This document shows positions 1 through 64,000 of a DNA stretch of 64,000 bases, piece by piece. Position numbers and translations under genes: made by a program. Origin of the DNA: Ignavibacteria bacterium (lineage in GTDB: Bacteria > Bacteroidota > Ignavibacteria > UBA10030 > F1-140-MAGs086). Numbering within the stretch: position 1 is the stretch's first letter; every line of letters begins with the position of its first letter. The stretch is taken from positions 10,141 to 74,140 of the forward strand of contig VGWC01000001.1 in the NCBI GenBank assembly GCA_016873775.1, in the 5' to 3' direction. A model generated the notes under the pieces. The model made no database searches, was not told the origin of the DNA, and saw only the letters and a list, made by a program, of their open reading frames with translations.

Positions 1-950
1 ACGGCATTGTTGATGGTGCAATGATGAAAGCAAACGTCAGTGAATATTATTCGTTTGCGCTGTACGGTGGTGCAAACGTTCCTTCTTCTCTTTCTTCAAA
101 AACGTTCAGCGATTTGGATAAAAATTTTGTCATCGGCGGTCAAATTGTTTCAACACTCATCGAAGATATGCGCGTGAGCGTAAGTTACGTGAACAAAAAT
201 GTTCAGAGAAAGAATTATACTTCGCAACAAACCGATTCTCTGTACAATCTCGTTAATATTCTTGCGGAACCTTCATTTCGTTATCAGCAAGCGGCAAGTT
301 TTGATATGTCGCATGCAAGCGGTGCATATTCGGAATATCTGCGATATGATTACGATATGAATATGAAACGCACGTTACGATTTCAATATGGAATGCGCTA
401 CGATGCGACAGAGCAACTTTCCGTTACTGCAGAATTCAATTTCAGAAAGCCGCGCATTCCGTACAATTCATTCTTTGCAATGTTTCCCGTCAATACGGTA
501 AGAGAATACGAAGGCGGCGTTGAATACAAACTAACACCCAACCGACGTTTGTACGGGAAATTTGCCTTCGTGAAATTTACTGACGAGAACAGCAACCGCA
601 TTTCCGTTGGATATGTTTGCAATTATGTGAACGCATCGTTTTCCAGCAACGGAGGATATGCGGGAACAAAAAATTCTTTTTCACTACAAGGAACATATTC
701 GATGCTTGAACGAACATTTATTCCATCGCTCGGAATTTCGTACGCGGCATATACACTGGAAGAAAATGGAACGCAAAAAAAAATGTTCGCCGGAATATTC
801 GGCGCGGTGATTCGTCCTTTCCCGTCTCTTTCTTTTGATGCGCAAGTGCAAATACTGAATAATCCCGTTGTGAACAGCGATATTCGATTTCTTTTCAAAA
901 TCAATTATTGGTTTTATGAACATCTCAATTTTTTTTCTGCACAGGAATAA
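1..950 (+). CDS. Partial ORF whose 5' end is outside the window. Putative outer-membrane β-barrel-like protein with alternating hydrophobic/aromatic-rich segments, located immediately upstream of the cytochrome genes.
   Basis: Frame stays open back to nt 3 upstream of the first Met. Amphipathic β-strand-like composition (YSFALYGG, RFQYGMRYD, YGKFAFVKF, ISVGYVCNY, INYWFYEHL). No recognisable catalytic motif. Adjacent to, and overlapping the start region of, the 12-haem cytochrome gene. Confidence 0.3.
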   Translation, partial: GIVDGAMMKANVSEYYSFALYGGANVPSSLSSKTFSDLDKNFVIGGQIVSTLIEDMRVSVSYVNKNVQRKNYTSQQTDSLYNLVNILAEPSFRYQQAASFDMSHASGAYSEYLRYDYDMNMKRTLRFQYGMRYDATEQLSVTAEFNFRKPRIPYNSFFAMFPVNTVREYEGGVEYKLTPNRRLYGKFAFVKFTDENSNRISVGYVCNYVNASFSSNGGYAGTKNSFSLQGTYSMLERTFIPSLGISYAAYTLEENGTQKKMFAGIFGAVIRPFPSLSFDAQVQILNNPVVNSDIRFLFKINYWFYEHLNFFSAQE

Positions 951-955
951 TAATA

Positions 956-1983
956 TGATACAACGATATTTGTACTTTGCTGTTTTACTTGTTGTTACGT
1001 TTGTTATTTCCGTTGCAATGAAAGAACCGGCATCGGGTTTAAATAATGATGACAATTCACAGTATATAAAATTTTCGCATCAGAAACATTTCAGCGAACA
1101 AAATATTGCGTGCGCCGATTGCCACACCATTGCGAAAGAAAGCAAACGTTCTTCCGATAAGTTAATGGCGAATCACGAGAGTTGCACTACTTGTCACGAA
1201 GAACAGATTTCCAATGATTGCGCATTTTGTCATACCAATCCCGAAGAGATTGTTCCGATGCAACCGAAGGAACGTGAAATAATTTTTTCCCACGAACTTC
1301 ATTTTACAAAAAACAGTATTGTGTGCGAAACGTGTCACGAAGGTTTTGAAACAGTGATGTATGCCTCGGGTTCGAATATGCCAGCAATGACATTATGTAT
1401 GAATTGCCACGAGAAGAAAAACGTTTCAAGAAATTGCGAATCGTGTCATACGGATTTTGTGAGTTTGTTTCCGGAAAATCACCGCATCGCAGATTTCAAA
1501 AAAGAGCATAAAAAATATTCTCGAGTCGGCGAAGGTGATGCGCTGTGCGCAACGTGTCACGCGGAAAACTTTTGCGAAGACTGTCACGCAGGAACGGAAT
1601 TGAAATCGTTCGGAACAAAACGCGATTTGATGACGGAACCTTCATCGAAAACCTCTGTGAACGATTCTCCCAAACAATTACGATTGCAAAATGTTCACGA
1701 GTTGAATTATCGTTTTTCGCATGGAATTGACGCGCGTTCACGATTTCTTGATTGTTCTTCGTGTCACGACCAAAAAACATTCTGCAACGAATGCCACGAC
1801 GCGGGGGGTAACGTTACGCTGCAAAAAATTAAACCGGAGTCGCATTTTTCTGCAGGGTTTGCCACGCTTCCGGGCACAGATGGCGGAAGACATAAAGAAC
1901 TTGCGCGCCGCGATATTGAAAGTTGTATGAGTTGCCATGATGTTGACGGCAAAGAACCACTTTGTGCAATGTGTCATCAATAA
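956..1983 (+). CDS. Multihaem cytochrome c with 12 CXXCH motifs and an N-terminal signal-anchor.
   Basis: Twelve canonical CXXCH haem-binding motifs counted in the translation: CADCH, CTTCH, CAFCH, CETCH, CMNCH, CESCH, CATCH, CEDCH, CSSCH, CNECH, CMSCH, CAMCH. Hydrophobic N-terminus MIQRYLYFAVLLVVTFVI. The ORF track starts at 916; the ATG at 956 just before the hydrophobic segment is the more likely start. Confidence 0.85.
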
Positions 1984-1995
1984 GGAGTTAAAAAA

Positions 1996-3108
1996 ATGAT
2001 TGCAAAGAAATTTTCACGTTACAGAAAAGAGATTGTAAGAAGTGCTGGAATTGTTTTGGCAGTTCTTTTTTCGGGATGCACCAAATTGAAAGACGATTTG
2101 CCATCTCAGGTGCAAAGCGGTTCGCAAATTCATTTACCAAGTTGGAACGATACAACGAAAGCGGATTTTCACGGAAAATTTTTGAAGTCGAAACATTGGA
2201 AACTTTCGAGTTGCGAACAATGTCACGCAAAAAATTTTGAAGGTGGAAAGAGTAACGTATCGTGTTACAAATGTCATACATTTCCACATTCGGAAATGTG
2301 GGATACAACATTTGTCGGATTTCGTACGAGTGAAAAATTTCATGGAACATATTTACGAGAAAATAATTGGCAACTGGAAAAATGTCAATCGTGTCATGGC
2401 GTTTCATATATGGGAGGAAGTCGCGCCAATGTGAGTTGTTCAAATGTTGGATGCCACGAAGATTTTATGGGAATGCAAAAAACACCCGAAGCGTGCAACA
2501 CGTGTCATGGTGATTTCCGCGCAATGGAAACTGATATAATTTCCTTTGCGCCTCCGCGGGCAATCAACGGAGATACTTCTACAACAGTTGCTGGAGTTGG
2601 CGCGCATCGTCGTCATCTCCTTGCAGATTCGGTTGCGACGGCGATTCGTTGTTCGGAATGTCATTCAGTTCCTGATGCAGTTTCCAGTCAATATCATCTT
2701 GACGGCGATAATATTGCCGAGGTGAAGTTTCTTGATACGCTTTCAGGAATAGTAACTGCAAACGGATTACATATTCCGAATCCGACGTATGATTCCGCGA
2801 CTAATAAATGTAGCAATGTTTATTGTCACGGCGATTTTGTTGCGCGGAAAGCAACTTCTACATTTCAATTCGGTTATACTGATACGGTAATGTTGGGTAA
2901 TATTTTTTCTCCGAAATGGACGGATGGAAATTCTCAAGCCGCGTGTGGAACATGTCATAATTTACCGCCCGTTGGACATATTCCATCTACGATACAAAAC
3001 TGCGGAAGTTGTCATACCGGAATTGTTGATAATACAGGGAGAATTATTGACAAAGTTAAACACATCAACGGAAAGAAAAATATTTTGGGACAAGAACTGA
3101 ATTTCTAA
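1996..3108 (+). CDS. Multihaem cytochrome c lipoprotein with about 7 CXXCH and 2 CX4CH motifs.
   Basis: Lipobox-like LFSGC after a basic, hydrophobic N-terminus. CXXCH motifs CEQCH, CYKCH, CQSCH, CNTCH, CSECH, CGTCH, CGSCH, plus CSNVGCH and CSNVYCH (CX4CH). RBS-like GGAG is 8 nt upstream of the ATG. Confidence 0.85.
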   Translation: MIAKKFSRYRKEIVRSAGIVLAVLFSGCTKLKDDLPSQVQSGSQIHLPSWNDTTKADFHGKFLKSKHWKLSSCEQCHAKNFEGGKSNVSCYKCHTFPHSEMWDTTFVGFRTSEKFHGTYLRENNWQLEKCQSCHGVSYMGGSRANVSCSNVGCHEDFMGMQKTPEACNTCHGDFRAMETDIISFAPPRAINGDTSTTVAGVGAHRRHLLADSVATAIRCSECHSVPDAVSSQYHLDGDNIAEVKFLDTLSGIVTANGLHIPNPTYDSATNKCSNVYCHGDFVARKATSTFQFGYTDTVMLGNIFSPKWTDGNSQAACGTCHNLPPVGHIPSTIQNCGSCHTGIVDNTGRIIDKVKHINGKKNILGQELNF

Positions 3109-3134
3109 ACTCTTGAAACAGAAATTTTCCAAAA

Positions 3135-3172
3135 GCAAAGGAAGAAAATACGTTTGCTTTTTTTCATTACTG
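3135..3172 (+). terminator. Possible intrinsic terminator after the 9-haem cytochrome gene.
   Basis: 'aagcaaa–13 nt–tttgctt' stem followed by TTTTT. Confidence 0.3.
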
Positions 3173-3390
3173 AAATCAAACGCTTTTTTCTATTGCACGA
3201 ATGAGAATATAAATTCGTAATAATACTTTATCTGTTGAACGCATCTTATATTTCTTGATTATTCAGTGAAGAATTATGAAATTTTACGGTACTTTTTTTG
3301 TTTTTTTTCTTGATGCACACTTTGAACTTGGCATAAAATTTGTTTTGACAATTGAATATCTGATTATTTAAATTATAAACTTCTATACAA

Positions 3391-4803
3391 ATGCGACGTA
3401 CTTCAATTATTCTTTTCATTGTTTTTCTAACAATAACGATTCCATCGTGTAAGAAAGATGATAATAACATAACGCCTCCAATAGATTACGGAAACATTGA
3501 TACGATTAAATACACAAAACATGTGCAGGCGTTGTTCAATGATAAATGCGCTACGTCGGGATGTCATTCTTCGGCGACGAAAAGCGCGGGATTATCACTT
3601 GCATCGTGGAGTGGAGTTGTTCACGGTTCTTCGATTGGCGAAGTAGTAATTCCGTTTCGAGCGGATAAAAGTTTGCTTACGTATTTATTCGATGGAACTT
3701 CATTGAGAAAAAATCATCGAGCAGTAGAAAAGAAATTAACAACAGCAGAAATAAATTTTCTAAAACGTTGGATAAACGAAGGCGCAAGCAACGACGCGAA
3801 CGAAATACCGTTCACTAATTCTACAAACAAACTGTACGTTCCCAATCAAGGCGAAGATAACGTAGCGGTGATTGATTTGGATAGTATGCGCGTTATTCGT
3901 TATGTAAATGTTGGTGAATTGCCGACAAATGAAGGTCCGCATTTTGTAACTGCACGAAGCGATTTTTGGTATGTTTCACTTATAGGAGCCAAACAAGTGT
4001 GGAAATTTGATACGCACAATGATACGCTTGTTGTCGGAAAAGCAAATGTTCCCGGTTCTCCCGCATTGCTTACGCTTACACCCGACGGAAGCAAATTATA
4101 TGTTTCGCAATTTATGACTTCGGCTATCAATAAAGTGTATGTTATCAATACGAGTACTATGACTGTCGTAGATACGTTAACCGTTGGGAAAATGCCGCAT
4201 GGAATACGCATCAATCATTCGGGAACAAGGTTGTATTGCGCCAATATGATGTCGGATAATGTAACCGTTGTTGACGTTGCAACGAATGAAGTGTTGGAAC
4301 ATATTCCGCTTGCGTGGGATGCAAATCCGGTTCAGCCGAATTATTTACCGATTGAAATTGCTATTTCTCCCGATGATAATTTTTTTGCTGTTTCCTGTTC
4401 GAAAGACACCAAGAATGAAGTGCGAATTTTCAACACTTCTGCACACGCGCTTGTGGATTCGTTTCACGTTGGTGTTCAGCCGTGGCATTTACAATATTTG
4501 CGCGATGGAAGTTCTATAGTTGTTACCAATAGAGTTGGAAATTCCGTTTCACAAATTCATATTGCCGCGCGCCATGTGAATACCATACTATCCGCATCCA
4601 ATTTCGATTATCCGCATGGTTGCGTCATTTCGCCGAATGGAGGATATACGATTGTTTCCAATGAAAATGCGTATCATCGTTATCTTCCGCGTTATTTGTC
4701 GGAGTATGTCGGCAACGTATGTATTATAGATAATGCGCTGGCGCAAGTTGTCAAAGTTATTGAAGTCGGGAAAATTCCTACGGGAATTTCGGTGATTGAA
4801 TAA
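3391..4803 (+). CDS. Lipoprotein with an N-terminal PSCyt1-like (planctomycete-type) cytochrome c domain fused to a YVTN-family β-propeller.
   Basis: Signal peptide plus lipobox (TITIPSC). N-terminal domain FNDKCATSGCHSS…SAGLSLASW…VIPFRADKSLL…FLKRWINEGA resembles PSCyt1. It is followed by repeated 'YV.N….V.VID' β-propeller blades (LYVPNQGEDNVAVIDL, LYVSQFMTSAINKVYVIN, LYCANMMSDNVTVVDV, etc.). Confidence 0.65.
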   Translation: MRRTSIILFIVFLTITIPSCKKDDNNITPPIDYGNIDTIKYTKHVQALFNDKCATSGCHSSATKSAGLSLASWSGVVHGSSIGEVVIPFRADKSLLTYLFDGTSLRKNHRAVEKKLTTAEINFLKRWINEGASNDANEIPFTNSTNKLYVPNQGEDNVAVIDLDSMRVIRYVNVGELPTNEGPHFVTARSDFWYVSLIGAKQVWKFDTHNDTLVVGKANVPGSPALLTLTPDGSKLYVSQFMTSAINKVYVINTSTMTVVDTLTVGKMPHGIRINHSGTRLYCANMMSDNVTVVDVATNEVLEHIPLAWDANPVQPNYLPIEIAISPDDNFFAVSCSKDTKNEVRIFNTSAHALVDSFHVGVQPWHLQYLRDGSSIVVTNRVGNSVSQIHIAARHVNTILSASNFDYPHGCVISPNGGYTIVSNENAYHRYLPRYLSEYVGNVCIIDNALAQVVKVIEVGKIPTGISVIE

Positions 4804-4850
4804 ACAATTCTGTTTCGCAGATTTTAAAAAAAATTCAACTATTTGTTTTT

Positions 4851-6155
4851 ATGAAACGTACTATCTTCATCATTTCTGTTGTTATTCTTGCAATTTTTTC
4901 CAGTTGTAGAAAAGACGATAACACACAACAACCGCCGCCGTCCGAATATAAACTCACAGATTTTGAATCCTCGCAATCGTGTTCGACGTGTCATCCACAA
5001 TACTACGAAGAATGGAAAGGTTCGATGCATCGCTATGCAACGAACGACCCGATTTGGATGCTTGCGGCAAATTCACTTCAACAAAGCACGAACGGTAAAT
5101 TGAAAGACTGGTGTTTTCAATGTCATTCACCGATAGCATTTCTTACAAAAACATCGCCAAAAATGATTGATATTTCAAAATTACCGGAAATCGTTCGCGA
5201 AGGAGTGAACTGCGATGTATGTCATACATTGTTACCGCCTCATAAAACCACTGACCAAAATATCTTTTACAACATCAAACCTGGGAAAACAAAATATTCT
5301 ACGCTCAAAAATCCTGTTCCTGCCGGCGCGCACGAAAACGGTTACGACGCATCCCAAGACCGTTCAGAATCGTGTCGTCAATGTCACGATTTGATAGTGA
5401 ATGGTATCCCGTTGGAAATGACATTTACCGAATGGCAAAATAGTCAATGGGCAATGTCGGCGGAATTTGATTGTCAAGATTGTCATATGAAAACCTATAC
5501 AGGTCGCGCAGCAACCGGAGGACCTATTCGTGAAAATTTACATCGTCACGATTTCATCGGCGTAGATGTTGCAATCACCGATTTTCCGAATAAGCCGCAA
5601 CAACGTGCCGCTATTGATTCGCTTTTAAAAAATGCTGCGACGCTTACTGCAAATATTCCTTCTTCTGCCAATCTCAATGATTCCATAAACATCGGAGTTA
5701 CTATTATCAATGACAAAACGGGACATAATTTGCCGACGTCGGTTTTTTTCAACAGACAAATGTGGATAGAAGTAACAGTTTCCAAAGGAAGCGACACGGT
5801 ATATCGTTCCGGTCATTTCGATGCAAACGGCGATTTGATGGATAACAACAGTGCAATTGCTCCAAATGCAGATAAAGATTTGGTCATTTTCAACGGTTCG
5901 CTGTATAAAGATGGACACCCGTCGAATGCATTCGAACTTGATTCTGTTGTGAATAAAACCATTCCTCCGTTTGCTTGGCATACGGCAAATTACAAGTTCA
6001 AAGTTCTCTCTTCCGGAATATGGAATGTAAAAACACGCTTGCTCTTTCGTCCGTTTGGACCGTATTTATTTCGGAGTTTAGGCGCAAGTCAATATGTGTC
6101 CGAACTTCCTGTGTTCGAGATGAACTCGTACGAAACGAATATCAACGTTCAATAA
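4851..6155 (+). CDS. Pentahaem cytochrome c lipoprotein.
   Basis: Signal peptide plus lipobox (IFSSC). Five CXXCH motifs: CSTCH, CFQCH, CDVCH, CRQCH, CQDCH. Confidence 0.8.
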   Translation: MKRTIFIISVVILAIFSSCRKDDNTQQPPPSEYKLTDFESSQSCSTCHPQYYEEWKGSMHRYATNDPIWMLAANSLQQSTNGKLKDWCFQCHSPIAFLTKTSPKMIDISKLPEIVREGVNCDVCHTLLPPHKTTDQNIFYNIKPGKTKYSTLKNPVPAGAHENGYDASQDRSESCRQCHDLIVNGIPLEMTFTEWQNSQWAMSAEFDCQDCHMKTYTGRAATGGPIRENLHRHDFIGVDVAITDFPNKPQQRAAIDSLLKNAATLTANIPSSANLNDSINIGVTIINDKTGHNLPTSVFFNRQMWIEVTVSKGSDTVYRSGHFDANGDLMDNNSAIAPNADKDLVIFNGSLYKDGHPSNAFELDSVVNKTIPPFAWHTANYKFKVLSSGIWNVKTRLLFRPFGPYLFRSLGASQYVSELPVFEMNSYETNINVQ

Positions 6156-6293
6156 CCATACTGTTGCAGAGTATAAGGGTTTCAATTTTGAATTGAAGAT
6201 GCGACACGATTTCTTTTTTTCTTTCAAAATGGGAAAAAAGAAAATGGCATAAATATTGTAATAAGATAATTTGAATAATAATTCGAGGTTTTT

Positions 6294-6746
6294 ATGTCAA
6301 CAATATTTAGTAAATCTTGTGAATATGCACTGCAATCAATGCTGTATATTGCACGCAAAGCAAAAAATCAGCCGATTTTACTCCGCGATATTTCCACTGA
6401 ACTCAACATTCCTTATCATTTTCTCAGTAAAGTATTGCAAAATCTTGTGCGCGACGGTTTAGTCGTTTCGCATAGAGGAATCAACGGCGGATTTTTCTTA
6501 GGGCGCTCTGCGGAAGAAATAACGCTGTTCGATATTATTTGCGCTATTGAAGGAAAAACATTTTTCGATAATTGCATTCTCGGTTTTCCCAAATGCAGCG
6601 ACGAGTATCCATGTCCTGCTCATTTTCAATGGAAGGATGCAAAGTCCATTCTTCTCGAGGTCTTTCAGAGAAAAACCGTTGCAGAATTATCCATAGCACT
6701 TGACCCGAAACTGGAACTTGTTCACAAACTTTCAGGTATGAAGTAG
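6294..6746 (+). CDS. Rrf2-family transcriptional regulator (IscR/NsrR-like) with a 3-Cys cluster.
   Basis: N-terminal wHTH 'SCEYALQSMLYIARK…PILLRDISTELNIPYHFLSKVLQNLVRDGLVVSHRGINGGFFL' is typical Rrf2. Cys cluster CILGFPKCSDEYPC. Confidence 0.85.
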   Translation: MSTIFSKSCEYALQSMLYIARKAKNQPILLRDISTELNIPYHFLSKVLQNLVRDGLVVSHRGINGGFFLGRSAEEITLFDIICAIEGKTFFDNCILGFPKCSDEYPCPAHFQWKDAKSILLEVFQRKTVAELSIALDPKLELVHKLSGMK

Positions 6747-6973
6747 GGGAATTTTCTATTTCGCAATTATAAATAATAGTAAAAAGCAAGTCGGATACTT
6801 CTCATTTCTGATACAAGTATCCGATTTTTGCTTTCAATTGTGAAACCATAAATAAGATGCGTGATTTATTCACATCAAATAAGGAACTCATTTTCTTTTT
6901 TTACATATTTATCATTGGCACATTTTTTGTTTTATGAAATGCACGATGCTACGAAATAATAAAACCCGAAAGA

Positions 6974-8362
6974 ATGGAACAACCTATTACACAAATAGAT
7001 ATTGATTTTCTAAAGAAGTACGACAAAGCAGGGCCGCGCTATACAAGTTATCCTCCTGCTCCTATCTTTACTGTGGAATACAACGAGAAACTTTTTGAAA
7101 TTGACATTATAAAAAATAATGATGAAAATTACGCCCCGTTGTCACTGTATATTCATATTCCTTTTTGCGATACGTTATGTTATTTTTGCGGTTGCACAAC
7201 AGTAATAACAAACAATCGCCAACAGATAACACGCTATATATCAGCATTGAAAAAAGAAATAGAAAACATCGTTCCATATCTCAACAAGCGACGGCGCGTA
7301 GTACAACTCCACTTCGGCGGAGGAACTCCATCGTACCTTGAACCGAAAGAAATCGAAGATGTGTTTTCATTCATCGGTGAAAAATTCCGCTTTGCGCCGA
7401 ACGCGGAAATTAGTGTAGAAATTGACCCGCGAGGATTATCGTACGAACATTTACAGGCGTTTCGCAACGGAGGAGTAAATCGCATCAGTTTAGGAGTGCA
7501 GGATTTTGACGAAAACGTACAACGCACCGTCAACAGAATACAACCAGAAGAAATAACAACGCAAACGATTGCATGGGCGCATCAACTTGGAATAGACAGC
7601 ATCAACATAGATTTGATATACGGATTACCGTTGCAAACAGAGGAACAATTTTTAAGCACATTGAAAAAAATAATTCGCCACGCGCCGAATAGAATTGCCG
7701 TGTTCAATTTTGCGTATGTTCCTTGGATGAAACCACATCAAAAACTCATTCACGCAGAAGATTTACCTTCGGCGGAAACAAAACTTGCGTTGCTGAAAAC
7801 TACGATAGAACAACTAACGGGCGCTGGATACGAATATGTTGGAATGGATCATTTTGCAAAACCCGAAGATGAACTTGCGCGCGCGCGAAACGAACGAACA
7901 CTTCACAGAAATTTTCAGGGATATTCGACTAACGCGTATGCTGATTTGTATGCATTTGGAATGTCTTCCATTTCTCATTTTGGAACTACGTATGCGCAAA
8001 ATTGTAAGACATTGCAAGAATACTTCGATGCAATAGAACGGGGAAAATTTCCTATCAGTGTCGGTTACCGAATGACGCGCGACGACATTGTTCGTAAGTA
8101 CGCTATTATGCGATTAATGTGCGATTTAGTTCTGGATAAACAAGAAATGGAAGAACGATTTGGAATTTCGTTCAACGAATATTTTGCAGAATCGCTTGAA
8201 ATGCTGGAAGAATTTACGGAATCTGAACTTGTGAAAATCAACGAAGAAGAAATTCGCATAATCGGAATGGGACGTTTTATTCTCCGTAATATTGCAATGG
8301 TTTTTGATGCATACTTAAAAAAAGAAACAGAGGGAAAGAAACTCTATTCGCGAACTATTTAA
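6974..8362 (+). CDS. hemN: Oxygen-independent coproporphyrinogen III oxidase-like radical SAM enzyme (HemN family).
   Basis: N-terminal 'KYDKAGPRYTSYPPAP', radical-SAM CxxxCxxC (CDTLCYFC) and the expected length of 462 aa. Matches the established HemN architecture. Confidence 0.88.
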   Translation: MEQPITQIDIDFLKKYDKAGPRYTSYPPAPIFTVEYNEKLFEIDIIKNNDENYAPLSLYIHIPFCDTLCYFCGCTTVITNNRQQITRYISALKKEIENIVPYLNKRRRVVQLHFGGGTPSYLEPKEIEDVFSFIGEKFRFAPNAEISVEIDPRGLSYEHLQAFRNGGVNRISLGVQDFDENVQRTVNRIQPEEITTQTIAWAHQLGIDSINIDLIYGLPLQTEEQFLSTLKKIIRHAPNRIAVFNFAYVPWMKPHQKLIHAEDLPSAETKLALLKTTIEQLTGAGYEYVGMDHFAKPEDELARARNERTLHRNFQGYSTNAYADLYAFGMSSISHFGTTYAQNCKTLQEYFDAIERGKFPISVGYRMTRDDIVRKYAIMRLMCDLVLDKQEMEERFGISFNEYFAESLEMLEEFTESELVKINEEEIRIIGMGRFILRNIAMVFDAYLKKETEGKKLYSRTI

Positions 8363-8495
8363 AATGATGAACCAATGTTGAAGAATTCACAAAAAGCAAA
8401 ATATGTTGTTTTAAAAAAATACAAGCATAACGTATTTTGTCAACAAGATGTTCACTTGGTACACTTTTTGAAGATGCCATTATCATTGAAGATGT

Positions 8496-9041
8496 ATGAA
8501 CACGGCATTTTCAGAGATACAACGAAGCGGAAATTATTATAGCAGTGTGATGAGTTTTCATAGCGATCCGATTGAAACATTAGTCAAAGAACACGATGAC
8601 GCTTTGAAGCAACTGAATATTTTAAACAATGCGGCAATGTCCATTAAAGTGAACGGTTTTTCTGCCGAAGCGTTTGAAAAAATTGCCAAAACGATACGGT
8701 ACATCGGAACTGAAATGCGCAAACACGACGAGAAGGAAGAACGATTTCTTCTTCCATTGTTGGAAAAACATGTAAGCGGACCTTCCTCAGCGATGCGCAA
8801 CGAACACAGGGAGTTATGGGCGGCATTTTCGCAATTGTTGCAATTAGTTCACAATGCCGAAGAAGGAAAAATTACCGGTCGTTCCATTTCCGATTTAGTG
8901 CGTTCATCAATTTTTATCGTCGAACTCTCTACTACGCATATCGCAAAAGAGAATAATGTTCTTTTTCCAATGGTGAAGCAAGTTCTTTCCCAAGAAGAAT
9001 ATGAACAACTGAAACGAGATTTTGCAACAATAGAACAATAG
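8496..9041 (+). CDS. Hemerythrin-like (HHE cation-binding) domain protein.
   Basis: Repeated H/E-containing helices (LVKEHDDA, MRKHDEKEE, MRNEHREL, THIAKE) consistent with a hemerythrin-like di-iron domain. The true start may be an internal Met (MSFHSD…). Confidence 0.5.
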   Translation: MNTAFSEIQRSGNYYSSVMSFHSDPIETLVKEHDDALKQLNILNNAAMSIKVNGFSAEAFEKIAKTIRYIGTEMRKHDEKEERFLLPLLEKHVSGPSSAMRNEHRELWAAFSQLLQLVHNAEEGKITGRSISDLVRSSIFIVELSTTHIAKENNVLFPMVKQVLSQEEYEQLKRDFATIEQ

Positions 9042-9114
9042 AATGCTTTGTTAAGAGTAATGAACGGCATGAGTCAATACGCGGAGGCGCTCCGTGTAAC
9101 AGTTTGCGTGCAAT

Positions 9115-9363
9115 GTGTTTTTCGAAAGTCGAAACTTACGATGTGAAAGAGAAATCGAATGTCCGATGTTTTGCTACTTACCGGAAATGGTAAAAATTGT
9201 CAACGTTATGGAATGTGATGCATTAAGTGAGTATCTTGATGTATTGCGTCCGATTATCTGTGAAAATTGTAATGAAAGTACCGAAGGTTTTTGTTTTAAG
9301 CGCAGTGAAGATGAATGTCCTTTCGAAATGTATTTCTCGTTATTGAAGTTGTTACATTCATAA
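9115..9363 (+). CDS. Small Cys-rich hypothetical protein. Start uncertain; may be a non-coding ORF.
   Basis: ORF with 10 Cys in about 80 aa (CEREIEC, CENC, CFKRSEDEC). No recognisable family. Confidence 0.25.
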   Translation: MFFESRNLRCEREIECPMFCYLPEMVKIVNVMECDALSEYLDVLRPIICENCNESTEGFCFKRSEDECPFEMYFSLLKLLHS

Positions 9364-9470
9364 ATTTTCCGTAAATCTTATCGAGTTTTTTTTAAGTTAA
9401 GGGAATATATTTTTATTACCGAACCAATTGAAAATCACTTACATCAAATTTCATAGATAATCATACGCCG

Positions 9471-9791
9471 ATGAGCAACATTCCAAAACAATACAAAAAA
9501 TTTTCTAAAGATTTTCCTGAGGTAATCCACGCATACGAAGCATTAGGAAAAGCAGTTCATTCTGCAGGTCCGTTAAATGAGAAAACACGTGCGCTTATCA
9601 AACTCGCTATTTCCGTTGGCGGGAAATTGGAAGGCGCAGTTCACTCGCATACGCGCAAAGCGCTCAATGCCGGCGCATCTCCCGATGAAATTCGACACGT
9701 TGCTTTGCTTGCGCTTCCTACCATTGGTTTACCTTCGATGATGGCGGCAATGAGTTGGGTAAACGATATTCTCGACGAACGAAAAAAATAA
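9471..9791 (+). CDS. Carboxymuconolactone decarboxylase (CMD/AhpD-like) family protein.
   Basis: CMD-family signature 'ALIKLAISVGGKLEGAVHSHTRKALNAGASPDEIRHVALLA' and the expected size of about 106 aa. Confidence 0.7.
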   Translation: MSNIPKQYKKFSKDFPEVIHAYEALGKAVHSAGPLNEKTRALIKLAISVGGKLEGAVHSHTRKALNAGASPDEIRHVALLALPTIGLPSMMAAMSWVNDILDERKK

Positions 9792-10777
9792 TGCCGCTGG
9801 TAGATTTATTCGGAAGAAATCACGAGTATTTACGCGTCTCTGTTACTGACCGTTGCAATCTTCATTGCCGATATTGTGTTCCTTCCGAAGGAATAAAAGT
9901 TCAGCGACGCGAAGAAATTCTTTCCTTTGAAGAAATAGAATTGCTTGCGCGCATTTTTGTTACATTGGGAATAAAAAAAATACGGATTACCGGAGGCGAA
10001 CCGTTATTGCGCGATGGCTTAGAAACATTATGCGCTTCTCTCTCTTCCATTGTCGGACTTCGTTCGCTTGCACTTACAACGAACGGCGTTTTGCTTACAG
10101 AAAAAAGTTCTGCACTGAAACACAGCGGAATTCAACAACTCAATATTTCACTTGATACACTTCAGCAACGGCGGTTTGAACACGTTACGAAACGAGCATC
10201 GTTCAACGAAGTTCTGCGAGGTATTGAATCAGCAATTCTTGCCGGATTTGAAGAAGTAAAAATCAATACTGTCGTAATGCGCAATTTCAACGATGATGAA
10301 TTACTGGATTTTGTAGCGTTTGCGAAATCGCTTTCGCTCAATGTTCGCTTTATCGAATTTATGCCTTTTTTAGGAAATGGTTGGAACCACGGAAGATTTG
10401 TTTCATTTCTCGAAATGAAACAAATCATTGAAACACAATTTACCTTAGTTCCAAAATGGAACGAACAAATTCTTCCAGGACCGGCAAAAGAATTTTCGGT
10501 GGATAATAGCAATGCGACGATTGGATTTATTACAACCATGAGCGACCATTTTTGCAGCGATTGTAATCGCTTGCGAATTTCTGCAATGGGAATCATTCGA
10601 AACTGTTTATTTGCCCAAAGCGGTATTGATGTAAAAACTCCATTGCGCAATGGTGCGACAATGAATGAACTGGAAATGCTGATTCGTTCTTCCGTGCTTT
10701 CTAAATGGGAAAAACATCCCGAAGAACATGAACTCGTGCAACTTCAGCAACAATCTATGATAGGAATTGGCGGATAA
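9791..10777 (+). CDS. moaA: GTP 3',8-cyclase MoaA (molybdenum cofactor biosynthesis, radical SAM).
   Basis: 'YLRVSVTDRCNLHCRYCVP' radical-SAM motif and the C-terminal Cys motif CSDCNRLRISAMG. The ATG at 9791 overlaps the stop of the upstream gene; the track ORF begins earlier at 9755. Confidence 0.9.
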   Translation: MPLVDLFGRNHEYLRVSVTDRCNLHCRYCVPSEGIKVQRREEILSFEEIELLARIFVTLGIKKIRITGGEPLLRDGLETLCASLSSIVGLRSLALTTNGVLLTEKSSALKHSGIQQLNISLDTLQQRRFEHVTKRASFNEVLRGIESAILAGFEEVKINTVVMRNFNDDELLDFVAFAKSLSLNVRFIEFMPFLGNGWNHGRFVSFLEMKQIIETQFTLVPKWNEQILPGPAKEFSVDNSNATIGFITTMSDHFCSDCNRLRISAMGIIRNCLFAQSGIDVKTPLRNGATMNELEMLIRSSVLSKWEKHPEEHELVQLQQQSMIGIGG

Positions 10778-11387
10778 TATTTTTTCGATGCAACAGCGAA
10801 CAGACATAACAGGGATTATACTTGCCGGCGGAAAAAGTTTGCGAATGGGTAGTGACAAAGCGCTTCTTTCCTTAGGAAATAGAACGTTATTGCAATGTGT
10901 TGCAGATGCGATGAAACAGGTTTTTCACAATGTGATAATTATTTCTGACAATGGTGAGTGTTATACGGAATTACAATTGCCCGTATTTCCCGATGTGTAT
11001 AAATGTTGCGGACCGTTAGGGGGAATTCATTCGGCGTTTGCTCATTCGTCGTCGGAAAATATTTTTGTTGTATCGTGCGATTTGCCATACATTACTCCCG
11101 AAGTAATTCAATACATCACGAATATTCATTCAAACGGTGATGTCATCATTGTATCACAAGGAAGAATTATTCAACCACTTTGCGGATTATATCAACGAAC
11201 TTGTGTTGCTACGCTCGAACAATGTCTTTTCAAGAGCGAATTTTCTGTGCTGAGATTCTTGCGAAAACTCAATACGTATGTGCTTTCGCTTAATACTCTA
11301 TTCCCTTCTGTAGCAGAACATACGCTAATGAATATCAACACTCCGATAGAATACCGCAGGAGTGTAAATTATTGGTATGGGAATTAA
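10767..11387 (+). CDS. mobA: Molybdenum cofactor guanylyltransferase MobA.
   Basis: 'ITGIILAGGKSLRMGSDKALL' nucleotidyltransferase motif, the expected size, and position directly downstream of moaA. Confidence 0.8.
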   Translation: MADNIFSMQQRTDITGIILAGGKSLRMGSDKALLSLGNRTLLQCVADAMKQVFHNVIIISDNGECYTELQLPVFPDVYKCCGPLGGIHSAFAHSSSENIFVVSCDLPYITPEVIQYITNIHSNGDVIIVSQGRIIQPLCGLYQRTCVATLEQCLFKSEFSVLRFLRKLNTYVLSLNTLFPSVAEHTLMNINTPIEYRRSVNYWYGN

Positions 11388-11467
11388 TAAAAATTTTTTT
11401 TTCATCAATTCGCGAGTATTTTTCTCTCGCTTCTCTTTTACATTTTCAACAACAAGAATTAAATAAT

Positions 11468-11941
11468 ATGTTTCAATTAAGCCGCAGCGGTGAATATGCA
11501 ATTCAAACAATGATAAATTTAGTATCGCAGAAAGATGAATTATCAACAATCGCTCAAATCGTCCAGGAAGAAAGAATTCCGGAGTCATTTGTTCGGAAAA
11601 TCATTCAGCAATTGATTCGCGGAAAACTTCTGAAATCGAAACGTGGAATTCGTGGAGGAATTGCATTGGCAAAACCCCCCTCTTCAATAACCGTATACGA
11701 TATTATTGAAATTACTGAAGGTCCTATCTATTTTAACAAATGCATCATCGGACCACGCGAATGTTCCATAACGTCTTGGTGTTCCGTGCATCCTGTTTGG
11801 CAAGAAGCGCAAAATAAATTTGTAGAAGTTCTGCAAAAAAAAACGATTGAAGATTTATCAAACGAGCGAAAGGTATTGTTTCGGGATTTTACAACGAAAG
11901 TAAATATGAATAAGGAAAAAAGCGACGCGCTTCAAGAATAA
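11468..11941 (+). CDS. Rrf2-family transcriptional regulator, second paralog.
   Basis: 'MFQLSRSGEYAIQTMINL…GIRGGIALAKPP…ITVYDIIEITEG' wHTH plus Cys cluster CIIGPRECSITSWC. The internal ATG at 11468 gives the canonical Rrf2 N-terminus; the track ORF starts at 11372. Confidence 0.8.
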   Translation: MFQLSRSGEYAIQTMINLVSQKDELSTIAQIVQEERIPESFVRKIIQQLIRGKLLKSKRGIRGGIALAKPPSSITVYDIIEITEGPIYFNKCIIGPRECSITSWCSVHPVWQEAQNKFVEVLQKKTIEDLSNERKVLFRDFTTKVNMNKEKSDALQE

Positions 11942-12099
11942 CCTTCAAGGTTTTTTTGATTTTAAAGGCGGTGTTTCACATGAGTTGATGGCTTTCTTAC
12001 AAGACCGTAAACGGTCTTGCTGGACGAAAAAAGAATCATCAATGATTCTTTGGTTTTATTCCGATTTATCGGATTTTTTTGTTTCAGCATAACCATGAA

Positions 12100-12722
12100 A
12101 TGCAATCTGAAAGATTTTTTCCTCGACAAGAAACAACGCGAAAGCATCCTGGACATCATTCGAAAAGAAAAGAAAATAGAAAATACAAAACTGGAACTGA
12201 TACGATGCGACGGGAACAATATTCACGTTATCGAAAACGAAGTCGGCATATCAATGAGCAAGGAGAATTAATTCAAACGCACGGATTCATTATTGACGTA
12301 ACTGGGAAAAAGACACTGGAAAAACAATTCCGACAAGCGCAAAAATTAGAGAGCGTTGGAACGATAGCGGGAGGAATTGCGTACGATTTGAATAATATAC
12401 TTACCATTATTTTTAGGACATTCATCATTACTGAAACGAACAAAAGGAAATCCCGAAAAAATTTATCAAAAGGATGGAGAAGGAGCCGTTTCGATTTATT
12501 GCAAAAATGCTCATACCATTTTGCTTGTGTTGAGCGATTTAGGATTACCAAAACTTGGAGGATGGGAAGCATTCTTGAAAATGAGAGATTTCAATCCGAA
12601 AATTAAAACAATTTTTGCAAGCGGTTACATCGCGCCCATAAGAAATCTGAGTATTTCAAATCAGGCGTAAATGATTTTGTTCAAAAGTCATATTCATCAA
12701 ACGAAATTTTGAAAAAAATTTG
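12100..12722 (+). pseudogene. Decayed hybrid sensor histidine kinase / response regulator remnant, spread over three or more reading frames.
   Basis: Reading frame A carries a PAS-end-like '[19 protein letters not shown]'. Reading frame B carries the HisKA H-box '[32 protein letters not shown]', in which the phospho-accepting His is replaced by Tyr. Reading frames C and D carry receiver-domain pieces '[37 protein letters not shown]' and 'SGVNDFVQKSYSSNEILKKI'. No HATPase_c domain is present. Confidence 0.55.
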
Positions 12723-12811
12723 TGAAGCCATAGAAATTCCCGAAAGTAAAAAATTTTTTTGAAAACAAAATTTTGTATTTTGAGAGAAATTTTATCACTA
12801 ATTGAAATTCT

Positions 12812-13243
12812 ATGAGTCTTCTCTTTAGCCGCCAATGTGAATATGCATTACAAGCCATTCTTTTTCTTGCTACAAAACCGCCAAAAGAAATGGTACCAGC
12901 AAAAGAATTAGCAGAAAAATTGAATATCCCGTATCATTTTTTGGCAAAAATATTTCAAGATTTATCCAGAAAAGGAATATTGGTTTCCTTAAAAGGACCA
13001 ACCGGTGGGTTCACTCTTGGAAAAGCCGCCAAAGAAATTACGCTTTTTCATATTATTGAGGCAATTGATGGAGCAAATTTCATGGAAAATTGCGTTTTAG
13101 GATTTTCTCAATGTGGGGGAGAGAATCCTTGTGCTGTGCATAATAAGTGGGGAGATTTGCGCGATGAAATACATAGGATGCTCACATCAAAAAATATTAT
13201 GCAGTTGTCGAAAGAAATGAAGAAACCTGTATTTCAAGAATAA
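12812..13243 (+). CDS. Rrf2-family transcriptional regulator, third paralog. Closest to the 6294 copy.
   Basis: 'RQCEYALQAILFLATK…ELAEKLNIPYHFLAKIFQDLSRKGILVSLKGPTGGFTL' plus Cys cluster CVLGFSQCGGENPC. Confidence 0.85.
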   Translation: MSLLFSRQCEYALQAILFLATKPPKEMVPAKELAEKLNIPYHFLAKIFQDLSRKGILVSLKGPTGGFTLGKAAKEITLFHIIEAIDGANFMENCVLGFSQCGGENPCAVHNKWGDLRDEIHRMLTSKNIMQLSKEMKKPVFQE

Positions 13244-13394
13244 AGTGGGAGTTTCTTAGTAATAGGATAAAATACTCTTCAATGGTATAGTTTTTGCATA
13301 TAGTTACTCGTGAAGAATTTCATCATACAAAATGTGATGGATTCAACTCAAATTTCTCAAAGCAAACAGATATTTATTTTCACGAATAACAAAT

Positions 13395-14636
13395 ATGCGT
13401 CAAAGCGATAATGTAGGGGAAAATAATGATGCATTTTCAAAAATATTTCCAACGATATTTACAAAAGAAAATGTATCTCGAAATGTTGCCCAAACTGTAA
13501 TTTCATCGAATCAAAAACGAGGCGTGCGGAAAATTCCCCGAGAACTTCTCCGCAAGAAAATTCAATTATCACAAGAGCAGCATTTTGCAAAACGATGTTT
13601 TGTAAAACTTAGTCAAGATTCTCAATTCCTTCGTTCAACAATTCAATTTGCATTTGCGCTTTTATGCGTGTGGATAGGAATTGAATTTTATTTCTTTATG
13701 CAATGGGGGATGTCAAACGGAATGGAAGGTTCGTCATATCGCCCTCCAGGAGTTGAAGGATTTCTTCCCATCAGCGCATTGATGAGTTTGAAATATTGGT
13801 TTGCCACTGGTAGCATCAACGAAATACACCCCGCATCCATTTTTATTCTCCTTGCAATTCTCGCAGTAAGTTTATTCCTGAAAAAAGCATTTTGCAGTTG
13901 GCTTTGTCCCGTTGGAACATTGAGCGAATCGCTGTGGAGAATCGGTGAGACAATATTCGGGAGAAATGCGCGAGTAACCCGATGGCTCGATTATCCATTG
14001 CGTTCTCTAAAGTATGTATTATTGTTGTTTTTCGTGTATTCGATTTGGCAAATGGATGTTCAAAGTTTAGCCGATTTTATTTATAGTCCATATAACAAAA
14101 TGGCGGACGTGAAAATGTATTTGTTCTTTGCCAACATTACATCGTTTGCATTATGGACAATTGTGGTGCTGATGTTTTTTTCGTTGTTCATAAAAAATTT
14201 TTGGTGCCGCTATTTATGCCCGTACGGCGCATTGTTAGGAATGTTGAGTTGGTTAAGTCCCGTAAAAATTTTCCGCAGCAAATCTTCGTGTATTGATTGT
14301 GAGTTATGCACAAAAGTTTGTCCCGCATCAATAAACGTTCACAAAGGAAATACGGTGTGGAGCGACGAATGTACAAGTTGTCTCGAATGTGTTGAAGTGT
14401 GTCCCGTAAAAAATACGTTGGAAGTGAAAACACATTTTACGAACAACCGTGTTTCGAACGTTCTTTTCGGCGTACTTGTGGTTGGAATATTTGCAGCAAT
14501 GACATTCGCCGCAATGCTCGCGAACCAATGGCAAAACAAGATTTCCCAGGAAGAATATTTACAGCGATTTCCCAATATCGAATCGTCATTGTATCAACAC
14601 AATAGAGGAGAAGCGCCGAAAGAAATCAACAAGTAA
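13395..14636 (+). CDS. NapH/MauN/NosR-family membrane polyferredoxin (two CX3CP + two 4Fe-4S ferredoxin motifs).
   Basis: CSWLCPVG and CRYLCPYG membrane-loop motifs, followed by CIDCELCTKVCP and CTSCLECVEVCP ferredoxin motifs, with several TM helices. There is an extra N-terminal extension of about 90 aa, so the start is uncertain. Confidence 0.7.
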   Translation: MRQSDNVGENNDAFSKIFPTIFTKENVSRNVAQTVISSNQKRGVRKIPRELLRKKIQLSQEQHFAKRCFVKLSQDSQFLRSTIQFAFALLCVWIGIEFYFFMQWGMSNGMEGSSYRPPGVEGFLPISALMSLKYWFATGSINEIHPASIFILLAILAVSLFLKKAFCSWLCPVGTLSESLWRIGETIFGRNARVTRWLDYPLRSLKYVLLLFFVYSIWQMDVQSLADFIYSPYNKMADVKMYLFFANITSFALWTIVVLMFFSLFIKNFWCRYLCPYGALLGMLSWLSPVKIFRSKSSCIDCELCTKVCPASINVHKGNTVWSDECTSCLECVEVCPVKNTLEVKTHFTNNRVSNVLFGVLVVGIFAAMTFAAMLANQWQNKISQEEYLQRFPNIESSLYQHNRGEAPKEINK

Positions 14637-14647
14637 CAACAGCGAAA

Positions 14648-15451
14648 ATGACAGAAACGAAAACCATTGAAGATTTTTATGCGCAACTTGCTTCCGATTA
14701 CAATACATTCACAGAACCAAAAAAACGATGGTCGCGCGAGATAGACATTTTTCGTTCACTCGTCCAACGCTATAATATTACATCAGCCATTGATGCAGGA
14801 TGCGGAACGGGATTTCATTCGTTGGTACTTTCGCAACTTGGAGTGAATGTTATCGCCGCAGATGTTTCTCAAGAAATGCTGCGCATTGCAGAAAACCACG
14901 CGAAGCAATACAAAGTCTCGATAACGTTTATCAAATCTTCATTTCAACAACTTTCGCAAACAATATCCACTCGTGTTGATGCAGTATGTTGCTTAGGAAA
15001 TTCCTTCCCCCATTGTCTAACGGAAAAAGAACAACAACATGCGTTGCAGAATTTTATTTCTCTCTTAAAACCGAATGGCGTACTCATCCTTCACTTATTG
15101 AATTATGACCGCATTCTTGCAAAAAATGAGCGCGTGCAAAACGTGAAAAAATTGAACGGAAAAATATTTGTGCGTTTCTACGACTTTCTTTCTTCCACTG
15201 TACGATTCAATGTTTTAATACTAAAAAAAAACGCAGGCAAAATAATTTCTTCGCTTTCTTCTGTTGAATTATATCCTATCAAAAAAAAAGAAATTCATTC
15301 CTTGCTTTCCGATAGTTCAACTTCCTCCGGCGAAAAATTTTCCGAAATACAATTCTACGGCGGACTTTCACTTGAAAATTATTCCGAATCCGCATCGAAG
15401 GATTTAGTTGTTATTGCCCAAAAACAGCGCGCCATCGAAAACGTTTTATAA
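14648..15451 (+). CDS. Class I SAM-dependent methyltransferase.
   Basis: Motif I '[12 protein letters not shown]' and post-I '[11 protein letters not shown]'. Confidence 0.8.
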
Positions 15452-16537
15452 CGCAATTCTTCGGTACTGAAAATACGCCGCACACGCGCCTTCACTGGAA
15501 ACCATCGGCGCACCAAGCGGATGTTCCGGCGTGCATAATGTTCCGAATACTGAACATTCCTTCGGTTTTTTAATACCTTGCAAAACTAATCCTGCGATGC
15601 AATGTTCACTTTCTTGCACAACAATATTTTCGAGTTCAAATATTTTTTCTGCGTCGAACATTTCATATTCTTTTTTCAATCCTAATCCACTGGAAGGAAT
15701 TTCACCAATGCCGCGCCACTTGCGATGAACAATTTCAAAAACTTCGCGAACTAATTCCTGCGCCGGAATATTTCCTGTTCTTCTCACAGAACGCGCATAT
15801 TGATTTTCCACTTCCGCGCGGCGTTCTTCCAATTGCTTAATGCACAAATAAATTCCTTGAAGAATATCAAGCGGTTCAAATCCCGTTACAACAATTGGAA
15901 CGTGATATTTTTTTGCAAGTGGAATATATTCTTCAAATCCCATCACCGTGCATACGTGTCCCGCCGCAAGAAATCCCTGAACCGTATTCTGCGACGATGA
16001 TAAAATTGCTTCCATCGCAGGAGGAACGAGCACGTGCGAAACCAGCATTGAAAAGTTAGCAACATTCTTCTTTTTCGCGTCAAACACTGCCATCGCATTT
16101 GCGGGAGCGGTTGTTTCAAACCCTACAGCAAAAAAAACTATGTACTGTGCAGGATTTTCCATTGCAATTTTTACAGCATCCATTGGCGAATACACAATGC
16201 GTACATCACCGCCATTCGCTTTCACGGAAAATAAATCCATTTTTTTTCCGGGAACACGCAGCATATCGCCGAAGGAACAAAAGATGACATCGTTTCGCGA
16301 TGCGATGGTGATTGCTTTTTCTATCAATTCAACGGGAGTAACGCATACGGGACAACCGGGACCATGAACGAGAGAAATTTTTTTCGGAAGCAATTCATCA
16401 ATACCGAATTTCACAATCGCGTGTGTTTGACCACCGCAAATTTCCATCAGCGACCATGCGCGCGTTGTTATGTCAAAAATTTTTTGAGAAAATTGTTTCG
16501 CGCATTTTGCGTCGCGGTATTCGTCAATGTATTTCAT
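15446..16537 (-). CDS. hypD: [NiFe]-hydrogenase maturation factor HypD.
   Basis: 'MKYIDEYRD…[18 protein letters not shown]…[13 protein letters not shown]' are conserved HypD motifs. Confidence 0.9.
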
Positions 16538-16788
16538 ATATCTCGTTCATTCAGTTCTTTCAACTCATCTATTTCTTTCAAATATTCGAACACGCGGTTT
16601 GCTTCGTCTTTATCTACTTTGCTGATAGCAAATCCTACGTGAACAATCACAAAATCATCAACCGTTGCATCAGGAACATACGAAAGATTTACTTCTTTTA
16701 TTATTCCGCTGAAATTTACTTTTCCTGTTCGTTGCAACGGTTCGTCGTTCGTGATGCTTTCAATTTTTCCTGGAATTGCGAGACACAT
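16534..16788 (-). CDS. hypC: Hydrogenase maturation factor HypC.
   Basis: N-terminal MCLAIPGKI, size 84 aa, and a start that overlaps the hypD stop. Confidence 0.85.
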
Positions 16789-16808
16789 TTTCGATTTCAG
16801 ATTTCAGA

Positions 16809-19094
16809 TTATTGATTATTCATTGCATAATACATTTGACCGAGCGAAATTCCTCCGTCGTTTGTCGGAATTTTTTGATGCCAATATGGTTCGAAATGTT
16901 CTTCTTGCAAACGATGGATTGCTCGTTCCAATAAAATTGTATTTTGAAAACATCCGCCGCTTAAAACGATTCTCTGTTCGTCGAATCGTTTTGCAAGTTC
17001 AACAATTATCTCTACGAGTGTGTTATGAAATTTTGAAGCAATCATTCCAACGGGAATATTCCTATTCACATCGTCAAGAACAGAAAGAATGATTTGCGAC
17101 CAATCAATAATGATGTGTGATTTGGTATTTGCTGTGAGCGTTTCAACGTTATAGTATTCAACGCAATGCAATGCACAATCAGCAAGACATTCTAATTCCA
17201 TTGCGGCTTGTCCTTCAAAATTTGCGCGTTGTCGAATTCCAAGTATTGATGCAACCGCATCGAATAATCTCCCAACGCTTGTTGTTATCGGCGAGTGTAT
17301 TTTTCGCAAAAGCATATTCTTCAAAAGTTCTTTCTCTATTTCTGTGAACGATGCGACGGAAGAAATTTCCTTCATTGAAAAAACTTTTTCACCGAACAAT
17401 TCTGCCAATACTCCGATTGCTGTTCTTCGCGGTTCTTTTATCGCTTGCTCTCCTCCAGGAAGGCGAAATTGTTTGAATGTTGCAACTCGTGCAAAACTCT
17501 TTTCATTGGCGCATAAAAATTCTCCTCCCCAAATTGTTTCATCAGTTCCGAAACCAGTTCCGTCCCACGCTACGCCGAGAACATTTCCGCGCAAATGATG
17601 TTCTGCCATACACGAAAGAATATGCGCGTAATGATGCTGAATTTTTACTATGTTCGAGTTTTTTTTCACCACAAATTTCGTTGAAAAATAATCGGGATGC
17701 AAATCACAAATATACGTTGTCGGCGATGTTTCGTACAATCTTTGAAAACTTTCAATGACGTTCGCAAATGCTTTTGTTGCCTGCAACGTTTCTAAATCGC
17801 CGATGTGTTGACTGATGAAAATGTTATGCTTCTTTGAAATTGCTACGGTATTTTTCAAATGCGCACCAACAGAAAGAAAAGAATCCTCGCATTGGGTTTC
17901 GATGAATATTGGAAGCGGAGCAAATCCGCGCGAACGTCGAATGAGCATTTCTTTTCCCGCAACAACGCGCACAACGGAATCGTCAACATAGCGAATGATG
18001 GGGCGATTATGTACAAGAAAAACATCGGCAATATTGTTCAAGCGCAACAGCGCTTCATGTTCATCAATGCAAATCGGTTCATCGGAAATATTTCCGCTTG
18101 TTGCAACAACGGGAAATTCTATCTCCCTCATCAAAAGATGATGAAGCGGCGTGTAAGGAAGCATAACACCGAGATACGGATTGTTCGGAGCAACTGCTTT
18201 TGAAATTGTTGATTGCAGTTTGTTGAACGCTACACGCTTCAACAAAACAATCGGTGATTGATGCGACGTAAGAATTTTTTCTTCATATTCAGAAACGACA
18301 CATTCATTTTTTATTTCTTCGAGCGTAGGAAACATCAGCGCCAATGGTTTTTCTTCACGATGTTTTCGTTTTCGTAAACGCTGAACTGCATCGTCATTTC
18401 TTGCGTCAACAATGAGATGAAATCCTCCGAGTCCTTTCAGTGCAACTATTTTTCCATTTCGGATTTCTTCTGCAGTTTGAACAATCGCATCGTGGTGAGA
18501 AGCGACGAGTGTTCCGTTTTCATTCCATACTTCCGTATGCGGTCCACAACGTGCGCACGCATTGGGTTGCGCATGAAATCTTCTGTCGAGAGGATTATGG
18601 TATTCGTTTGCACATTCTCCGCACATCGTAAAAAGTTTCATCGTTGTATTGCTTCTGTCGTACGGAAGCGATTCCATAATAGTAAATCGAGGACCGCAAT
18701 TTGTGCAATTCGTAAAAGGATACAAAAATCTTCTGTTCGTTTCATCGAACATTTCTTTCAGACAATCGTTGCACGTTGCAATATCGGGAAGCATTAGCGC
18801 AGTTTTTTCGTTATCTGTTTCGCTTGAAAGAATTTGAAAATCTGTGAAATTGTTCGGCGCTACAATTGTTGATGAAATATGTTGAATTATTGAAAGCGGT
18901 GGTTTTTCTTCGACAAGTCGCTTCAAGAATAATTCCAACGTTCCACGTGCTTGTTCTGCTTCGATAAGAACACCTTGCGAAGAATTTTTTACCCATCCTT
19001 TGATGTGCATTTCGTTTGCAAGTCGAAAAACGAACGGACGAAAGCCCACTCCTTGCACTGCGCCGTTGATTTCAATATGAATTCGTTGCTTCAT
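16809..19094 (-). CDS. hypF: Carbamoyltransferase HypF.
   Basis: Acylphosphatase-like N-terminus, two CxxC…CxxC zinc-finger pairs (CTNCGPR, CGECANE, CARCGP), YrdC-like and Kae1-like regions, 761 aa. Confidence 0.9.
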   Translation of the reverse strand: MKQRIHIEINGAVQGVGFRPFVFRLANEMHIKGWVKNSSQGVLIEAEQARGTLELFLKRLVEEKPPLSIIQHISSTIVAPNNFTDFQILSSETDNEKTALMLPDIATCNDCLKEMFDETNRRFLYPFTNCTNCGPRFTIMESLPYDRSNTTMKLFTMCGECANEYHNPLDRRFHAQPNACARCGPHTEVWNENGTLVASHHDAIVQTAEEIRNGKIVALKGLGGFHLIVDARNDDAVQRLRKRKHREEKPLALMFPTLEEIKNECVVSEYEEKILTSHQSPIVLLKRVAFNKLQSTISKAVAPNNPYLGVMLPYTPLHHLLMREIEFPVVATSGNISDEPICIDEHEALLRLNNIADVFLVHNRPIIRYVDDSVVRVVAGKEMLIRRSRGFAPLPIFIETQCEDSFLSVGAHLKNTVAISKKHNIFISQHIGDLETLQATKAFANVIESFQRLYETSPTTYICDLHPDYFSTKFVVKKNSNIVKIQHHYAHILSCMAEHHLRGNVLGVAWDGTGFGTDETIWGGEFLCANEKSFARVATFKQFRLPGGEQAIKEPRRTAIGVLAELFGEKVFSMKEISSVASFTEIEKELLKNMLLRKIHSPITTSVGRLFDAVASILGIRQRANFEGQAAMELECLADCALHCVEYYNVETLTANTKSHIIIDWSQIILSVLDDVNRNIPVGMIASKFHNTLVEIIVELAKRFDEQRIVLSGGCFQNTILLERAIHRLQEEHFEPYWHQKIPTNDGGISLGQMYYAMNNQ

Positions 19095-19744
19095 TTCTTA
19101 ACAATCTTTGAACGAAGCCATTCGCACCATTGGGAAATTCCCTTGTTGTTCATGCACGAAATTTCAAACACCAACAGTCTCGGATTGATGCGCAACGCAT
19201 TGTTTTTCAGCAATGTAATATCGAATTGCAAATGCGGAAGCAAATCCGTTTTGTTGATGAGCAAAACCGCTGCGGTACGAAATATTGCAGGATATTTCAA
19301 AGGTTTGTCTTCGCCTTCGGTTACACTGACGACGACGACTTTGAACGTTTCTCCTAAATCGTACGCCGCAGGACAAACAAGATTTCCGACATGTTCGATG
19401 ATAAGCAATTCTGTCGTTTCAAAAGAAATATTTTTCAGCGCATCCTGAATCAATTTCGCATCAAGATGGCACGCGCCGTTGGTGACGATTTGCACAACGG
19501 GAATATGGTGTTTTGCAATTCGTTGCGCATCGAAATCGGTTTGTACATCTCCTTCTATTACACTCACGGAAATACTTCCTTTCCAATATTCCAATGACTT
19601 TTCAAGAATACTTGTTTTTCCCGAACCCGGAGAACTGATGATGTTGATGACAAAAATGTTGTTTGCCTCAAACAACTTGCGGTTTTGTTGTGCAAGTTCA
19701 TCATTTTTTTCAAGAATTTTTCGTTCAATGGTAATAACACTCAT
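19091..19744 (-). CDS. hypB: Hydrogenase nickel-incorporation GTPase HypB.
   Basis: P-loop 'SSPGSGKTS' and the HypB-type GTPase layout. Overlaps the hypF start by 4 nt. Confidence 0.9.
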   Translation of the reverse strand: MSVITIERKILEKNDELAQQNRKLFEANNIFVINIISSPGSGKTSILEKSLEYWKGSISVSVIEGDVQTDFDAQRIAKHHIPVVQIVTNGACHLDAKLIQDALKNISFETTELLIIEHVGNLVCPAAYDLGETFKVVVVSVTEGEDKPLKYPAIFRTAAVLLINKTDLLPHLQFDITLLKNNALRINPRLLVFEISCMNNKGISQWCEWLRSKIVKK

Positions 19745-20103
19745 ACGTTTTTTTTCGTTTGTTCAAACATTTCGATTTCTACAATGTTCATTTCCGTCCC
19801 CGAGAGAATTTCACAATTCGTGCTTGCGCAGAAAGAGCAAACATTCATCCCGAATTCATTGGAAGATTTTTTTTTACACACATTGCAATACACTTCAAAC
19901 GGAATTTTTTGAATGACGAGGTTCGCGTTGTTCAATGGTGTATTATTCACGATGACGGAAAAAGAAAACGCTAATGATTCTGCGGCAACTCCCGAACATT
20001 CGCCAACAACAGTTTTCACATTCGTAACATTATGCAAATCGTTTTCGTGAACGTGTTGATGTATGATTTCTACGATATTCTGTGCAAGCGAAAGTTCGTG
20101 CAT
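19741..20103 (-). CDS. hypA: Hydrogenase nickel-insertion protein HypA.
   Basis: 'MHELSLAQNIVEI' N-terminus with a CxxC…CxxC zinc site (CNVCKKK…CSFCAS). The ATG at 20103 is the likely start; the track ORF begins at 20145. Confidence 0.8.
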   Translation of the reverse strand: MHELSLAQNIVEIIHQHVHENDLHNVTNVKTVVGECSGVAAESLAFSFSVIVNNTPLNNANLVIQKIPFEVYCNVCKKKSSNEFGMNVCSFCASTNCEILSGTEMNIVEIEMFEQTKKNV

Positions 20104-20197
20104 ACGTTGTAATGAACAAGAGTTTCTCTCAAAATTTGCGCTCAATAAAAAAATCTTTTAGCAAAGTAAAAAACGTTTCAATGGTCTCTGTAAAAAA

Positions 20198-20567
20198 TTA
20201 TACGGCAAATTGTTCTTTCCATCGTTGTAACACTCGCTCTGCACGTTCAACAAATTGCTGGAGCGCGTTTACAACAGCATCGCTTAATCCTTCGCCAAAG
20301 TTATACGGGTTTTCGACTTTCATCGCAAGCGCGCAAAAATGTTTTGGAAAAGAAAGTTCGAGAACATCCATCATACGCAATGCTTCGGGAATACCAAGAT
20401 GATGCGGAGAGAGCGAAAATATATTTTGAAAATCTTCTTTTGATAGTTCCTGTTGGATATTTTCCGGTAAAAATACTATCGAGAATAAGAACAGCATCGT
20501 ATGCGCTGAGTATTTCAACCAAATCAAATCCTCCGCCGCTAAATTCCACAACTTCCGCTCCCGTCAA
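20198..20567 (-). pseudogene. [NiFe]-hydrogenase maturation endopeptidase (HyaD/HybD/HycI family) remnant. It is frameshifted and lacks its N-terminus.
   Basis: Reading frame A gives 'AEVVEFSGGGFDLVEILSAYDAVLILDSIFTGKYPTG'. Reading frame B gives 'SLSPHHLGIPEALRMMDVLELSFPK…VENPYNFGEGLSDAVVNAL'. Each matches a conserved protease block, but in different frames. An in-frame stop sits immediately 5' of the first block, and no 'LGIGN…DDG' N-terminal block is present. Confidence 0.55.
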
Positions 20568-21185
20568 TTGTTACACTGTTTCCATTACCATCATTACCTT
20601 CACCCGCACTTTTCGCCCAAATATAATCAGTGGTTTGTGCAAAGATACTATTAGAATAAAATACTATCGCGCATAAAAGCGCGAGTGTATTCATAAATAA
20701 GTTTTGATTCAATATTTTTGTAGTGTACATAATATTAGCATTTCGATAATGATGTTAATAAAATAGATTGTTATTTGAAAATTACTCAAGTAAAAACTAC
20801 TTCAAATAAATTTGTCCGTATGTAAAAAAACTCGAAAAGTTTTTCTGTGACACCCTAAAAAAAACTGTGTTAAGTAAAAGTTATTTGTGTATAAATTCAA
20901 AATACAAATATCAAAAAGGGAAAGAAAAAGCGTGGTGGGAAATTTGATGAGGTTAGTAATTACAACTATAAGTATCTCTTTCTATGTATCAGAATGAAGA
21001 TATATTGACTGATGTTATGCAGAGTTGTTAAAATTCTAAAATCTAAACACGAAATTCTCAACAAATCACAATTTCAAAATTTTGAAATTATTTTTGGGAA
21101 TTTGTTTCATAGTAAGAAATTTTGGAATAGTATTTCCATAGTTGTACTCTAAAGAGGTTTGTTTAACATCAGTTATTCAGATGAA

Positions 21186-22031
21186 TTATTTTTCTTTCCA
21201 TTTTCGGACTTTTTTATAATCAATCGCTCGTTTTTCGTTGAATGCAGAAATTCCTTCTTTAATTTCCGCCGCAGAAGTATGAACCGTTAGCCAATCGCGC
21301 AGATGTCCAACAGTAAGCGACCACGAAAAATTTTTCCAGAAATTCAGTTGCTCTTTTGCGTACCGCGAACATTCGGGAAGTTTGTTGAATAACGTTTTCG
21401 CCATTTCCTTCGTTGCGGCATCAAGTTTTTTTCGAGGAACAATTTGATTCACAAGTCCCCAATCGAACGCTTGTTTTGCCGGAATTTCTTCTCCGAGCAA
21501 AATCATTTGACGCGCACGTCGTTCTCCGATAATAAGCGGAAGCCATTGTGTTGCGCCTGCCGCAGGAACACTTCCTCGCGACGTTCCTACGTGCTTGAAA
21601 AAAATATCATTTGCGGCAATTGCTATATCGCAAGACATTTGCAATTCGTTTCCGCCGCCGACTACAATTCCGTTCAAGCGCGCAATTGTTGGCTTTCCGA
21701 TGTTGCGCAATCGTTCAAACGTTTCGAGAAACACTCCCATCCATTTGTAAAAATCATCGGATGCATCGAGAAAATCTTCGTTCCATTCTTTCATATCGGC
21801 TCCGGTGCAAAATGCTTTTGTTCCTGCGCCTGTGAGAATTGCAACGGCAATATTATTATCCCACGCAACATCTTCAAATGCTTCGGAAAGTTCGCGGAGC
21901 ATTTGCAGATTGATGGCATTGTACACTTCTGGACGATTGAGTGTTATCGTAGCAAGCCAATCATTTTTTTCATAGAGGATAGTTTTAAAATGAAATGCGG
22001 TGAATGATTTTCCGGAATATTTTTTTCCCAT
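21186..22031 (-). CDS. Enoyl-CoA hydratase/isomerase (crotonase-fold) family protein, possibly MenB-like.
   Basis: 'ITLNRPEVYNAINLQMLREL…VAILTGAGTKAFCTGADMKEW…ARLNGIVVGGGNELQMSCDIAIA…FDWGLVNQIVP' crotonase signature. Confidence 0.75.
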   Translation of the reverse strand: MGKKYSGKSFTAFHFKTILYEKNDWLATITLNRPEVYNAINLQMLRELSEAFEDVAWDNNIAVAILTGAGTKAFCTGADMKEWNEDFLDASDDFYKWMGVFLETFERLRNIGKPTIARLNGIVVGGGNELQMSCDIAIAANDIFFKHVGTSRGSVPAAGATQWLPLIIGERRARQMILLGEEIPAKQAFDWGLVNQIVPRKKLDAATKEMAKTLFNKLPECSRYAKEQLNFWKNFSWSLTVGHLRDWLTVHTSAAEIKEGISAFNEKRAIDYKKVRKWKEK

Positions 22032-22121
22032 AATTGCATTGTGATAATTTGTTCTTTAAAAAAATGGAGTTCATGTTTTAAAATGATAAACTCCACAAAA
22101 AAATAAACGTTGCGTCAGAAT

Positions 22122-22427
22122 TTATTTTTCTTCCACTTCTCCGTAGAACAGCGTAACCAAATCTGAGGCAAAACTCATCAAATCTTTTGCTGTGGCGCGT
22201 CCTTCGGGAGATGCGTTAGAAGCGTTCATTGCGTCTATCGAATCGAAATACATTTCGGCGTGAAGATAATATTTGCTATCACCAATCGGCGCACCGCTAA
22301 TGCGCGTGATTTCGAGTTTCCGAAGTCCAGGCATTTTCAGCACTAAGGGTGTGTGGATGGAATCGTAATGTTCGTCGAATTCTTTTACGTTTTGTGGCTT
22401 TCGATAGAGCGCAATAAATTTTACCAT
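22122..22427 (-). CDS. EthD-family small protein (about 101 aa).
   Basis: 'MVKFIALYRKPQNVKEFDEHYDSIHTPLVLKMPGLRKLEITRI…YYLHAEMYFDSIDAMNASNASPEGRA' resembles EthD-family proteins. The internal ATG at 22427 is the likely start; the track ORF begins at 22529. Confidence 0.55.
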   Translation of the reverse strand: MVKFIALYRKPQNVKEFDEHYDSIHTPLVLKMPGLRKLEITRISGAPIGDSKYYLHAEMYFDSIDAMNASNASPEGRATAKDLMSFASDLVTLFYGEVEEK

Positions 22428-22540
22428 AATTTCTTTGAAAATTTGAACGTGAATATACTCCACTTTATGAAGACATAAAAATTTTGTATTCAATTTATTA
22501 ATTCTTTTCTTTTGGAAAGAAAATATCAAGGAATTTTTAT

Positions 22541-23218
22541 ATGAGTACCTTTTACCGACAATTATTTTTCGTACAATTGATTTTCATTGTATGTGTTTCA
22601 CTCCCCTTTGCTCAACCGAAAGCAAAAGCGCCTGTGCCGCAATTCAACGTGAACGCAAGCGATTTTGCGTTTCGTATAGCAGGAACAAATTATGCTTCGT
22701 GGACGGAATACAAAAAAACGAAACGTCACAAAGAATATTTTCAGTTTTTAGACAGCGTCGCTGCACGATTTACCGTTCGCGTTCCGTTAAAAGATTATTC
22801 GTACGACGAGAGAAAAAAACTTTCAACAATACGCACGGAGCCGGCGGAATTTCTTTTTGAAGCAGAAGAAGAAATAAAACTGCGGCTCATCGTGGAACAG
22901 TTCACGATTAAAAGCGATTCCTTGCTGATGAATTTAGTCGTGAAAAAAGACGTTCTGACATATCTCAACGTTAGCGGAATATTTGTCAGCGCCGCAATCA
23001 GCGAAGTGCAAGCAACACCGCGCGAAAAACGAAAAGTTGTTCGTCTTACGCTGAACGAAGTAAAAGTTGAACAATCGCAGAACACCACGGAAGATTTTTA
23101 CGTGTGGAAAACGCAATCGCGATTGTTCAACCGCATCGGCGATATTATCGAGCAAAAACGCTGGAGCGATGGATTTGATTTAGCCGGAATGGGTTTTCGG
23201 TCGGTTACGGAACGATGA
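22541..23218 (+). CDS. Secreted hypothetical protein.
   Basis: N-terminal signal peptide (LFFVQLIFIVCVSLPFAQP), 225 aa, no recognised domain. It is the first gene of a same-strand run that ends with the giant adhesin. Confidence 0.4.
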   Translation: MSTFYRQLFFVQLIFIVCVSLPFAQPKAKAPVPQFNVNASDFAFRIAGTNYASWTEYKKTKRHKEYFQFLDSVAARFTVRVPLKDYSYDERKKLSTIRTEPAEFLFEAEEEIKLRLIVEQFTIKSDSLLMNLVVKKDVLTYLNVSGIFVSAAISEVQATPREKRKVVRLTLNEVKVEQSQNTTEDFYVWKTQSRLFNRIGDIIEQKRWSDGFDLAGMGFRSVTER

Positions 23219-23262
23219 TGCTTTTCATATTGTTCTTCTTCCGTCAATAACATAGTTCACTG

Positions 23263-26200
23263 ATGGATTATTCGCACATACATACAATTTTTCTTCAACG
23301 GATTATTGATGTTCGCAAGAAAGAAAACCAAACTGTTTTTTTGTTCGGTTTGTTCCTCTTGTTAATTACGTCTGTATGTTCGATCGCGGTCGTATCGCTG
23401 CTCGAAGAATTATTTCATTTCGGAACAATCATTCGCGGTATCTTCTTTTTTTCTGCGCTTGTCATTATTCTTGCCATAGCGATAAAATTTTTCTTTCCGC
23501 CACTGCTTCGAATGCTAAACATTGCAGAAAATAAAAATGAAGAACTGCTTGCAGAACAAATCGGAAGTTTTTTCCCGCAAATAAGAGACAAACTTTACAA
23601 TGCGCTGCAATTAATTCAAGAGCGGAAACAAATTTCTGCTCTCTATTCTCCCTTGCTCATTGATGCATCCCTGAACGATTTGTATCAAGAAGTGCAATCG
23701 GTCAATTTTCTTCGGTGTATTGATACAACCAAACTGAAAAAAATCCGCAAACAATTTTATCTCTCGCTTGCGCTTGTTTGCGTACTTTTTCTTTCATCGC
23801 CAACAAGTTTTCTTTCCGCATTTACACGCATCCTACATTTTCAACAAACGTACGATGCGCCGCCCCAATTTGTCATACGCATTGAACCTGGAAATAAAGA
23901 AATCGTGCGCGGCGAAAGTATTCCGATAACTGTTTCCATCGAACAACGGGAAATTTCTTTTACCAGTTTCGAAAGAAAAACACTTACCTTGTTCAAACGT
24001 CTGCAAGGACAGGTGAATTATGAATCACAAATTCTCAGAGCAAATGCCAACGGAATGTTCACTTCCGAATTTTCCGTCGTAAAATCGCCGACGTTTTACT
24101 TTGCAGAATTTCACGATGTGCGAAGCGATGAGTATGTAATTACAGTTGTAGATAAGCCGCTGATTCGTTCGTTTCGGATAAACGTAACACCGCCGCGTTA
24201 TACGAAACTTCCAAAGAAAGAACTGGAAGAAAATGTTGGCGATGTTGCAGAATACAAAGGAACGAACATCTCGTTTGAACTAACATCGAGCAAAGAATTA
24301 CAACACGCAACTCTCCTCTTTTCAGATTCGAGTACGGTTCCTTTGAAAATCAATAGGAAAAAAGCGGAAGTATCATTTCTTTTGTTTGCAACACAAAATT
24401 ATCATTTCCGCATTGAAGATGTGGACAAACTTTTCAATGATAACCCGATTGAATATCGTCTTACGGTGATTCCCGATGAAATTCCAACGGCAGCAATCAT
24501 TGTTCCTGGGAAAAATATAGACGCAGATGAATCAATGCAACTCGAAATGCTTTTTCGGTTGAGCGATGATTTCGGTTTTACGAAATTACACCTTGCGCAA
24601 AAACTTGTTCATTCGAAATATTCTGCGTCGGAGGAAAATTTTCACTTCATTCCAATTCCATTCTCTTCTTCTGTAAAGCAACGGGAATTTCCATATCGTT
24701 GGAATTTTACCGGACGCAACCTTGCGCCGGAAGATGTGCTTATGTATTATATCGAAGTATTCGACAACGATAATGTTTCGGGACCGAAATCGGGAAAGAG
24801 CCAAACGTATTTATTGCGTTTGCCTTCGCTCGATGAAGTATTTGCAGAAGCGGAACAGCAACAGAATGAAACACTCGAATCGCTTTCGAGCGCATCGCAA
24901 CAAGCGCAGCAGTTACGAAAAGAACTGGAGAAACTTCAGCAGGAATTGAAAAAACGTCCCGATAAAGTGGATTGGTTGCAAAAGAAAAAAGCGGAAGAGT
25001 TGGCGAAAAAATATGACGAAGTCAAACAAAAAGTCGCAACCGCCGCGCAACAGATGAAGCAAGCGGAACAGCATCAATTACTCTCGCCACAAACGATGCA
25101 AAAGTATGATGAGTTGCAAAAAATGATGAAAGAACTCGATTCGCCGGAATTTCGTGAGTTACTGAAAAAATTGCAACAGCAGCATCAGCCGCTTTCTCCA
25201 GAGCAAATGAAAGAAGCGATGAAAAATTTTTCGATGAACGAAGAACAATTTCGGAAAGCACTAGAACGAATGTTGGAATTGCTGAAGCGAATGGCGATGG
25301 AGCAAAAATTGGACGAACTCATCAAACGTACAGAAGAGGCAATCAAACAACAAAAAAAATTACAAGAGGAAACGCAAAACAGTTCGAAAGAAAAATTGAA
25401 TGAACTTTCGAAACAGCAAAGCGATTTGGAAAAACAAACGGATAAGTTGGAGCAGGAAGCAAAAGAACTTGCAGAAAAAATGGAAGAACTCGCCGACGAA
25501 ATGCCTGCGGATAAAATGGAACAGGCGAATGAACATTTCGAAAAAAATAATCCGCAACAACAGATGAAGAATGCGCAGCAGCAAATGAAAAGCGGACAAC
25601 AACAGCAAGCGCAACAAAGTCAGCAGCAAGCGCGGCAATCGTTGGAACAATTTCTTTCCGAATTGCAACAGGCGCAAAAAGAAATGCGCTCCAAACAACA
25701 GCAACAAATCGTTCGAGAAATGCAAAAGCAGTTGGAAAATGTTCTGGCAGTTTCCAAAAATCAGGAACAATTGAAAAATGAAACACAGCAATTGGAATAT
25801 AACTCTCCGCGTTTTCGGGAAAATGCGCAGAAACAATATGCGATGAATAATGATGTTCAGAATATTGCCAATGCTCTTTCGGAACTTGGGAAAAAATCGT
25901 TTTCCATTTCACCGGAAATGGGAAAAACACTTGGCGATGCTATGAAACAAATGGAATCGGCAATGAATGGAATGGAAGCGAGAAATGCGCAATCGTCTAC
26001 GCAGCAACAAAACGCCGCAATGGGTTCACTTAATCGCGCCGCGGCGATGATGCAAAAATCGTTACAAGGAATGCAAGGAAGCGGAGGCGGTGGAATGGGA
26101 ATGCAGGGAATGATGCAAGCGATGGGACAAATGGCTTCTCAACAACAGGGAATCAACGAAGGAACGCAAGGAGCGTTGGGACAAGGAAACGGAATGTCAA

Positions 26201-26661
26201 TGGAACAAGCTGCGGCAATGTCGAAACTTGCACAGCAACAATCCGGGTTGCAAAAATCGTTGCAGGAACTTGCGGGAGAATCGAAACGCTCCGATGAAAT
26301 GAGCAGACTTCTTGGCGATTTGGATTATATTGCAAAAGAAATGCAGGAAGTAGTGCGCGATATGGAGCAAGGAACTGTTAATCCCGAAACACTTCGCAAG
26401 CAGGAGAGAATTTTATCGAGACTTTTGGATTCGCAGCGTTCGTTGCGAGAAAAAGATTACGAAAAACGAAGACGCGCGGAACAAAGTAATGTTACTGCAC
26501 GACCTTCGCCGATAGAACTTGATATGCAGTCGCTGGAAGGAAAAAATAAATTGCAGCAGGATTTATTGAAAGCGTTGAATGAAAAGTATACGAAAGACTT
26601 TGAATCGTTAATCCGAAAATATTTTGAGGAGTTGCAGAAACAAGAAAGCAAACCTCAGTGA
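23263..26661 (+). CDS. Large membrane-anchored coiled-coil protein with a Gln/Lys/Glu-rich low-complexity region (DUF4175-like architecture).
   Basis: Three or four N-terminal TM helices, a β-rich region of about 400 aa, then about 600 aa of K/E/Q-rich heptad-like sequence including 'QQQMKNAQQQMKSGQQQQAQQSQQQARQ' and Gly/Met-rich 'MQGSGGGGMGMQGMMQAMGQMASQQQG'. The many antisense ORFs across this stretch are low-complexity artefacts. Confidence 0.5.
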   Translation: MDYSHIHTIFLQRIIDVRKKENQTVFLFGLFLLLITSVCSIAVVSLLEELFHFGTIIRGIFFFSALVIILAIAIKFFFPPLLRMLNIAENKNEELLAEQIGSFFPQIRDKLYNALQLIQERKQISALYSPLLIDASLNDLYQEVQSVNFLRCIDTTKLKKIRKQFYLSLALVCVLFLSSPTSFLSAFTRILHFQQTYDAPPQFVIRIEPGNKEIVRGESIPITVSIEQREISFTSFERKTLTLFKRLQGQVNYESQILRANANGMFTSEFSVVKSPTFYFAEFHDVRSDEYVITVVDKPLIRSFRINVTPPRYTKLPKKELEENVGDVAEYKGTNISFELTSSKELQHATLLFSDSSTVPLKINRKKAEVSFLLFATQNYHFRIEDVDKLFNDNPIEYRLTVIPDEIPTAAIIVPGKNIDADESMQLEMLFRLSDDFGFTKLHLAQKLVHSKYSASEENFHFIPIPFSSSVKQREFPYRWNFTGRNLAPEDVLMYYIEVFDNDNVSGPKSGKSQTYLLRLPSLDEVFAEAEQQQNETLESLSSASQQAQQLRKELEKLQQELKKRPDKVDWLQKKKAEELAKKYDEVKQKVATAAQQMKQAEQHQLLSPQTMQKYDELQKMMKELDSPEFRELLKKLQQQHQPLSPEQMKEAMKNFSMNEEQFRKALERMLELLKRMAMEQKLDELIKRTEEAIKQQKKLQEETQNSSKEKLNELSKQQSDLEKQTDKLEQEAKELAEKMEELADEMPADKMEQANEHFEKNNPQQQMKNAQQQMKSGQQQQAQQSQQQARQSLEQFLSELQQAQKEMRSKQQQQIVREMQKQLENVLAVSKNQEQLKNETQQLEYNSPRFRENAQKQYAMNNDVQNIANALSELGKKSFSISPEMGKTLGDAMKQMESAMNGMEARNAQSSTQQQNAAMGSLNRAAAMMQKSLQGMQGSGGGGMGMQGMMQAMGQMASQQQGINEGTQGALGQGNGMSMEQAAAMSKLAQQQSGLQKSLQELAGESKRSDEMSRLLGDLDYIAKEMQEVVRDMEQGTVNPETLRKQERILSRLLDSQRSLREKDYEKRRRAEQSNVTARPSPIELDMQSLEGKNKLQQDLLKALNEKYTKDFESLIRKYFEELQKQESKPQ

Positions 26662-26802
26662 AATCAAAAAATTCAACGGTAATTTCATTGTTTATGGAAA
26701 AAATATTTTATATAATTCTATAAGTTTTTATTCAATTATATTATTTCAACAAGATATTCTTCATTTTTACTTTTTTCTTCTTTTTCGAAAGGAATCTTTT
26801 TT

Positions 26803-29800
26803 ATGATGCCGATGATACAGCGTTCTCTTCTTATAGATCTTCACTATTCAAAAATTCTCTCAAGACTGATTGTTATTTTCTTCATTTTCCCGATAATTGT
26901 TTTAGCACAATCAACTTCGTGGAAAGGAAACGGAACAACTGCTTGGAATACAGCAAGCAACTGGACCAATGGCGTTCCCAATAGCGGTGTTGATGCTATC
27001 ATTGGAGATGCAAATATGGTGGGAACAACGCAACCAACGATAAATACCACTTCCGCTTCGTGCAACAATCTAACTATTGGAAACGAAACAGTGCCTTCCA
27101 CTCTTACAACCGGAAACAACAATTTTTCGGTTTCAGGTAATGTAACGATAGGCGCAAACGGTACACTTGTTCACAGTGCGACAAGCGGAACCCGAATATT
27201 ATCCGTGAGTGGGAACTGGATTCAAACGGGAGCATATACAGCCGCTAATGCAGTTGCTACTGTTTCATTTGAATTACCAGCAACGATGAGCGGTTCCGGT
27301 CCATTTAAAACAGTTGTAACGAATGATTCCATTGCGTTGCTATCCAATATTACAGTTAATACATCGCTGACAATGAATGGAACATTCGAACCAAATTCGT
27401 TTGCTGTTTTGGGAAGTGGTTCGCTGAATTTATACGGAACGTTATACATCAATGCTTCCACGTTCGCAGGAAATATTTCTTTGAGCGGAACGAAAACTCT
27501 GGAACCGTTGAGTATTGTTCACTATAACGCTTCAACAGCAAATCAAACCATTGATAATTCGTTGAGTTATGCAGTATTAAATCTTGCAGGTGGAATGACA
27601 AAAACAGCAGGAGGAAATCTTACCGTTACAGAAGATTTGTATCTCCTTGAAGGAACTCTTAATTTATCAACGTTCACCGCAAATGGCGGAGGAGGAATAT
27701 TGGACATTGCAGAAAATACTTCTCTGAACATCGGCGGAACAAATTCGTTTCCTTCAGGATATGGAAATATTACCATAGATGTTGCAAGTACTGTTGAATA
27801 CAACGGAACGAATCAAACAGTTGCTGCACAAACGTACGGAAATCTCACTTTGAGCAACGCCGGCGCGACGGTTACAAAAACTCTTCCTTCATCTTCAACT
27901 ACTATTGAAGGAAACTTGATTCTAAACAATGGTTCTGGAACTTCACTAACGGCAAACGCAAATAATGCTCTGAATATTTCCGGAAACGTTACAATTGGAA
28001 ACGGTTGCACTCTGAACGGAAGTAATTATTCTCACAATGTTTATGGTAATTGGACTAACAGCGGCACATATAATTCATCAGCAAATGGTGCAGTAACTTT
28101 CAACGGCTCCAATACAACATTGAGCGGGAACGGAACAAATAATTTTTACGATGTGAATTTTTCCGGAAACGGAATTTCCACTTCTTCTTCTACAAATATT
28201 TCCGTCTCAGGAAATTTCACTTCCAATCCAGGCGCATCTTTCACCCATATAAGCGGAGGAGTCGGAACAGTTTCATTAACCGGAACTTCAAAAAGTATCA
28301 GTGGTTCATTGATTAAATTCAATCATTTATCGCTTTCAAGTTCGTATACCACCTCCAGTTCGTTTTCTATCGCAGGAAATTTAACAGTGAACGGTTCATT
28401 TTCTGCTACAAGCGGCGCAGTTACATTTTCCGGAACATCCATTCTTTCAGGAACAGGAACAATCAATTTCTATGATGTAACGGTAAGCGGAACACTTACA
28501 TTAGCTGCGAATACAACGCTTGGGATTGCGGCGACGCTTTCAACTTCTTCGGAAAATTTTAACGCAACTTCCAATACTCCCAACACGGTAAAATTCAACG
28601 GAACAGGAGCGCAAAACATTCCCGCGCTTACAGTTTACAATTTACAATTTGAAGGCGGTGGAACAAAAACCGTAACAGGAAATCTTTCTCTTCACAATGA
28701 TTTTACAATTGGAAATTCCGTGAGTTTCGACGTGGCTTCCTACGCACATTCCATTGCAGGAAGTATTTCCAATTCGGGAACAATGTTAGAAAATACGTCC
28801 ACGATGACAATGACAGGTGCAGGAAAAACAATTTCCGGAAGCGGAGTAACTTCGTTTCATTCGTTCATTATCAGTGTTACGGGAAATATTACTGCAACGC
28901 AAAATTTTAGTATTACAGGTAATTTGACGAATAACGGAACATTTTCCAATTCTGCAAATACCGTTACTTTCAGCGGTTCTGAAAATGCAAATATCAACGG
29001 AACAACTTCGCCGACTTCGTTTAATGCGATAGCAATTTCAAAAATCGGCGGCGCTTCCGTTGCACTGGGAATGAACATTTCCGATTTAAGTTCACTCAAT
29101 ATTTCCAGCGGAATTTTAAAACTTTCATCGTTTTCTGTTTCACAAGCAGGCGGTGGCGGAATACTCACAATCGGAAGCGGAGCAACGTTAACGATTGGCG
29201 GTTCCAATTCCTTTCCAACATTTAATGCGTACAGTATTTCAACTTCCAGCACTGTTGAATATAATGGAAACGGTACGCAAACAATTTCGGCAAAAAATTA
29301 CGGAAATCTAACCAGTAGCAATTCCGGAAATCGTATTCTTGCTTCCAGCGGAATAATCGGTATTGCAAAAGCGTTTGACCCCGGTTTCAATTCGTTCACT
29401 ATTACCGGAAGCACGATAGAATTTAACGGCTCAGGTACTCAAACAATTCCAGCGTTCAATTATAATAATCTCACAAGCACAGGAATCGGGGAACGCGTGT
29501 TTGCTTCCGGCGGAACAATCGGAATTGCAGGTACCTTTACAAAAGGAACAAATTCGTACTCGACAACAAATAGTACAATAGATTTTAATGGAAGTACACA
29601 AGTAATTCCTTCTCTTACGTATAACAATCTTGCAACAAGCGGAAGCGGCACAAAAACTCTTAGTGGAAATGTAACAGTGAACGGAACGCTTTCTCTTACT
29701 TCCGGAAGTTTCGCTGATGGAGGATTTACGGTAACCGCAAACGGCAATGTTGAAAATGACGATGCGCATACCGGTTCAGGAAAAATTTTGCTTTCGGGAG

Positions 29801-32800
29801 GAACTGCAGAACATGAAATTTCCGGCAATGGCCCGTTCACTAATCTCCACGTCAATGATACCAATGGAGTTCTTGCGGCTTCCGATATTACAGTGAATGG
29901 AACGCTTACTCTCTCAAACGGGAATATTACTACAAATACGAATAAAGTTATTATCAATTCGACCGGTTCTGTTTCGCACACAAGTGGGCACGTCATCGGG
30001 AATTTAGAAAAAGCAATTTCAGCAGGAAACTCTTCAAAGACGTTTGAAATTGGAAAGGGTAGCAATTACTTGCCCGTTTCTCTTTCGTTCAATAATGTTT
30101 CAACTTCCGGAAAACTTACTGTTAGCACAACCAACGGCGACCATCCGAATATTGCAACTTCTAATGTTCGTTCCGATAAAAGCGTGAATCGTTTCTGGAG
30201 TTTGGCAAACAACGGAATTGCACTCACTTCGTACGATGCCGTTTTCAATTTTCTTTCTACGGATGTTGATGCAAGCGCAAACACGAATAGTTTTATTGTT
30301 CAAAGTTACGACGGAAGTTCGTGGAATACGCATACTGTTGGAACAAAAACAGGAATGTCAACGCAAATACTTAGCTCAACGTCGTTCAGCGATTTTCAAA
30401 TCGGCGAACAAGTGGATAATCCAGTTCCATCAACAACAAGTATTTCTCCAACAACAAAAAATGTCGGTGATGCGGAATTTACACTTACGGTAAGTGGAAC
30501 AAATTTCATCAATGTTTCCGTCGTACGATTGAACGGTTCTGATAGAGCAACAACATTTATCAACAATTCGCAACTTGAAGCAACAATTCCCGCAAGCGAC
30601 TTGTTGAATCCAGGAAATTACAGCATCACGGTTTTTAACCCGGCGCCTGCAGGTGGAACTTCCAATGCGCAAACGCTAACGATTATAGGCGGTTCAATCA
30701 GTGGTGTGAAATTTAACGATACAAACGGAAACGGCGCAAAAGATAACGGAGAAGCGCTTCTTGCAAATTGGGTAATCAATCTTTCGGGAAAGTCAACTGC
30801 TTCCGATACAACCGATGGAAGCGGCGCATTTTCTTTCAGCAATCTTTCTGCGGGTTCGTACACTATTAGTGAAGAGTCGCAAAACGGATGGATGCAAACG
30901 CTTCCGCTTTTCGGTGGGAATTACAACATCAATGTTGGCGCTTCTACAATCGTTTTTTCCGACTATAATTTCGGAAATTTTCAATTTGGTAGTATGAGCG
31001 GAACCAAATTCAATGATACAGACGGCGATGGAATGAAAGAAGTCGGAGAAGTTGGTTTAGAAAACTGGAAAATAAAAATCTCAGGTCCAATGAATGATTC
31101 TGTATTTACAGATGCGAACGGAAATTATACGTTTTCAAATTTAATTGCCGGAACATATACTGTGAGTGAAATTGTACAAAGCGGATGGGTGCAAACTTTT
31201 CCTTCATTACCGGGGACTCATTCTGTTCTTATCAACAGCGGAACAAATTACACAGGAAAAAATTTTGGAAACTTTCAACTTGGCTCGATTGCCGGCGTGA
31301 AATTCAATGACACCGATGGTGATGGAATAAAAGATGTTGGCGAACCTTTGCTTGAAAACTGGCGCATTCGTCTTTCGGGAGCAAAAACAGATTCGATGCT
31401 TACGAATGCTTTGGGACAATATTCCTTCACGAGTTTAGGTCCCGGAAATTATACAGTCAGTGAAGCAGTGCAAAACGGTTGGTCGCAAACATCTTCACCA
31501 ACGTCGTTTTCCATTACGATGTTGAGCGGCGATGTGAACATTGATAAGGATTTTGGCAATTTTCAACTCGGAACAATTTCAGGAAATGTTTTCAACGATA
31601 TTGATGGCGATGGCGTTCGGGAATTTGGTGAAAGCGGTTTGCAATCGTGGAAAATAAAAATCACTGGTCCTCGCATTGATTCTGTAACAACAGATGCGAA
31701 CGGAAATTATTTGTTCACAAGTTTATCTGCCGGAAATTATTCTTTATCCGAAGTTGTGCAAAGCGGTTATGTGCAAACAACATCACCGACAACGCTTTCC
31801 GTTACAATTACAAGTGGAACTATTTCAACCAACAGCGATTTTGGGAATTTTCATCTTGGTTCCGTAAGTGGAATAAAATTCAACGACGCAAATGGAAACG
31901 GCGCAAAAGATGGCGGCGAAGTTGGATTGCAGAATTTCAGAATAAAAATTTCCGGCGCAATCAATGATTCTGTTCTTACGGATGCCAATGGAAATTATTC
32001 ATTCACAAATTTAAACGTCGGAACGTACACGCTCAGCGAAGTGCAGCAAAACGGATATATTCAAACGATGCCGCCAAATCCCGGTACGTATTCAGTGAAT
32101 ATTCAAAGTGGAACAAATGCAGTGAATAAAGATTTCGGAAACTTTATGCAAGGAGAAATCAGTGGTTTGAAATTCAATGACGTGAATGGAAACGGCGCTC
32201 AAGATGTTGGTGAAAACGGACTTCAAAACTGGAAAATAAAAATTTCCGGTCCTCAAAATGATTCCGTTCTTACTGATGCAAATGGAAATTATTCGTTTGT
32301 GAATTTATCTGCGGGAACATACACCGTGAGCGAAGTATTGCAAAGCGGATGGATGCAAACGTTTCCAACATCTCCTTCAACGTATTCAGTAAATATAAAC
32401 AGCGGAACCAATGCAGCGAATAAAAACTTCGGCAATTTTCAATACGGAAGTGTGAGCGGTGTTGTGTTCACCGATACTGATGGTGACGGAACCAACGATG
32501 CGGGCGAAAACGGTCTCGAAGGATGGCGCGTTCGTTTGTCAGGAACACGCACGGATTCGACGTTGACAAACGCAAACGGAAATTATTCGTTTGGAAATCT
32601 CACTGCGGGAAATTATACGGTGAGCGTTGTAGTACAAAACGGATATGTGCAAACTGTTCCCGTTTCTCCGTCAACATTTTCCATTTCCGTACAAAGTGGA
32701 AGCAGTTTTTCGAATAAAGATTTCGGAGAATTTCAACTTGCAACTATCAGCGGAATGAAATTTAATGACCTCAACGGCAACGGTACAAAAGACGGAAACG

Positions 32801-35301
32801 AAACAGGAATTTCTAATTGGAAGATTCGACTTTCGGGAGCAACATCTGATTCAACATTTACTAACGCCGGAGGAGATTATTCGTTTGGAAATTTAACTGC
32901 GGGAAATTACACTGTGAGCGAAGCATCGCAAAACGGATGGATGCAAACTGCGCCTTCACCACTGGGAACTTATTCGCTATCTATTTCCAGTGGAAATAAT
33001 TTGAGTGGAAATAATTTTGGGAACTTTCAACTCGGAACCATTGCCGGTTTGAAATATAATGACGTTACCGGAAACGGTGTTCGCGATGCGGGAGATTCCA
33101 ATCTTTCCGGATGGACGGTGTATTTATTCAGTCCCGATACATTGACGCTTATAGATTCCGCCGTAACTGCCGACGACGGATATGTATTCACCGATTTGCC
33201 GAAAGGAACATATTTCGTTCGGGAAAAATTACAAAGTGGATGGATTCGAACAAGCGCAAATCCTTCTGCAATTTCGATGACGAGTGGTTTCAATTCGGGA
33301 AGTGTGAACTTCGGAAATTTTCAACTTGGAAGCATTAGCGGAACAAAATTTAACGACCTTGATGCTGATGGAACGAAAGATAACGGAGAGCCGGGAGTTG
33401 CAAACTGGAAAATTAAAATTTCCGGTATTGTTACCGATTCTGTTCTTTCCAATGCGAATGGAAACTATACATTTGCAAACCTAACATACGGAAATTATAC
33501 CATCAGTGAAGAATTGCAAGGTGGATGGTTTCAAACATATCCGCCGACACCGGGAACATATTCACTTCTTGTTGAAAGCGGAAGCAATTTAACTGGAAAA
33601 GATTTTGGAAATGTAACGCTTGGCTCAATTAGCGGAACGTTATTTAACGACACTGATGGCGATGGAACAAAAGATGGAAACGAAGTCGGTTTGCAGGATT
33701 GGAAAATCAAACTTACCGGCGCTAAAACCGATTCCGTGATAACGGATGCCAACGGATACTATATTTTTACGAACATTACTTCCGGCGGTTATATTGTAAC
33801 GGAAGAATTACAAAACGGATGGACACAAACGCTACCTGCAAATGCTGGAAATTATACATTGAATCTTGCAAGTGGCGAAAATGCAACGGGAAAAGATTTC
33901 GGAAATTTTCAAAACGGTACAATTTCCGGAATGAAATTCCTCGACATCAATGGCAACGGAACGAAAGACGAAAACGATGGTGGGTTGTCGGGATGGAAAA
34001 TTAAAATCAGCGGAGCCAAAGCAGATTCGACAACTACGGATGCAAATGGAAACTATGCGTTCACGAATTTACTTGCAGGAAATTATACCGTGAGCGAAGT
34101 TCAACAAGCAGGATGGGCGCAAACATTACCTGCAAATAACGGTTCGTATCTTGCTTCAATTTCAAGCGGAACATCAGTGAATAATTTAATCTTTGGCAAC
34201 TTTCCCGGATTAGCAAAATACCGAACGTTTAAAGCGACAACGGATATTTCTTCAAAACCGAATAAGATGAAATACAAGGGAGGATTGCTTACGGTAAAAC
34301 CGAATATTGCAACAGCAGTGGAAAATGTTTTCAAGAAAATCGGAAAAGCAGGAACAACATTTCTTGGTGTTCCACAAGTTTTGAAAGATTCGGCGAAAAA
34401 ATACGGATGGATATTTTTCAAAAAAGCAGGTGAATTAGCAAAACTCTATACAAGCGCGCACAACGCAACAACCTATCCGATTGACTATCTTCGTATTCCC
34501 GGAAAATCGAATAAGAAACTTGTAAAAGCAATCAAACCTTCGCGAGTAATTTACGACAATCCCGCGTGGGAACAAGGCGTGCTTTTCCGTTTGAATATTA
34601 TTGCTAGTGACACGGGGATTACCGTTGATACAAACGCTCCCGGTCGCCGTTTCGGAAGTTTGATTTTGGATACGTCGCATACGCTATTCGGAAAACAATT
34701 GCAAGGAATGGCGCTTCGGGATATTGCCAACTATTTTGATACGTTAATGACGTACTGGGATAGATTGAATATCAAATCCACTACGGAATACACGCAAATC
34801 AATAATTGTATTTCAGCAATAATCAAACCGTTAAACGAACGATTTGCAACAACATTCGATAGTACAAATTATATTGTTGATTCTCTCGGTATTGTTGTTA
34901 GCAAAAATCCCTATGCTGTGCGAATGACAGGATATAAAACTGCGTCGGAAATCGGAATGGTTAAGGAATTACCGAGTAGCAAATCGAACGGAAATTTTGT
35001 TCCTACTGTTGGTTATGATGAAATACCATCGGAGTTTTCTCTCCTGCAAAATTATCCGAATCCGTTTAATCCGACAACCACGATAGCGTTCAACATTCCT
35101 GAACAAACACTTATTACGTTGAAAATCTATAATGTAGTTGGCGAAGAAATTGCAATGCTTCTTGATGAAATGGAGTTTGATGCAGGAACGCATGAAATAG
35201 AATTTGACGCTTCATATTTATCCAGCGGCGTGTATTTCTATCGCTTGTATGATGCGAACGGAACATTCGTTGCAACGAAGAAATTACTTTTGTTGAAGTA
35301 A
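26803..35301 (+). CDS. Giant (2832 aa) T9SS-secreted surface protein. It combines PATR-like β-helix repeats, an IPT/TIG domain, 12 tandem SdrD-B/Cna-B-like domains and a type-A T9SS C-terminal sorting domain.
   Basis: Signal peptide. N-rich '…GNLT.S…T.TL.G' passenger-associated repeats. IPT-like 'SISPTTKNVGDAEFTLTVSGTNF…ITVFNPAPAGGTS'. Twelve repeats of about 97 aa with consensus 'GNFQLG.ISG.KFND.DG(D/N)G.KD.GE.GL.NWKIK.SG…DS..TDANGNY.F.NL.AG.YT.SE..Q.GW.QT.P'. C-terminal 'NYPNPFNPTTTIAFN…LKIYNVVGEEIAMLL…GVYFYRL…KKLLLLK'. Confidence 0.85.
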   Translation: MMPMIQRSLLIDLHYSKILSRLIVIFFIFPIIVLAQSTSWKGNGTTAWNTASNWTNGVPNSGVDAIIGDANMVGTTQPTINTTSASCNNLTIGNETVPSTLTTGNNNFSVSGNVTIGANGTLVHSATSGTRILSVSGNWIQTGAYTAANAVATVSFELPATMSGSGPFKTVVTNDSIALLSNITVNTSLTMNGTFEPNSFAVLGSGSLNLYGTLYINASTFAGNISLSGTKTLEPLSIVHYNASTANQTIDNSLSYAVLNLAGGMTKTAGGNLTVTEDLYLLEGTLNLSTFTANGGGGILDIAENTSLNIGGTNSFPSGYGNITIDVASTVEYNGTNQTVAAQTYGNLTLSNAGATVTKTLPSSSTTIEGNLILNNGSGTSLTANANNALNISGNVTIGNGCTLNGSNYSHNVYGNWTNSGTYNSSANGAVTFNGSNTTLSGNGTNNFYDVNFSGNGISTSSSTNISVSGNFTSNPGASFTHISGGVGTVSLTGTSKSISGSLIKFNHLSLSSSYTTSSSFSIAGNLTVNGSFSATSGAVTFSGTSILSGTGTINFYDVTVSGTLTLAANTTLGIAATLSTSSENFNATSNTPNTVKFNGTGAQNIPALTVYNLQFEGGGTKTVTGNLSLHNDFTIGNSVSFDVASYAHSIAGSISNSGTMLENTSTMTMTGAGKTISGSGVTSFHSFIISVTGNITATQNFSITGNLTNNGTFSNSANTVTFSGSENANINGTTSPTSFNAIAISKIGGASVALGMNISDLSSLNISSGILKLSSFSVSQAGGGGILTIGSGATLTIGGSNSFPTFNAYSISTSSTVEYNGNGTQTISAKNYGNLTSSNSGNRILASSGIIGIAKAFDPGFNSFTITGSTIEFNGSGTQTIPAFNYNNLTSTGIGERVFASGGTIGIAGTFTKGTNSYSTTNSTIDFNGSTQVIPSLTYNNLATSGSGTKTLSGNVTVNGTLSLTSGSFADGGFTVTANGNVENDDAHTGSGKILLSGGTAEHEISGNGPFTNLHVNDTNGVLAASDITVNGTLTLSNGNITTNTNKVIINSTGSVSHTSGHVIGNLEKAISAGNSSKTFEIGKGSNYLPVSLSFNNVSTSGKLTVSTTNGDHPNIATSNVRSDKSVNRFWSLANNGIALTSYDAVFNFLSTDVDASANTNSFIVQSYDGSSWNTHTVGTKTGMSTQILSSTSFSDFQIGEQVDNPVPSTTSISPTTKNVGDAEFTLTVSGTNFINVSVVRLNGSDRATTFINNSQLEATIPASDLLNPGNYSITVFNPAPAGGTSNAQTLTIIGGSISGVKFNDTNGNGAKDNGEALLANWVINLSGKSTASDTTDGSGAFSFSNLSAGSYTISEESQNGWMQTLPLFGGNYNINVGASTIVFSDYNFGNFQFGSMSGTKFNDTDGDGMKEVGEVGLENWKIKISGPMNDSVFTDANGNYTFSNLIAGTYTVSEIVQSGWVQTFPSLPGTHSVLINSGTNYTGKNFGNFQLGSIAGVKFNDTDGDGIKDVGEPLLENWRIRLSGAKTDSMLTNALGQYSFTSLGPGNYTVSEAVQNGWSQTSSPTSFSITMLSGDVNIDKDFGNFQLGTISGNVFNDIDGDGVREFGESGLQSWKIKITGPRIDSVTTDANGNYLFTSLSAGNYSLSEVVQSGYVQTTSPTTLSVTITSGTISTNSDFGNFHLGSVSGIKFNDANGNGAKDGGEVGLQNFRIKISGAINDSVLTDANGNYSFTNLNVGTYTLSEVQQNGYIQTMPPNPGTYSVNIQSGTNAVNKDFGNFMQGEISGLKFNDVNGNGAQDVGENGLQNWKIKISGPQNDSVLTDANGNYSFVNLSAGTYTVSEVLQSGWMQTFPTSPSTYSVNINSGTNAANKNFGNFQYGSVSGVVFTDTDGDGTNDAGENGLEGWRVRLSGTRTDSTLTNANGNYSFGNLTAGNYTVSVVVQNGYVQTVPVSPSTFSISVQSGSSFSNKDFGEFQLATISGMKFNDLNGNGTKDGNETGISNWKIRLSGATSDSTFTNAGGDYSFGNLTAGNYTVSEASQNGWMQTAPSPLGTYSLSISSGNNLSGNNFGNFQLGTIAGLKYNDVTGNGVRDAGDSNLSGWTVYLFSPDTLTLIDSAVTADDGYVFTDLPKGTYFVREKLQSGWIRTSANPSAISMTSGFNSGSVNFGNFQLGSISGTKFNDLDADGTKDNGEPGVANWKIKISGIVTDSVLSNANGNYTFANLTYGNYTISEELQGGWFQTYPPTPGTYSLLVESGSNLTGKDFGNVTLGSISGTLFNDTDGDGTKDGNEVGLQDWKIKLTGAKTDSVITDANGYYIFTNITSGGYIVTEELQNGWTQTLPANAGNYTLNLASGENATGKDFGNFQNGTISGMKFLDINGNGTKDENDGGLSGWKIKISGAKADSTTTDANGNYAFTNLLAGNYTVSEVQQAGWAQTLPANNGSYLASISSGTSVNNLIFGNFPGLAKYRTFKATTDISSKPNKMKYKGGLLTVKPNIATAVENVFKKIGKAGTTFLGVPQVLKDSAKKYGWIFFKKAGELAKLYTSAHNATTYPIDYLRIPGKSNKKLVKAIKPSRVIYDNPAWEQGVLFRLNIIASDTGITVDTNAPGRRFGSLILDTSHTLFGKQLQGMALRDIANYFDTLMTYWDRLNIKSTTEYTQINNCISAIIKPLNERFATTFDSTNYIVDSLGIVVSKNPYAVRMTGYKTASEIGMVKELPSSKSNGNFVPTVGYDEIPSEFSLLQNYPNPFNPTTTIAFNIPEQTLITLKIYNVVGEEIAMLLDEMEFDAGTHEIEFDASYLSSGVYFYRLYDANGTFVATKKLLLLK
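30690..34205 (+). repeat. Array of 12 tandem repeats of about 290 bp encoding SdrD-B/Cna-B-like domains inside the giant adhesin. Conserved at protein level, diverged at DNA level.
   Basis: Repeat starts recognised at GSISGVKFND, GSMSGTKFND, GSIAGVKFND, GTISGNVFND, GSVSGIKFND, GEISGLKFND, GSVSGVVFTD, ATISGMKFND, GTIAGLKYND, GSISGTKFND, GSISGTLFND and GTISGMKFLD, spaced about 290–295 nt apart. Confidence 0.75.
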
Positions 35302-35340
35302 ATTTTTACAACGTTGCGTTAAAAAGGGGAGAAGCATTTT

Positions 35341-35391
35341 GCGCAATGATGCGGAGTTTTCAAAAAACAACGTGAACTCCGTATCATTGCG
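35341..35391. terminator. Bidirectional stem-loop between the convergent giant-adhesin and histidine-kinase genes.
   Basis: Inverted repeat 'cgcaatgatgcggagtt' … 'aactccgtatcattgcg' (17-bp stem with 1 mismatch, 16-nt loop) in the 104-bp convergent intergenic gap. Confidence 0.45.
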
Positions 35392-35405
35392 AAATCCGTC
35401 ACCAA

Positions 35406-36656
35406 TTATTTTGGCAATGTAATTCGAAACGTTGTACCTTTTCCGGCTTTGCTTTCAACGAGTTCCAGTTTTCCTTTGTGATACATTTCAATAATTCGCT
35501 TTGAAAGCGTAAGTCCCAATCCCCATCCTCGTTCTTTCGTGCTGTAACCTGGACGAAACACTTCTTTTCTGTGTTGCGCAATAATTCCTTTTCCTGTATC
35601 AGCGACATCAATGCAAAGTACTTTGTTGTTTCCTTCGAGCGAAAATGTGATGCTTCCGTTTTTTGTTTCAATGGCGTCAATAGCGTTCTTTACAAGATTT
35701 TCAAACACCCATTCAAGAAGTTCACGATTGACGCGAGCAAGAGCTTCTCCGCTGTGATGAAGTTGAAACGCAACTTGTTTTCCTGCGCCAAATCGTGTAG
35801 AAGTGTTGATACGTTTCTGAAAATATTCAACAATCGTTTGAATAATTTCGAGAATGTTTTCTTCTTTTAAATTCGGCTTCGAACCGATTTTTGAAAATCG
35901 TTCGGCAACTTTATTGAGCCGCTGAATATCATTTTCCATTTCGGAAATTGTTTCTAACGCTTTTTCCCGCTCATCCGTATCGCGTTGCAACTGCGATTTG
36001 ATGATTTCCAACCATCCCATCATACTCGAAAGCGGCGTTCCGAGTTGATGCGCCGTTTCTTTTGACATTCCCACCCAAATACTGCTTTGTTCATTTCGTT
36101 TTAAATAACTGAACCCGAAATATGCAAGCAAAACAAACATCGCGCCGAGACTTATTTCGACATACGGAAGTTGTTGAAGTTGCACAATCATTTTTCGAAT
36201 ACTGATAATCGTGTGAGATTCGCTGTAATGAATTTCGCTCACGACCAGTGTTTCTTGATAAACAATTTTGATGGGAGGATTCTGTTCGTCCATTTTCTTC
36301 ACCAGTTGACGCAAAAAAAATGTTTGGGCAGAATCCGAAAGAGCGGAATCCAATACTACATTGCGATACGATTTAATAACATTTCCCGAAGCATCAGTTT
36401 CGATAAGCGGAAAATCAATGGCGGAAATTATTTTATCAAACAGAAATTCAAAATCGGTGGGCGTTTCGCTGTTTGCAACGTGTTCAATCGTTTTGGCGTA
36501 GAGATTTGCAACTTTTTGTTCATCGCGCAGAAGTTGGTGAACGATTGTTTGCAAATTTGTTACGATATATTGCGAGTAATAGAGAATGCCAAGCACCAAT
36601 ATAAATGCTACGGCAAGCAAGAAGAATTTGATGTTTGTGGAGCGAAGGCCGCGCAT
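35406..36656 (-). CDS. Sensor histidine kinase (HisKA + HATPase_c) with an N-terminal TM. Orphan: no cognate response regulator is adjacent.
   Basis: H-box 'HQLGTPLSSMMGWLEI', N-box 'LVKNAIDA', G-boxes 'DTGKGI' and 'GWGLGL'. Confidence 0.85.
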   Translation of the reverse strand: MRGLRSTNIKFFLLAVAFILVLGILYYSQYIVTNLQTIVHQLLRDEQKVANLYAKTIEHVANSETPTDFEFLFDKIISAIDFPLIETDASGNVIKSYRNVVLDSALSDSAQTFFLRQLVKKMDEQNPPIKIVYQETLVVSEIHYSESHTIISIRKMIVQLQQLPYVEISLGAMFVLLAYFGFSYLKRNEQSSIWVGMSKETAHQLGTPLSSMMGWLEIIKSQLQRDTDEREKALETISEMENDIQRLNKVAERFSKIGSKPNLKEENILEIIQTIVEYFQKRINTSTRFGAGKQVAFQLHHSGEALARVNRELLEWVFENLVKNAIDAIETKNGSITFSLEGNNKVLCIDVADTGKGIIAQHRKEVFRPGYSTKERGWGLGLTLSKRIIEMYHKGKLELVESKAGKGTTFRITLPK

Positions 36657-36687
36657 TGTTATAGAAAATTATGACGACGGAATTATG

Positions 36688-37551
36688 TTAGTCAATCTCG
36701 ACGACTAAAAATTTTGAACTTTTCCAAAACTCGAGTTCATCAAGGATACGAAGTACGCATTTCTTTTCTTCGGTTTTTTCAATGGTGTACGAAGCGGAAG
36801 AATGTGTTGAAAGAATTTTTACGTCGTTAACGTCATCAGCGTCAATGGAAAATTCTTTTGTTGTGTTGATGTCAATTTCCGTAAATCCCATTTTTTCGAG
36901 ATTTCCTGTTAAAACGGTAGTGCTGCGAATGCCAAGAATTCCACCTTTGCTTTCAATGATTTTTTTCTTCTCCAATTCATCTTCTGTGCCGATTAAATAA
37001 AATGCGGTGTTGATGATTTTATTTTTTTCCGCTAGTAATGTTCGCAGCGAAGCAATGGTATCCTGTTGCAACTGAATGAGCGTTGTCGCACTTGCAAGTT
37101 GAACACGCAGATTATCGTTCTCTTCGCGTAAGTCTGCATTCGCAGCAAGCAACGAATCAAAACTGTTCAGCAGCGAAGAATATTTCCGTTGAATTGTTTT
37201 GATGACTTTTTCAAGACTATCGAGTTTTCGCGACGAGCGGCGAATCAAATCTGTTTGTTGGTCTAATTCGTTGGCAATAATTTGAAGTTTTTGCTGAAAC
37301 GATATCCGTGTTTCGCCGTGTTCGGGTCTAAGTTGCAGCATAATATTTCTCTTTCGCAACAACGCATCGAGATTTTCATTCATATCGTTGATTTCACTCA
37401 ACGCGCGCTGGTATGCGGTATCCGATGAACTTTTTTCAACAAGAACGGAATCAATTTGCGCTCTCGTAGTATCAACTGCTTCTTTGTTTTCGTTCGAACA
37501 AGCAGAAAAGAGGAAAAGTGTCATTGCAAGTATAAGTGTGTTTTTGTACAT
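36688..37551 (-). CDS. Coiled-coil lipoprotein, hypothetical.
   Basis: Signal peptide plus lipobox (LFLFSAC), heptad-rich region of about 180 aa, then a C-terminal globular domain of about 90 aa. It lies 19 nt downstream of the previous coiled-coil gene and 31 nt upstream of the kinase. Confidence 0.5.
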   Translation of the reverse strand: MYKNTLILAMTLFLFSACSNENKEAVDTTRAQIDSVLVEKSSSDTAYQRALSEINDMNENLDALLRKRNIMLQLRPEHGETRISFQQKLQIIANELDQQTDLIRRSSRKLDSLEKVIKTIQRKYSSLLNSFDSLLAANADLREENDNLRVQLASATTLIQLQQDTIASLRTLLAEKNKIINTAFYLIGTEDELEKKKIIESKGGILGIRSTTVLTGNLEKMGFTEIDINTTKEFSIDADDVNDVKILSTHSSASYTIEKTEEKKCVLRILDELEFWKSSKFLVVEID

Positions 37552-37570
37552 AGTGATTGTTTCTGTTCAA

Positions 37571-38194
37571 TTATTTTTGAGGAATAAGCGGCTTAATTTT
37601 GAGAGAGTCCGCTTGTAAATTAAAGAAAATAAAATTTTTCAATGAATCGTATTCGCGTTGCAATGCAGTGTTTTGTTGTCGAAGAATACGTTCTGTTTCT
37701 AAAAAAGATACGCGCAATGATTCGATCGTTTTCTGATGTTCTTCAAGAGTTTTTGTTTGTTGCCGAGACCATTCGTCTTTTTGTTGCGCGAACGCTTCTA
37801 AAGTTCTGTATCTCGTTCCGTAGTTTATCGTATCAGTGCATAATTGTTGAATGGTATCGCGTTTCATTTGAAGATGCGTCGTGAGCATTTGTATGACGGT
37901 TTCTTTAAAATCAATCGTATCATTGCGCGTTTGAATCTCGCTTTCCAACGAATCCTCAATGGAATTTTTTCGCGTCTCCAATGTTTGCAACGATTCTTTC
38001 AAACGCTTAACTTCCCGTTGCAATTTTGTCTTATCTCCTTGCAATTGTTTAATGAGACGCTGACTTAAAGCAACTTCTTCGCGTAAATTTTTTATGAGAA
38101 TCGAATCGCGCATTTGCTTTTGCGAAAAGGAATAGAGCGGCGAATGAACGTATCCTATGAACACGATGAGTAAGGAAATAAGTTTCAATTTCAT
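37571..38194 (-). CDS. Secreted coiled-coil protein, hypothetical.
   Basis: Signal peptide (MKLKLISLLIVFIGYVHSPLYSF) followed by a continuous K/E/Q-rich coiled coil. Confidence 0.45.
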   Translation of the reverse strand: MKLKLISLLIVFIGYVHSPLYSFSQKQMRDSILIKNLREEVALSQRLIKQLQGDKTKLQREVKRLKESLQTLETRKNSIEDSLESEIQTRNDTIDFKETVIQMLTTHLQMKRDTIQQLCTDTINYGTRYRTLEAFAQQKDEWSRQQTKTLEEHQKTIESLRVSFLETERILRQQNTALQREYDSLKNFIFFNLQADSLKIKPLIPQK

Positions 38195-38282
38195 TCTGCG
38201 TGAAAATTTTTTAAAGCAAAAAAGTCGTGAGAAATTTACGACTCACGACTTTCAAATAAAAGATAAAAATGAAATCTGAATT

Positions 38283-39245
38283 TTACTTAACAAGTTCGCC
38301 TGCTTTTTTCACTTTCAGCATTGTTGCTTCTGACGTTTTCGACACTTTGTAGTTCACGTATTCCAGCACTACTGAACTTGCAATATAAATAGACGAATAT
38401 GTACCAGTGATAACGCCAATCGTAAGAGCAAACCCGAGACCGCGATTGACTTCTCCGCCGAAAAAGAAGAGTATTGTCGTAACAAGAAATATCGTTCCGG
38501 AAGTTATGATCGTTCTGCTTAACGTTTCATTCAGACTTTTATTCATTACGTCGAACAAATTCATTGTGCGATGAATTTTTTGATTTTCGCGAATACGGTC
38601 GAAAATTACAACTGTATCATTCACGGAAAGTCCAACAAGTGTAAGAAGCGCCGCAATCATATTCTGGTCAATTTCAAAGTTGGTAAATGGCGTTAATCCA
38701 TCAATGATAGAAAGTAATCCGAGGACAACAAGAACGTCGTGAAATAATGCGGTAACTGCTCCAACACCATAGATAAACTTAAATCGGAAACCGATGTATA
38801 AAAGTATTGCAACAAGAGAAGCAAATATTGCATACATTGCACCACGTCGAAGTTCCGCGCCAATTTTGGGACCAATTTTTTGTTCCTCCAAAACTTGCGG
38901 AATGTCTTGCGGAAACGAAGTCGAAAGAGAAGAAATAATTTTATCTGCGACCGTTGTTCCTTCGCCTTGTTCCGGAGTGCGAATAAGAATACGAGACGCT
39001 TCGCCATATTCTTTTATTTCTGCGCGGGAAAAACCTGCGTTAGACATTACCGTTCGTATCTCGGAAACTTCAACGGTGCGGGAAAATTGTACAACGACTT
39101 CTGTTCCGCCAAGGAAATCAATTCCCCAACCGATTCCTTTAAATACAAGGGAAATCATTCCAAGAATTATAACAGAAAGCGAAATGGCGAACCACATTCG
39201 TCGCTTTCCCATAAAATCAATGTGTGTTTGTTTGAAAAGACGCAT
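38283..39245 (-). CDS. secF: Protein translocase subunit SecF.
   Basis: 'FMGKRRMWFAISLSVIILGMISL…GIDFLGGT' with the SecF 6-TM layout, directly downstream of secD. Confidence 0.9.
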   Translation of the reverse strand: MRLFKQTHIDFMGKRRMWFAISLSVIILGMISLVFKGIGWGIDFLGGTEVVVQFSRTVEVSEIRTVMSNAGFSRAEIKEYGEASRILIRTPEQGEGTTVADKIISSLSTSFPQDIPQVLEEQKIGPKIGAELRRGAMYAIFASLVAILLYIGFRFKFIYGVGAVTALFHDVLVVLGLLSIIDGLTPFTNFEIDQNMIAALLTLVGLSVNDTVVIFDRIRENQKIHRTMNLFDVMNKSLNETLSRTIITSGTIFLVTTILFFFGGEVNRGLGFALTIGVITGTYSSIYIASSVVLEYVNYKVSKTSEATMLKVKKAGELVK

Positions 39246-39270
39246 TTATAAAGAACTCCAAAATATTTTC

Positions 39271-41094
39271 TTATCCGAAATTGACGGTTTTTCCGTTACT
39301 CATAATGTAATTAAACATTATATGCGTAACCCAAATTGCCGTTACCATACTCACAACAATTCCTATCATCAACGTAAGTGCAAAACCTTGAATTGGTCCG
39401 GAACCAAACTGGTATAAAATAACGCCGGTAATAAACGTGGTAATGTTCGAGTCGAAAATTGCAGTGAATGCCTTCTTGTAACCGGCATCAACGGCAGCGC
39501 GTGTTGTTTTTCCCGTCGCTAATTCTTCATGAACACGTTCATTAATCAGTACATTAGCATCAACGGCAACTGCCATCGAAAGAATAATTCCCGCAATTCC
39601 CGGAAGCGTGAGCACTCCTTGAAATCCCGCAAGTATGACAATAAGAAAAATCAGATTGAGAATGATTGCTATATTGGCAACAACTCCCGAAAAATTGTAA
39701 TAGACAATCATAAATAAAATTGTCAGAACAAACGCAAGTAACGACGCAAGTAATCCTTTCTGAATAGAATCTGAACCAAGCGAAGCACCAACGCTTTGTT
39801 GCTCGATAATATCTACAGGTGCAGGAAGCGCTCCTGCTTTCAACACGATTTGTAAAATGTTTGCTTCGGCAACGTCCATTCCTTCGATTTGCGACATTCC
39901 GTTAGGAATTTTTGAACGTACTACAGGCGCCGAATACACTCCTTTATCCAATACAATAGCAATCCGTTTATCGATATTTGCTCCCGTAATTCTTGCCCAT
40001 TCACGCGCTCCTTCGGAATTCATTTCCATATTGACAACTGGTTGATTCAACACAAAATCTACTTTAGCGTTTTCAATTACACCGCCGGTAAGTTCCGGTT
40101 CTTTCCTCGTCATAAACAACGCATAAATTTTCTTTTCATTTTCTGCAATAATCGGTTTTGCTGCCCAATGAAATTGCACATCTGCAGGAATAATTTTTTG
40201 GATTTCTGATAATGATAGAATTTTTATGACCGAATCGCGATGTTCTTCCAACACGTATCCTTCTTGTCCTCCTTGTTGCGGTGGCTGAACGATAGCATAG
40301 AACGGATTTTCTTTTCGTAGTTGTTCGTCGCTTTTGGTTTGAGACGGAGTTATCGAAGATGATGTATCCGTTTTCGTCTCCAACGAATCTTGTTGCTTCA
40401 TTGATGTATCGGAAGTTGCCGTTGTTGTTGAAGTATCTATTCCGTGAAGTTTTGCTAGAGTCCCGTTAATCGCTTCAAACGTTTTGGAAACGATCTCCGG
40501 GTCTTTGAGCAATTTAAATTCCAACAAAGCAGTTCCTTGCAAAAGCGTACGTACCTGCGATTGATTTTTTACCCCCGGAAGTTCTACAATGATGCGAGTG
40601 CTTCCTTGTTTCTGAATAGTTGGTTCCGAAACACCGTATTGGTCAACACGATTGCGAACAATTTCGATGGCGCGGTCAATTGCTGTTGTTGCTTCGGTTT
40701 GCAATTTCGAAATGATAGCGTCGTCGTTTTGTTCTTGCAAATCGCCGTAATACACTGCAAGACGAATATTTTGTTCTGAAAAATTCCTTTGTAAGATGGA
40801 AACTGCATCTTCTGTGCTTGTACGTGCTTCGTTGCGCACCTTTACAAGAGTGTGTTCAAAGTTTTGGTCTTTGTTTTTTGCAAGGTCATCAAACATTTTT
40901 ATGATGTCCACTTCAAGCACAACGCGCATTCCTCCCTGTAAATCGAGACCTAATTTAACGGGAAGAATATTTCCGTAACTTGTTGCGTCATCGCTTAAAC
41001 CCATCGCGCGCGAAATGGGATTCCAAAACAAATAGCCGACTCCCAAAAGAGTACAAGCAAAGATAAATAATACTTTATTTCGATACGGATTCAC
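39271..41094 (-). CDS. secD: Protein translocase subunit SecD.
   Basis: 'LGLDLQGGMRVVLEVD' and the conserved C-terminal TM bundle, 607 aa. Confidence 0.9.
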   Translation of the reverse strand: MNPYRNKVLFIFACTLLGVGYLFWNPISRAMGLSDDATSYGNILPVKLGLDLQGGMRVVLEVDIIKMFDDLAKNKDQNFEHTLVKVRNEARTSTEDAVSILQRNFSEQNIRLAVYYGDLQEQNDDAIISKLQTEATTAIDRAIEIVRNRVDQYGVSEPTIQKQGSTRIIVELPGVKNQSQVRTLLQGTALLEFKLLKDPEIVSKTFEAINGTLAKLHGIDTSTTTATSDTSMKQQDSLETKTDTSSSITPSQTKSDEQLRKENPFYAIVQPPQQGGQEGYVLEEHRDSVIKILSLSEIQKIIPADVQFHWAAKPIIAENEKKIYALFMTRKEPELTGGVIENAKVDFVLNQPVVNMEMNSEGAREWARITGANIDKRIAIVLDKGVYSAPVVRSKIPNGMSQIEGMDVAEANILQIVLKAGALPAPVDIIEQQSVGASLGSDSIQKGLLASLLAFVLTILFMIVYYNFSGVVANIAIILNLIFLIVILAGFQGVLTLPGIAGIILSMAVAVDANVLINERVHEELATGKTTRAAVDAGYKKAFTAIFDSNITTFITGVILYQFGSGPIQGFALTLMIGIVVSMVTAIWVTHIMFNYIMSNGKTVNFG

Positions 41095-41493
41095 GAATAA
41101 TCTCCAGAAATCCTAACTGATGGTAAAATGTGAAAAAATTTGAGGGACAAATATATAGGTTTGAGGGAAAAGAAAAAATATTGTGCGATGAAACCTTTGA
41201 AAAAAATGTCTTTTTGCGTACATCCGCGAATGAAAAATTTTCTACGAAAAAAGGAAGAAGCAACAAGTGCTTTTTCCTTTTCGTTGGGGATTGTTTGTGA
41301 CGGCGCTATGTTTCTTTATTTGAGTACGTTCTCTATTGCCTGCGGTGCTCCAATCACGTCTACAGGAGAGAGAACAATCGTATTACACTTCTACTCAGCA
41401 TTTTCAGTGCCGAAAAGAATCACAACTTCTTCGAGAATGATGACCCCAAGTCTATGAGATGATTCTCGTACACGCTTGCCCCAAATCGTTTTT

Positions 41494-42447
41494 TTATTTC
41501 TCATTATTCACAACGTGCGTTCCTCCCTCACCTTTCACTGCGCGCAATAATTTATCGGGAGAAGTTATGATTGCTTCTATTCCTCCGTTGGAAAGAAAAT
41601 CAATCACTGCTTCAATTTTCGGTCCCATATTCCCCGGCGGAAATTGTCCATCGTTCAAGTATTGTTTTGCTTCTGCAAGAGTGAGATTGTCAAGCATAAT
41701 TTGATTTGGCTCTTTGTAATTCAAACAAACTTTTTCCGCATCGGTGGAAATGATAAAATAATCCGCTTTCAATTTTCTCGCAAGAAATGCCGATGCTCTG
41801 TCTTTATCAATCACTGCTTCCACCCCGACAATGCTTCCGTTCTTTCTGATGACAGGAATTCCACCTCCGCCAACAGAAATCACAATGCAATTTTTTTCCA
41901 CAAGTGAATGAATAATTTCTTCTTCAACGATTTCAATCGGTTTTGGCGATGCAACTACTCTACGATAACCACGTCCTGCATCCTCTTTCATCACCCAGCC
42001 CAATTTCCTTTTCTCTTCAACTTCTTTTTCCTCTTTGTAAAACGGACCAATCGGTTTTGAAGGAAACCAAAAACCAGGGTCATTTTCATCAACAACACAT
42101 TGCGTAACGAGCGTGCAAACATTGAAATGAAGTTTTTTTTTCGCAAGAACATTGTTCATTGATTGTTGCAATAAATATCCCAACATTCCTTGTGTATCTG
42201 CACCACATACATCAAGCGGTTCCGGCGAAACATTGGAAAGTTTTTCTCCCGCTTCCACACGCAGCAATTGATTTCCCACTTGCGGACCGTTTCCGTGCGT
42301 AATCACCAACCGAAAACCGAGTTTCAACAATTCCGCAAGATATTCGCAAGTTTGTTCTACGTTTGCGCGTTGTTCTTCAATTGTTCCTTTTTGTCCGTTG
42401 CGAATAAGTGAATTGCCGCCAATTGCGACAAGGGCAAGTTTGTTCAT
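41494..42447 (-). CDS. arcC: Carbamate kinase.
   Basis: 'MNKLALVAIGGNSL…VITHGNGPQVG' are carbamate kinase motifs. Confidence 0.85.
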   Translation of the reverse strand: MNKLALVAIGGNSLIRNGQKGTIEEQRANVEQTCEYLAELLKLGFRLVITHGNGPQVGNQLLRVEAGEKLSNVSPEPLDVCGADTQGMLGYLLQQSMNNVLAKKKLHFNVCTLVTQCVVDENDPGFWFPSKPIGPFYKEEKEVEEKRKLGWVMKEDAGRGYRRVVASPKPIEIVEEEIIHSLVEKNCIVISVGGGGIPVIRKNGSIVGVEAVIDKDRASAFLARKLKADYFIISTDAEKVCLNYKEPNQIMLDNLTLAEAKQYLNDGQFPPGNMGPKIEAVIDFLSNGGIEAIITSPDKLLRAVKGEGGTHVVNNEK

Positions 42448-42731
42448 AACGTTTAGCATTTCGCGGTTAGCATTCAGCGGTCAGCAAACTACGAACAACT
42501 GTTGGTGATTGCTAAATGCTTATTGCTGGTTCCTACTTCTAATTATATGATTTAATTTTGTTTATCAATGACGAAAGCATCTTTTTAATTTCAACGACAA
42601 CAGTACATAGGTGTAAGTATGTTTCTTCGTTTAGGAATTTCAAATCTCGAAAATCTTTCATTGTAATTATTAAAATGAAGATAACACTAAAGTAAAATTA
42701 TAACTGATTACTGAATGCCGAATGCTAACAA

Positions 42732-43676
42732 CTAATCACGAAGTAATTTATACATAATCGTTTTTTGCACATGCAAACGATTTTCTGCTTCTTGAAACAC
42801 GACAGAATTTTTTGAATCAATAACTTCATCCGTTACTTCATCATTGCGATGAGCGGGAAGACAGTGCATAAAAAGATAATCGCTTTTTGCATTCTTCACC
42901 AATTTCGCATTCACTTGATACGGGAGGAAAATTTTCTTGCGCTGCTCTGATTCACTTTCTTGCCCCATACTCGCCCAAACATCGGTGTAAATTGCGTCAG
43001 CATTTTTTACTGCTTCTATGACATCATTCGTAATAAGAATTTTCGCGCCTGTTTTCATGGCAACTTCTTTTGCTTGTGAAACAATTTCTTCATTGGGTTC
43101 ATATCCTTTCGGAGTAGCAACGGCAAATGTGCAACCAATTCTCGCCGCAAGCAGCATCAAGGAATGTGCAACATTATTTCCATCTCCGACAAATGCGAGT
43201 TTCGTTTTCGATACATCTTTCTTGAATTCTGAAACCGTAAAATAATCCGCCATTGCTTGACACGGATGTTCTACATCGGTTAAGCCGTTGATGACGGGAA
43301 TATTTGCGTGTTCTGCAAGTTGCGTGCAAACAGTATGCGCAAACGTACGAATCATTATTCCGTTCACCATTCGTTCAAGATTTTTTGCAACATCGTAAAA
43401 TGACTCACGCACGCCGATTCTGTTTTTTTCCGATGAAGCATAAAAAAGCGAATCACCGCCGAGTTGTTTTATTCCGACATCGAACGTAACGTGCGTTCGG
43501 AGCGATGGCTTTTCAAAAATGAGCATCAAGATTTTTCCATCCAGTTTTTTTCGATACGCTTTAGGATTTTTCTTCATCGCTTTTGTAAGCGAAAATATTT
43601 TGAAAATTTCTTCAGTCGAGAAATCAAGAACGGAAAGAAAATCCCGTCCTTTCAGTTGTTGTTTTGTTTTTGGCAT
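42732..43676 (-). CDS. argF: Ornithine carbamoyltransferase.
   Basis: 'STRTR' carbamoyl-phosphate motif (FEKPSLRTHV), 'DVWASMGQE' and 'HCLPAHR' ornithine-binding motifs. Confidence 0.88.
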   Translation of the reverse strand: MPKTKQQLKGRDFLSVLDFSTEEIFKIFSLTKAMKKNPKAYRKKLDGKILMLIFEKPSLRTHVTFDVGIKQLGGDSLFYASSEKNRIGVRESFYDVAKNLERMVNGIMIRTFAHTVCTQLAEHANIPVINGLTDVEHPCQAMADYFTVSEFKKDVSKTKLAFVGDGNNVAHSLMLLAARIGCTFAVATPKGYEPNEEIVSQAKEVAMKTGAKILITNDVIEAVKNADAIYTDVWASMGQESESEQRKKIFLPYQVNAKLVKNAKSDYLFMHCLPAHRNDEVTDEVIDSKNSVVFQEAENRLHVQKTIMYKLLRD

Positions 43677-43884
43677 AAAATAATTTGTAGTTTGATTGGG
43701 TTACAAAAAATATGTTAGAGTGTTGTATGCACTTCTTCGCAAAAAATTTGAACGTAATATATAACAGTAGGGAAAACTTTCACGAACACATCCGTATCAA
43801 TCCTAACATCTGTTTTTGTCGCGGCAACGATGAAAAGCGTATCATATTAAAAACTATGATTGCAAATTCGCGATTATGCGTTAT

Positions 43885-44763
43885 TCATACTCGAGAAAAT
43901 TCTCTCAAAAATTGTTTCACTTCATCTTGTTCATTTTCTTTCAGCGGCATCAATGGCGAACGCGGCGCTCCTCCAAAATATCCGATACAATCCATTGCAA
44001 ATTTCAATCCAGCAACGCCATATTTTGATGTAACTGCTTTTGCGAGCGGAATAATTTTCCATTGCAATTGTCTCGCTTCTTCCATCTTTCCTCCGTCGAA
44101 TAATTGTTTAATGTGAATACATTCATTCGGAATTATATTTGCAACGGCAAGAACTCCGCCGCAAGCGCCAAGTGATAACGCTGTAAAGAACGTCGGCGCA
44201 TTTCCGACAAACAAAGAAAAACTTTTTGGCACGGAAGAAATAATCTCAGCAAACTGCAACATATTTCCCGAACTATCTTTCATTCCGATAATGTTCGGAT
44301 GTTCCGCAAGTTTCGCAACTGCATCAACAGAAATATTCACGCCGGTATTTGCTGGAACATTATACAGTAAAATTTTTATGTTTGAATGTTCTGCGATTTC
44401 GAAATAATGTTTGTAAAAAACTTCCGATGTCAATGACGATTTGTAGAACGATGGCGTAATCACGAGCACGTATTCAACATTCATTTCTGCGACCTTATGG
44501 ATAAATAAAATCGTTTCTTTTGTTGATTCACTTCCTGCACCGACAAGAAAAATTTTGTTTGTCGGAACAATTTCTTTCGCCGCTTCAACGAGTTGCAGTT
44601 TTTCTTTTTCATTCAACATCACCGCTTCGCCATTGGAACCAAGAACAAGTATTCCTGCAAGTTCTGTTTGTAACAACTTGTGAATATTGCTTTTCAATTT
44701 ATCAACAGCAATCTCTTGATTAATAAACGGAGTTGCAATGGGAGGAATAATTCCACGTAACAT
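43885..44763 (-). CDS. DapA/DHDPS-NAL family lyase. Either a dihydrodipicolinate synthase or a HOGA-like aldolase/deaminase.
   Basis: 'GIIPPIATPF…GILVLGSNGE' and a Schiff-base Lys context 'GMKDSSGN', 292 aa. Confidence 0.8.
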   Translation of the reverse strand: MLRGIIPPIATPFINQEIAVDKLKSNIHKLLQTELAGILVLGSNGEAVMLNEKEKLQLVEAAKEIVPTNKIFLVGAGSESTKETILFIHKVAEMNVEYVLVITPSFYKSSLTSEVFYKHYFEIAEHSNIKILLYNVPANTGVNISVDAVAKLAEHPNIIGMKDSSGNMLQFAEIISSVPKSFSLFVGNAPTFFTALSLGACGGVLAVANIIPNECIHIKQLFDGGKMEEARQLQWKIIPLAKAVTSKYGVAGLKFAMDCIGYFGGAPRSPLMPLKENEQDEVKQFLREFSRV

Positions 44764-44935
44764 AACTTCTCTTGTACTAATTTAGAAAAATTCAAATTCC
44801 AAATTTCCAATAACAAATAAATCTCAAATTACGAATTCTGTTACTTGTAATATTTTGAATTTTGATTTTGGAATTTATTTGAAATTTGGTTTTTGTTATT
44901 TGTAATTTACTTTCGGAAAAAATTATTCTTCAGAT

Positions 44936-45925
44936 TTAAGAAAACATACTTTTCATTACAAACCACACATTCGCCGGACGTTCTGCAAGACGTCGCATAT
45001 ACCACGGAAACCAATACGAACCGTAACTAATCAACGCGCGAACCTTGTATCCTTCGCTCGCTAATTTCGTTTGCACGGTATTTTTTATTCCGTACAGCAT
45101 TTGAAATTCATACACATCGTTCGGAATATTATTTTTCTCCGCGAACTTTTTTATTTGTTTGTGCATCGTTTCATCGTGCGTTCCAAAACCAATGCGGCGA
45201 ATATTATTCGGAATCGCTTTCAGCAACATTTCCGAAAGGAGCATAAAATTTTTGTCAACATCACTCTTTTTATGAAATGCAACTTCGGAAGATTCTTTGT
45301 ATGCTCCTTTAACTAACCGAATCGAAGGAGAAATGGAAAGAAGTTTTTCCAAATCTTCTTGTGTGCGATAGAGATACGCCTGCAAACACAATCCGACATT
45401 TTCAAATTCGCCGCGAATCGTTTTGTAAAAATCAATTGTGCGAGGTACGTATGGAGAACTTTCAATATCGAGCCATAAAAAGTTGTTGAACTCGTTCGCT
45501 CGTGAACACAAAGCACGAACATTATTCAACGTTGCTTCTTCATCAATATCGAAACCCAGTTGTGTAAGTTTCACAGAAATTTCTGTAGGAAGTTTTTGTA
45601 CTGAAATTTTTTCCAACACGTCAAGATAATGGTTGCGAACATTTTTTCCTTCGTTCAGTTCAGAAATATTTTCTCCCAAACACGTCAATACAGTTGTAAT
45701 GTTATTCAGAGAATATTTTTTTGCTTCCATCAATGCGTATTCAACTTCTTCTCCCGGCATAAATCGCTTTACCGCATTTTGCACAAAACGATATTTCGGT
45801 AACGTATTTTTGAGCCACACATTCGTGGAGCAAAAGAGAAGAAAGTTTTTAAGTACGTTCATTTCAATAAAATGAGATTCAAGTAATAAATGCAACAAAA
45901 TACGGAAGAATGAGAGAACGGTCAT
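44936..45925 (-). CDS. Proline dehydrogenase family protein.
   Basis: 'IRLVKGAYKE' and the surrounding PRODH TIM-barrel motifs. The start may be the internal Met (MNVLKN…). Confidence 0.8.
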   Translation of the reverse strand: MTVLSFFRILLHLLLESHFIEMNVLKNFLLFCSTNVWLKNTLPKYRFVQNAVKRFMPGEEVEYALMEAKKYSLNNITTVLTCLGENISELNEGKNVRNHYLDVLEKISVQKLPTEISVKLTQLGFDIDEEATLNNVRALCSRANEFNNFLWLDIESSPYVPRTIDFYKTIRGEFENVGLCLQAYLYRTQEDLEKLLSISPSIRLVKGAYKESSEVAFHKKSDVDKNFMLLSEMLLKAIPNNIRRIGFGTHDETMHKQIKKFAEKNNIPNDVYEFQMLYGIKNTVQTKLASEGYKVRALISYGSYWFPWYMRRLAERPANVWFVMKSMFS

Positions 45926-46040
45926 AAGTTATTTTCACCATAAAAATGTTGTTTCTCTATGTACTTCTTCGTATGTTTTCAGGGAAAAATAATGAAAGTT
46001 TATTCTTAAAGAAAAACAACACTCACGAACACAAACCTAT

Positions 46041-46556
46041 ATGATGAAGAACATTCTCCTCCTCTTATTTCTCCTACATTTTTCCGTTCATTCATTTTCT
46101 CAGGAATCGCTTACGCGAGGGAAAAATATACTCACGGGAACGTGGCATGGAAATGAAATACGGTACTTTGAACAAATCATTTCTTTTTTTCTGAAGAAAA
46201 AAATTCCCCTTGATTCGGCGCTCACGATTGAAAAAAAATACGGCGGCACACTGAAACAATACGATGCTGACGATGGTTATGTTGTTATCGAAATGCCCAA
46301 AGAGACCGATATTCTTCAACGCATCGCCGAATTGGAACTGGATTCGACATTGCACGGAGTTTCGCCACTCATTCAAATATTTCAGGAACATTATCGTACA
46401 AAAGAACAAGAAAAACAAGCACGAAAAAAAATAGAACAGATACAGAAAAAATTACGAGAGAATCCATCCGCTGTTGATAGCGCAAATAAATCTTCGTTGA
46501 GAACTCCCAAGAAAAAAATGCGCCCATCACAACCAACGACAAAACATAACGACTGA
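46041..46556 (+). CDS. Secreted hypothetical protein with a Lys/Glu-rich tail.
   Basis: Signal peptide (MMKNILLLLFLLHFSVHSFSQ) and no recognised domain. Confidence 0.35.
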   Translation: MMKNILLLLFLLHFSVHSFSQESLTRGKNILTGTWHGNEIRYFEQIISFFLKKKIPLDSALTIEKKYGGTLKQYDADDGYVVIEMPKETDILQRIAELELDSTLHGVSPLIQIFQEHYRTKEQEKQARKKIEQIQKKLRENPSAVDSANKSSLRTPKKKMRPSQPTTKHND

Positions 46557-46571
46557 TAAACGAACAACGGA

Positions 46572-48635
46572 ATGAAAACAGTTTTTCTAGTGTACTGCGT
46601 AATATTTTTTTCTCCGTTGAGTACGAATGCACAGCCGTTTCAGCGAGAAGCACATTCTATCACTTGCACAATCAGCGGAAATGCGCTCGCGCTTCCATTT
46701 ACGGGAGGAATCAATGCGCCGAATCATCAATTTTTCGATGTGGACGGCGACAACGATTTCGATATGTTTATTTTTGATTCCGATTTAACTCTCGATTTTT
46801 ATCGCAATACAGGAACTTCTTCTTTTCCGCAATTTCAATTAGCAACTGGAGAATTTTCGCTTCCTCCGTTTTCTATGTGGTTTCTTTTCCTCGATTTAAA
46901 CGGCGATGGATTGAACGATTTCTGCTGCGACGATTTTCAAAACGGCGTACGTTATTATGTGAACAACGGAAGCGCAACAAATCCGCACTTCATCATCGCT
47001 GATTCTTCGCTTCACGATATCGAAGGGAATATTGTTTTTGGTGGTTTAAACAGTATTCCTGCATTTGCCGATATTGACCACGACAACGATTTGGATTTTT
47101 TTTCCGTGAACAGCGCAAGCGGAACATTGAATTTTTACAGAAACGTCGGAACAATTTCATCTCCAATGTTTCAGTTCATCACTGATTTCTGGCAAGGTAT
47201 TCAAATCATCGGTGGAAAAAACGAAACGCAAAAACACGGCGCTGCTGCATTACGTTTCGGCGATTTGGACAACAACGGTTTTCCCGACTTGCTCTACGGC
47301 GATTTGTTTTCCTTTGGGATGTATTATTTTCATAACGTTGCCGATTCGATGATGCAGATAACGGGATTTTTCCCAGAGAACGACCCCATCACTTCCTTTG
47401 GTTTCAATATGCCGATGCTTGTAGATATTGATTCGGATGCAGATTTGGATTTATTTGTTGGCGGACTTCATCCGGGAACTTCGCAGAACAGTTTTACTTT
47501 TTATCAAAACATCGGTACCGCTTCTTCCTTTCAATACCAACGCATCACGGATAATTTTCTCACGATGATTGACATTGGAAAAAATTCGCATCCTGCATTT
47601 TGCGATATTGACGGAGACAACGACGAAGATTTTTTTATCGGAAGCGTTGACAGAGGAGTTTTCTTTTTCCTAAATACGGGAACACAGACTCAACCGAATT
47701 TTCTTCTCGCCGATTCGCATTTCGCAAACGTAACAGGAAATTACGATTACGACCCAACATTCGTTGATATTGATGACGACAACGATTATGATATGTTTGT
47801 CGGAAATTTTTCCGGAAAATTTTCTTTCTACAAAAATTACGGAACGCCAACGACTCCTTCTCTAACGCTTACTCCGTCTCCAGCAAGCGATACCATTCGT
47901 GTTTCGCAGAGTCTTTCTCCCGCATTTGTTGATATTGACGCTGATAACGATGTTGATCTATTTGTGGGAAAACCAAACGGAACGCTTGCTTTTTATCGCA
48001 ATAGTGGAAATGCAACAATTTTTCTTCCCGTATTGGAAAGTGTTTCGTATCAAAATATTTCCGTTCAACAATTTGCAAAACCGTTCTTCTGCGATTTCGA
48101 TGGCGATGAAGATTATGATTTATTCATAGGCAACAGCATTGGGAGCGTTGCGTATTTTGAGAACATTGGCTCTCCTATGAATCCGCAATTCTTTTTGAAC
48201 ACGAATCAGTTCGCAAATACAGATAAAGCATCGGAAGTTGACCCTACGCTTATTGATATTGACAACGATAATGATTGGGATTTATTCCTCGGAAATTTTC
48301 ACGGAGGAGTACAATTGTACAGAAATAAAAAATTTACCAATGAAGTTCCTTCCAGCAATTATGAAACAACATCATTTGTTCTTACTCAAAATTTTCCGAA
48401 TCCGTTTAATCCGACGACTGCTATACACTTTACATTATCCACTGCTGCACTTACCTCGTTGAAAGTATATGATATTCTTGGAAAGGAAGTTGCAACATTG
48501 ATTAACAGGAGAATAATGAATGAAGGAAAACACGAAATCGAATTTGATGCAACGAATCTTGCAAGCGGAATATATGTTTATCGTTTGCAATCGGGGAACC
48601 GTTCAGAAATAAAGAAAATGGTATTGCTTCGGTAA
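46572..48635 (+). CDS. FG-GAP/VCBS-repeat β-propeller protein with a T9SS C-terminal sorting domain.
   Basis: Signal peptide. About 10 repeats of the form 'F.D.D.D.D.D.F…' (FFDVDGDNDFDMF, FADIDHDNDLDFF, FCDIDGDNDEDFF, FVDIDDDNDYDMF, etc.). C-terminal CTD 'NFPNPFNPTTAIHF…LKVYDILGKEVATL…GIYVYRLQ'. Confidence 0.75.
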   Translation: MKTVFLVYCVIFFSPLSTNAQPFQREAHSITCTISGNALALPFTGGINAPNHQFFDVDGDNDFDMFIFDSDLTLDFYRNTGTSSFPQFQLATGEFSLPPFSMWFLFLDLNGDGLNDFCCDDFQNGVRYYVNNGSATNPHFIIADSSLHDIEGNIVFGGLNSIPAFADIDHDNDLDFFSVNSASGTLNFYRNVGTISSPMFQFITDFWQGIQIIGGKNETQKHGAAALRFGDLDNNGFPDLLYGDLFSFGMYYFHNVADSMMQITGFFPENDPITSFGFNMPMLVDIDSDADLDLFVGGLHPGTSQNSFTFYQNIGTASSFQYQRITDNFLTMIDIGKNSHPAFCDIDGDNDEDFFIGSVDRGVFFFLNTGTQTQPNFLLADSHFANVTGNYDYDPTFVDIDDDNDYDMFVGNFSGKFSFYKNYGTPTTPSLTLTPSPASDTIRVSQSLSPAFVDIDADNDVDLFVGKPNGTLAFYRNSGNATIFLPVLESVSYQNISVQQFAKPFFCDFDGDEDYDLFIGNSIGSVAYFENIGSPMNPQFFLNTNQFANTDKASEVDPTLIDIDNDNDWDLFLGNFHGGVQLYRNKKFTNEVPSSNYETTSFVLTQNFPNPFNPTTAIHFTLSTAALTSLKVYDILGKEVATLINRRIMNEGKHEIEFDATNLASGIYVYRLQSGNRSEIKKMVLLR
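48387..48552 (+). repeat. Copy 1 of a 166-bp exactly duplicated T9SS-CTD-coding segment.
   Basis: By direct comparison, 48387–48552 reads the same as 53970–54135 (caaaattttccgaatccgtttaatccgacgactgctatacac … cgaaatcgaatttgatgcaa). Flanking sequence on both sides is unrelated. Confidence 0.8.
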
Positions 48636-48730
48636 AATTGTTCACACACGAATTTTCTTTGTTATATTTACCACAGATTTTTTACAAATCGCAAGGCAAT
48701 TTTTAAAAAAAGAATTCGGAGGTTTTTTTT

Positions 48731-50305
48731 ATGCCTAAACTTTTTCTCGTTTTCGGAATTTCATTTTCTCTTCTCGTCTTTCCGCATTTACTCATTTCCC
48801 AAATTCAAAATGTTCGCGTAAGCAGTCCATCAAGCACATCACCCGAAGAAGTATCCATTGCTATCAATCCCACAAATCCTGATAATCTCATTGCCGGCGC
48901 CAATATCCGATTCACATATTATTCAACAAATGCGGGACAATCGTGGACACAAGGACAATTGCCGCAAGGAACGTGGGGAGATCCGTGTGTTCTATTTGAC
49001 GTCAACGGAAGAGCATATTATGCGCATCTTTCCAATCCTTCAGGCGGGTATTTTATTGAACGTCTCATCATTCATCGTTCAACAAACGGCGGAATACGTT
49101 GGCACGATTCCGTTGACATTGGTTACAATCCTCCGAAACAACAGGACAAAGAATGGCTTGCTGTTGATAATACAAATTCTCCGTTCAGAAATTCATTGTA
49201 TATGACGTGGACAGAATTTGATGATTACGGAAGTTCCAATCCCCTCGATAGTTCACGAATTTTATTTGCACGCTCGTTGGATTCCGGAACAACGTGGACA
49301 ACGCCGAAAAAAATCTGCGACAAAAGCGGCGATTGTATTGATAGCGATAATACTGTTGAAGGCGCAGTTCCTGCAGTTGGTCCCAACGGCGAAATTTATA
49401 CTTCGTGGTCAGGACCGCTTGGAATAATGTTCGACAAATCTGCCGACGGCGGAAATACGTGGGGAACAGATGTTTTTGTTGCAACACAACCGGGAGGGTG
49501 GGATTTCGATGTTCCGGGAATTTATCGCGCAAACGGATTACCAATTACTGCCTGCGATGTTAGCAATTCACCGTATCGCGGAAATATTTATGTTGCTTGG
49601 AGCGACCAACGCAACGGTGCAAACAATACTGATATTTTTGTAATAAAATCTACGAACGGCGGAAATACGTGGGGGGCAATAAAAAAAGTGAACGATGATA
49701 TAACTGCGTCGCAGCAATTTTTTGTATGGATGACGATTGACCAAACAACCGGAAATGTATATTTTGTTTTTTACGACAGAAGAAATACGACGGGAAATGC
49801 AACAGATGTGTATGTTGCACAATCGAGCGACGGCGGTGAAACATTTGTGAACTTCAAAGTCAGTCAATCGTCGTTTGTTCCGAATTCATCCGTGTTTTTC
49901 GGAGATTACATTTGCATCGCCGCTCACAACAGAAAAATATATCCGCTATGGACACGAATGGATAATTCAAACTTAAGCGTGTGGACTGCGATAATCACTG
50001 ATACAACAAATGTTGGCGTGAATGATGAATCACAACTTCCTTCCGATTTTATCCTCTCGCAAAATTTTCCTAATCCGTTTAATCCGCAAACAACAATCCC
50101 GTTTGCGCTGAACAATGATGGATTTGTGTCACTAAAAATTTTTGACATCTTGGGAAGAGAAGTTGCTTCTCTCGTGAACGCACACATTCAAGCGGGAACG
50201 TATAATATTACGTGGAACGCAACGAATGTTTCGAGCGGGATTTATCTTTGTCGGTTACAATCGAAAGAGTTTTCTACATACAAAAAAATGTTTCTTCACA
50301 AATAA
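48731..50305 (+). CDS. BNR-repeat (sialidase/glycosyl-hydrolase-like) protein with a T9SS CTD.
   Basis: Six Asp-box/BNR motifs (STNAGQSW, STNGGIRW, SLDSGTTW, SADGGNTW, STNGGNTW, SSDGGETF), a signal peptide, and a CTD 'NFPNPFNPQTTIPF…LKIFDILGREVASL'. GGAGG lies 9 nt upstream of the ATG. Confidence 0.75.
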   Translation: MPKLFLVFGISFSLLVFPHLLISQIQNVRVSSPSSTSPEEVSIAINPTNPDNLIAGANIRFTYYSTNAGQSWTQGQLPQGTWGDPCVLFDVNGRAYYAHLSNPSGGYFIERLIIHRSTNGGIRWHDSVDIGYNPPKQQDKEWLAVDNTNSPFRNSLYMTWTEFDDYGSSNPLDSSRILFARSLDSGTTWTTPKKICDKSGDCIDSDNTVEGAVPAVGPNGEIYTSWSGPLGIMFDKSADGGNTWGTDVFVATQPGGWDFDVPGIYRANGLPITACDVSNSPYRGNIYVAWSDQRNGANNTDIFVIKSTNGGNTWGAIKKVNDDITASQQFFVWMTIDQTTGNVYFVFYDRRNTTGNATDVYVAQSSDGGETFVNFKVSQSSFVPNSSVFFGDYICIAAHNRKIYPLWTRMDNSNLSVWTAIITDTTNVGVNDESQLPSDFILSQNFPNPFNPQTTIPFALNNDGFVSLKIFDILGREVASLVNAHIQAGTYNITWNATNVSSGIYLCRLQSKEFSTYKKMFLHK

Positions 50306-50337
50306 TTTTACTGAACAAATTTTCGGAGGTTCTTTTT

Positions 50338-52521
50338 ATGCTGTATAAAATTTTACATCATATTTTATTTTTTGCGGTAATTATTTTTCTAACGGAAATC
50401 ATCGTTGCACAATCGAAAAAAACATTGGTTTCATCGGACGAAAACGAAGCGCTGATTATCCTTTCGCACAATAGTTTTTCTTCGGTGCTGAAAGAAATAC
50501 CCATTTCGCAATTCCATCTTTATCAGAAACTTGCACATTCGTATTTCCTCGGAGCAAGTAATCGAACGCTCGTTCAAATGCATCATTCGCGAATTCCGTT
50601 CACTCGTATTGATGAACATCCGTGGAAAACATCGTATGCAATCGTGGAACAATTTTCTCGTATTGCAGAAAAAAATACCGTGTCAAGATTTGCAGAAGTA
50701 TTATATTCAGAAAATAATATTTCCTTGGTTGCAGGAAACGCATTACAATTCGAACAATTGCGACAACAGGGTTTTACCGTTGTTGAAATTCAGAAAAAAG
50801 AAATTCTTTTTGATTTTTCAAAAACACATCTTCCATCGTTTTCTTTCGAACAAGACGATACCATTACTCAAATCATTGCAAATGTTTCCGACTCGACTAT
50901 TCGCAACTACATTCAATCGTTGCAAAATTTCGGAACACGGTATTATTCCAAGCCAACACACGATACCGTAGTGCGATGGATAAAAAAACAATTTCAAAAT
51001 TCCGGAATTGCAGATGTGGTGCTTGATAGTTTTTCTTACAACAGCACTTCGCAAAAAAACGTAGTCGCAACCATTCACGGAACACTTGAACCATCGGCGG
51101 AAATTATTGTTGGCGGTCATCTCGATTCGTACAGTTCCAATACGAATCAGGCGCCGGGAGCAGATGATAATGCTTCGGGAACTGCAGCAGCAATAGAAAT
51201 GGCTCGCGTTTTACAACTTATCAATTACCAACCACGACACACATTGCGGTTTATCGGATTTGCAGCAGAAGAAGCAGGACTTATCGGAAGCGGGGTGTAT
51301 GCGCAAAAGGCGCACCAGCAAAACCGAAATATAAAAGTTATGATGAATTACGATATGATTGGCAACAGAAATCAATCGCAAAGCGACAGAGATTTTTATA
51401 TAGTATGGTATCCCGGAAGCGAAGCATTTTCCAATTTACACGCAGTAATTGCGGAAACATATACAACATTAAATCCTCTCTTAACTACGTCGTATCGCAG
51501 CGGAAGCGACAGTTGGTCGTTTTATCAGCAAAATTACCGTGCTGTTTTTTGCATCGAGCGCGATTTCAGTCCGTATTATCATTCTCCAAACGATTTGATT
51601 CAGTATCTCGATATTCCGTACACCAATGAAATTATTCGCGCTGGACTTGCGATGTTGCTTACACTTGACCAACTTCCTCCTTATTTAAATAAAGTAGAAG
51701 TTCGCGACCGAGGAAACGGGACATCTCTTTTTGTCCAATGGAATGCAAGCACAGTGCTTGATTTTTCACAATACAAAATTTCTGTCGGTACAACTTCGGG
51801 AGCGTACGACACAAGTTTTTCCACGACGAATACATCATTCACAATACAAAATTTAATTTCGGGAACGCAATATTTTATCGGCGTTTCGATTGTTGATTTA
51901 ACAGGAAGCGAAAGTATTATTGTAGAAAAAAATGCAACGCCATTAGTTATTCCGCGTGCTCCTTCTGGAATTTCTACGGAAGTTTCTGTTGGAAATATAT
52001 TGTTGAAGTGGAATAAAAATTCCGAAATGGATTTACGTGGATATAATTTGTATCGTGCGCAAAATCCATTTTCTCCGTTCACAATTTTAAATTCGTTTCC
52101 GATTTTCGATACACTTTGGAGTGATAGTTCATTTATTTCAGGAACGTATTACTATTTTGCAACCGCGCTCGATTCTTCAGAAAACGAAAGCGTCCATTCC
52201 GATACTGTTTCTGCAACCATTGTCAATGTTTCTGCAACAACAGAAGAACAACTTGGATGTTCTCTTTCACAAAATTATCCCAATCCGTTTAACCCGAAAA
52301 CAGATTTCAGATTTCAGATTGCTGACTTTGGATTTGTAACGCTGAAAATTTATGATGTTTCGGGAAAGGTAGTAGCAACGCTTGTCAATAAGAATGTTGC
52401 TGCGGGCACATATTCAGTTACTTGGGATGCGACTGAATTCCCCAGTGGAATATATTTTTATCAACTGAAAACCAACGATGGAAAACAATCTCTTATGAAA
52501 AAACTTTTGTTGCTCAAATGA
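50338..52521 (+). CDS. M28-family aminopeptidase with fibronectin-III-like domains and a T9SS CTD.
   Basis: M28 zinc-binding blocks 'GGHLDSY…GADDNASGTAA' and 'RFIGFAAEEAGLIGS'. CTD 'NYPNPFNPKTDFRF…LKIYDVSGKVVATL'. The start is taken at the ATG at 50338, which follows GGAGG; the track ORF begins at 50212. Confidence 0.85.
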   Translation: MLYKILHHILFFAVIIFLTEIIVAQSKKTLVSSDENEALIILSHNSFSSVLKEIPISQFHLYQKLAHSYFLGASNRTLVQMHHSRIPFTRIDEHPWKTSYAIVEQFSRIAEKNTVSRFAEVLYSENNISLVAGNALQFEQLRQQGFTVVEIQKKEILFDFSKTHLPSFSFEQDDTITQIIANVSDSTIRNYIQSLQNFGTRYYSKPTHDTVVRWIKKQFQNSGIADVVLDSFSYNSTSQKNVVATIHGTLEPSAEIIVGGHLDSYSSNTNQAPGADDNASGTAAAIEMARVLQLINYQPRHTLRFIGFAAEEAGLIGSGVYAQKAHQQNRNIKVMMNYDMIGNRNQSQSDRDFYIVWYPGSEAFSNLHAVIAETYTTLNPLLTTSYRSGSDSWSFYQQNYRAVFCIERDFSPYYHSPNDLIQYLDIPYTNEIIRAGLAMLLTLDQLPPYLNKVEVRDRGNGTSLFVQWNASTVLDFSQYKISVGTTSGAYDTSFSTTNTSFTIQNLISGTQYFIGVSIVDLTGSESIIVEKNATPLVIPRAPSGISTEVSVGNILLKWNKNSEMDLRGYNLYRAQNPFSPFTILNSFPIFDTLWSDSSFISGTYYYFATALDSSENESVHSDTVSATIVNVSATTEEQLGCSLSQNYPNPFNPKTDFRFQIADFGFVTLKIYDVSGKVVATLVNKNVAAGTYSVTWDATEFPSGIYFYQLKTNDGKQSLMKKLLLLK

Positions 52522-54239
52522 GAAAAATATTTTTACTATGTACGTTTTGTATTCTCGAATTGCACTCTGTACGTTCGCATGAAGATGAAATTTATTTTTC
52601 GTTTCGAATCAAGAACGCATCAGAGTTAACGCAACTCACGCAACTGATTTCGATAGATAACGTGAAATGTGATACGGTTTTTGCATACGCAAATTCAACG
52701 CAGTGGAAAGTTTTTTTACAAAAAAATTATGCAACAAAAAAACTTGTTCATCCCGGAAGTGCATTTCTTCACGAAATGTCTAACGTTCCACTTTCAACAA
52801 CATCGTGGGACAAGTATCCGACGTACGCCGCATATCTTGCAATGATGCGGCAATTCGCTGATAGTTTTCCGAATATTTGTTCGCTTGATACTATTGGTTA
52901 TTCTGTCCAGGGAAGACAAATTCTTGCAGTAAAAATTTCTGATTCCGTTCATCAAAATGAAAGTGAGCCGGAATTTTTTTACACATCAACAATGCATGGC
53001 GATGAAACTGTTGGCTTTGTAATACTTTTGCGATTGATTGATACAATACTGCGGCAGTACGAAAATGATTCGTCGCAAAATTTTCGAATGACCAATCTTG
53101 TGAACAACTTAGAAATCTGGATCAATCCGTTATCGAATCCCGACGGAACATATCGTTTGGGAGGCGATACAACGGTGAACAACGCGCGGCGATTCAATGC
53201 AAACGGAAAAGATTTGAACAGAAATTTTCCCGATAGAATCTTCGATACAACCAGCACAACGAATGGAAGAGAAATAGAAACACGAGCGATGATGCAATTT
53301 ACATCGCAGCATAATTTTATTCTTTCAGCAAATTTTCACGGCGGCGCGCAAGTTGTCAATTATCCATGGGACAACGGGGCAAGCAGCGGAACATATTCTG
53401 CGTGTCCCGAGGATGCGTGGTTTATTGAACTTTCAAAAAAATATTCGTTGCCGAATCCGGATTTGATGAACGGCGGATTTGCAAACGGAATTACCAACGG
53501 TTGCGATTGGTACGCCATTAACGGAGGAAGACAAGATTGGATGTATTGGTGGAAAGGCGGAAGAGAAACTACTATTGAATTGTGGAACGCAAAAAATCCG
53601 CAGGGTTCTGTTCTTCCTCAACGTTGGGTGAATAATCAAGAATCTCTTCTTGCATATATGGAAGAAGCATTGAAAGGAATTCACGGAACAATTTATGATG
53701 CGCAAAACGGAACGCCAGTAAGAGCAAAAATTGTCGTTCAAAATTTTCCTACAATTGCAGTGTATTCCGATTCGCTCGTTGGGGATTTTCATCGTTTGAT
53801 TGCGCCGGGAAATTATTCGATTCTTGTTTCTGCTCCGAACTATATTCCTGATACAATGAACAATATCGTCGTGGTTGATACAATGAGCACAGTATTGCAG
53901 ATTCCGTTACAAAAAATTACCAATGATATTTCTGAAAACGAAAATTTCAGTTCTTCGTTTTTGCTTTTACAAAATTTTCCGAATCCGTTTAATCCGACGA
54001 CTGCTATACACTTTACATTATCCACTGCTGCACTTACCTCGTTGAAAGTATATGATATTCTTGGAAAGGAAGTTGCAACATTGATTAACAGGAGAATAAT
54101 GAATGAAGGAAAACACGAAATCGAATTTGATGCAAGAACTGTAACAAGTGGAATATACTTTTATCGTTTGGATGTTACGCATCCCGATAACGCAGAATTA
54201 CATTTCACAGAAACAAAAAAATTATTGTTACTGAAATAA
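52518..54239 (+). CDS. M14-family zinc carboxypeptidase with a T9SS CTD.
   Basis: 'FFYTSTMHGDETVG' (HxxE zinc motif), 'NRNF' and 'NFHGG' M14 blocks. The CTD has the same 166-nt segment as the FG-GAP gene (coordinates in the repeat features). Confidence 0.85.
   Translation: MRKIFLLCTFCILELHSVRSHEDEIYFSFRIKNASELTQLTQLISIDNVKCDTVFAYANSTQWKVFLQKNYATKKLVHPGSAFLHEMSNVPLSTTSWDKYPTYAAYLAMMRQFADSFPNICSLDTIGYSVQGRQILAVKISDSVHQNESEPEFFYTSTMHGDETVGFVILLRLIDTILRQYENDSSQNFRMTNLVNNLEIWINPLSNPDGTYRLGGDTTVNNARRFNANGKDLNRNFPDRIFDTTSTTNGREIETRAMMQFTSQHNFILSANFHGGAQVVNYPWDNGASSGTYSACPEDAWFIELSKKYSLPNPDLMNGGFANGITNGCDWYAINGGRQDWMYWWKGGRETTIELWNAKNPQGSVLPQRWVNNQESLLAYMEEALKGIHGTIYDAQNGTPVRAKIVVQNFPTIAVYSDSLVGDFHRLIAPGNYSILVSAPNYIPDTMNNIVVVDTMSTVLQIPLQKITNDISENENFSSSFLLLQNFPNPFNPTTAIHFTLSTAALTSLKVYDILGKEVATLINRRIMNEGKHEIEFDARTVTSGIYFYRLDVTHPDNAELHFTETKKLLLLK
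53970..54135 (+). repeat. Copy 2 of the 166-bp duplicated CTD segment.
   Basis: See copy 1. Confidence 0.8.
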
Positions 54240-54258
54240 TTTTTCTTTCACAGGTTGT

Positions 54259-55914
54259 ATGCAACCATTTTTTAATTTACTCGCAGAAAATCCGCTACTA
54301 CTATTATTCACCGTAATCGGATTCGGATTTCTTTTGGGAAATATAAAAATAGGTGGATTCTCACTTGGTGTTGCAGCAGTGTTGTTTGTTGGAATTGCAT
54401 TCAGCGCAATGGATAATCGTTTGCATCTTCCCGAATCCATCTACATCATCGGATTGGTGATGTTCGTGTATGCAATAGGATTGCAATCGGGTCCGGGATT
54501 TTTTGCTTCATTTCAAAAACGCGGCTTTCGAATCAATGCAGTTTCGCTGTTCATTATTTCCGCAGGCGCATTGATAACGTTCGTCGTTGGAACGTTATTT
54601 CAGTTATCGTCGTCGGAAATTGTCGGATTATTTTGCGGCGCGCTCACCAACACTCCCGCTCTTGCCGCTACCGTTGAAACAATCAAACAAATCACTGCGA
54701 ATTCTTCATCAACAACTGCGGAAATAATGAACAATAGTCCCGTTGTTATTTACGGTCTTGTATATCCTTTCGGCGTGTTGGGCGTAATTCTCTGGTGTTT
54801 TATTTTCAACAAATATTTTAAAACGGATTTTGAAAAAGAAACAAAAGAAACTGCGGCAGAAACGATTCTCAGTAAAACGTTTAAAGTTACCAATCCCGCT
54901 ATTGTCGGAAAGACGATAGAGATGGTTTTAAAATTCGTTGAACATGCTGGTTTTACCATCAGCAGAATAAGAAGAGGAGAAATGTTTTTTCTCGTTACGT
55001 CGGAAACAACATTAGAATTCAATGATTATCTCATTATTGTCGGAACGGAATCGTCGTTGGAAAAAGCGTATATTTTATTTGGCGACGTTGCGGAGATAAA
55101 CTTGAATATCGGAGAACAGCCAAGCGAATTCAGTTACCGAAGAATTTTTGTTTCCAATAAATCCGTTGTCGGAAAAACCATTCGCGAACTCAATCTTCAA
55201 CAATTGCTCGGCGCAACCATAACGCGATTATTGCGCGGCGACGTGGAGTTTGTTCCATCATTGGAAACAACGCTTGAATTGGGAGACAGAATCCGCGTTG
55301 TAACAAAAAAAGAAAATATGGAACGCGTTACAAAGTTTTTCGGTGATTCCGTCAAAGCAATTTCGGAAACAGATTTTCTCTCTGTTTCGTTAGGAATAGT
55401 ATTAGGGGTTTTTCTTGGAATGGTTCCGTTTCCACTTCCGAATGGGATGACGTTCAAACTTGGATTTGCAGGAGGTCCATTAATTGTTGCGTTGCTCTTG
55501 GGAAAACTTGAGCGCACGGGACCAATTACGTGGAGTATGCCATTGAACGCAAATTTAGTACTGCGACAACTTGGATTAGTTTTTTTCCTTTCCGGAATTG
55601 GAACAAAAGCAGGAAAAGGATTTGCAGAAATTTTTTTACGAGGAGGAATAGAAATCATTATTGCCGGCGCAATCATTACTTCGCTCGTTACCATTTGTAC
55701 CATTGTTATCGGTTACAAATTTTTGCATCTTCCGATGTCGTCGGTGCTGGGAATACTGTCGGGAGTTCAAACACAACCTGCCGTACTTGCGTATGCAAAT
55801 CAGCAAGCGCAAAACGAACTTCCGAATCTTTGGTACGCAACCGTGTATCCCGCTTCGATGATTGCGAAAATCATTCTTGCGCAGGTTTTAGTTTCTCTTT
55901 TGTTGTTCTCATAG
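54259..55914 (+). CDS. YidE/YbjL/AspT-family transporter (duplicated permease halves flanking two RCK_C/TrkA-C domains).
   Basis: 'MQPFFNLLAENPLLLLFTVIGFGFLLGNIKIGGFSLGVAAVLFVG' N-terminus typical of this family. Central soluble region with two TrkA-C-like segments. A second hydrophobic half. Confidence 0.7.
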   Translation: MQPFFNLLAENPLLLLFTVIGFGFLLGNIKIGGFSLGVAAVLFVGIAFSAMDNRLHLPESIYIIGLVMFVYAIGLQSGPGFFASFQKRGFRINAVSLFIISAGALITFVVGTLFQLSSSEIVGLFCGALTNTPALAATVETIKQITANSSSTTAEIMNNSPVVIYGLVYPFGVLGVILWCFIFNKYFKTDFEKETKETAAETILSKTFKVTNPAIVGKTIEMVLKFVEHAGFTISRIRRGEMFFLVTSETTLEFNDYLIIVGTESSLEKAYILFGDVAEINLNIGEQPSEFSYRRIFVSNKSVVGKTIRELNLQQLLGATITRLLRGDVEFVPSLETTLELGDRIRVVTKKENMERVTKFFGDSVKAISETDFLSVSLGIVLGVFLGMVPFPLPNGMTFKLGFAGGPLIVALLLGKLERTGPITWSMPLNANLVLRQLGLVFFLSGIGTKAGKGFAEIFLRGGIEIIIAGAIITSLVTICTIVIGYKFLHLPMSSVLGILSGVQTQPAVLAYANQQAQNELPNLWYATVYPASMIAKIILAQVLVSLLLFS

Positions 55915-56211
55915 AGAATGCACATTGCTTCTGCAAACATTATTTTTTTTCTTACCACAATTTTTCATCACGAACGAACGAAAGGTATTGCTCTCACTTT
56001 CAATGTTCATTGAAAGTGTGTCGTTCTTCGTGTTTGCAAAATATATCCTATTACAACAGCGCTCGTTTATTCCTAAAAAACGAATTCAAAACGATAATAG
56101 ACTAATACACTATTTGCTTTTGCCGCTTCGTACATTTTCGTTGTACACGTTCCGGACTTTATTCAACTCATATGTTTTCGATGTACTATCGAACACCTTG
56201 ATAAAGCGCTC

Positions 56212-58887
56212 TTAAAACTTATGTCCCATAGAAAAATAAGCAAGCGTTGGTGCAAAAAGCACTTTCGTTTTCGGAAACGATTTGATAAAGACAAAACTTT
56301 TTCCTACAGCAACAGAAGCAGAACCAATCGGCGTATCAAGTGCAAGTTCCAATCCGGCGCCGTGTTGAAAATTCTGCAATGCAATTTCGCGCACTTCTTT
56401 CGAAATCATTCCGACATCGTACCGCGCTTTGAAATACGTTTCGAAAAGAATTTTGAACGGAAGTTTGAAACGGTATTCCATATTCACGACAAATAATTGT
56501 CTCCCGCGCTCGTCATCTTCTCTTCTTCCCAAAAACGATTCGAAACCGCCAAGGGAAAACTGTTCGGAAAGTGGAAGCGTTGCATCGGCAAAACCAAACG
56601 TAATGCGCGGGCGCAATGTGTGCCTTTGAAATATCGTTACATAACTTTCATACAACGAAAATATTTTTGTGAACGAACGCTCGCTTCCGAAAGATTTCGA
56701 CGCAAGTTCGTACGAAGCGATAAAACGAATTCCCGATGTCGGAAAGACAAACTCATTTTCCGAATCTACGAGAATACTTCCTTTCAATGAAGCAAGGATA
56801 AATCGTTCTCCGAAAAATCCCGCAGAATATTTTGACGTTGCGATTTCTTTTGTTTCGTGATTTTCCACGCGCATTTCAACGTTCACATTTCCGAAACGCG
56901 CAACTTGCGAGCCAAAGGAAAATGTTCCACCGTATTTTATTTCGCGGTATTCTCCAATAGCAACGCGGTCCAAATCATTATCCGCTTCCGGATTTTTTTC
57001 AAATAGAAACACATCGCGCAATTTGTAATACGATTTGATGTTTCCCGTAAAATAGGTATTAAAAATTCTGTTCACGTTATATCGCAATCGAAACAAACGA
57101 TTACGAAAACCACCGGCAAAGGTAAATCCCAAATCTTGACCGGCAGAAAGAAAATTTACTTGACGCGCATCAAACAGCAACTGAAAATTTCGCTCGTTAT
57201 CTAAACGGATTCCCGAACGTAATATTTCTGTGCTTTTTTCCAACACACAAATGGTAACGTTGTTTTTCTTTTTTTCATCTTTCACAACATCGAGATACAC
57301 TTGCTCAAAAAGTCCAGTGCTGAGAATATTTTTCACACACTCACGCTCATCTTCTAAAGTAAAAATATCGCCGCGTTCGAAAGGAAGTTCGCGAAGAATG
57401 ACATAGTCCTGCGTATGAAAGTTTCCATTGATGCTGATGGAGTCTATCGTTCCTTCGTCGAGCGAAATGGCAAGCGCGCCGTCATTTGATAACGTAACGG
57501 ATTCTATCTCTGCGATGGAAAAACCGTTTGCGCGATAATACTTGAGTATTTTTTCCCGAAGGATTAGGATATCGTTTGCAGATACTTCTTTTCCGAAATA
57601 GGATTGCGCAAGCGTACGCAACTGCGAATGGGGAATCTGCCAATTGCCGGAAATCCGAAACTCCCGAAGCAATGGATTTTTTTCTGCAACAAACGTTATC
57701 TTTGTATATGGTGAATCATTTTGAATTTCAGCATAAACATTTGCCGTTGGGAATTGCTGTTGCATTTCAAAAAGAAATTGCTGAACAATTTCTTCGCTGA
57801 AATGCAGGTTTTGTTCTTCTTCAATGCGCTGACGAATCGAATCGGGAATATTTCCACGAAAATGAATTGATGCGGTTGAAAAGTGATGCGCTGCTGTTGT
57901 TGTATTTTTTCTTCTGGAAATTAGCAATGCAGTAATTTCGTTCAGTTTCTTTTCCGCCGCTTTTTCTCCTTCGGAAATAAGATACGAAAGTTGTGAAAAG
58001 TCGGAAGAAAGTGTATTACGGATTTCGGGAGTAATAACTACGTCGGCACTTTCCAGTTGTTTGCGATTCGGCATTTCCATCATAATGCTCATAATTTGGT
58101 CTGCCGATTCCCACGGCGCTTTCATTTGTTCGAGCGTTCGCAGATTGCTTGTCGTGTTCACAGCAACAATGATTTCGATGTTGTTTTCGCGTGCAACATC
58201 AACGGGAATATTGGAAACCAAACCGCCATCGAGCAGGAGCATCGAATCTTTTTTAAACGCGGAAAACATCAGTGGCACTGAAATACTTGCGCGTAACGCT
58301 TCGGAAAGAGAACCGTGCGACATTATCATTCGTTTTCCCGAAATCAAATCAGTGGAAACGGAACGAAACGGAATTTTCAGTTCGTCAAAATTTCGTTGCG
58401 GATAGTACAGCGATTGCAAACATAATTCATTAAGAAAGGTTGTCAATCGTTGTCCGCTTGAAACTGATGATGGAAGAATCGGTTGAAATCCTTCCATCCG
58501 CAGTAAGAGAAATCCCTGTTCTTCTTCTTCTTTTTGTCCTATAAAAAGTGATAACCGTTCTGTTTCGCCGGAAAGTGAAAGCAATGTATTCCAATCAGTA
58601 TGCAACGCAATGCTTTCAATTTCTGCAAGCGAATATCCCGAAGCGTACATTCCTCCGATGATGCTTCCCATACTGTTTCCGACAATAACATCAACTGGAA
58701 TAGTATTGCGTTCAAAAACTTTTAATACGCCGAGTTGAGCAATGCTTCGCGCTCCGCCGCCGCTTAATACAACGGCAATACGCGGACGCATTGTATTTTT
58801 CGGAAAGATAATGTTGTTTTCTTTAGCAACAGAAAGACGGAAAAAGAAAACAACGAGTAAAAAGATTTTTACTAATGCAACCTTCAA
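56212..58887 (-). CDS. Patatin-like phospholipase fused to a POTRA + Omp85/surface-antigen β-barrel (PlpD-like, type Vd secretion architecture).
   Basis: Signal peptide. Patatin motifs 'LSGGGARS' (oxyanion), 'GNSMGS' (GxSxG) and 'DGGLVSN' (catalytic Asp). The C-terminal 350 aa are β-barrel-like with alternating aromatics and end in 'F'. Confidence 0.8.
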   Translation of the reverse strand: MKVALVKIFLLVVFFFRLSVAKENNIIFPKNTMRPRIAVVLSGGGARSIAQLGVLKVFERNTIPVDVIVGNSMGSIIGGMYASGYSLAEIESIALHTDWNTLLSLSGETERLSLFIGQKEEEEQGFLLLRMEGFQPILPSSVSSGQRLTTFLNELCLQSLYYPQRNFDELKIPFRSVSTDLISGKRMIMSHGSLSEALRASISVPLMFSAFKKDSMLLLDGGLVSNIPVDVARENNIEIIVAVNTTSNLRTLEQMKAPWESADQIMSIMMEMPNRKQLESADVVITPEIRNTLSSDFSQLSYLISEGEKAAEKKLNEITALLISRRKNTTTAAHHFSTASIHFRGNIPDSIRQRIEEEQNLHFSEEIVQQFLFEMQQQFPTANVYAEIQNDSPYTKITFVAEKNPLLREFRISGNWQIPHSQLRTLAQSYFGKEVSANDILILREKILKYYRANGFSIAEIESVTLSNDGALAISLDEGTIDSISINGNFHTQDYVILRELPFERGDIFTLEDERECVKNILSTGLFEQVYLDVVKDEKKKNNVTICVLEKSTEILRSGIRLDNERNFQLLFDARQVNFLSAGQDLGFTFAGGFRNRLFRLRYNVNRIFNTYFTGNIKSYYKLRDVFLFEKNPEADNDLDRVAIGEYREIKYGGTFSFGSQVARFGNVNVEMRVENHETKEIATSKYSAGFFGERFILASLKGSILVDSENEFVFPTSGIRFIASYELASKSFGSERSFTKIFSLYESYVTIFQRHTLRPRITFGFADATLPLSEQFSLGGFESFLGRREDDERGRQLFVVNMEYRFKLPFKILFETYFKARYDVGMISKEVREIALQNFQHGAGLELALDTPIGSASVAVGKSFVFIKSFPKTKVLFAPTLAYFSMGHKF

Positions 58888-58908
58888 AGGTTATCCTGAA
58901 GCAAAAAA

Positions 58909-59799
58909 TTATTTATCGCCAAGAATTATCGGCAAACCGTCTTTTCCACTTCCGACGATAACTACTTTTGTATTAGGCGATTCAGCAATTTTCATCGTTG
59001 CTTCAATGCCTTTCCATTTTAAGAGTTGGTCGCTGAGACCTGAGGAAATAATTTTTTGAAAATCTGCAATGCCCTGCGCTTCGATGCGTTTTCGTTCTGC
59101 TTCCTGCGATTCTTTCTGAAGAACAAATTGCATTCGCTGGCTTTCCTGTTCCATTCGCAATTTTTCTTCAATGGATGCGGAAAGTTTATCGGGAAGTGTT
59201 AATCGGCGCAGCGGAATTGATTCAACAATAATTCCACGGGGAGCAACTATTTTTGCTACATCGAGAAGTATGACTGCTGAAAGACTTTCTCTCGCTGAAG
59301 TGTACAGTGCTTTGGCTTCGTACATTGCTGTAACGCCGCGTACGACAGAACGAAACTGCGGAAGTAAGATAACTCCGATATAATCTTCGCCAACTGTTTT
59401 GTATACTTCTGCGGCGGTTTCAGGATTTAAATGATACAATACGCTTGCTTCTAATTTAACCGTGAGTCCTTCTTTTGTCGGAACTTCCATTTCTTCTTTG
59501 CCTTCTTGGGTTTTCACGGAAAATTTTATTACACGCGCAAGTGGATTTACAAACCTAATTCCCGCTTTCAACGTGTTCTCCGAAACGTTTCCGAAGAAAT
59601 CTACGACGCCAATATTTCCTGCGGGAACAACGGTGTAGCATTGACTCAACGCAATGACTGCTGCAATGAACGATACAAGCCCAGAAACTGATGCACGGTT
59701 TTTATACGCTTCGTTATGTTCGCGGGAATATTTTCTTCGCGCGTTTGTCCAAGTACCAAGAGAAACAATTGTTACCAACACTAAAATAATAAATAACAT
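58909..59799 (-). CDS. SPFH/band-7 (prohibitin/HflKC-like) membrane protein.
   Basis: N-terminal TM, SPFH core 'PAGNIGVVDFFGNV…', and a C-terminal coiled coil. Confidence 0.8.
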   Translation of the reverse strand: MLFIILVLVTIVSLGTWTNARRKYSREHNEAYKNRASVSGLVSFIAAVIALSQCYTVVPAGNIGVVDFFGNVSENTLKAGIRFVNPLARVIKFSVKTQEGKEEMEVPTKEGLTVKLEASVLYHLNPETAAEVYKTVGEDYIGVILLPQFRSVVRGVTAMYEAKALYTSARESLSAVILLDVAKIVAPRGIIVESIPLRRLTLPDKLSASIEEKLRMEQESQRMQFVLQKESQEAERKRIEAQGIADFQKIISSGLSDQLLKWKGIEATMKIAESPNTKVVIVGSGKDGLPIILGDK

Positions 59800-59896
59800 A
59801 AAAAAATCCTTTTTGATAAGTTAAAAAAATGCGGGGAAAATTACTTAAAGATGAAGGGAAAAAAAAATGAGGTGAAAGAACATCTGCGTTTTATTA

Positions 59897-59930
59897 TCAA
59901 AAACACAAAACCCGTTCAAGAATTTTCTCA
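59897..59930. terminator. Stem-loop flanked by A- and T-runs downstream of the partial giant adhesin gene.
   Basis: 'aaaacccgtt–14 nt–aacgggttatcttttt': 8-bp stem with an A-run 5' and a T-run 3' (bidirectional appearance). Confidence 0.4.
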
Positions 59931-59974
59931 AACGGGTTATCTTTTTCTTTCAATGTGAAAAGTTGCTGAATGTT

Positions 59975-62900
59975 TTATTTCAGTAACAACAATTTTTTCA
60001 TTGCTGTTTTCTTTCCGCTTTCCAAGCGATAGATGTACACACCGCTTCCATATTTTTCGCTATTGAACTGAACGTTGTAACGATTTCCAGGCTCAGCAGT
60101 TTCGCTGAATAAAACCGCAACTTCTTCGCCAAGAATATTGAACAATTTCAGCGTTGTATATCCTTCCGATTCGACTGTAAATGTAATCGTTGTTGAAGGA
60201 TTAAACGGATTTGGATAATTTTGAGAAAGCGAGAATACTTTCGGGATATGTTCTCCTGTGATAACTCCAACTATTGGCTGTATCGCAAAATTGTTGTTAT
60301 CATCGATAAAACCTGAAGTAGAAGTAAAAATGTATGTTCCGGGTGAATCAGGATAAGTTTGAATATAATTTTGTTTTGTTTGCGAACTTAATATGAAAAT
60401 TCCAGAGCGCACTGAATGGAAAAGGAAAGTTCCCTGTTCGTTGGTAAGAACAGAATCAACTTTTTGCAAACCCTGGGAAAGATATAATTTCCAGTTTGCA
60501 ATTCCATTTTCGTTCGGGTCGCGAAATTCATTACCGTTCGAATCAGCAAATACTTCGCCGCTGACTTTTGCATATTTGAAATTGCAAAAATCTTTTTCGG
60601 TAACTGTCGAACCGCTGGTGGCTATTTCAACGGTATATCGAGGCACTGCTGGAGAAGTTTTATACCATTCGGGTTTTACCATTTCGCGAACATAATACGT
60701 TCCAGTATTCAAGTTGATGAACGAATACCATCCAGCAGAATCAGTTACTGTAGAATCCATAAATGCTCCTGAAAGATAAACACGCCATCCTTGCAATGGC
60801 ATATCTTCGGAGTTGATTATTCCATTGCCATTGAAATCATTATAGATTGTTCCGCTAATAATTGCATATTGAAAATTTCCAAAGTTCAAATTTGCCGTGT
60901 CTTGTCCATCTGATAACGAGAGAGAATATGTTCCCGGGAAAGGAGGAAATGTTTGTTTCCAGCCGGAACGTTTTATTTCTGAAACTTGATACGTTCCCGG
61001 AGGATTGTTATTGAATTGATACATTCCATTTCCATCGGTAATCGTCGAATCCGTTTTTCTTCCGGAGAGATACACTTTCCAGTTTGCGATTCCTGGTTCT
61101 CCATTATCGAAAACACCGTTGCTATTCAAGTCGTTAAATGTTTTTCCAATCAATAAACTATTTCTCGAATTGCCGAAATCTTTTCCGACAATGCTATCTC
61201 CGCTTGTGAAAAGTATAGAATGAAATCCGGAAACAGGAAATGTTTGTACCCAATCGGGTTTGAAGATTTCTTTTACGTTGTATATTCCCGGTCGTACTGT
61301 TGTGAAAGCATAGGTTCCATTCGCATTTGTTGATGTCGTTTCCGAAGTTGAACTTCCCATCAAAACTATTTTCCAATTGGAAAGTCCAACTTCATTTCCG
61401 TCATTAATTCCGTTTCCGTTGACATCATAGAATTTCATTCCGGTAACAGTACCAAGTTTGGAATTGCCAAAATTGTTTGCAACAGATTGTGTTCCGCTTG
61501 TAACGGTAATCGAATATACGTTGAAAGCAGGATACGTTTGTATCCAGTTGTTTTGTATTTCTTCGCTCACAGTATAATTTCCCGGAACAAGTGTCGAAAA
61601 CGAATACGAGCCGTCAAGAAAAGTCAACGTTGAATCAATTTTTTTCCCTGAGAGTTTTATTTTCCAATTTGCAAGCGCAGTTTCATTCGAGTCGTGTATT
61701 CCGTTTCCATTTTTGTCGTGAAATTTCATTCCGGAAATTTTTCCATATTTGAAGTTTCCGAAATTTTTTTCTTCTTCTATTTGACCGCCGGAAGAAATTG
61801 TAACGCTGTATGTTCCTTCGGGAGGATATGTTGGCGACCAGTTTGTTTTTGTAACCTGCGAAACGGTGTACGTACCTTGCTCAACGAGCATAAATTCATA
61901 CGCGCCGTTTGCAGAAGTGTACGTCGTTTCTTTTTGACTTCCGACAGAAAGCACGACTTTCCAGTTTTCTATTCCTGTATCGTTTCCGTTATACGTACTA
62001 TCTGCATTCAAATCGTCAAAAACCATTCCTCGTATAATCCCGAGTTCGTATGCTCCGAAATTTTTTCCGGAAAGATGCAAATTACTCGTCAACGTAAATG
62101 AATGATTGTTCTGCGGGAATGTTTGTTTCCAATTCGATTTCGGAATTTGAACGAGAGTGTAATTTCCTCCTCTGAGATTAGGTATCGTAAACTGTCCAAT
62201 GTTATCCGTAACTGTTGAATCAGTGGAAGCGCCGGAAATTTTCAGTTTCCAATTGGCTAAAGGAAGTTCATCGAAATCAAATTGTCCGTTTGCGTTTTCG
62301 TCATTGAAAACAAAACCGGAAACAGAACCGAGAACAAAACTTCCGAAATTCTTTTGCTCAAAAAGAGAGCCGCCGATAATCGAAACGGAATATGCAAAGG
62401 CAGGAATTGTTTGCATCGAACCTTGAGGAACTGCTTGCGTGAGGATGTATTCTCCGACGCGAAGTTTGTTAAATGTAAATTCTCCGTTTGCATTCGTGAA
62501 TGTAGAATCGTTGGCAAATCCCGAAAGTCTGATTTTTCTGTTTGCAAGAAATGGTTCTCCGATATCATACGTGCTATCGCCGTTTGTATCGGTAAATGCA
62601 AATCCGGAAACAACACCAAGTTGATATATTCCAAAATTTTTGTCGGTGAAGATTGTTCCACTGAGTATTGCAACATTGTATTCGCCGGAAGATGTAGGAA
62701 GGGTAACATACATATTTGACGGCTTTTCAATTTTTACGATGTATGTTCCAATTTTTACGTTGTTAAAAATATAGAAACCGTTTGCATTAGTAGTTACCGT
62801 ATCTGTTTTCAATGTTCCAATTAAAAAAATGTTCCAATTTGCAAAAATATTTTCGTCCAAATCGTGCGTGCTGTTCCCATTCATATCATTGAAAACTGTT

Positions 62901-64000
62901 CCCGAAACAATACCGAATTGAGAATTTCCAAAATGGCGATTAGTAACTTGAGAACCGCTTTGCACTTGAACTGAATGGAATCCGTTTTCGGGAAAAGTTC
63001 GGTACCATCCGTTTTGCAATGTTTGCGTAACAATGAATGTGCCGGATTTTAAGCCGGAAAATGTATAGTTACCGTTGTTGTCAGTAAACGTTGAATCATT
63101 TAACGAAGGACCAGAGATTTTGATTATCCAGTTTGTGTCGCCTGGTTCGCCGGGGTCTTTAAGAGAATTACCATTTTTATCTTCAAACAACGTACCGGAA
63201 ATACTTGCTTTTTGGAAGTTTCCGAAATTTCTGTTTGATGCTATTGTTCCGCTGTTGATTAAGACGGAATGACATCCGTCATTAAACGGCTGTGTTTGTG
63301 TCCAACCAGTTTGTAATACATGACAAATAGTATAATTTCCAAGAAGAAGATTGGTGAATGTATAACTTCCGTTGAAATCGGAAACTTTCGAAGCCGTATC
63401 CGTTCCGGAAATTTTTACCGTCCACCCGGATAATCCCGGTTCACCGATATCTTTTGAAGCATTACCATTTAAATCGTTGTACACAAAACCGCTGATTGTT
63501 CCAAGTTGATAATTTCCGAAATCTTTTCCTACACTGTTTGTACCACTGATAACTGAAACAATATGTGTGGTTTCAGGGGGAAACGATTGGATCCATCCGA
63601 GAAGTTGTTTTTCTGAAAGAGTGTATGTTCCTTTTGGAAGTTTTATGAATTGAAAATTGCCGTCGCCATCAGTGAGAACAGAATCTTTTTTCGTACCGTT
63701 GATATAAATTGTCCAATTGGGAATTCCGGATTCTTCAAAATCGCGTTCGCCGTTTCCATCAACGTCGTTAAATTTCGTTCCTGAAATTTTTCCGAATTGA
63801 AAATTGCCAAAATTATTTCCGCTTACTGTTGCTCCGCTCATAACAGTTACCATATAGTTGGAAAGAATCGGATACGTTTGCTCCCAAGCGGATTTGGTTT
63901 CTTCGCGGAGTGTATAGTCACCGGGATACACATTTTTAAACGTAAATACTCCAGTAGAATCGGAAAGGACGGAATCTGTTTTTGAAGTTCCTTGCAAATA
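59975..64000 (-). CDS. Second giant T9SS-secreted protein. Its N-terminus is beyond the window end. It has at least 13 SdrD-B/Cna-B-like repeats plus a T9SS CTD.
   Basis: Repeats 'G.ISG.KFND.(D/N)GNG..D' (GKISGTKFNDVDGNGERD, GTISGFVYNDLNGNASKD, …, AKVSGEVFADSNGNEFRD). C-terminal 'NYPNPFNPSTTITF…LKLFNILGEEVAVLF…GVYIYRLE…KKLLLLK'. The ORF is open to the window edge. Confidence 0.85.
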   Translation of the reverse strand, partial: YLQGTSKTDSVLSDSTGVFTFKNVYPGDYTLREETKSAWEQTYPILSNYMVTVMSGATVSGNNFGNFQFGKISGTKFNDVDGNGERDFEESGIPNWTIYINGTKKDSVLTDGDGNFQFIKLPKGTYTLSEKQLLGWIQSFPPETTHIVSVISGTNSVGKDFGNYQLGTISGFVYNDLNGNASKDIGEPGLSGWTVKISGTDTASKVSDFNGSYTFTNLLLGNYTICHVLQTGWTQTQPFNDGCHSVLINSGTIASNRNFGNFQKASISGTLFEDKNGNSLKDPGEPGDTNWIIKISGPSLNDSTFTDNNGNYTFSGLKSGTFIVTQTLQNGWYRTFPENGFHSVQVQSGSQVTNRHFGNSQFGIVSGTVFNDMNGNSTHDLDENIFANWNIFLIGTLKTDTVTTNANGFYIFNNVKIGTYIVKIEKPSNMYVTLPTSSGEYNVAILSGTIFTDKNFGIYQLGVVSGFAFTDTNGDSTYDIGEPFLANRKIRLSGFANDSTFTNANGEFTFNKLRVGEYILTQAVPQGSMQTIPAFAYSVSIIGGSLFEQKNFGSFVLGSVSGFVFNDENANGQFDFDELPLANWKLKISGASTDSTVTDNIGQFTIPNLRGGNYTLVQIPKSNWKQTFPQNNHSFTLTSNLHLSGKNFGAYELGIIRGMVFDDLNADSTYNGNDTGIENWKVVLSVGSQKETTYTSANGAYEFMLVEQGTYTVSQVTKTNWSPTYPPEGTYSVTISSGGQIEEEKNFGNFKYGKISGMKFHDKNGNGIHDSNETALANWKIKLSGKKIDSTLTFLDGSYSFSTLVPGNYTVSEEIQNNWIQTYPAFNVYSITVTSGTQSVANNFGNSKLGTVTGMKFYDVNGNGINDGNEVGLSNWKIVLMGSSTSETTSTNANGTYAFTTVRPGIYNVKEIFKPDWVQTFPVSGFHSILFTSGDSIVGKDFGNSRNSLLIGKTFNDLNSNGVFDNGEPGIANWKVYLSGRKTDSTITDGNGMYQFNNNPPGTYQVSEIKRSGWKQTFPPFPGTYSLSLSDGQDTANLNFGNFQYAIISGTIYNDFNGNGIINSEDMPLQGWRVYLSGAFMDSTVTDSAGWYSFINLNTGTYYVREMVKPEWYKTSPAVPRYTVEIATSGSTVTEKDFCNFKYAKVSGEVFADSNGNEFRDPNENGIANWKLYLSQGLQKVDSVLTNEQGTFLFHSVRSGIFILSSQTKQNYIQTYPDSPGTYIFTSTSGFIDDNNNFAIQPIVGVITGEHIPKVFSLSQNYPNPFNPSTTITFTVESEGYTTLKLFNILGEEVAVLFSETAEPGNRYNVQFNSEKYGSGVYIYRLESGKKTAMKKLLLLK

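Follow-up and report, generated by a model that had tools for sequence, protein, structure and literature searches.

The DUF4175 family consists of proteins with N-terminal membrane helices followed by a long, low-complexity extracytoplasmic region rich in Gln and Gly, and the model TIGR02302 is that of its alphaproteobacterial 'low-complexity' membrane proteins. Both DUF4159 and DUF4175 accompany operons with MoxR, DUF58 or VWA (Bat-like) genes. A literature search on the two families returned nothing on the function of the one to which the membrane protein discussed here, g2, belongs. For the cargo of the type IX secretion system (T9SS), a series of steps has been established in Porphyromonas and Flavobacterium, namely, transport by Sec, translocation by the T9SS, removal of the C-terminal domain (CTD) and linkage of the product to the cell surface. 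No paper was found that combines type IX secretion with SdrD.

Representatives of both types of protein occur side by side in the window, i.e., the whole stretch of 64,000 nucleotides (64 kb) of Ignavibacteria DNA that was analysed. According to the ORF listing, three consecutive ORFs, all on the plus strand, encode g1 (225 aa, 22541..23218), g2 (1132 aa, 23263..26661) and g3 (2832 aa, 26803..35301), and the run is bounded by two genes of the opposite strand, an EthD gene on the g1 side (22122-22529, minus strand) and a histidine kinase gene on the g3 side (35406-36656, minus strand). The preliminary description had the same three ORFs and the correct gap of 141 nt between g2 and g3; the gap between g1 and g2, given there as 45 nt, measures 44 nt. 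Minus-strand ORFs such as 25343-25930 and 29460-30065 lie wholly inside g2 and g3, and they were treated as shadow ORFs, the host genes having homologues. The run quite probably consists of two functionally separate neighbouring units, one formed by g1 and g2 (Unit A) and the other by g3 (Unit B).

g2 is a predicted inner-membrane protein of the DUF4175 family, as the Pfam model PF13779 matches aa 308-522 with 51.7 bits (cut-off 27.3, E = 5e-14), the match being partial and covering model positions 190-394 of 825. NCBIfam, TIGR02302 included, gave nothing at E ≤ 0.01 for g2, P0014 and P0049. In the AF2 model, which has a mean pLDDT of 78, the N-terminal part (aa 1-191, 23263..23835, plus strand) contains three membrane helices, at 3-51, 55-84 and 156-191, around a small helical domain (aa 93-152), and hydropathy places hydrophobic segments at aa 22-52, 50-87 and 165-188. 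The small domain is probably cytoplasmic, judging from the positive-inside rule. It is followed by three tandem β-sandwich domains of the Ig/FN3/MG-like type (aa 203-519, 23869..24819, plus strand), which overlap the DUF4175 match and bear the family-invariant acidic motifs DDFGF and EVFDNDxVSGPK; Foldseek aligned this region with tandem Ig/FN3/macroglobulin arrays, which are generic matches. The rest of the model (aa 523-1129, 24829..26649, plus strand) consists of about 600 aa of long helices, a length conserved family-wide. In this part, Q makes up 16% of the residues, E 12% and K 10%; there are QQQ(Q) runs, and the tract at aa 930-980 is rich in G, M and Q. By sequence, g2 matched only designed or natural coiled coils in the PDB, which amounts to coiled-coil noise. 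Hydropathy, AF2 and Pfam thus agree on the DUF4175-like protein of the preliminary description, with TM helices and about 600 aa of coiled coil containing poly-Gln and Gly/Met tracts.

g2 resembles DUF4175/TIGR02302 proteins in its N-terminal membrane helices and in its long, predicted extracytoplasmic region that ends in Gln/Gly-rich low-complexity sequence. Unlike the alphaproteobacterial TIGR02302 proteins, it represents a distinct subfamily of the Fibrobacteres-Chlorobi-Bacteroidetes (FCB) group with a conserved length of about 1100-1140 aa. This type has 105 full-length homologues of that size in Ignavibacteria, Marinimicrobia, Balneolaceae, Saprospiraceae and Fluviicola, and 23 of the 105 carry a precomputed PF13779 annotation.

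The genomic setting of the family was obtained by scanning GTDB species genomes with a 9-sequence alignment as query, which yielded 520 confirmed stretches, and the best 80 loci of these were fetched. Full-length g2 homologues occupy 83 distinct loci in Ignavibacteria and allied phyla. A DUF4159 gene (about 225 aa) is found upstream in 75 of the 83, and in at least 62 it is directly adjacent (position -1), with a median gap of 16 nt, so that a secreted DUF4159 partner is strongly conserved in Ignavibacteria-like lineages. In Bacteroidota proper, g2 homologues have neither DUF4159 nor an adhesin adjoining, and their neighbours are HATPase_c_2 and YbeY; the other neighbours of the family vary (YjbQ, an ECF sigma/anti-sigma pair, an M14 peptidase, TPR and SurA-like proteins). 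MoxR, DUF58 and VWA genes were seen near the pair neither in the representatives of ten recurrent neighbour clusters nor in the annotated contexts. No assembly is represented twice among the best 80 loci, which indicates that g2 is a single-copy orthologue and not an adhesin-dedicated paralogue.

g1 (22541..23218, plus strand), in the position held elsewhere by DUF4159, is the orphan of the run. Its hydrophobic N-terminus followed by PFA|QPK points to a putative signal peptide (aa 1-24, from hydropathy and sequence), in line with the small secreted protein proposed before. It has no family in Pfam or NCBIfam, and its relatives amount to only 5 clusters among 5.8e9 proteins and, in a profile search, to 4 representatives among 1.84e9, with no remote relatives found; g1-type proteins are present only where the adhesin is present. 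The AF2 model, built on a 5-sequence alignment, is mostly β with a pLDDT of 45, too poor for a fold search.

In position, strand, size (225 vs about 224 aa) and signal peptide, g1 is like the DUF4159 member of the pair; its gap to g2 is short, and a naive alignment brings out short common strings (AFRIAG..W / AFKIARLKY..GGGDW; SDGFD / SDGWD). g1 might then be a DUF4159 orthologue diverged past recognition, in which case Unit A would be an unaltered DUF4159-DUF4175 module and the clade of the window would not be special. However, an HMM made from 77 DUF4159 sequences did not match g1 even at E ≤ 10, the profile-profile comparison with hhalign returned a probability of 2.5-2.6%, the alignment being confined to the signal peptide or to a stretch of 35 columns, and the motifs GGGDWYND, MTGHG and DDDYG, invariant in DUF4159, are absent from g1. 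Moreover, DUF4159 is assigned in Pfam to a clan whose families are glutamine-amidotransferase-like (PMC4702930), for which reason an α/β fold is expected of it, whereas the low-confidence model of g1 is mostly β. Divergence of this kind is unlikely, and g1 was rejected as a Pfam DUF4159 member after the Pfam, custom HMM, hhalign and motif tests. The replacement of DUF4159 by g1 is a minor curiosity.

In the explanation with two separate units, Unit A would be the form that a core FCB-group envelope gene takes in this lineage. Three helices would hold g2 in the inner membrane, and some 950 aa are predicted to lie in the periplasm, first the Ig-like domains and then the Q/E/K-rich helices. In most Ignavibacteria-like genomes, the g2 homologue is translationally close to the secreted DUF4159, and g1 stands there in the clade of the window. 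g2 may therefore be seen as a housekeeping periplasmic scaffold that would work with a small secreted partner. The gain from this part of the analysis is that the DUF4175-type protein can be described as a length-conserved FCB-group gene, present once per assembly in the 80 fetched loci, with a defined architecture of three TM helices, three Ig-like domains and a 600-aa helical region; Ignavibacterium album and Melioribacter roseus are cultured carriers of the DUF4159-DUF4175 pair and are usable for its study.

A more specific role is conceivable, in which g2 and its partner are part of the machinery of cell division or envelope growth, and the adhesin was inserted beside them without any relation to it. 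In 9 loci the genes are arranged as ftsQ-ftsA-ftsZ-DUF4159-DUF4175, FtsZ lies less than 10 kb away in 16 of the 83, and AdvA, an essential division protein of Acinetobacter, is annotated as DUF4175 (PMC7481262). Yet the linkage with the dcw (division and cell wall) genes concerns about 20% of the loci, possibly from related lineages, and is absent in the window. As for AdvA, its DUF4175 match lies in the first ~200 residues, beside two predicted TM helices (PMC7481262), whereas that of g2 falls on model positions 190-394, the β-sandwich part, hence probably on a different part of DUF4175; because the two matches probably do not overlap, no homology follows, and the link of AdvA with g2 was set aside. 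A division role appears distinctly unlikely on this evidence.

The third gene encodes a 2832-aa type A T9SS cargo (g3, 26803..35301, plus strand), which is a putative giant adhesin-type surface protein. Its signal peptide (aa 1-35, 26803..26907, plus strand; hydrophobic aa 14-41) has a VLA|QST cleavage site assigned by eye. The following 1165 aa (aa 36-1200, 26908..30402, plus strand) are made of β-strand repeats with 15% S, 15% T, 12% G and 12% N, and they are likely to form the distal head, which is probably β-helical. No Pfam match (E ≤ 10) or NCBIfam match (E ≤ 0.01) was obtained for aa 1-1200, and the head has no match in the PDB by sequence. The PATR repeats assigned to g3 in the preliminary description could not be substantiated, as neither PF12951 nor TIGR02601 was found, whether in the whole protein at E ≤ 0.01 or in the scans of aa 1-600 and 601-1200 with Pfam and of aa 1-1200 with NCBIfam. 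The relatives of the N-terminal region number at least 264, for the most part Bacteroidota proteins of about 2080 aa that end in a T9SS domain, and most relatives of the head, among the matches listed, carry PF18962. These are named 'beta strand repeat-containing protein' or 'T9SS type A sorting domain-containing protein' by NCBI, and several are named 'fibronectin-binding autotransporter adhesin' by JGI.

The remaining modules of g3 are better defined. An IPT/TIG domain (aa 1209-1293, 30427..30681, plus strand) was recognised by PF01833 with 39.3 bits (cut-off 20.9, E = 6.4e-10) when aa 1201-1300 were scanned alone, and is absent from the whole-protein scan; the NCBIfam choice-of-anchor Z repeat, NF058597, covers aa 1207-1294 with 102.8 bits (cut-off 30, E = 7.8e-30). 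Then comes an array of 12 tandem Cna-B-type domains of 96-99 aa (aa 1299-2471, 30697..34215, plus strand), for which SdrD_B (PF17210) scores 426 bits over 12 stretches (E = 5e-130), and 10 of the 12 contain the motif N-D-x-[DNT]-[GA]-[DN]-G. Directly ahead of the CTD lies a domain of about 270 aa that is Lys-rich and not repetitive (aa 2479-2745, 34237..35037, plus strand), and the giants of the related loci L001 and L006 have it too; it gave no Pfam match at E ≤ 10 (aa 2561-2746) and no PDB match. The protein ends in a type A T9SS C-terminal sorting domain (aa 2751-2832, 35053..35298, plus strand), to which PF18962 (Por_Secre_tail) and TIGR04183 both match at aa 2751-2827, the former with 36.7 bits (cut-off 27, E = 5e-9) and the latter with 31.4 bits (cut-off 23, E = 1.4e-7). 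The IPT/TIG domain, the 12 SdrD_B domains and the T9SS CTD named earlier are all borne out by profile matches. Three short-read assemblies break off inside g3, at about aa 2596-2757.

The 12 SdrD_B units share on average 52% protein identity (36-72%) and 59% DNA identity (46-72%), and identical residues use the same codon at a frequency of 0.52, where codon usage would predict 0.44. DNA words shared by the repeats reach 23 nt at most, and Tandem Repeats Finder reported one pair only. From sequence comparison, then, the repeats are old, with synonymous sites near saturation, and these values uphold the idea that they have diverged as DNA. In the orthologue of g3 at L001, which shares 48% identity with it across some 2000 aa, the SdrD_B domains number only 6, from which it follows that the length of the stalk is free to vary.

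Proteins of this kind are frequent in the window, where six genes, g3 included, encode PF18962 T9SS cargo, a density of about 1 gene in 8. One of them (59975-63997, minus strand) encodes another giant, in which a T9SS domain is combined with at least 12 SdrD_B domains, and is flanked by Band_7 and patatin-Omp85 genes, with no DUF4175 gene adjoining. None of the families of the T9SS machinery (SprA/Sov, PorV, PorU, GldKLMN) was found among the Pfam-scanned ORFs of the 64-kb window; the five PF18962 proteins besides g3 imply that the host would have an active T9SS. The architecture had been called unusual, a view that does not hold given the at least 264 relatives of the head, most of those listed with PF18962, and the recurrence of SdrD_B with T9SS at 59975-63997 (minus strand), L001 and L006.

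The neighbourhood data also bear on the suggestion that g2 is a dedicated anchoring or export accessory of the adhesin. Among the 83 loci, a giant with SdrD_B and T9SS domains lies directly downstream of the g2 homologue only in the window, L001 (= L002, L012) and L006, as opposed to the 75 with a DUF4159 neighbour; g2 homologues and giant T9SS cargo are not co-conserved outside this one small clade, and g2 should not carry the annotation 'adhesin accessory'. A narrower version would limit this role to the clade, g1 and g2 having been recruited for anchoring, export or quality control of the downstream adhesin, with the three genes in one operon. The trio is indeed collinear in the three species in spite of different flanking genes, g2 being 60-64% identical among them; g1-type proteins occur only together with the adhesin; at L001 the g1-g2 pair lies between two SdrD_B/T9SS giants on one strand; and the g2-g3 gap has no terminator-like hairpin. 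Nevertheless, the three instances of the trio belong to one clade and so represent a single evolutionary event, and the gene of which g2 is the single-copy orthologue is conserved in length and motifs in about 80 species where no adhesin adjoins it. The giant of L006 has an N-terminal region different from that of g3, so that the supposed client is not conserved, and the other SdrD_B giant of the window (59975-63997) does without g1- or g2-type neighbours. With T9SS cargo at about 1 in 8 genes, adjacency is cheap, and the g2-g3 spacers are A+T-rich and 141-241 nt long, compared with the median gap of 16 nt inside the conserved DUF4159-DUF4175 pair. Recruitment limited to the clade is thus very unlikely.

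The spacer between g2 and g3 in the window (26662..26802, plus strand) is A+T-rich over its 141 nt and has an AGGA Shine-Dalgarno-like motif ahead of the g3 start. No terminator-like hairpin was found on its plus strand, so that transcription could run on from g2 into g3, and the spacer may contain a promoter of g3. The corresponding spacers of the window, L001 and L006 show patchy alignment only. Consensus scans gave 14 promoter-like sites, against 10.2 expected from shuffled sequence, and 10 terminator-like sites, against 6.5; these counts are little above expectation, and operon structure is not decidable from them. The boldest proposal, that in one small Ignavibacteria clade the otherwise universal DUF4175 protein swapped DUF4159 for g1 and became genetically locked to giant SdrD_B/T9SS adhesins, with g1-g2 as a scaffold across the periplasm, repurposed for handling or anchoring T9SS cargo of great length, is the least probable of all. 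If it held, g1-g2 would be the first T9SS accessory that is specific to a cargo and anchored in the inner membrane, and the DUF4175 family would gain a first clue to its function.

The interpretation of the run as two units has to accommodate that the order g1-g2-adhesin is kept in the three species and that the loss of a recognisable DUF4159 coincides exactly with the presence of the adhesin, a coincidence that could reflect functional coupling in the clade. In this interpretation, Unit B would operate on its own: Sec would take g3 to the periplasm by means of its signal peptide, and the T9SS, by analogy with characterised cargo, would recognise the CTD, remove it and link the new C-terminus to the cell surface. 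There, the 12 SdrD_B domains and the TIG domain would act as a stalk that holds the 1165-aa β-strand-repeat head off the cell, a head-stalk-anchor logic as in Gram-positive MSCRAMMs and autotransporter passengers.

Compared with known systems, g2 is an orthologue of the DUF4175 member of the DUF4159-DUF4175 pair of Ignavibacteria, Marinimicrobia, KSB1 and Calditrichota. The locus differs from the pair elsewhere in that g1 is not detectably DUF4159 and in that an adhesin follows only in the clade of the window. The closest relatives of g3 are the β-strand-repeat T9SS giants of Bacteroidota, of about 2075-2090 aa (e.g., P0126 of Marinoscillum, P0127 of Reichenbachiella, P0165 of Fulvivirga and P0189 of Pontibacter), whose heads are homologous to that of g3, with E values down to 1e-141 and 35-41% identity over 55-60% of the query. 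Both have a PF18962 C-terminal domain and a repeat region without a Pfam family, and the precomputed Pfam annotation of the Bacteroidota giants among the matches listed is PF18962 only. Unlike them, g3 reaches 2832 aa, with the TIG domain, the 12 SdrD_B domains and the 270-aa domain between head and CTD.

With the staphylococcal MSCRAMMs SdrC and SdrD, g3 shares tandem SdrD_B domains with Asp/Asn-rich loops and a head-stalk-C-terminal anchor layout. It is not an orthologue of either, scoring 112.5 bits with NF012181 (cut-off 2500) and 79 bits with NF000535 (cut-off 1700); these full-length models fall far below cut-off, so that only the B-type domains are in common. In contrast to the MSCRAMMs, g3 lacks an LPXTG/sortase A signal, an SD-repeat region and an A-domain, and its anchoring would use the T9SS CTD in a diderm cell. 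The resemblance to PATR autotransporter (type V) passengers lies in a repetitive, G/T/S/N-rich and probably β-helical head. Unlike type V autotransporters, g3 has neither PATR (PF12951, TIGR02601) nor a C-terminal β-barrel translocator, none being found in the Pfam and NCBIfam scans, and the T9SS sorting domain occupies its C-terminus; its export would be by the T9SS. The 'autotransporter' and 'Gram-positive' modules are common building blocks with differing anchors that give no sign of an unusual export route, and g3 is, by annotation, a routine T9SS surface adhesin of modular head-stalk-anchor design.

The three plus-strand open reading frames (ORFs) g1 (22541-23218, 225 aa), g2 (23263-26661, 1132 aa), and g3 (26803-35301, 2832 aa) are set apart by opposite-strand genes on both sides, with EthD, enoyl-CoA hydratase and hypA/B/F at the 5' side, and a convergent histidine kinase followed by SecF/SecD at the 3' side. 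This run had been noticed in the preliminary description, whose 141-nt gap between g2 and g3 is correct, while that between g1 and g2 is 44 nt and not 45 nt. G+C content stays at about 0.39-0.41 across the window, without a compositional break, and no terminator-like hairpin was found in the 141-nt A+T-rich g2-g3 spacer. Database proteins identical or nearly identical to those of the window are assigned to an uncultured Ignavibacteria bacterium. Upstream of the run are the hydrogenase maturation genes hypD, hypC, hypF, hypB, and hypA (15446-20145, minus strand), and, on the plus strand at 916-6155, clustered genes for multihaem c-type cytochromes of the c7, c3, and c554 families, with weak MtrC/MtrF-like matches and an interleaved β-propeller protein; these genes may form a module for extracellular or periplasmic electron transfer.

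The match of g2 to Pfam DUF4175 (aa 308-522) scores 51.7 bits, above the gathering threshold of 27.3, which bears out its initial description as DUF4175-like. Hydropathy indicates three membrane segments, and the AF2 model, built with 22 homologues (mean pLDDT 78), consists of two long helices, a small helical domain and a third membrane helix in the N-terminal part, three β-sandwich domains (aa 203-519), and a stretch of long helices that spans about 600 aa (aa 523-1129). This last part contains 16% Gln, numerous QQQ(Q) runs and one Gly/Met-rich tract, so that model and composition agree with the coiled coil originally proposed. Against the PDB, Foldseek matched the model only to generic tandem Ig/FN3/macroglobulin arrays, and the sequence matched coiled coils only.

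There are 105 full-length homologues of g2, very constant in length, from Ignavibacteria, Marinimicrobia, Balneolaceae, Saprospiraceae, and Fluviicola, and 520 relatives were confirmed when one genome of each GTDB species was scanned with a pattern. Neighbourhoods were compared for the best 80 of these 520 loci (L-numbers) with 10-kb flanks, by calling ORFs in all of them and searching these with HMMs built for this analysis; counts refer to 83 distinct loci. Of the 83, 75 have a canonical DUF4159 gene (E around 1e-105; about 225 aa) on the upstream side of the g2 homologue, which it immediately adjoins in at least 62; the median gap is 16 nt. Among the loci that lack it, three are truncated by contig ends. 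No other conserved neighbour was found among the 83 loci. FtsZ is encoded within 10 kb of the DUF4159-DUF4175 pair in 16 of them, and in nine the pair comes directly after ftsQ-ftsA-ftsZ, where the dcw cluster ends (e.g., L003 5724-13420; also L009, L010, L013, L017, L019, and L025, among others). Elsewhere the neighbours are a pair of ECF sigma and anti-sigma factors, an M14 peptidase, and TPR or SurA-like genes. Five loci (L015, L016, L021, L024, and L085) have a gene of about 512 aa between the DUF4159 and DUF4175 genes, which there are about 1.6-1.9 kb apart. Saprospiraceae and Fluviicola (L090 6001-10314 and L091 6001-10214) have a different conserved neighbourhood: no DUF4159 gene adjoins the g2 homologue, and downstream of it, in both, come the genes for a small HATPase_c_2 protein and for YbeY.

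Most economically, the run is read as two units: g1-g2 would be the local form of a core envelope module of the FCB group, and g3 a standard type A T9SS adhesin. The initial suggestion that g2 is a dedicated accessory of the adhesin fares poorly, as among the 83 loci g2 homologues directly precede such giant cargo only in the clade of the window, and elsewhere mostly lie beside DUF4159. An SdrD_B/T9SS giant is directly downstream of g2 only in the window, L001 (one locus with L002 and L012), and L006, exactly the three species in which g2 shares 60-64% identity with that of the window; beyond them identity is at most 47%. An accessory role of g1-g2 survives for this clade only and is improbable even there, its instances amounting to a single evolutionary event. 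None of the best 80 of the 520 loci shares an assembly with another, so that g2 looks like a single-copy orthologue, an argument limited by MAG incompleteness. The g2-g3 spacers of the three clade species measure 141-241 nt and align with one another only patchily, in contrast to the nearly contiguous DUF4159-DUF4175 pair. The adjacency of g2 and the adhesin would then be a clade-specific arrangement in genomes with a very high density of T9SS cargo genes.

The sole oddity of the two-unit run is g1 in place of DUF4159. The clade lacks the DUF4159 gene at this locus, and g1 occupies its position, matching it in size and strand and likewise having a signal peptide. It is an orphan, with relatives in five clusters among 5.8e9 proteins and four representatives among 1.84e9 in a profile search. 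At the sequence level, g1 is not detectably a DUF4159 protein: the custom HMM gave no match at E≤10, hhalign a probability of 2.5%, and the invariant DUF4159 motifs were not found in it. Its AF2 model is of poor quality, and DUF4159 has one solved, uncharacterised relative (PDB 4i66). Hydropathy and the positive-inside rule served to judge signal peptides and topology. Cleavage at the predicted signal-peptidase sites of g1 (PFA|QPK, 22541-22615) and g3 (VLA|QST, 26803-26910) would leave an N-terminal Gln, consistent with the 'Q-rule' described for Bacteroidetes. According to one study (PMC5837995), this rule is not valid across the whole FCB group.

Profile searches confirmed in g3 the 12 SdrD_B domains and the C-terminal T9SS sorting domain, which exceeds both the Pfam and TIGR04183 cut-offs, as well as the IPT/TIG domain (PF01833, E=6.4e-10 in a scan limited to aa 1201-1300), at the same place as an NCBIfam choice-of-anchor Z repeat domain (E=8e-30). 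The autotransporter-type PATR repeats reported at first were not recovered, aa 1-1200 giving no Pfam match at E≤10 and no NCBIfam match at E≤0.01. The SdrD_B array is separated from the C-terminal domain by a further domain (aa 2479-2745; 34237-35037), about 270 aa long, Lys-rich and without repeats. It is common to both L001 giants and the L006 giant, matches no Pfam family and no PDB entry, and could represent an uncharacterised module, functional or anchoring-proximal. Anchored C-terminally, g3 would hold its SdrD_B/TIG stalk near the cell and its β-strand-repeat head outermost.

The array (aa 1299-2471) consists of 12 units of 96-99 aa with mean identities of 52% for protein and 59% for DNA. 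Identical residues use the same codon at a frequency of 0.52, where codon usage alone predicts 0.44, shared DNA words reach 23 nt at most, and Tandem Repeats Finder detected one pair only (75%); the array is therefore old, as had been proposed from its divergence as DNA. The L001 orthologue, 48% identical over about 2000 aa, has six SdrD_B domains, so the number of copies is evolutionarily free. Three independent short-read assemblies of this organism (L086, L087, and L088, which are the window's locus in other assemblies) all stop inside g3, at about aa 2596-2757, probably because sequence near the C-terminal domain is common to paralogues, and the 3' part and repeat count of g3 are accordingly provisional. 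The full-length g3 protein was not among the matches listed in the protein search.

The architecture of g3, at first considered unusual, proved not to be so. Six PF18962 proteins, g3 included, are encoded in the window, and T9SS cargo accounts for about one gene in eight; the T9SS machinery genes lie outside it. The other five are FG-GAP, BNR, M28 peptidase with fn3, and M14 carboxypeptidase proteins (plus-strand PF18962 genes at 46572-48635, 48731-50305, 50212-52521, and 52518-54239) and another giant, with 12 or more SdrD_B domains (59975-63997, minus strand), which the window end truncates. Nearby, an 891-aa protein (56212-58887, minus strand) with patatin-like phospholipase, POTRA, and Omp85 domains has a PlpD-like (type Vd secretion) architecture. 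SdrD_B domains are also combined with a T9SS domain in two proteins of L001 and one of L006. The N-terminal region of g3 has at least 264 relatives, and most of the matches listed, from Cytophagales and other Bacteroidota, are proteins of about 2075-2090 aa with PF18962 at the C-terminal end, named 'beta strand repeat-containing' or 'T9SS type A sorting domain-containing' by NCBI and 'fibronectin-binding autotransporter adhesin' by JGI. The NCBI label 'choice-of-anchor', which we take to denote domains occurring with alternative C-terminal anchors, fits such a modular reuse.
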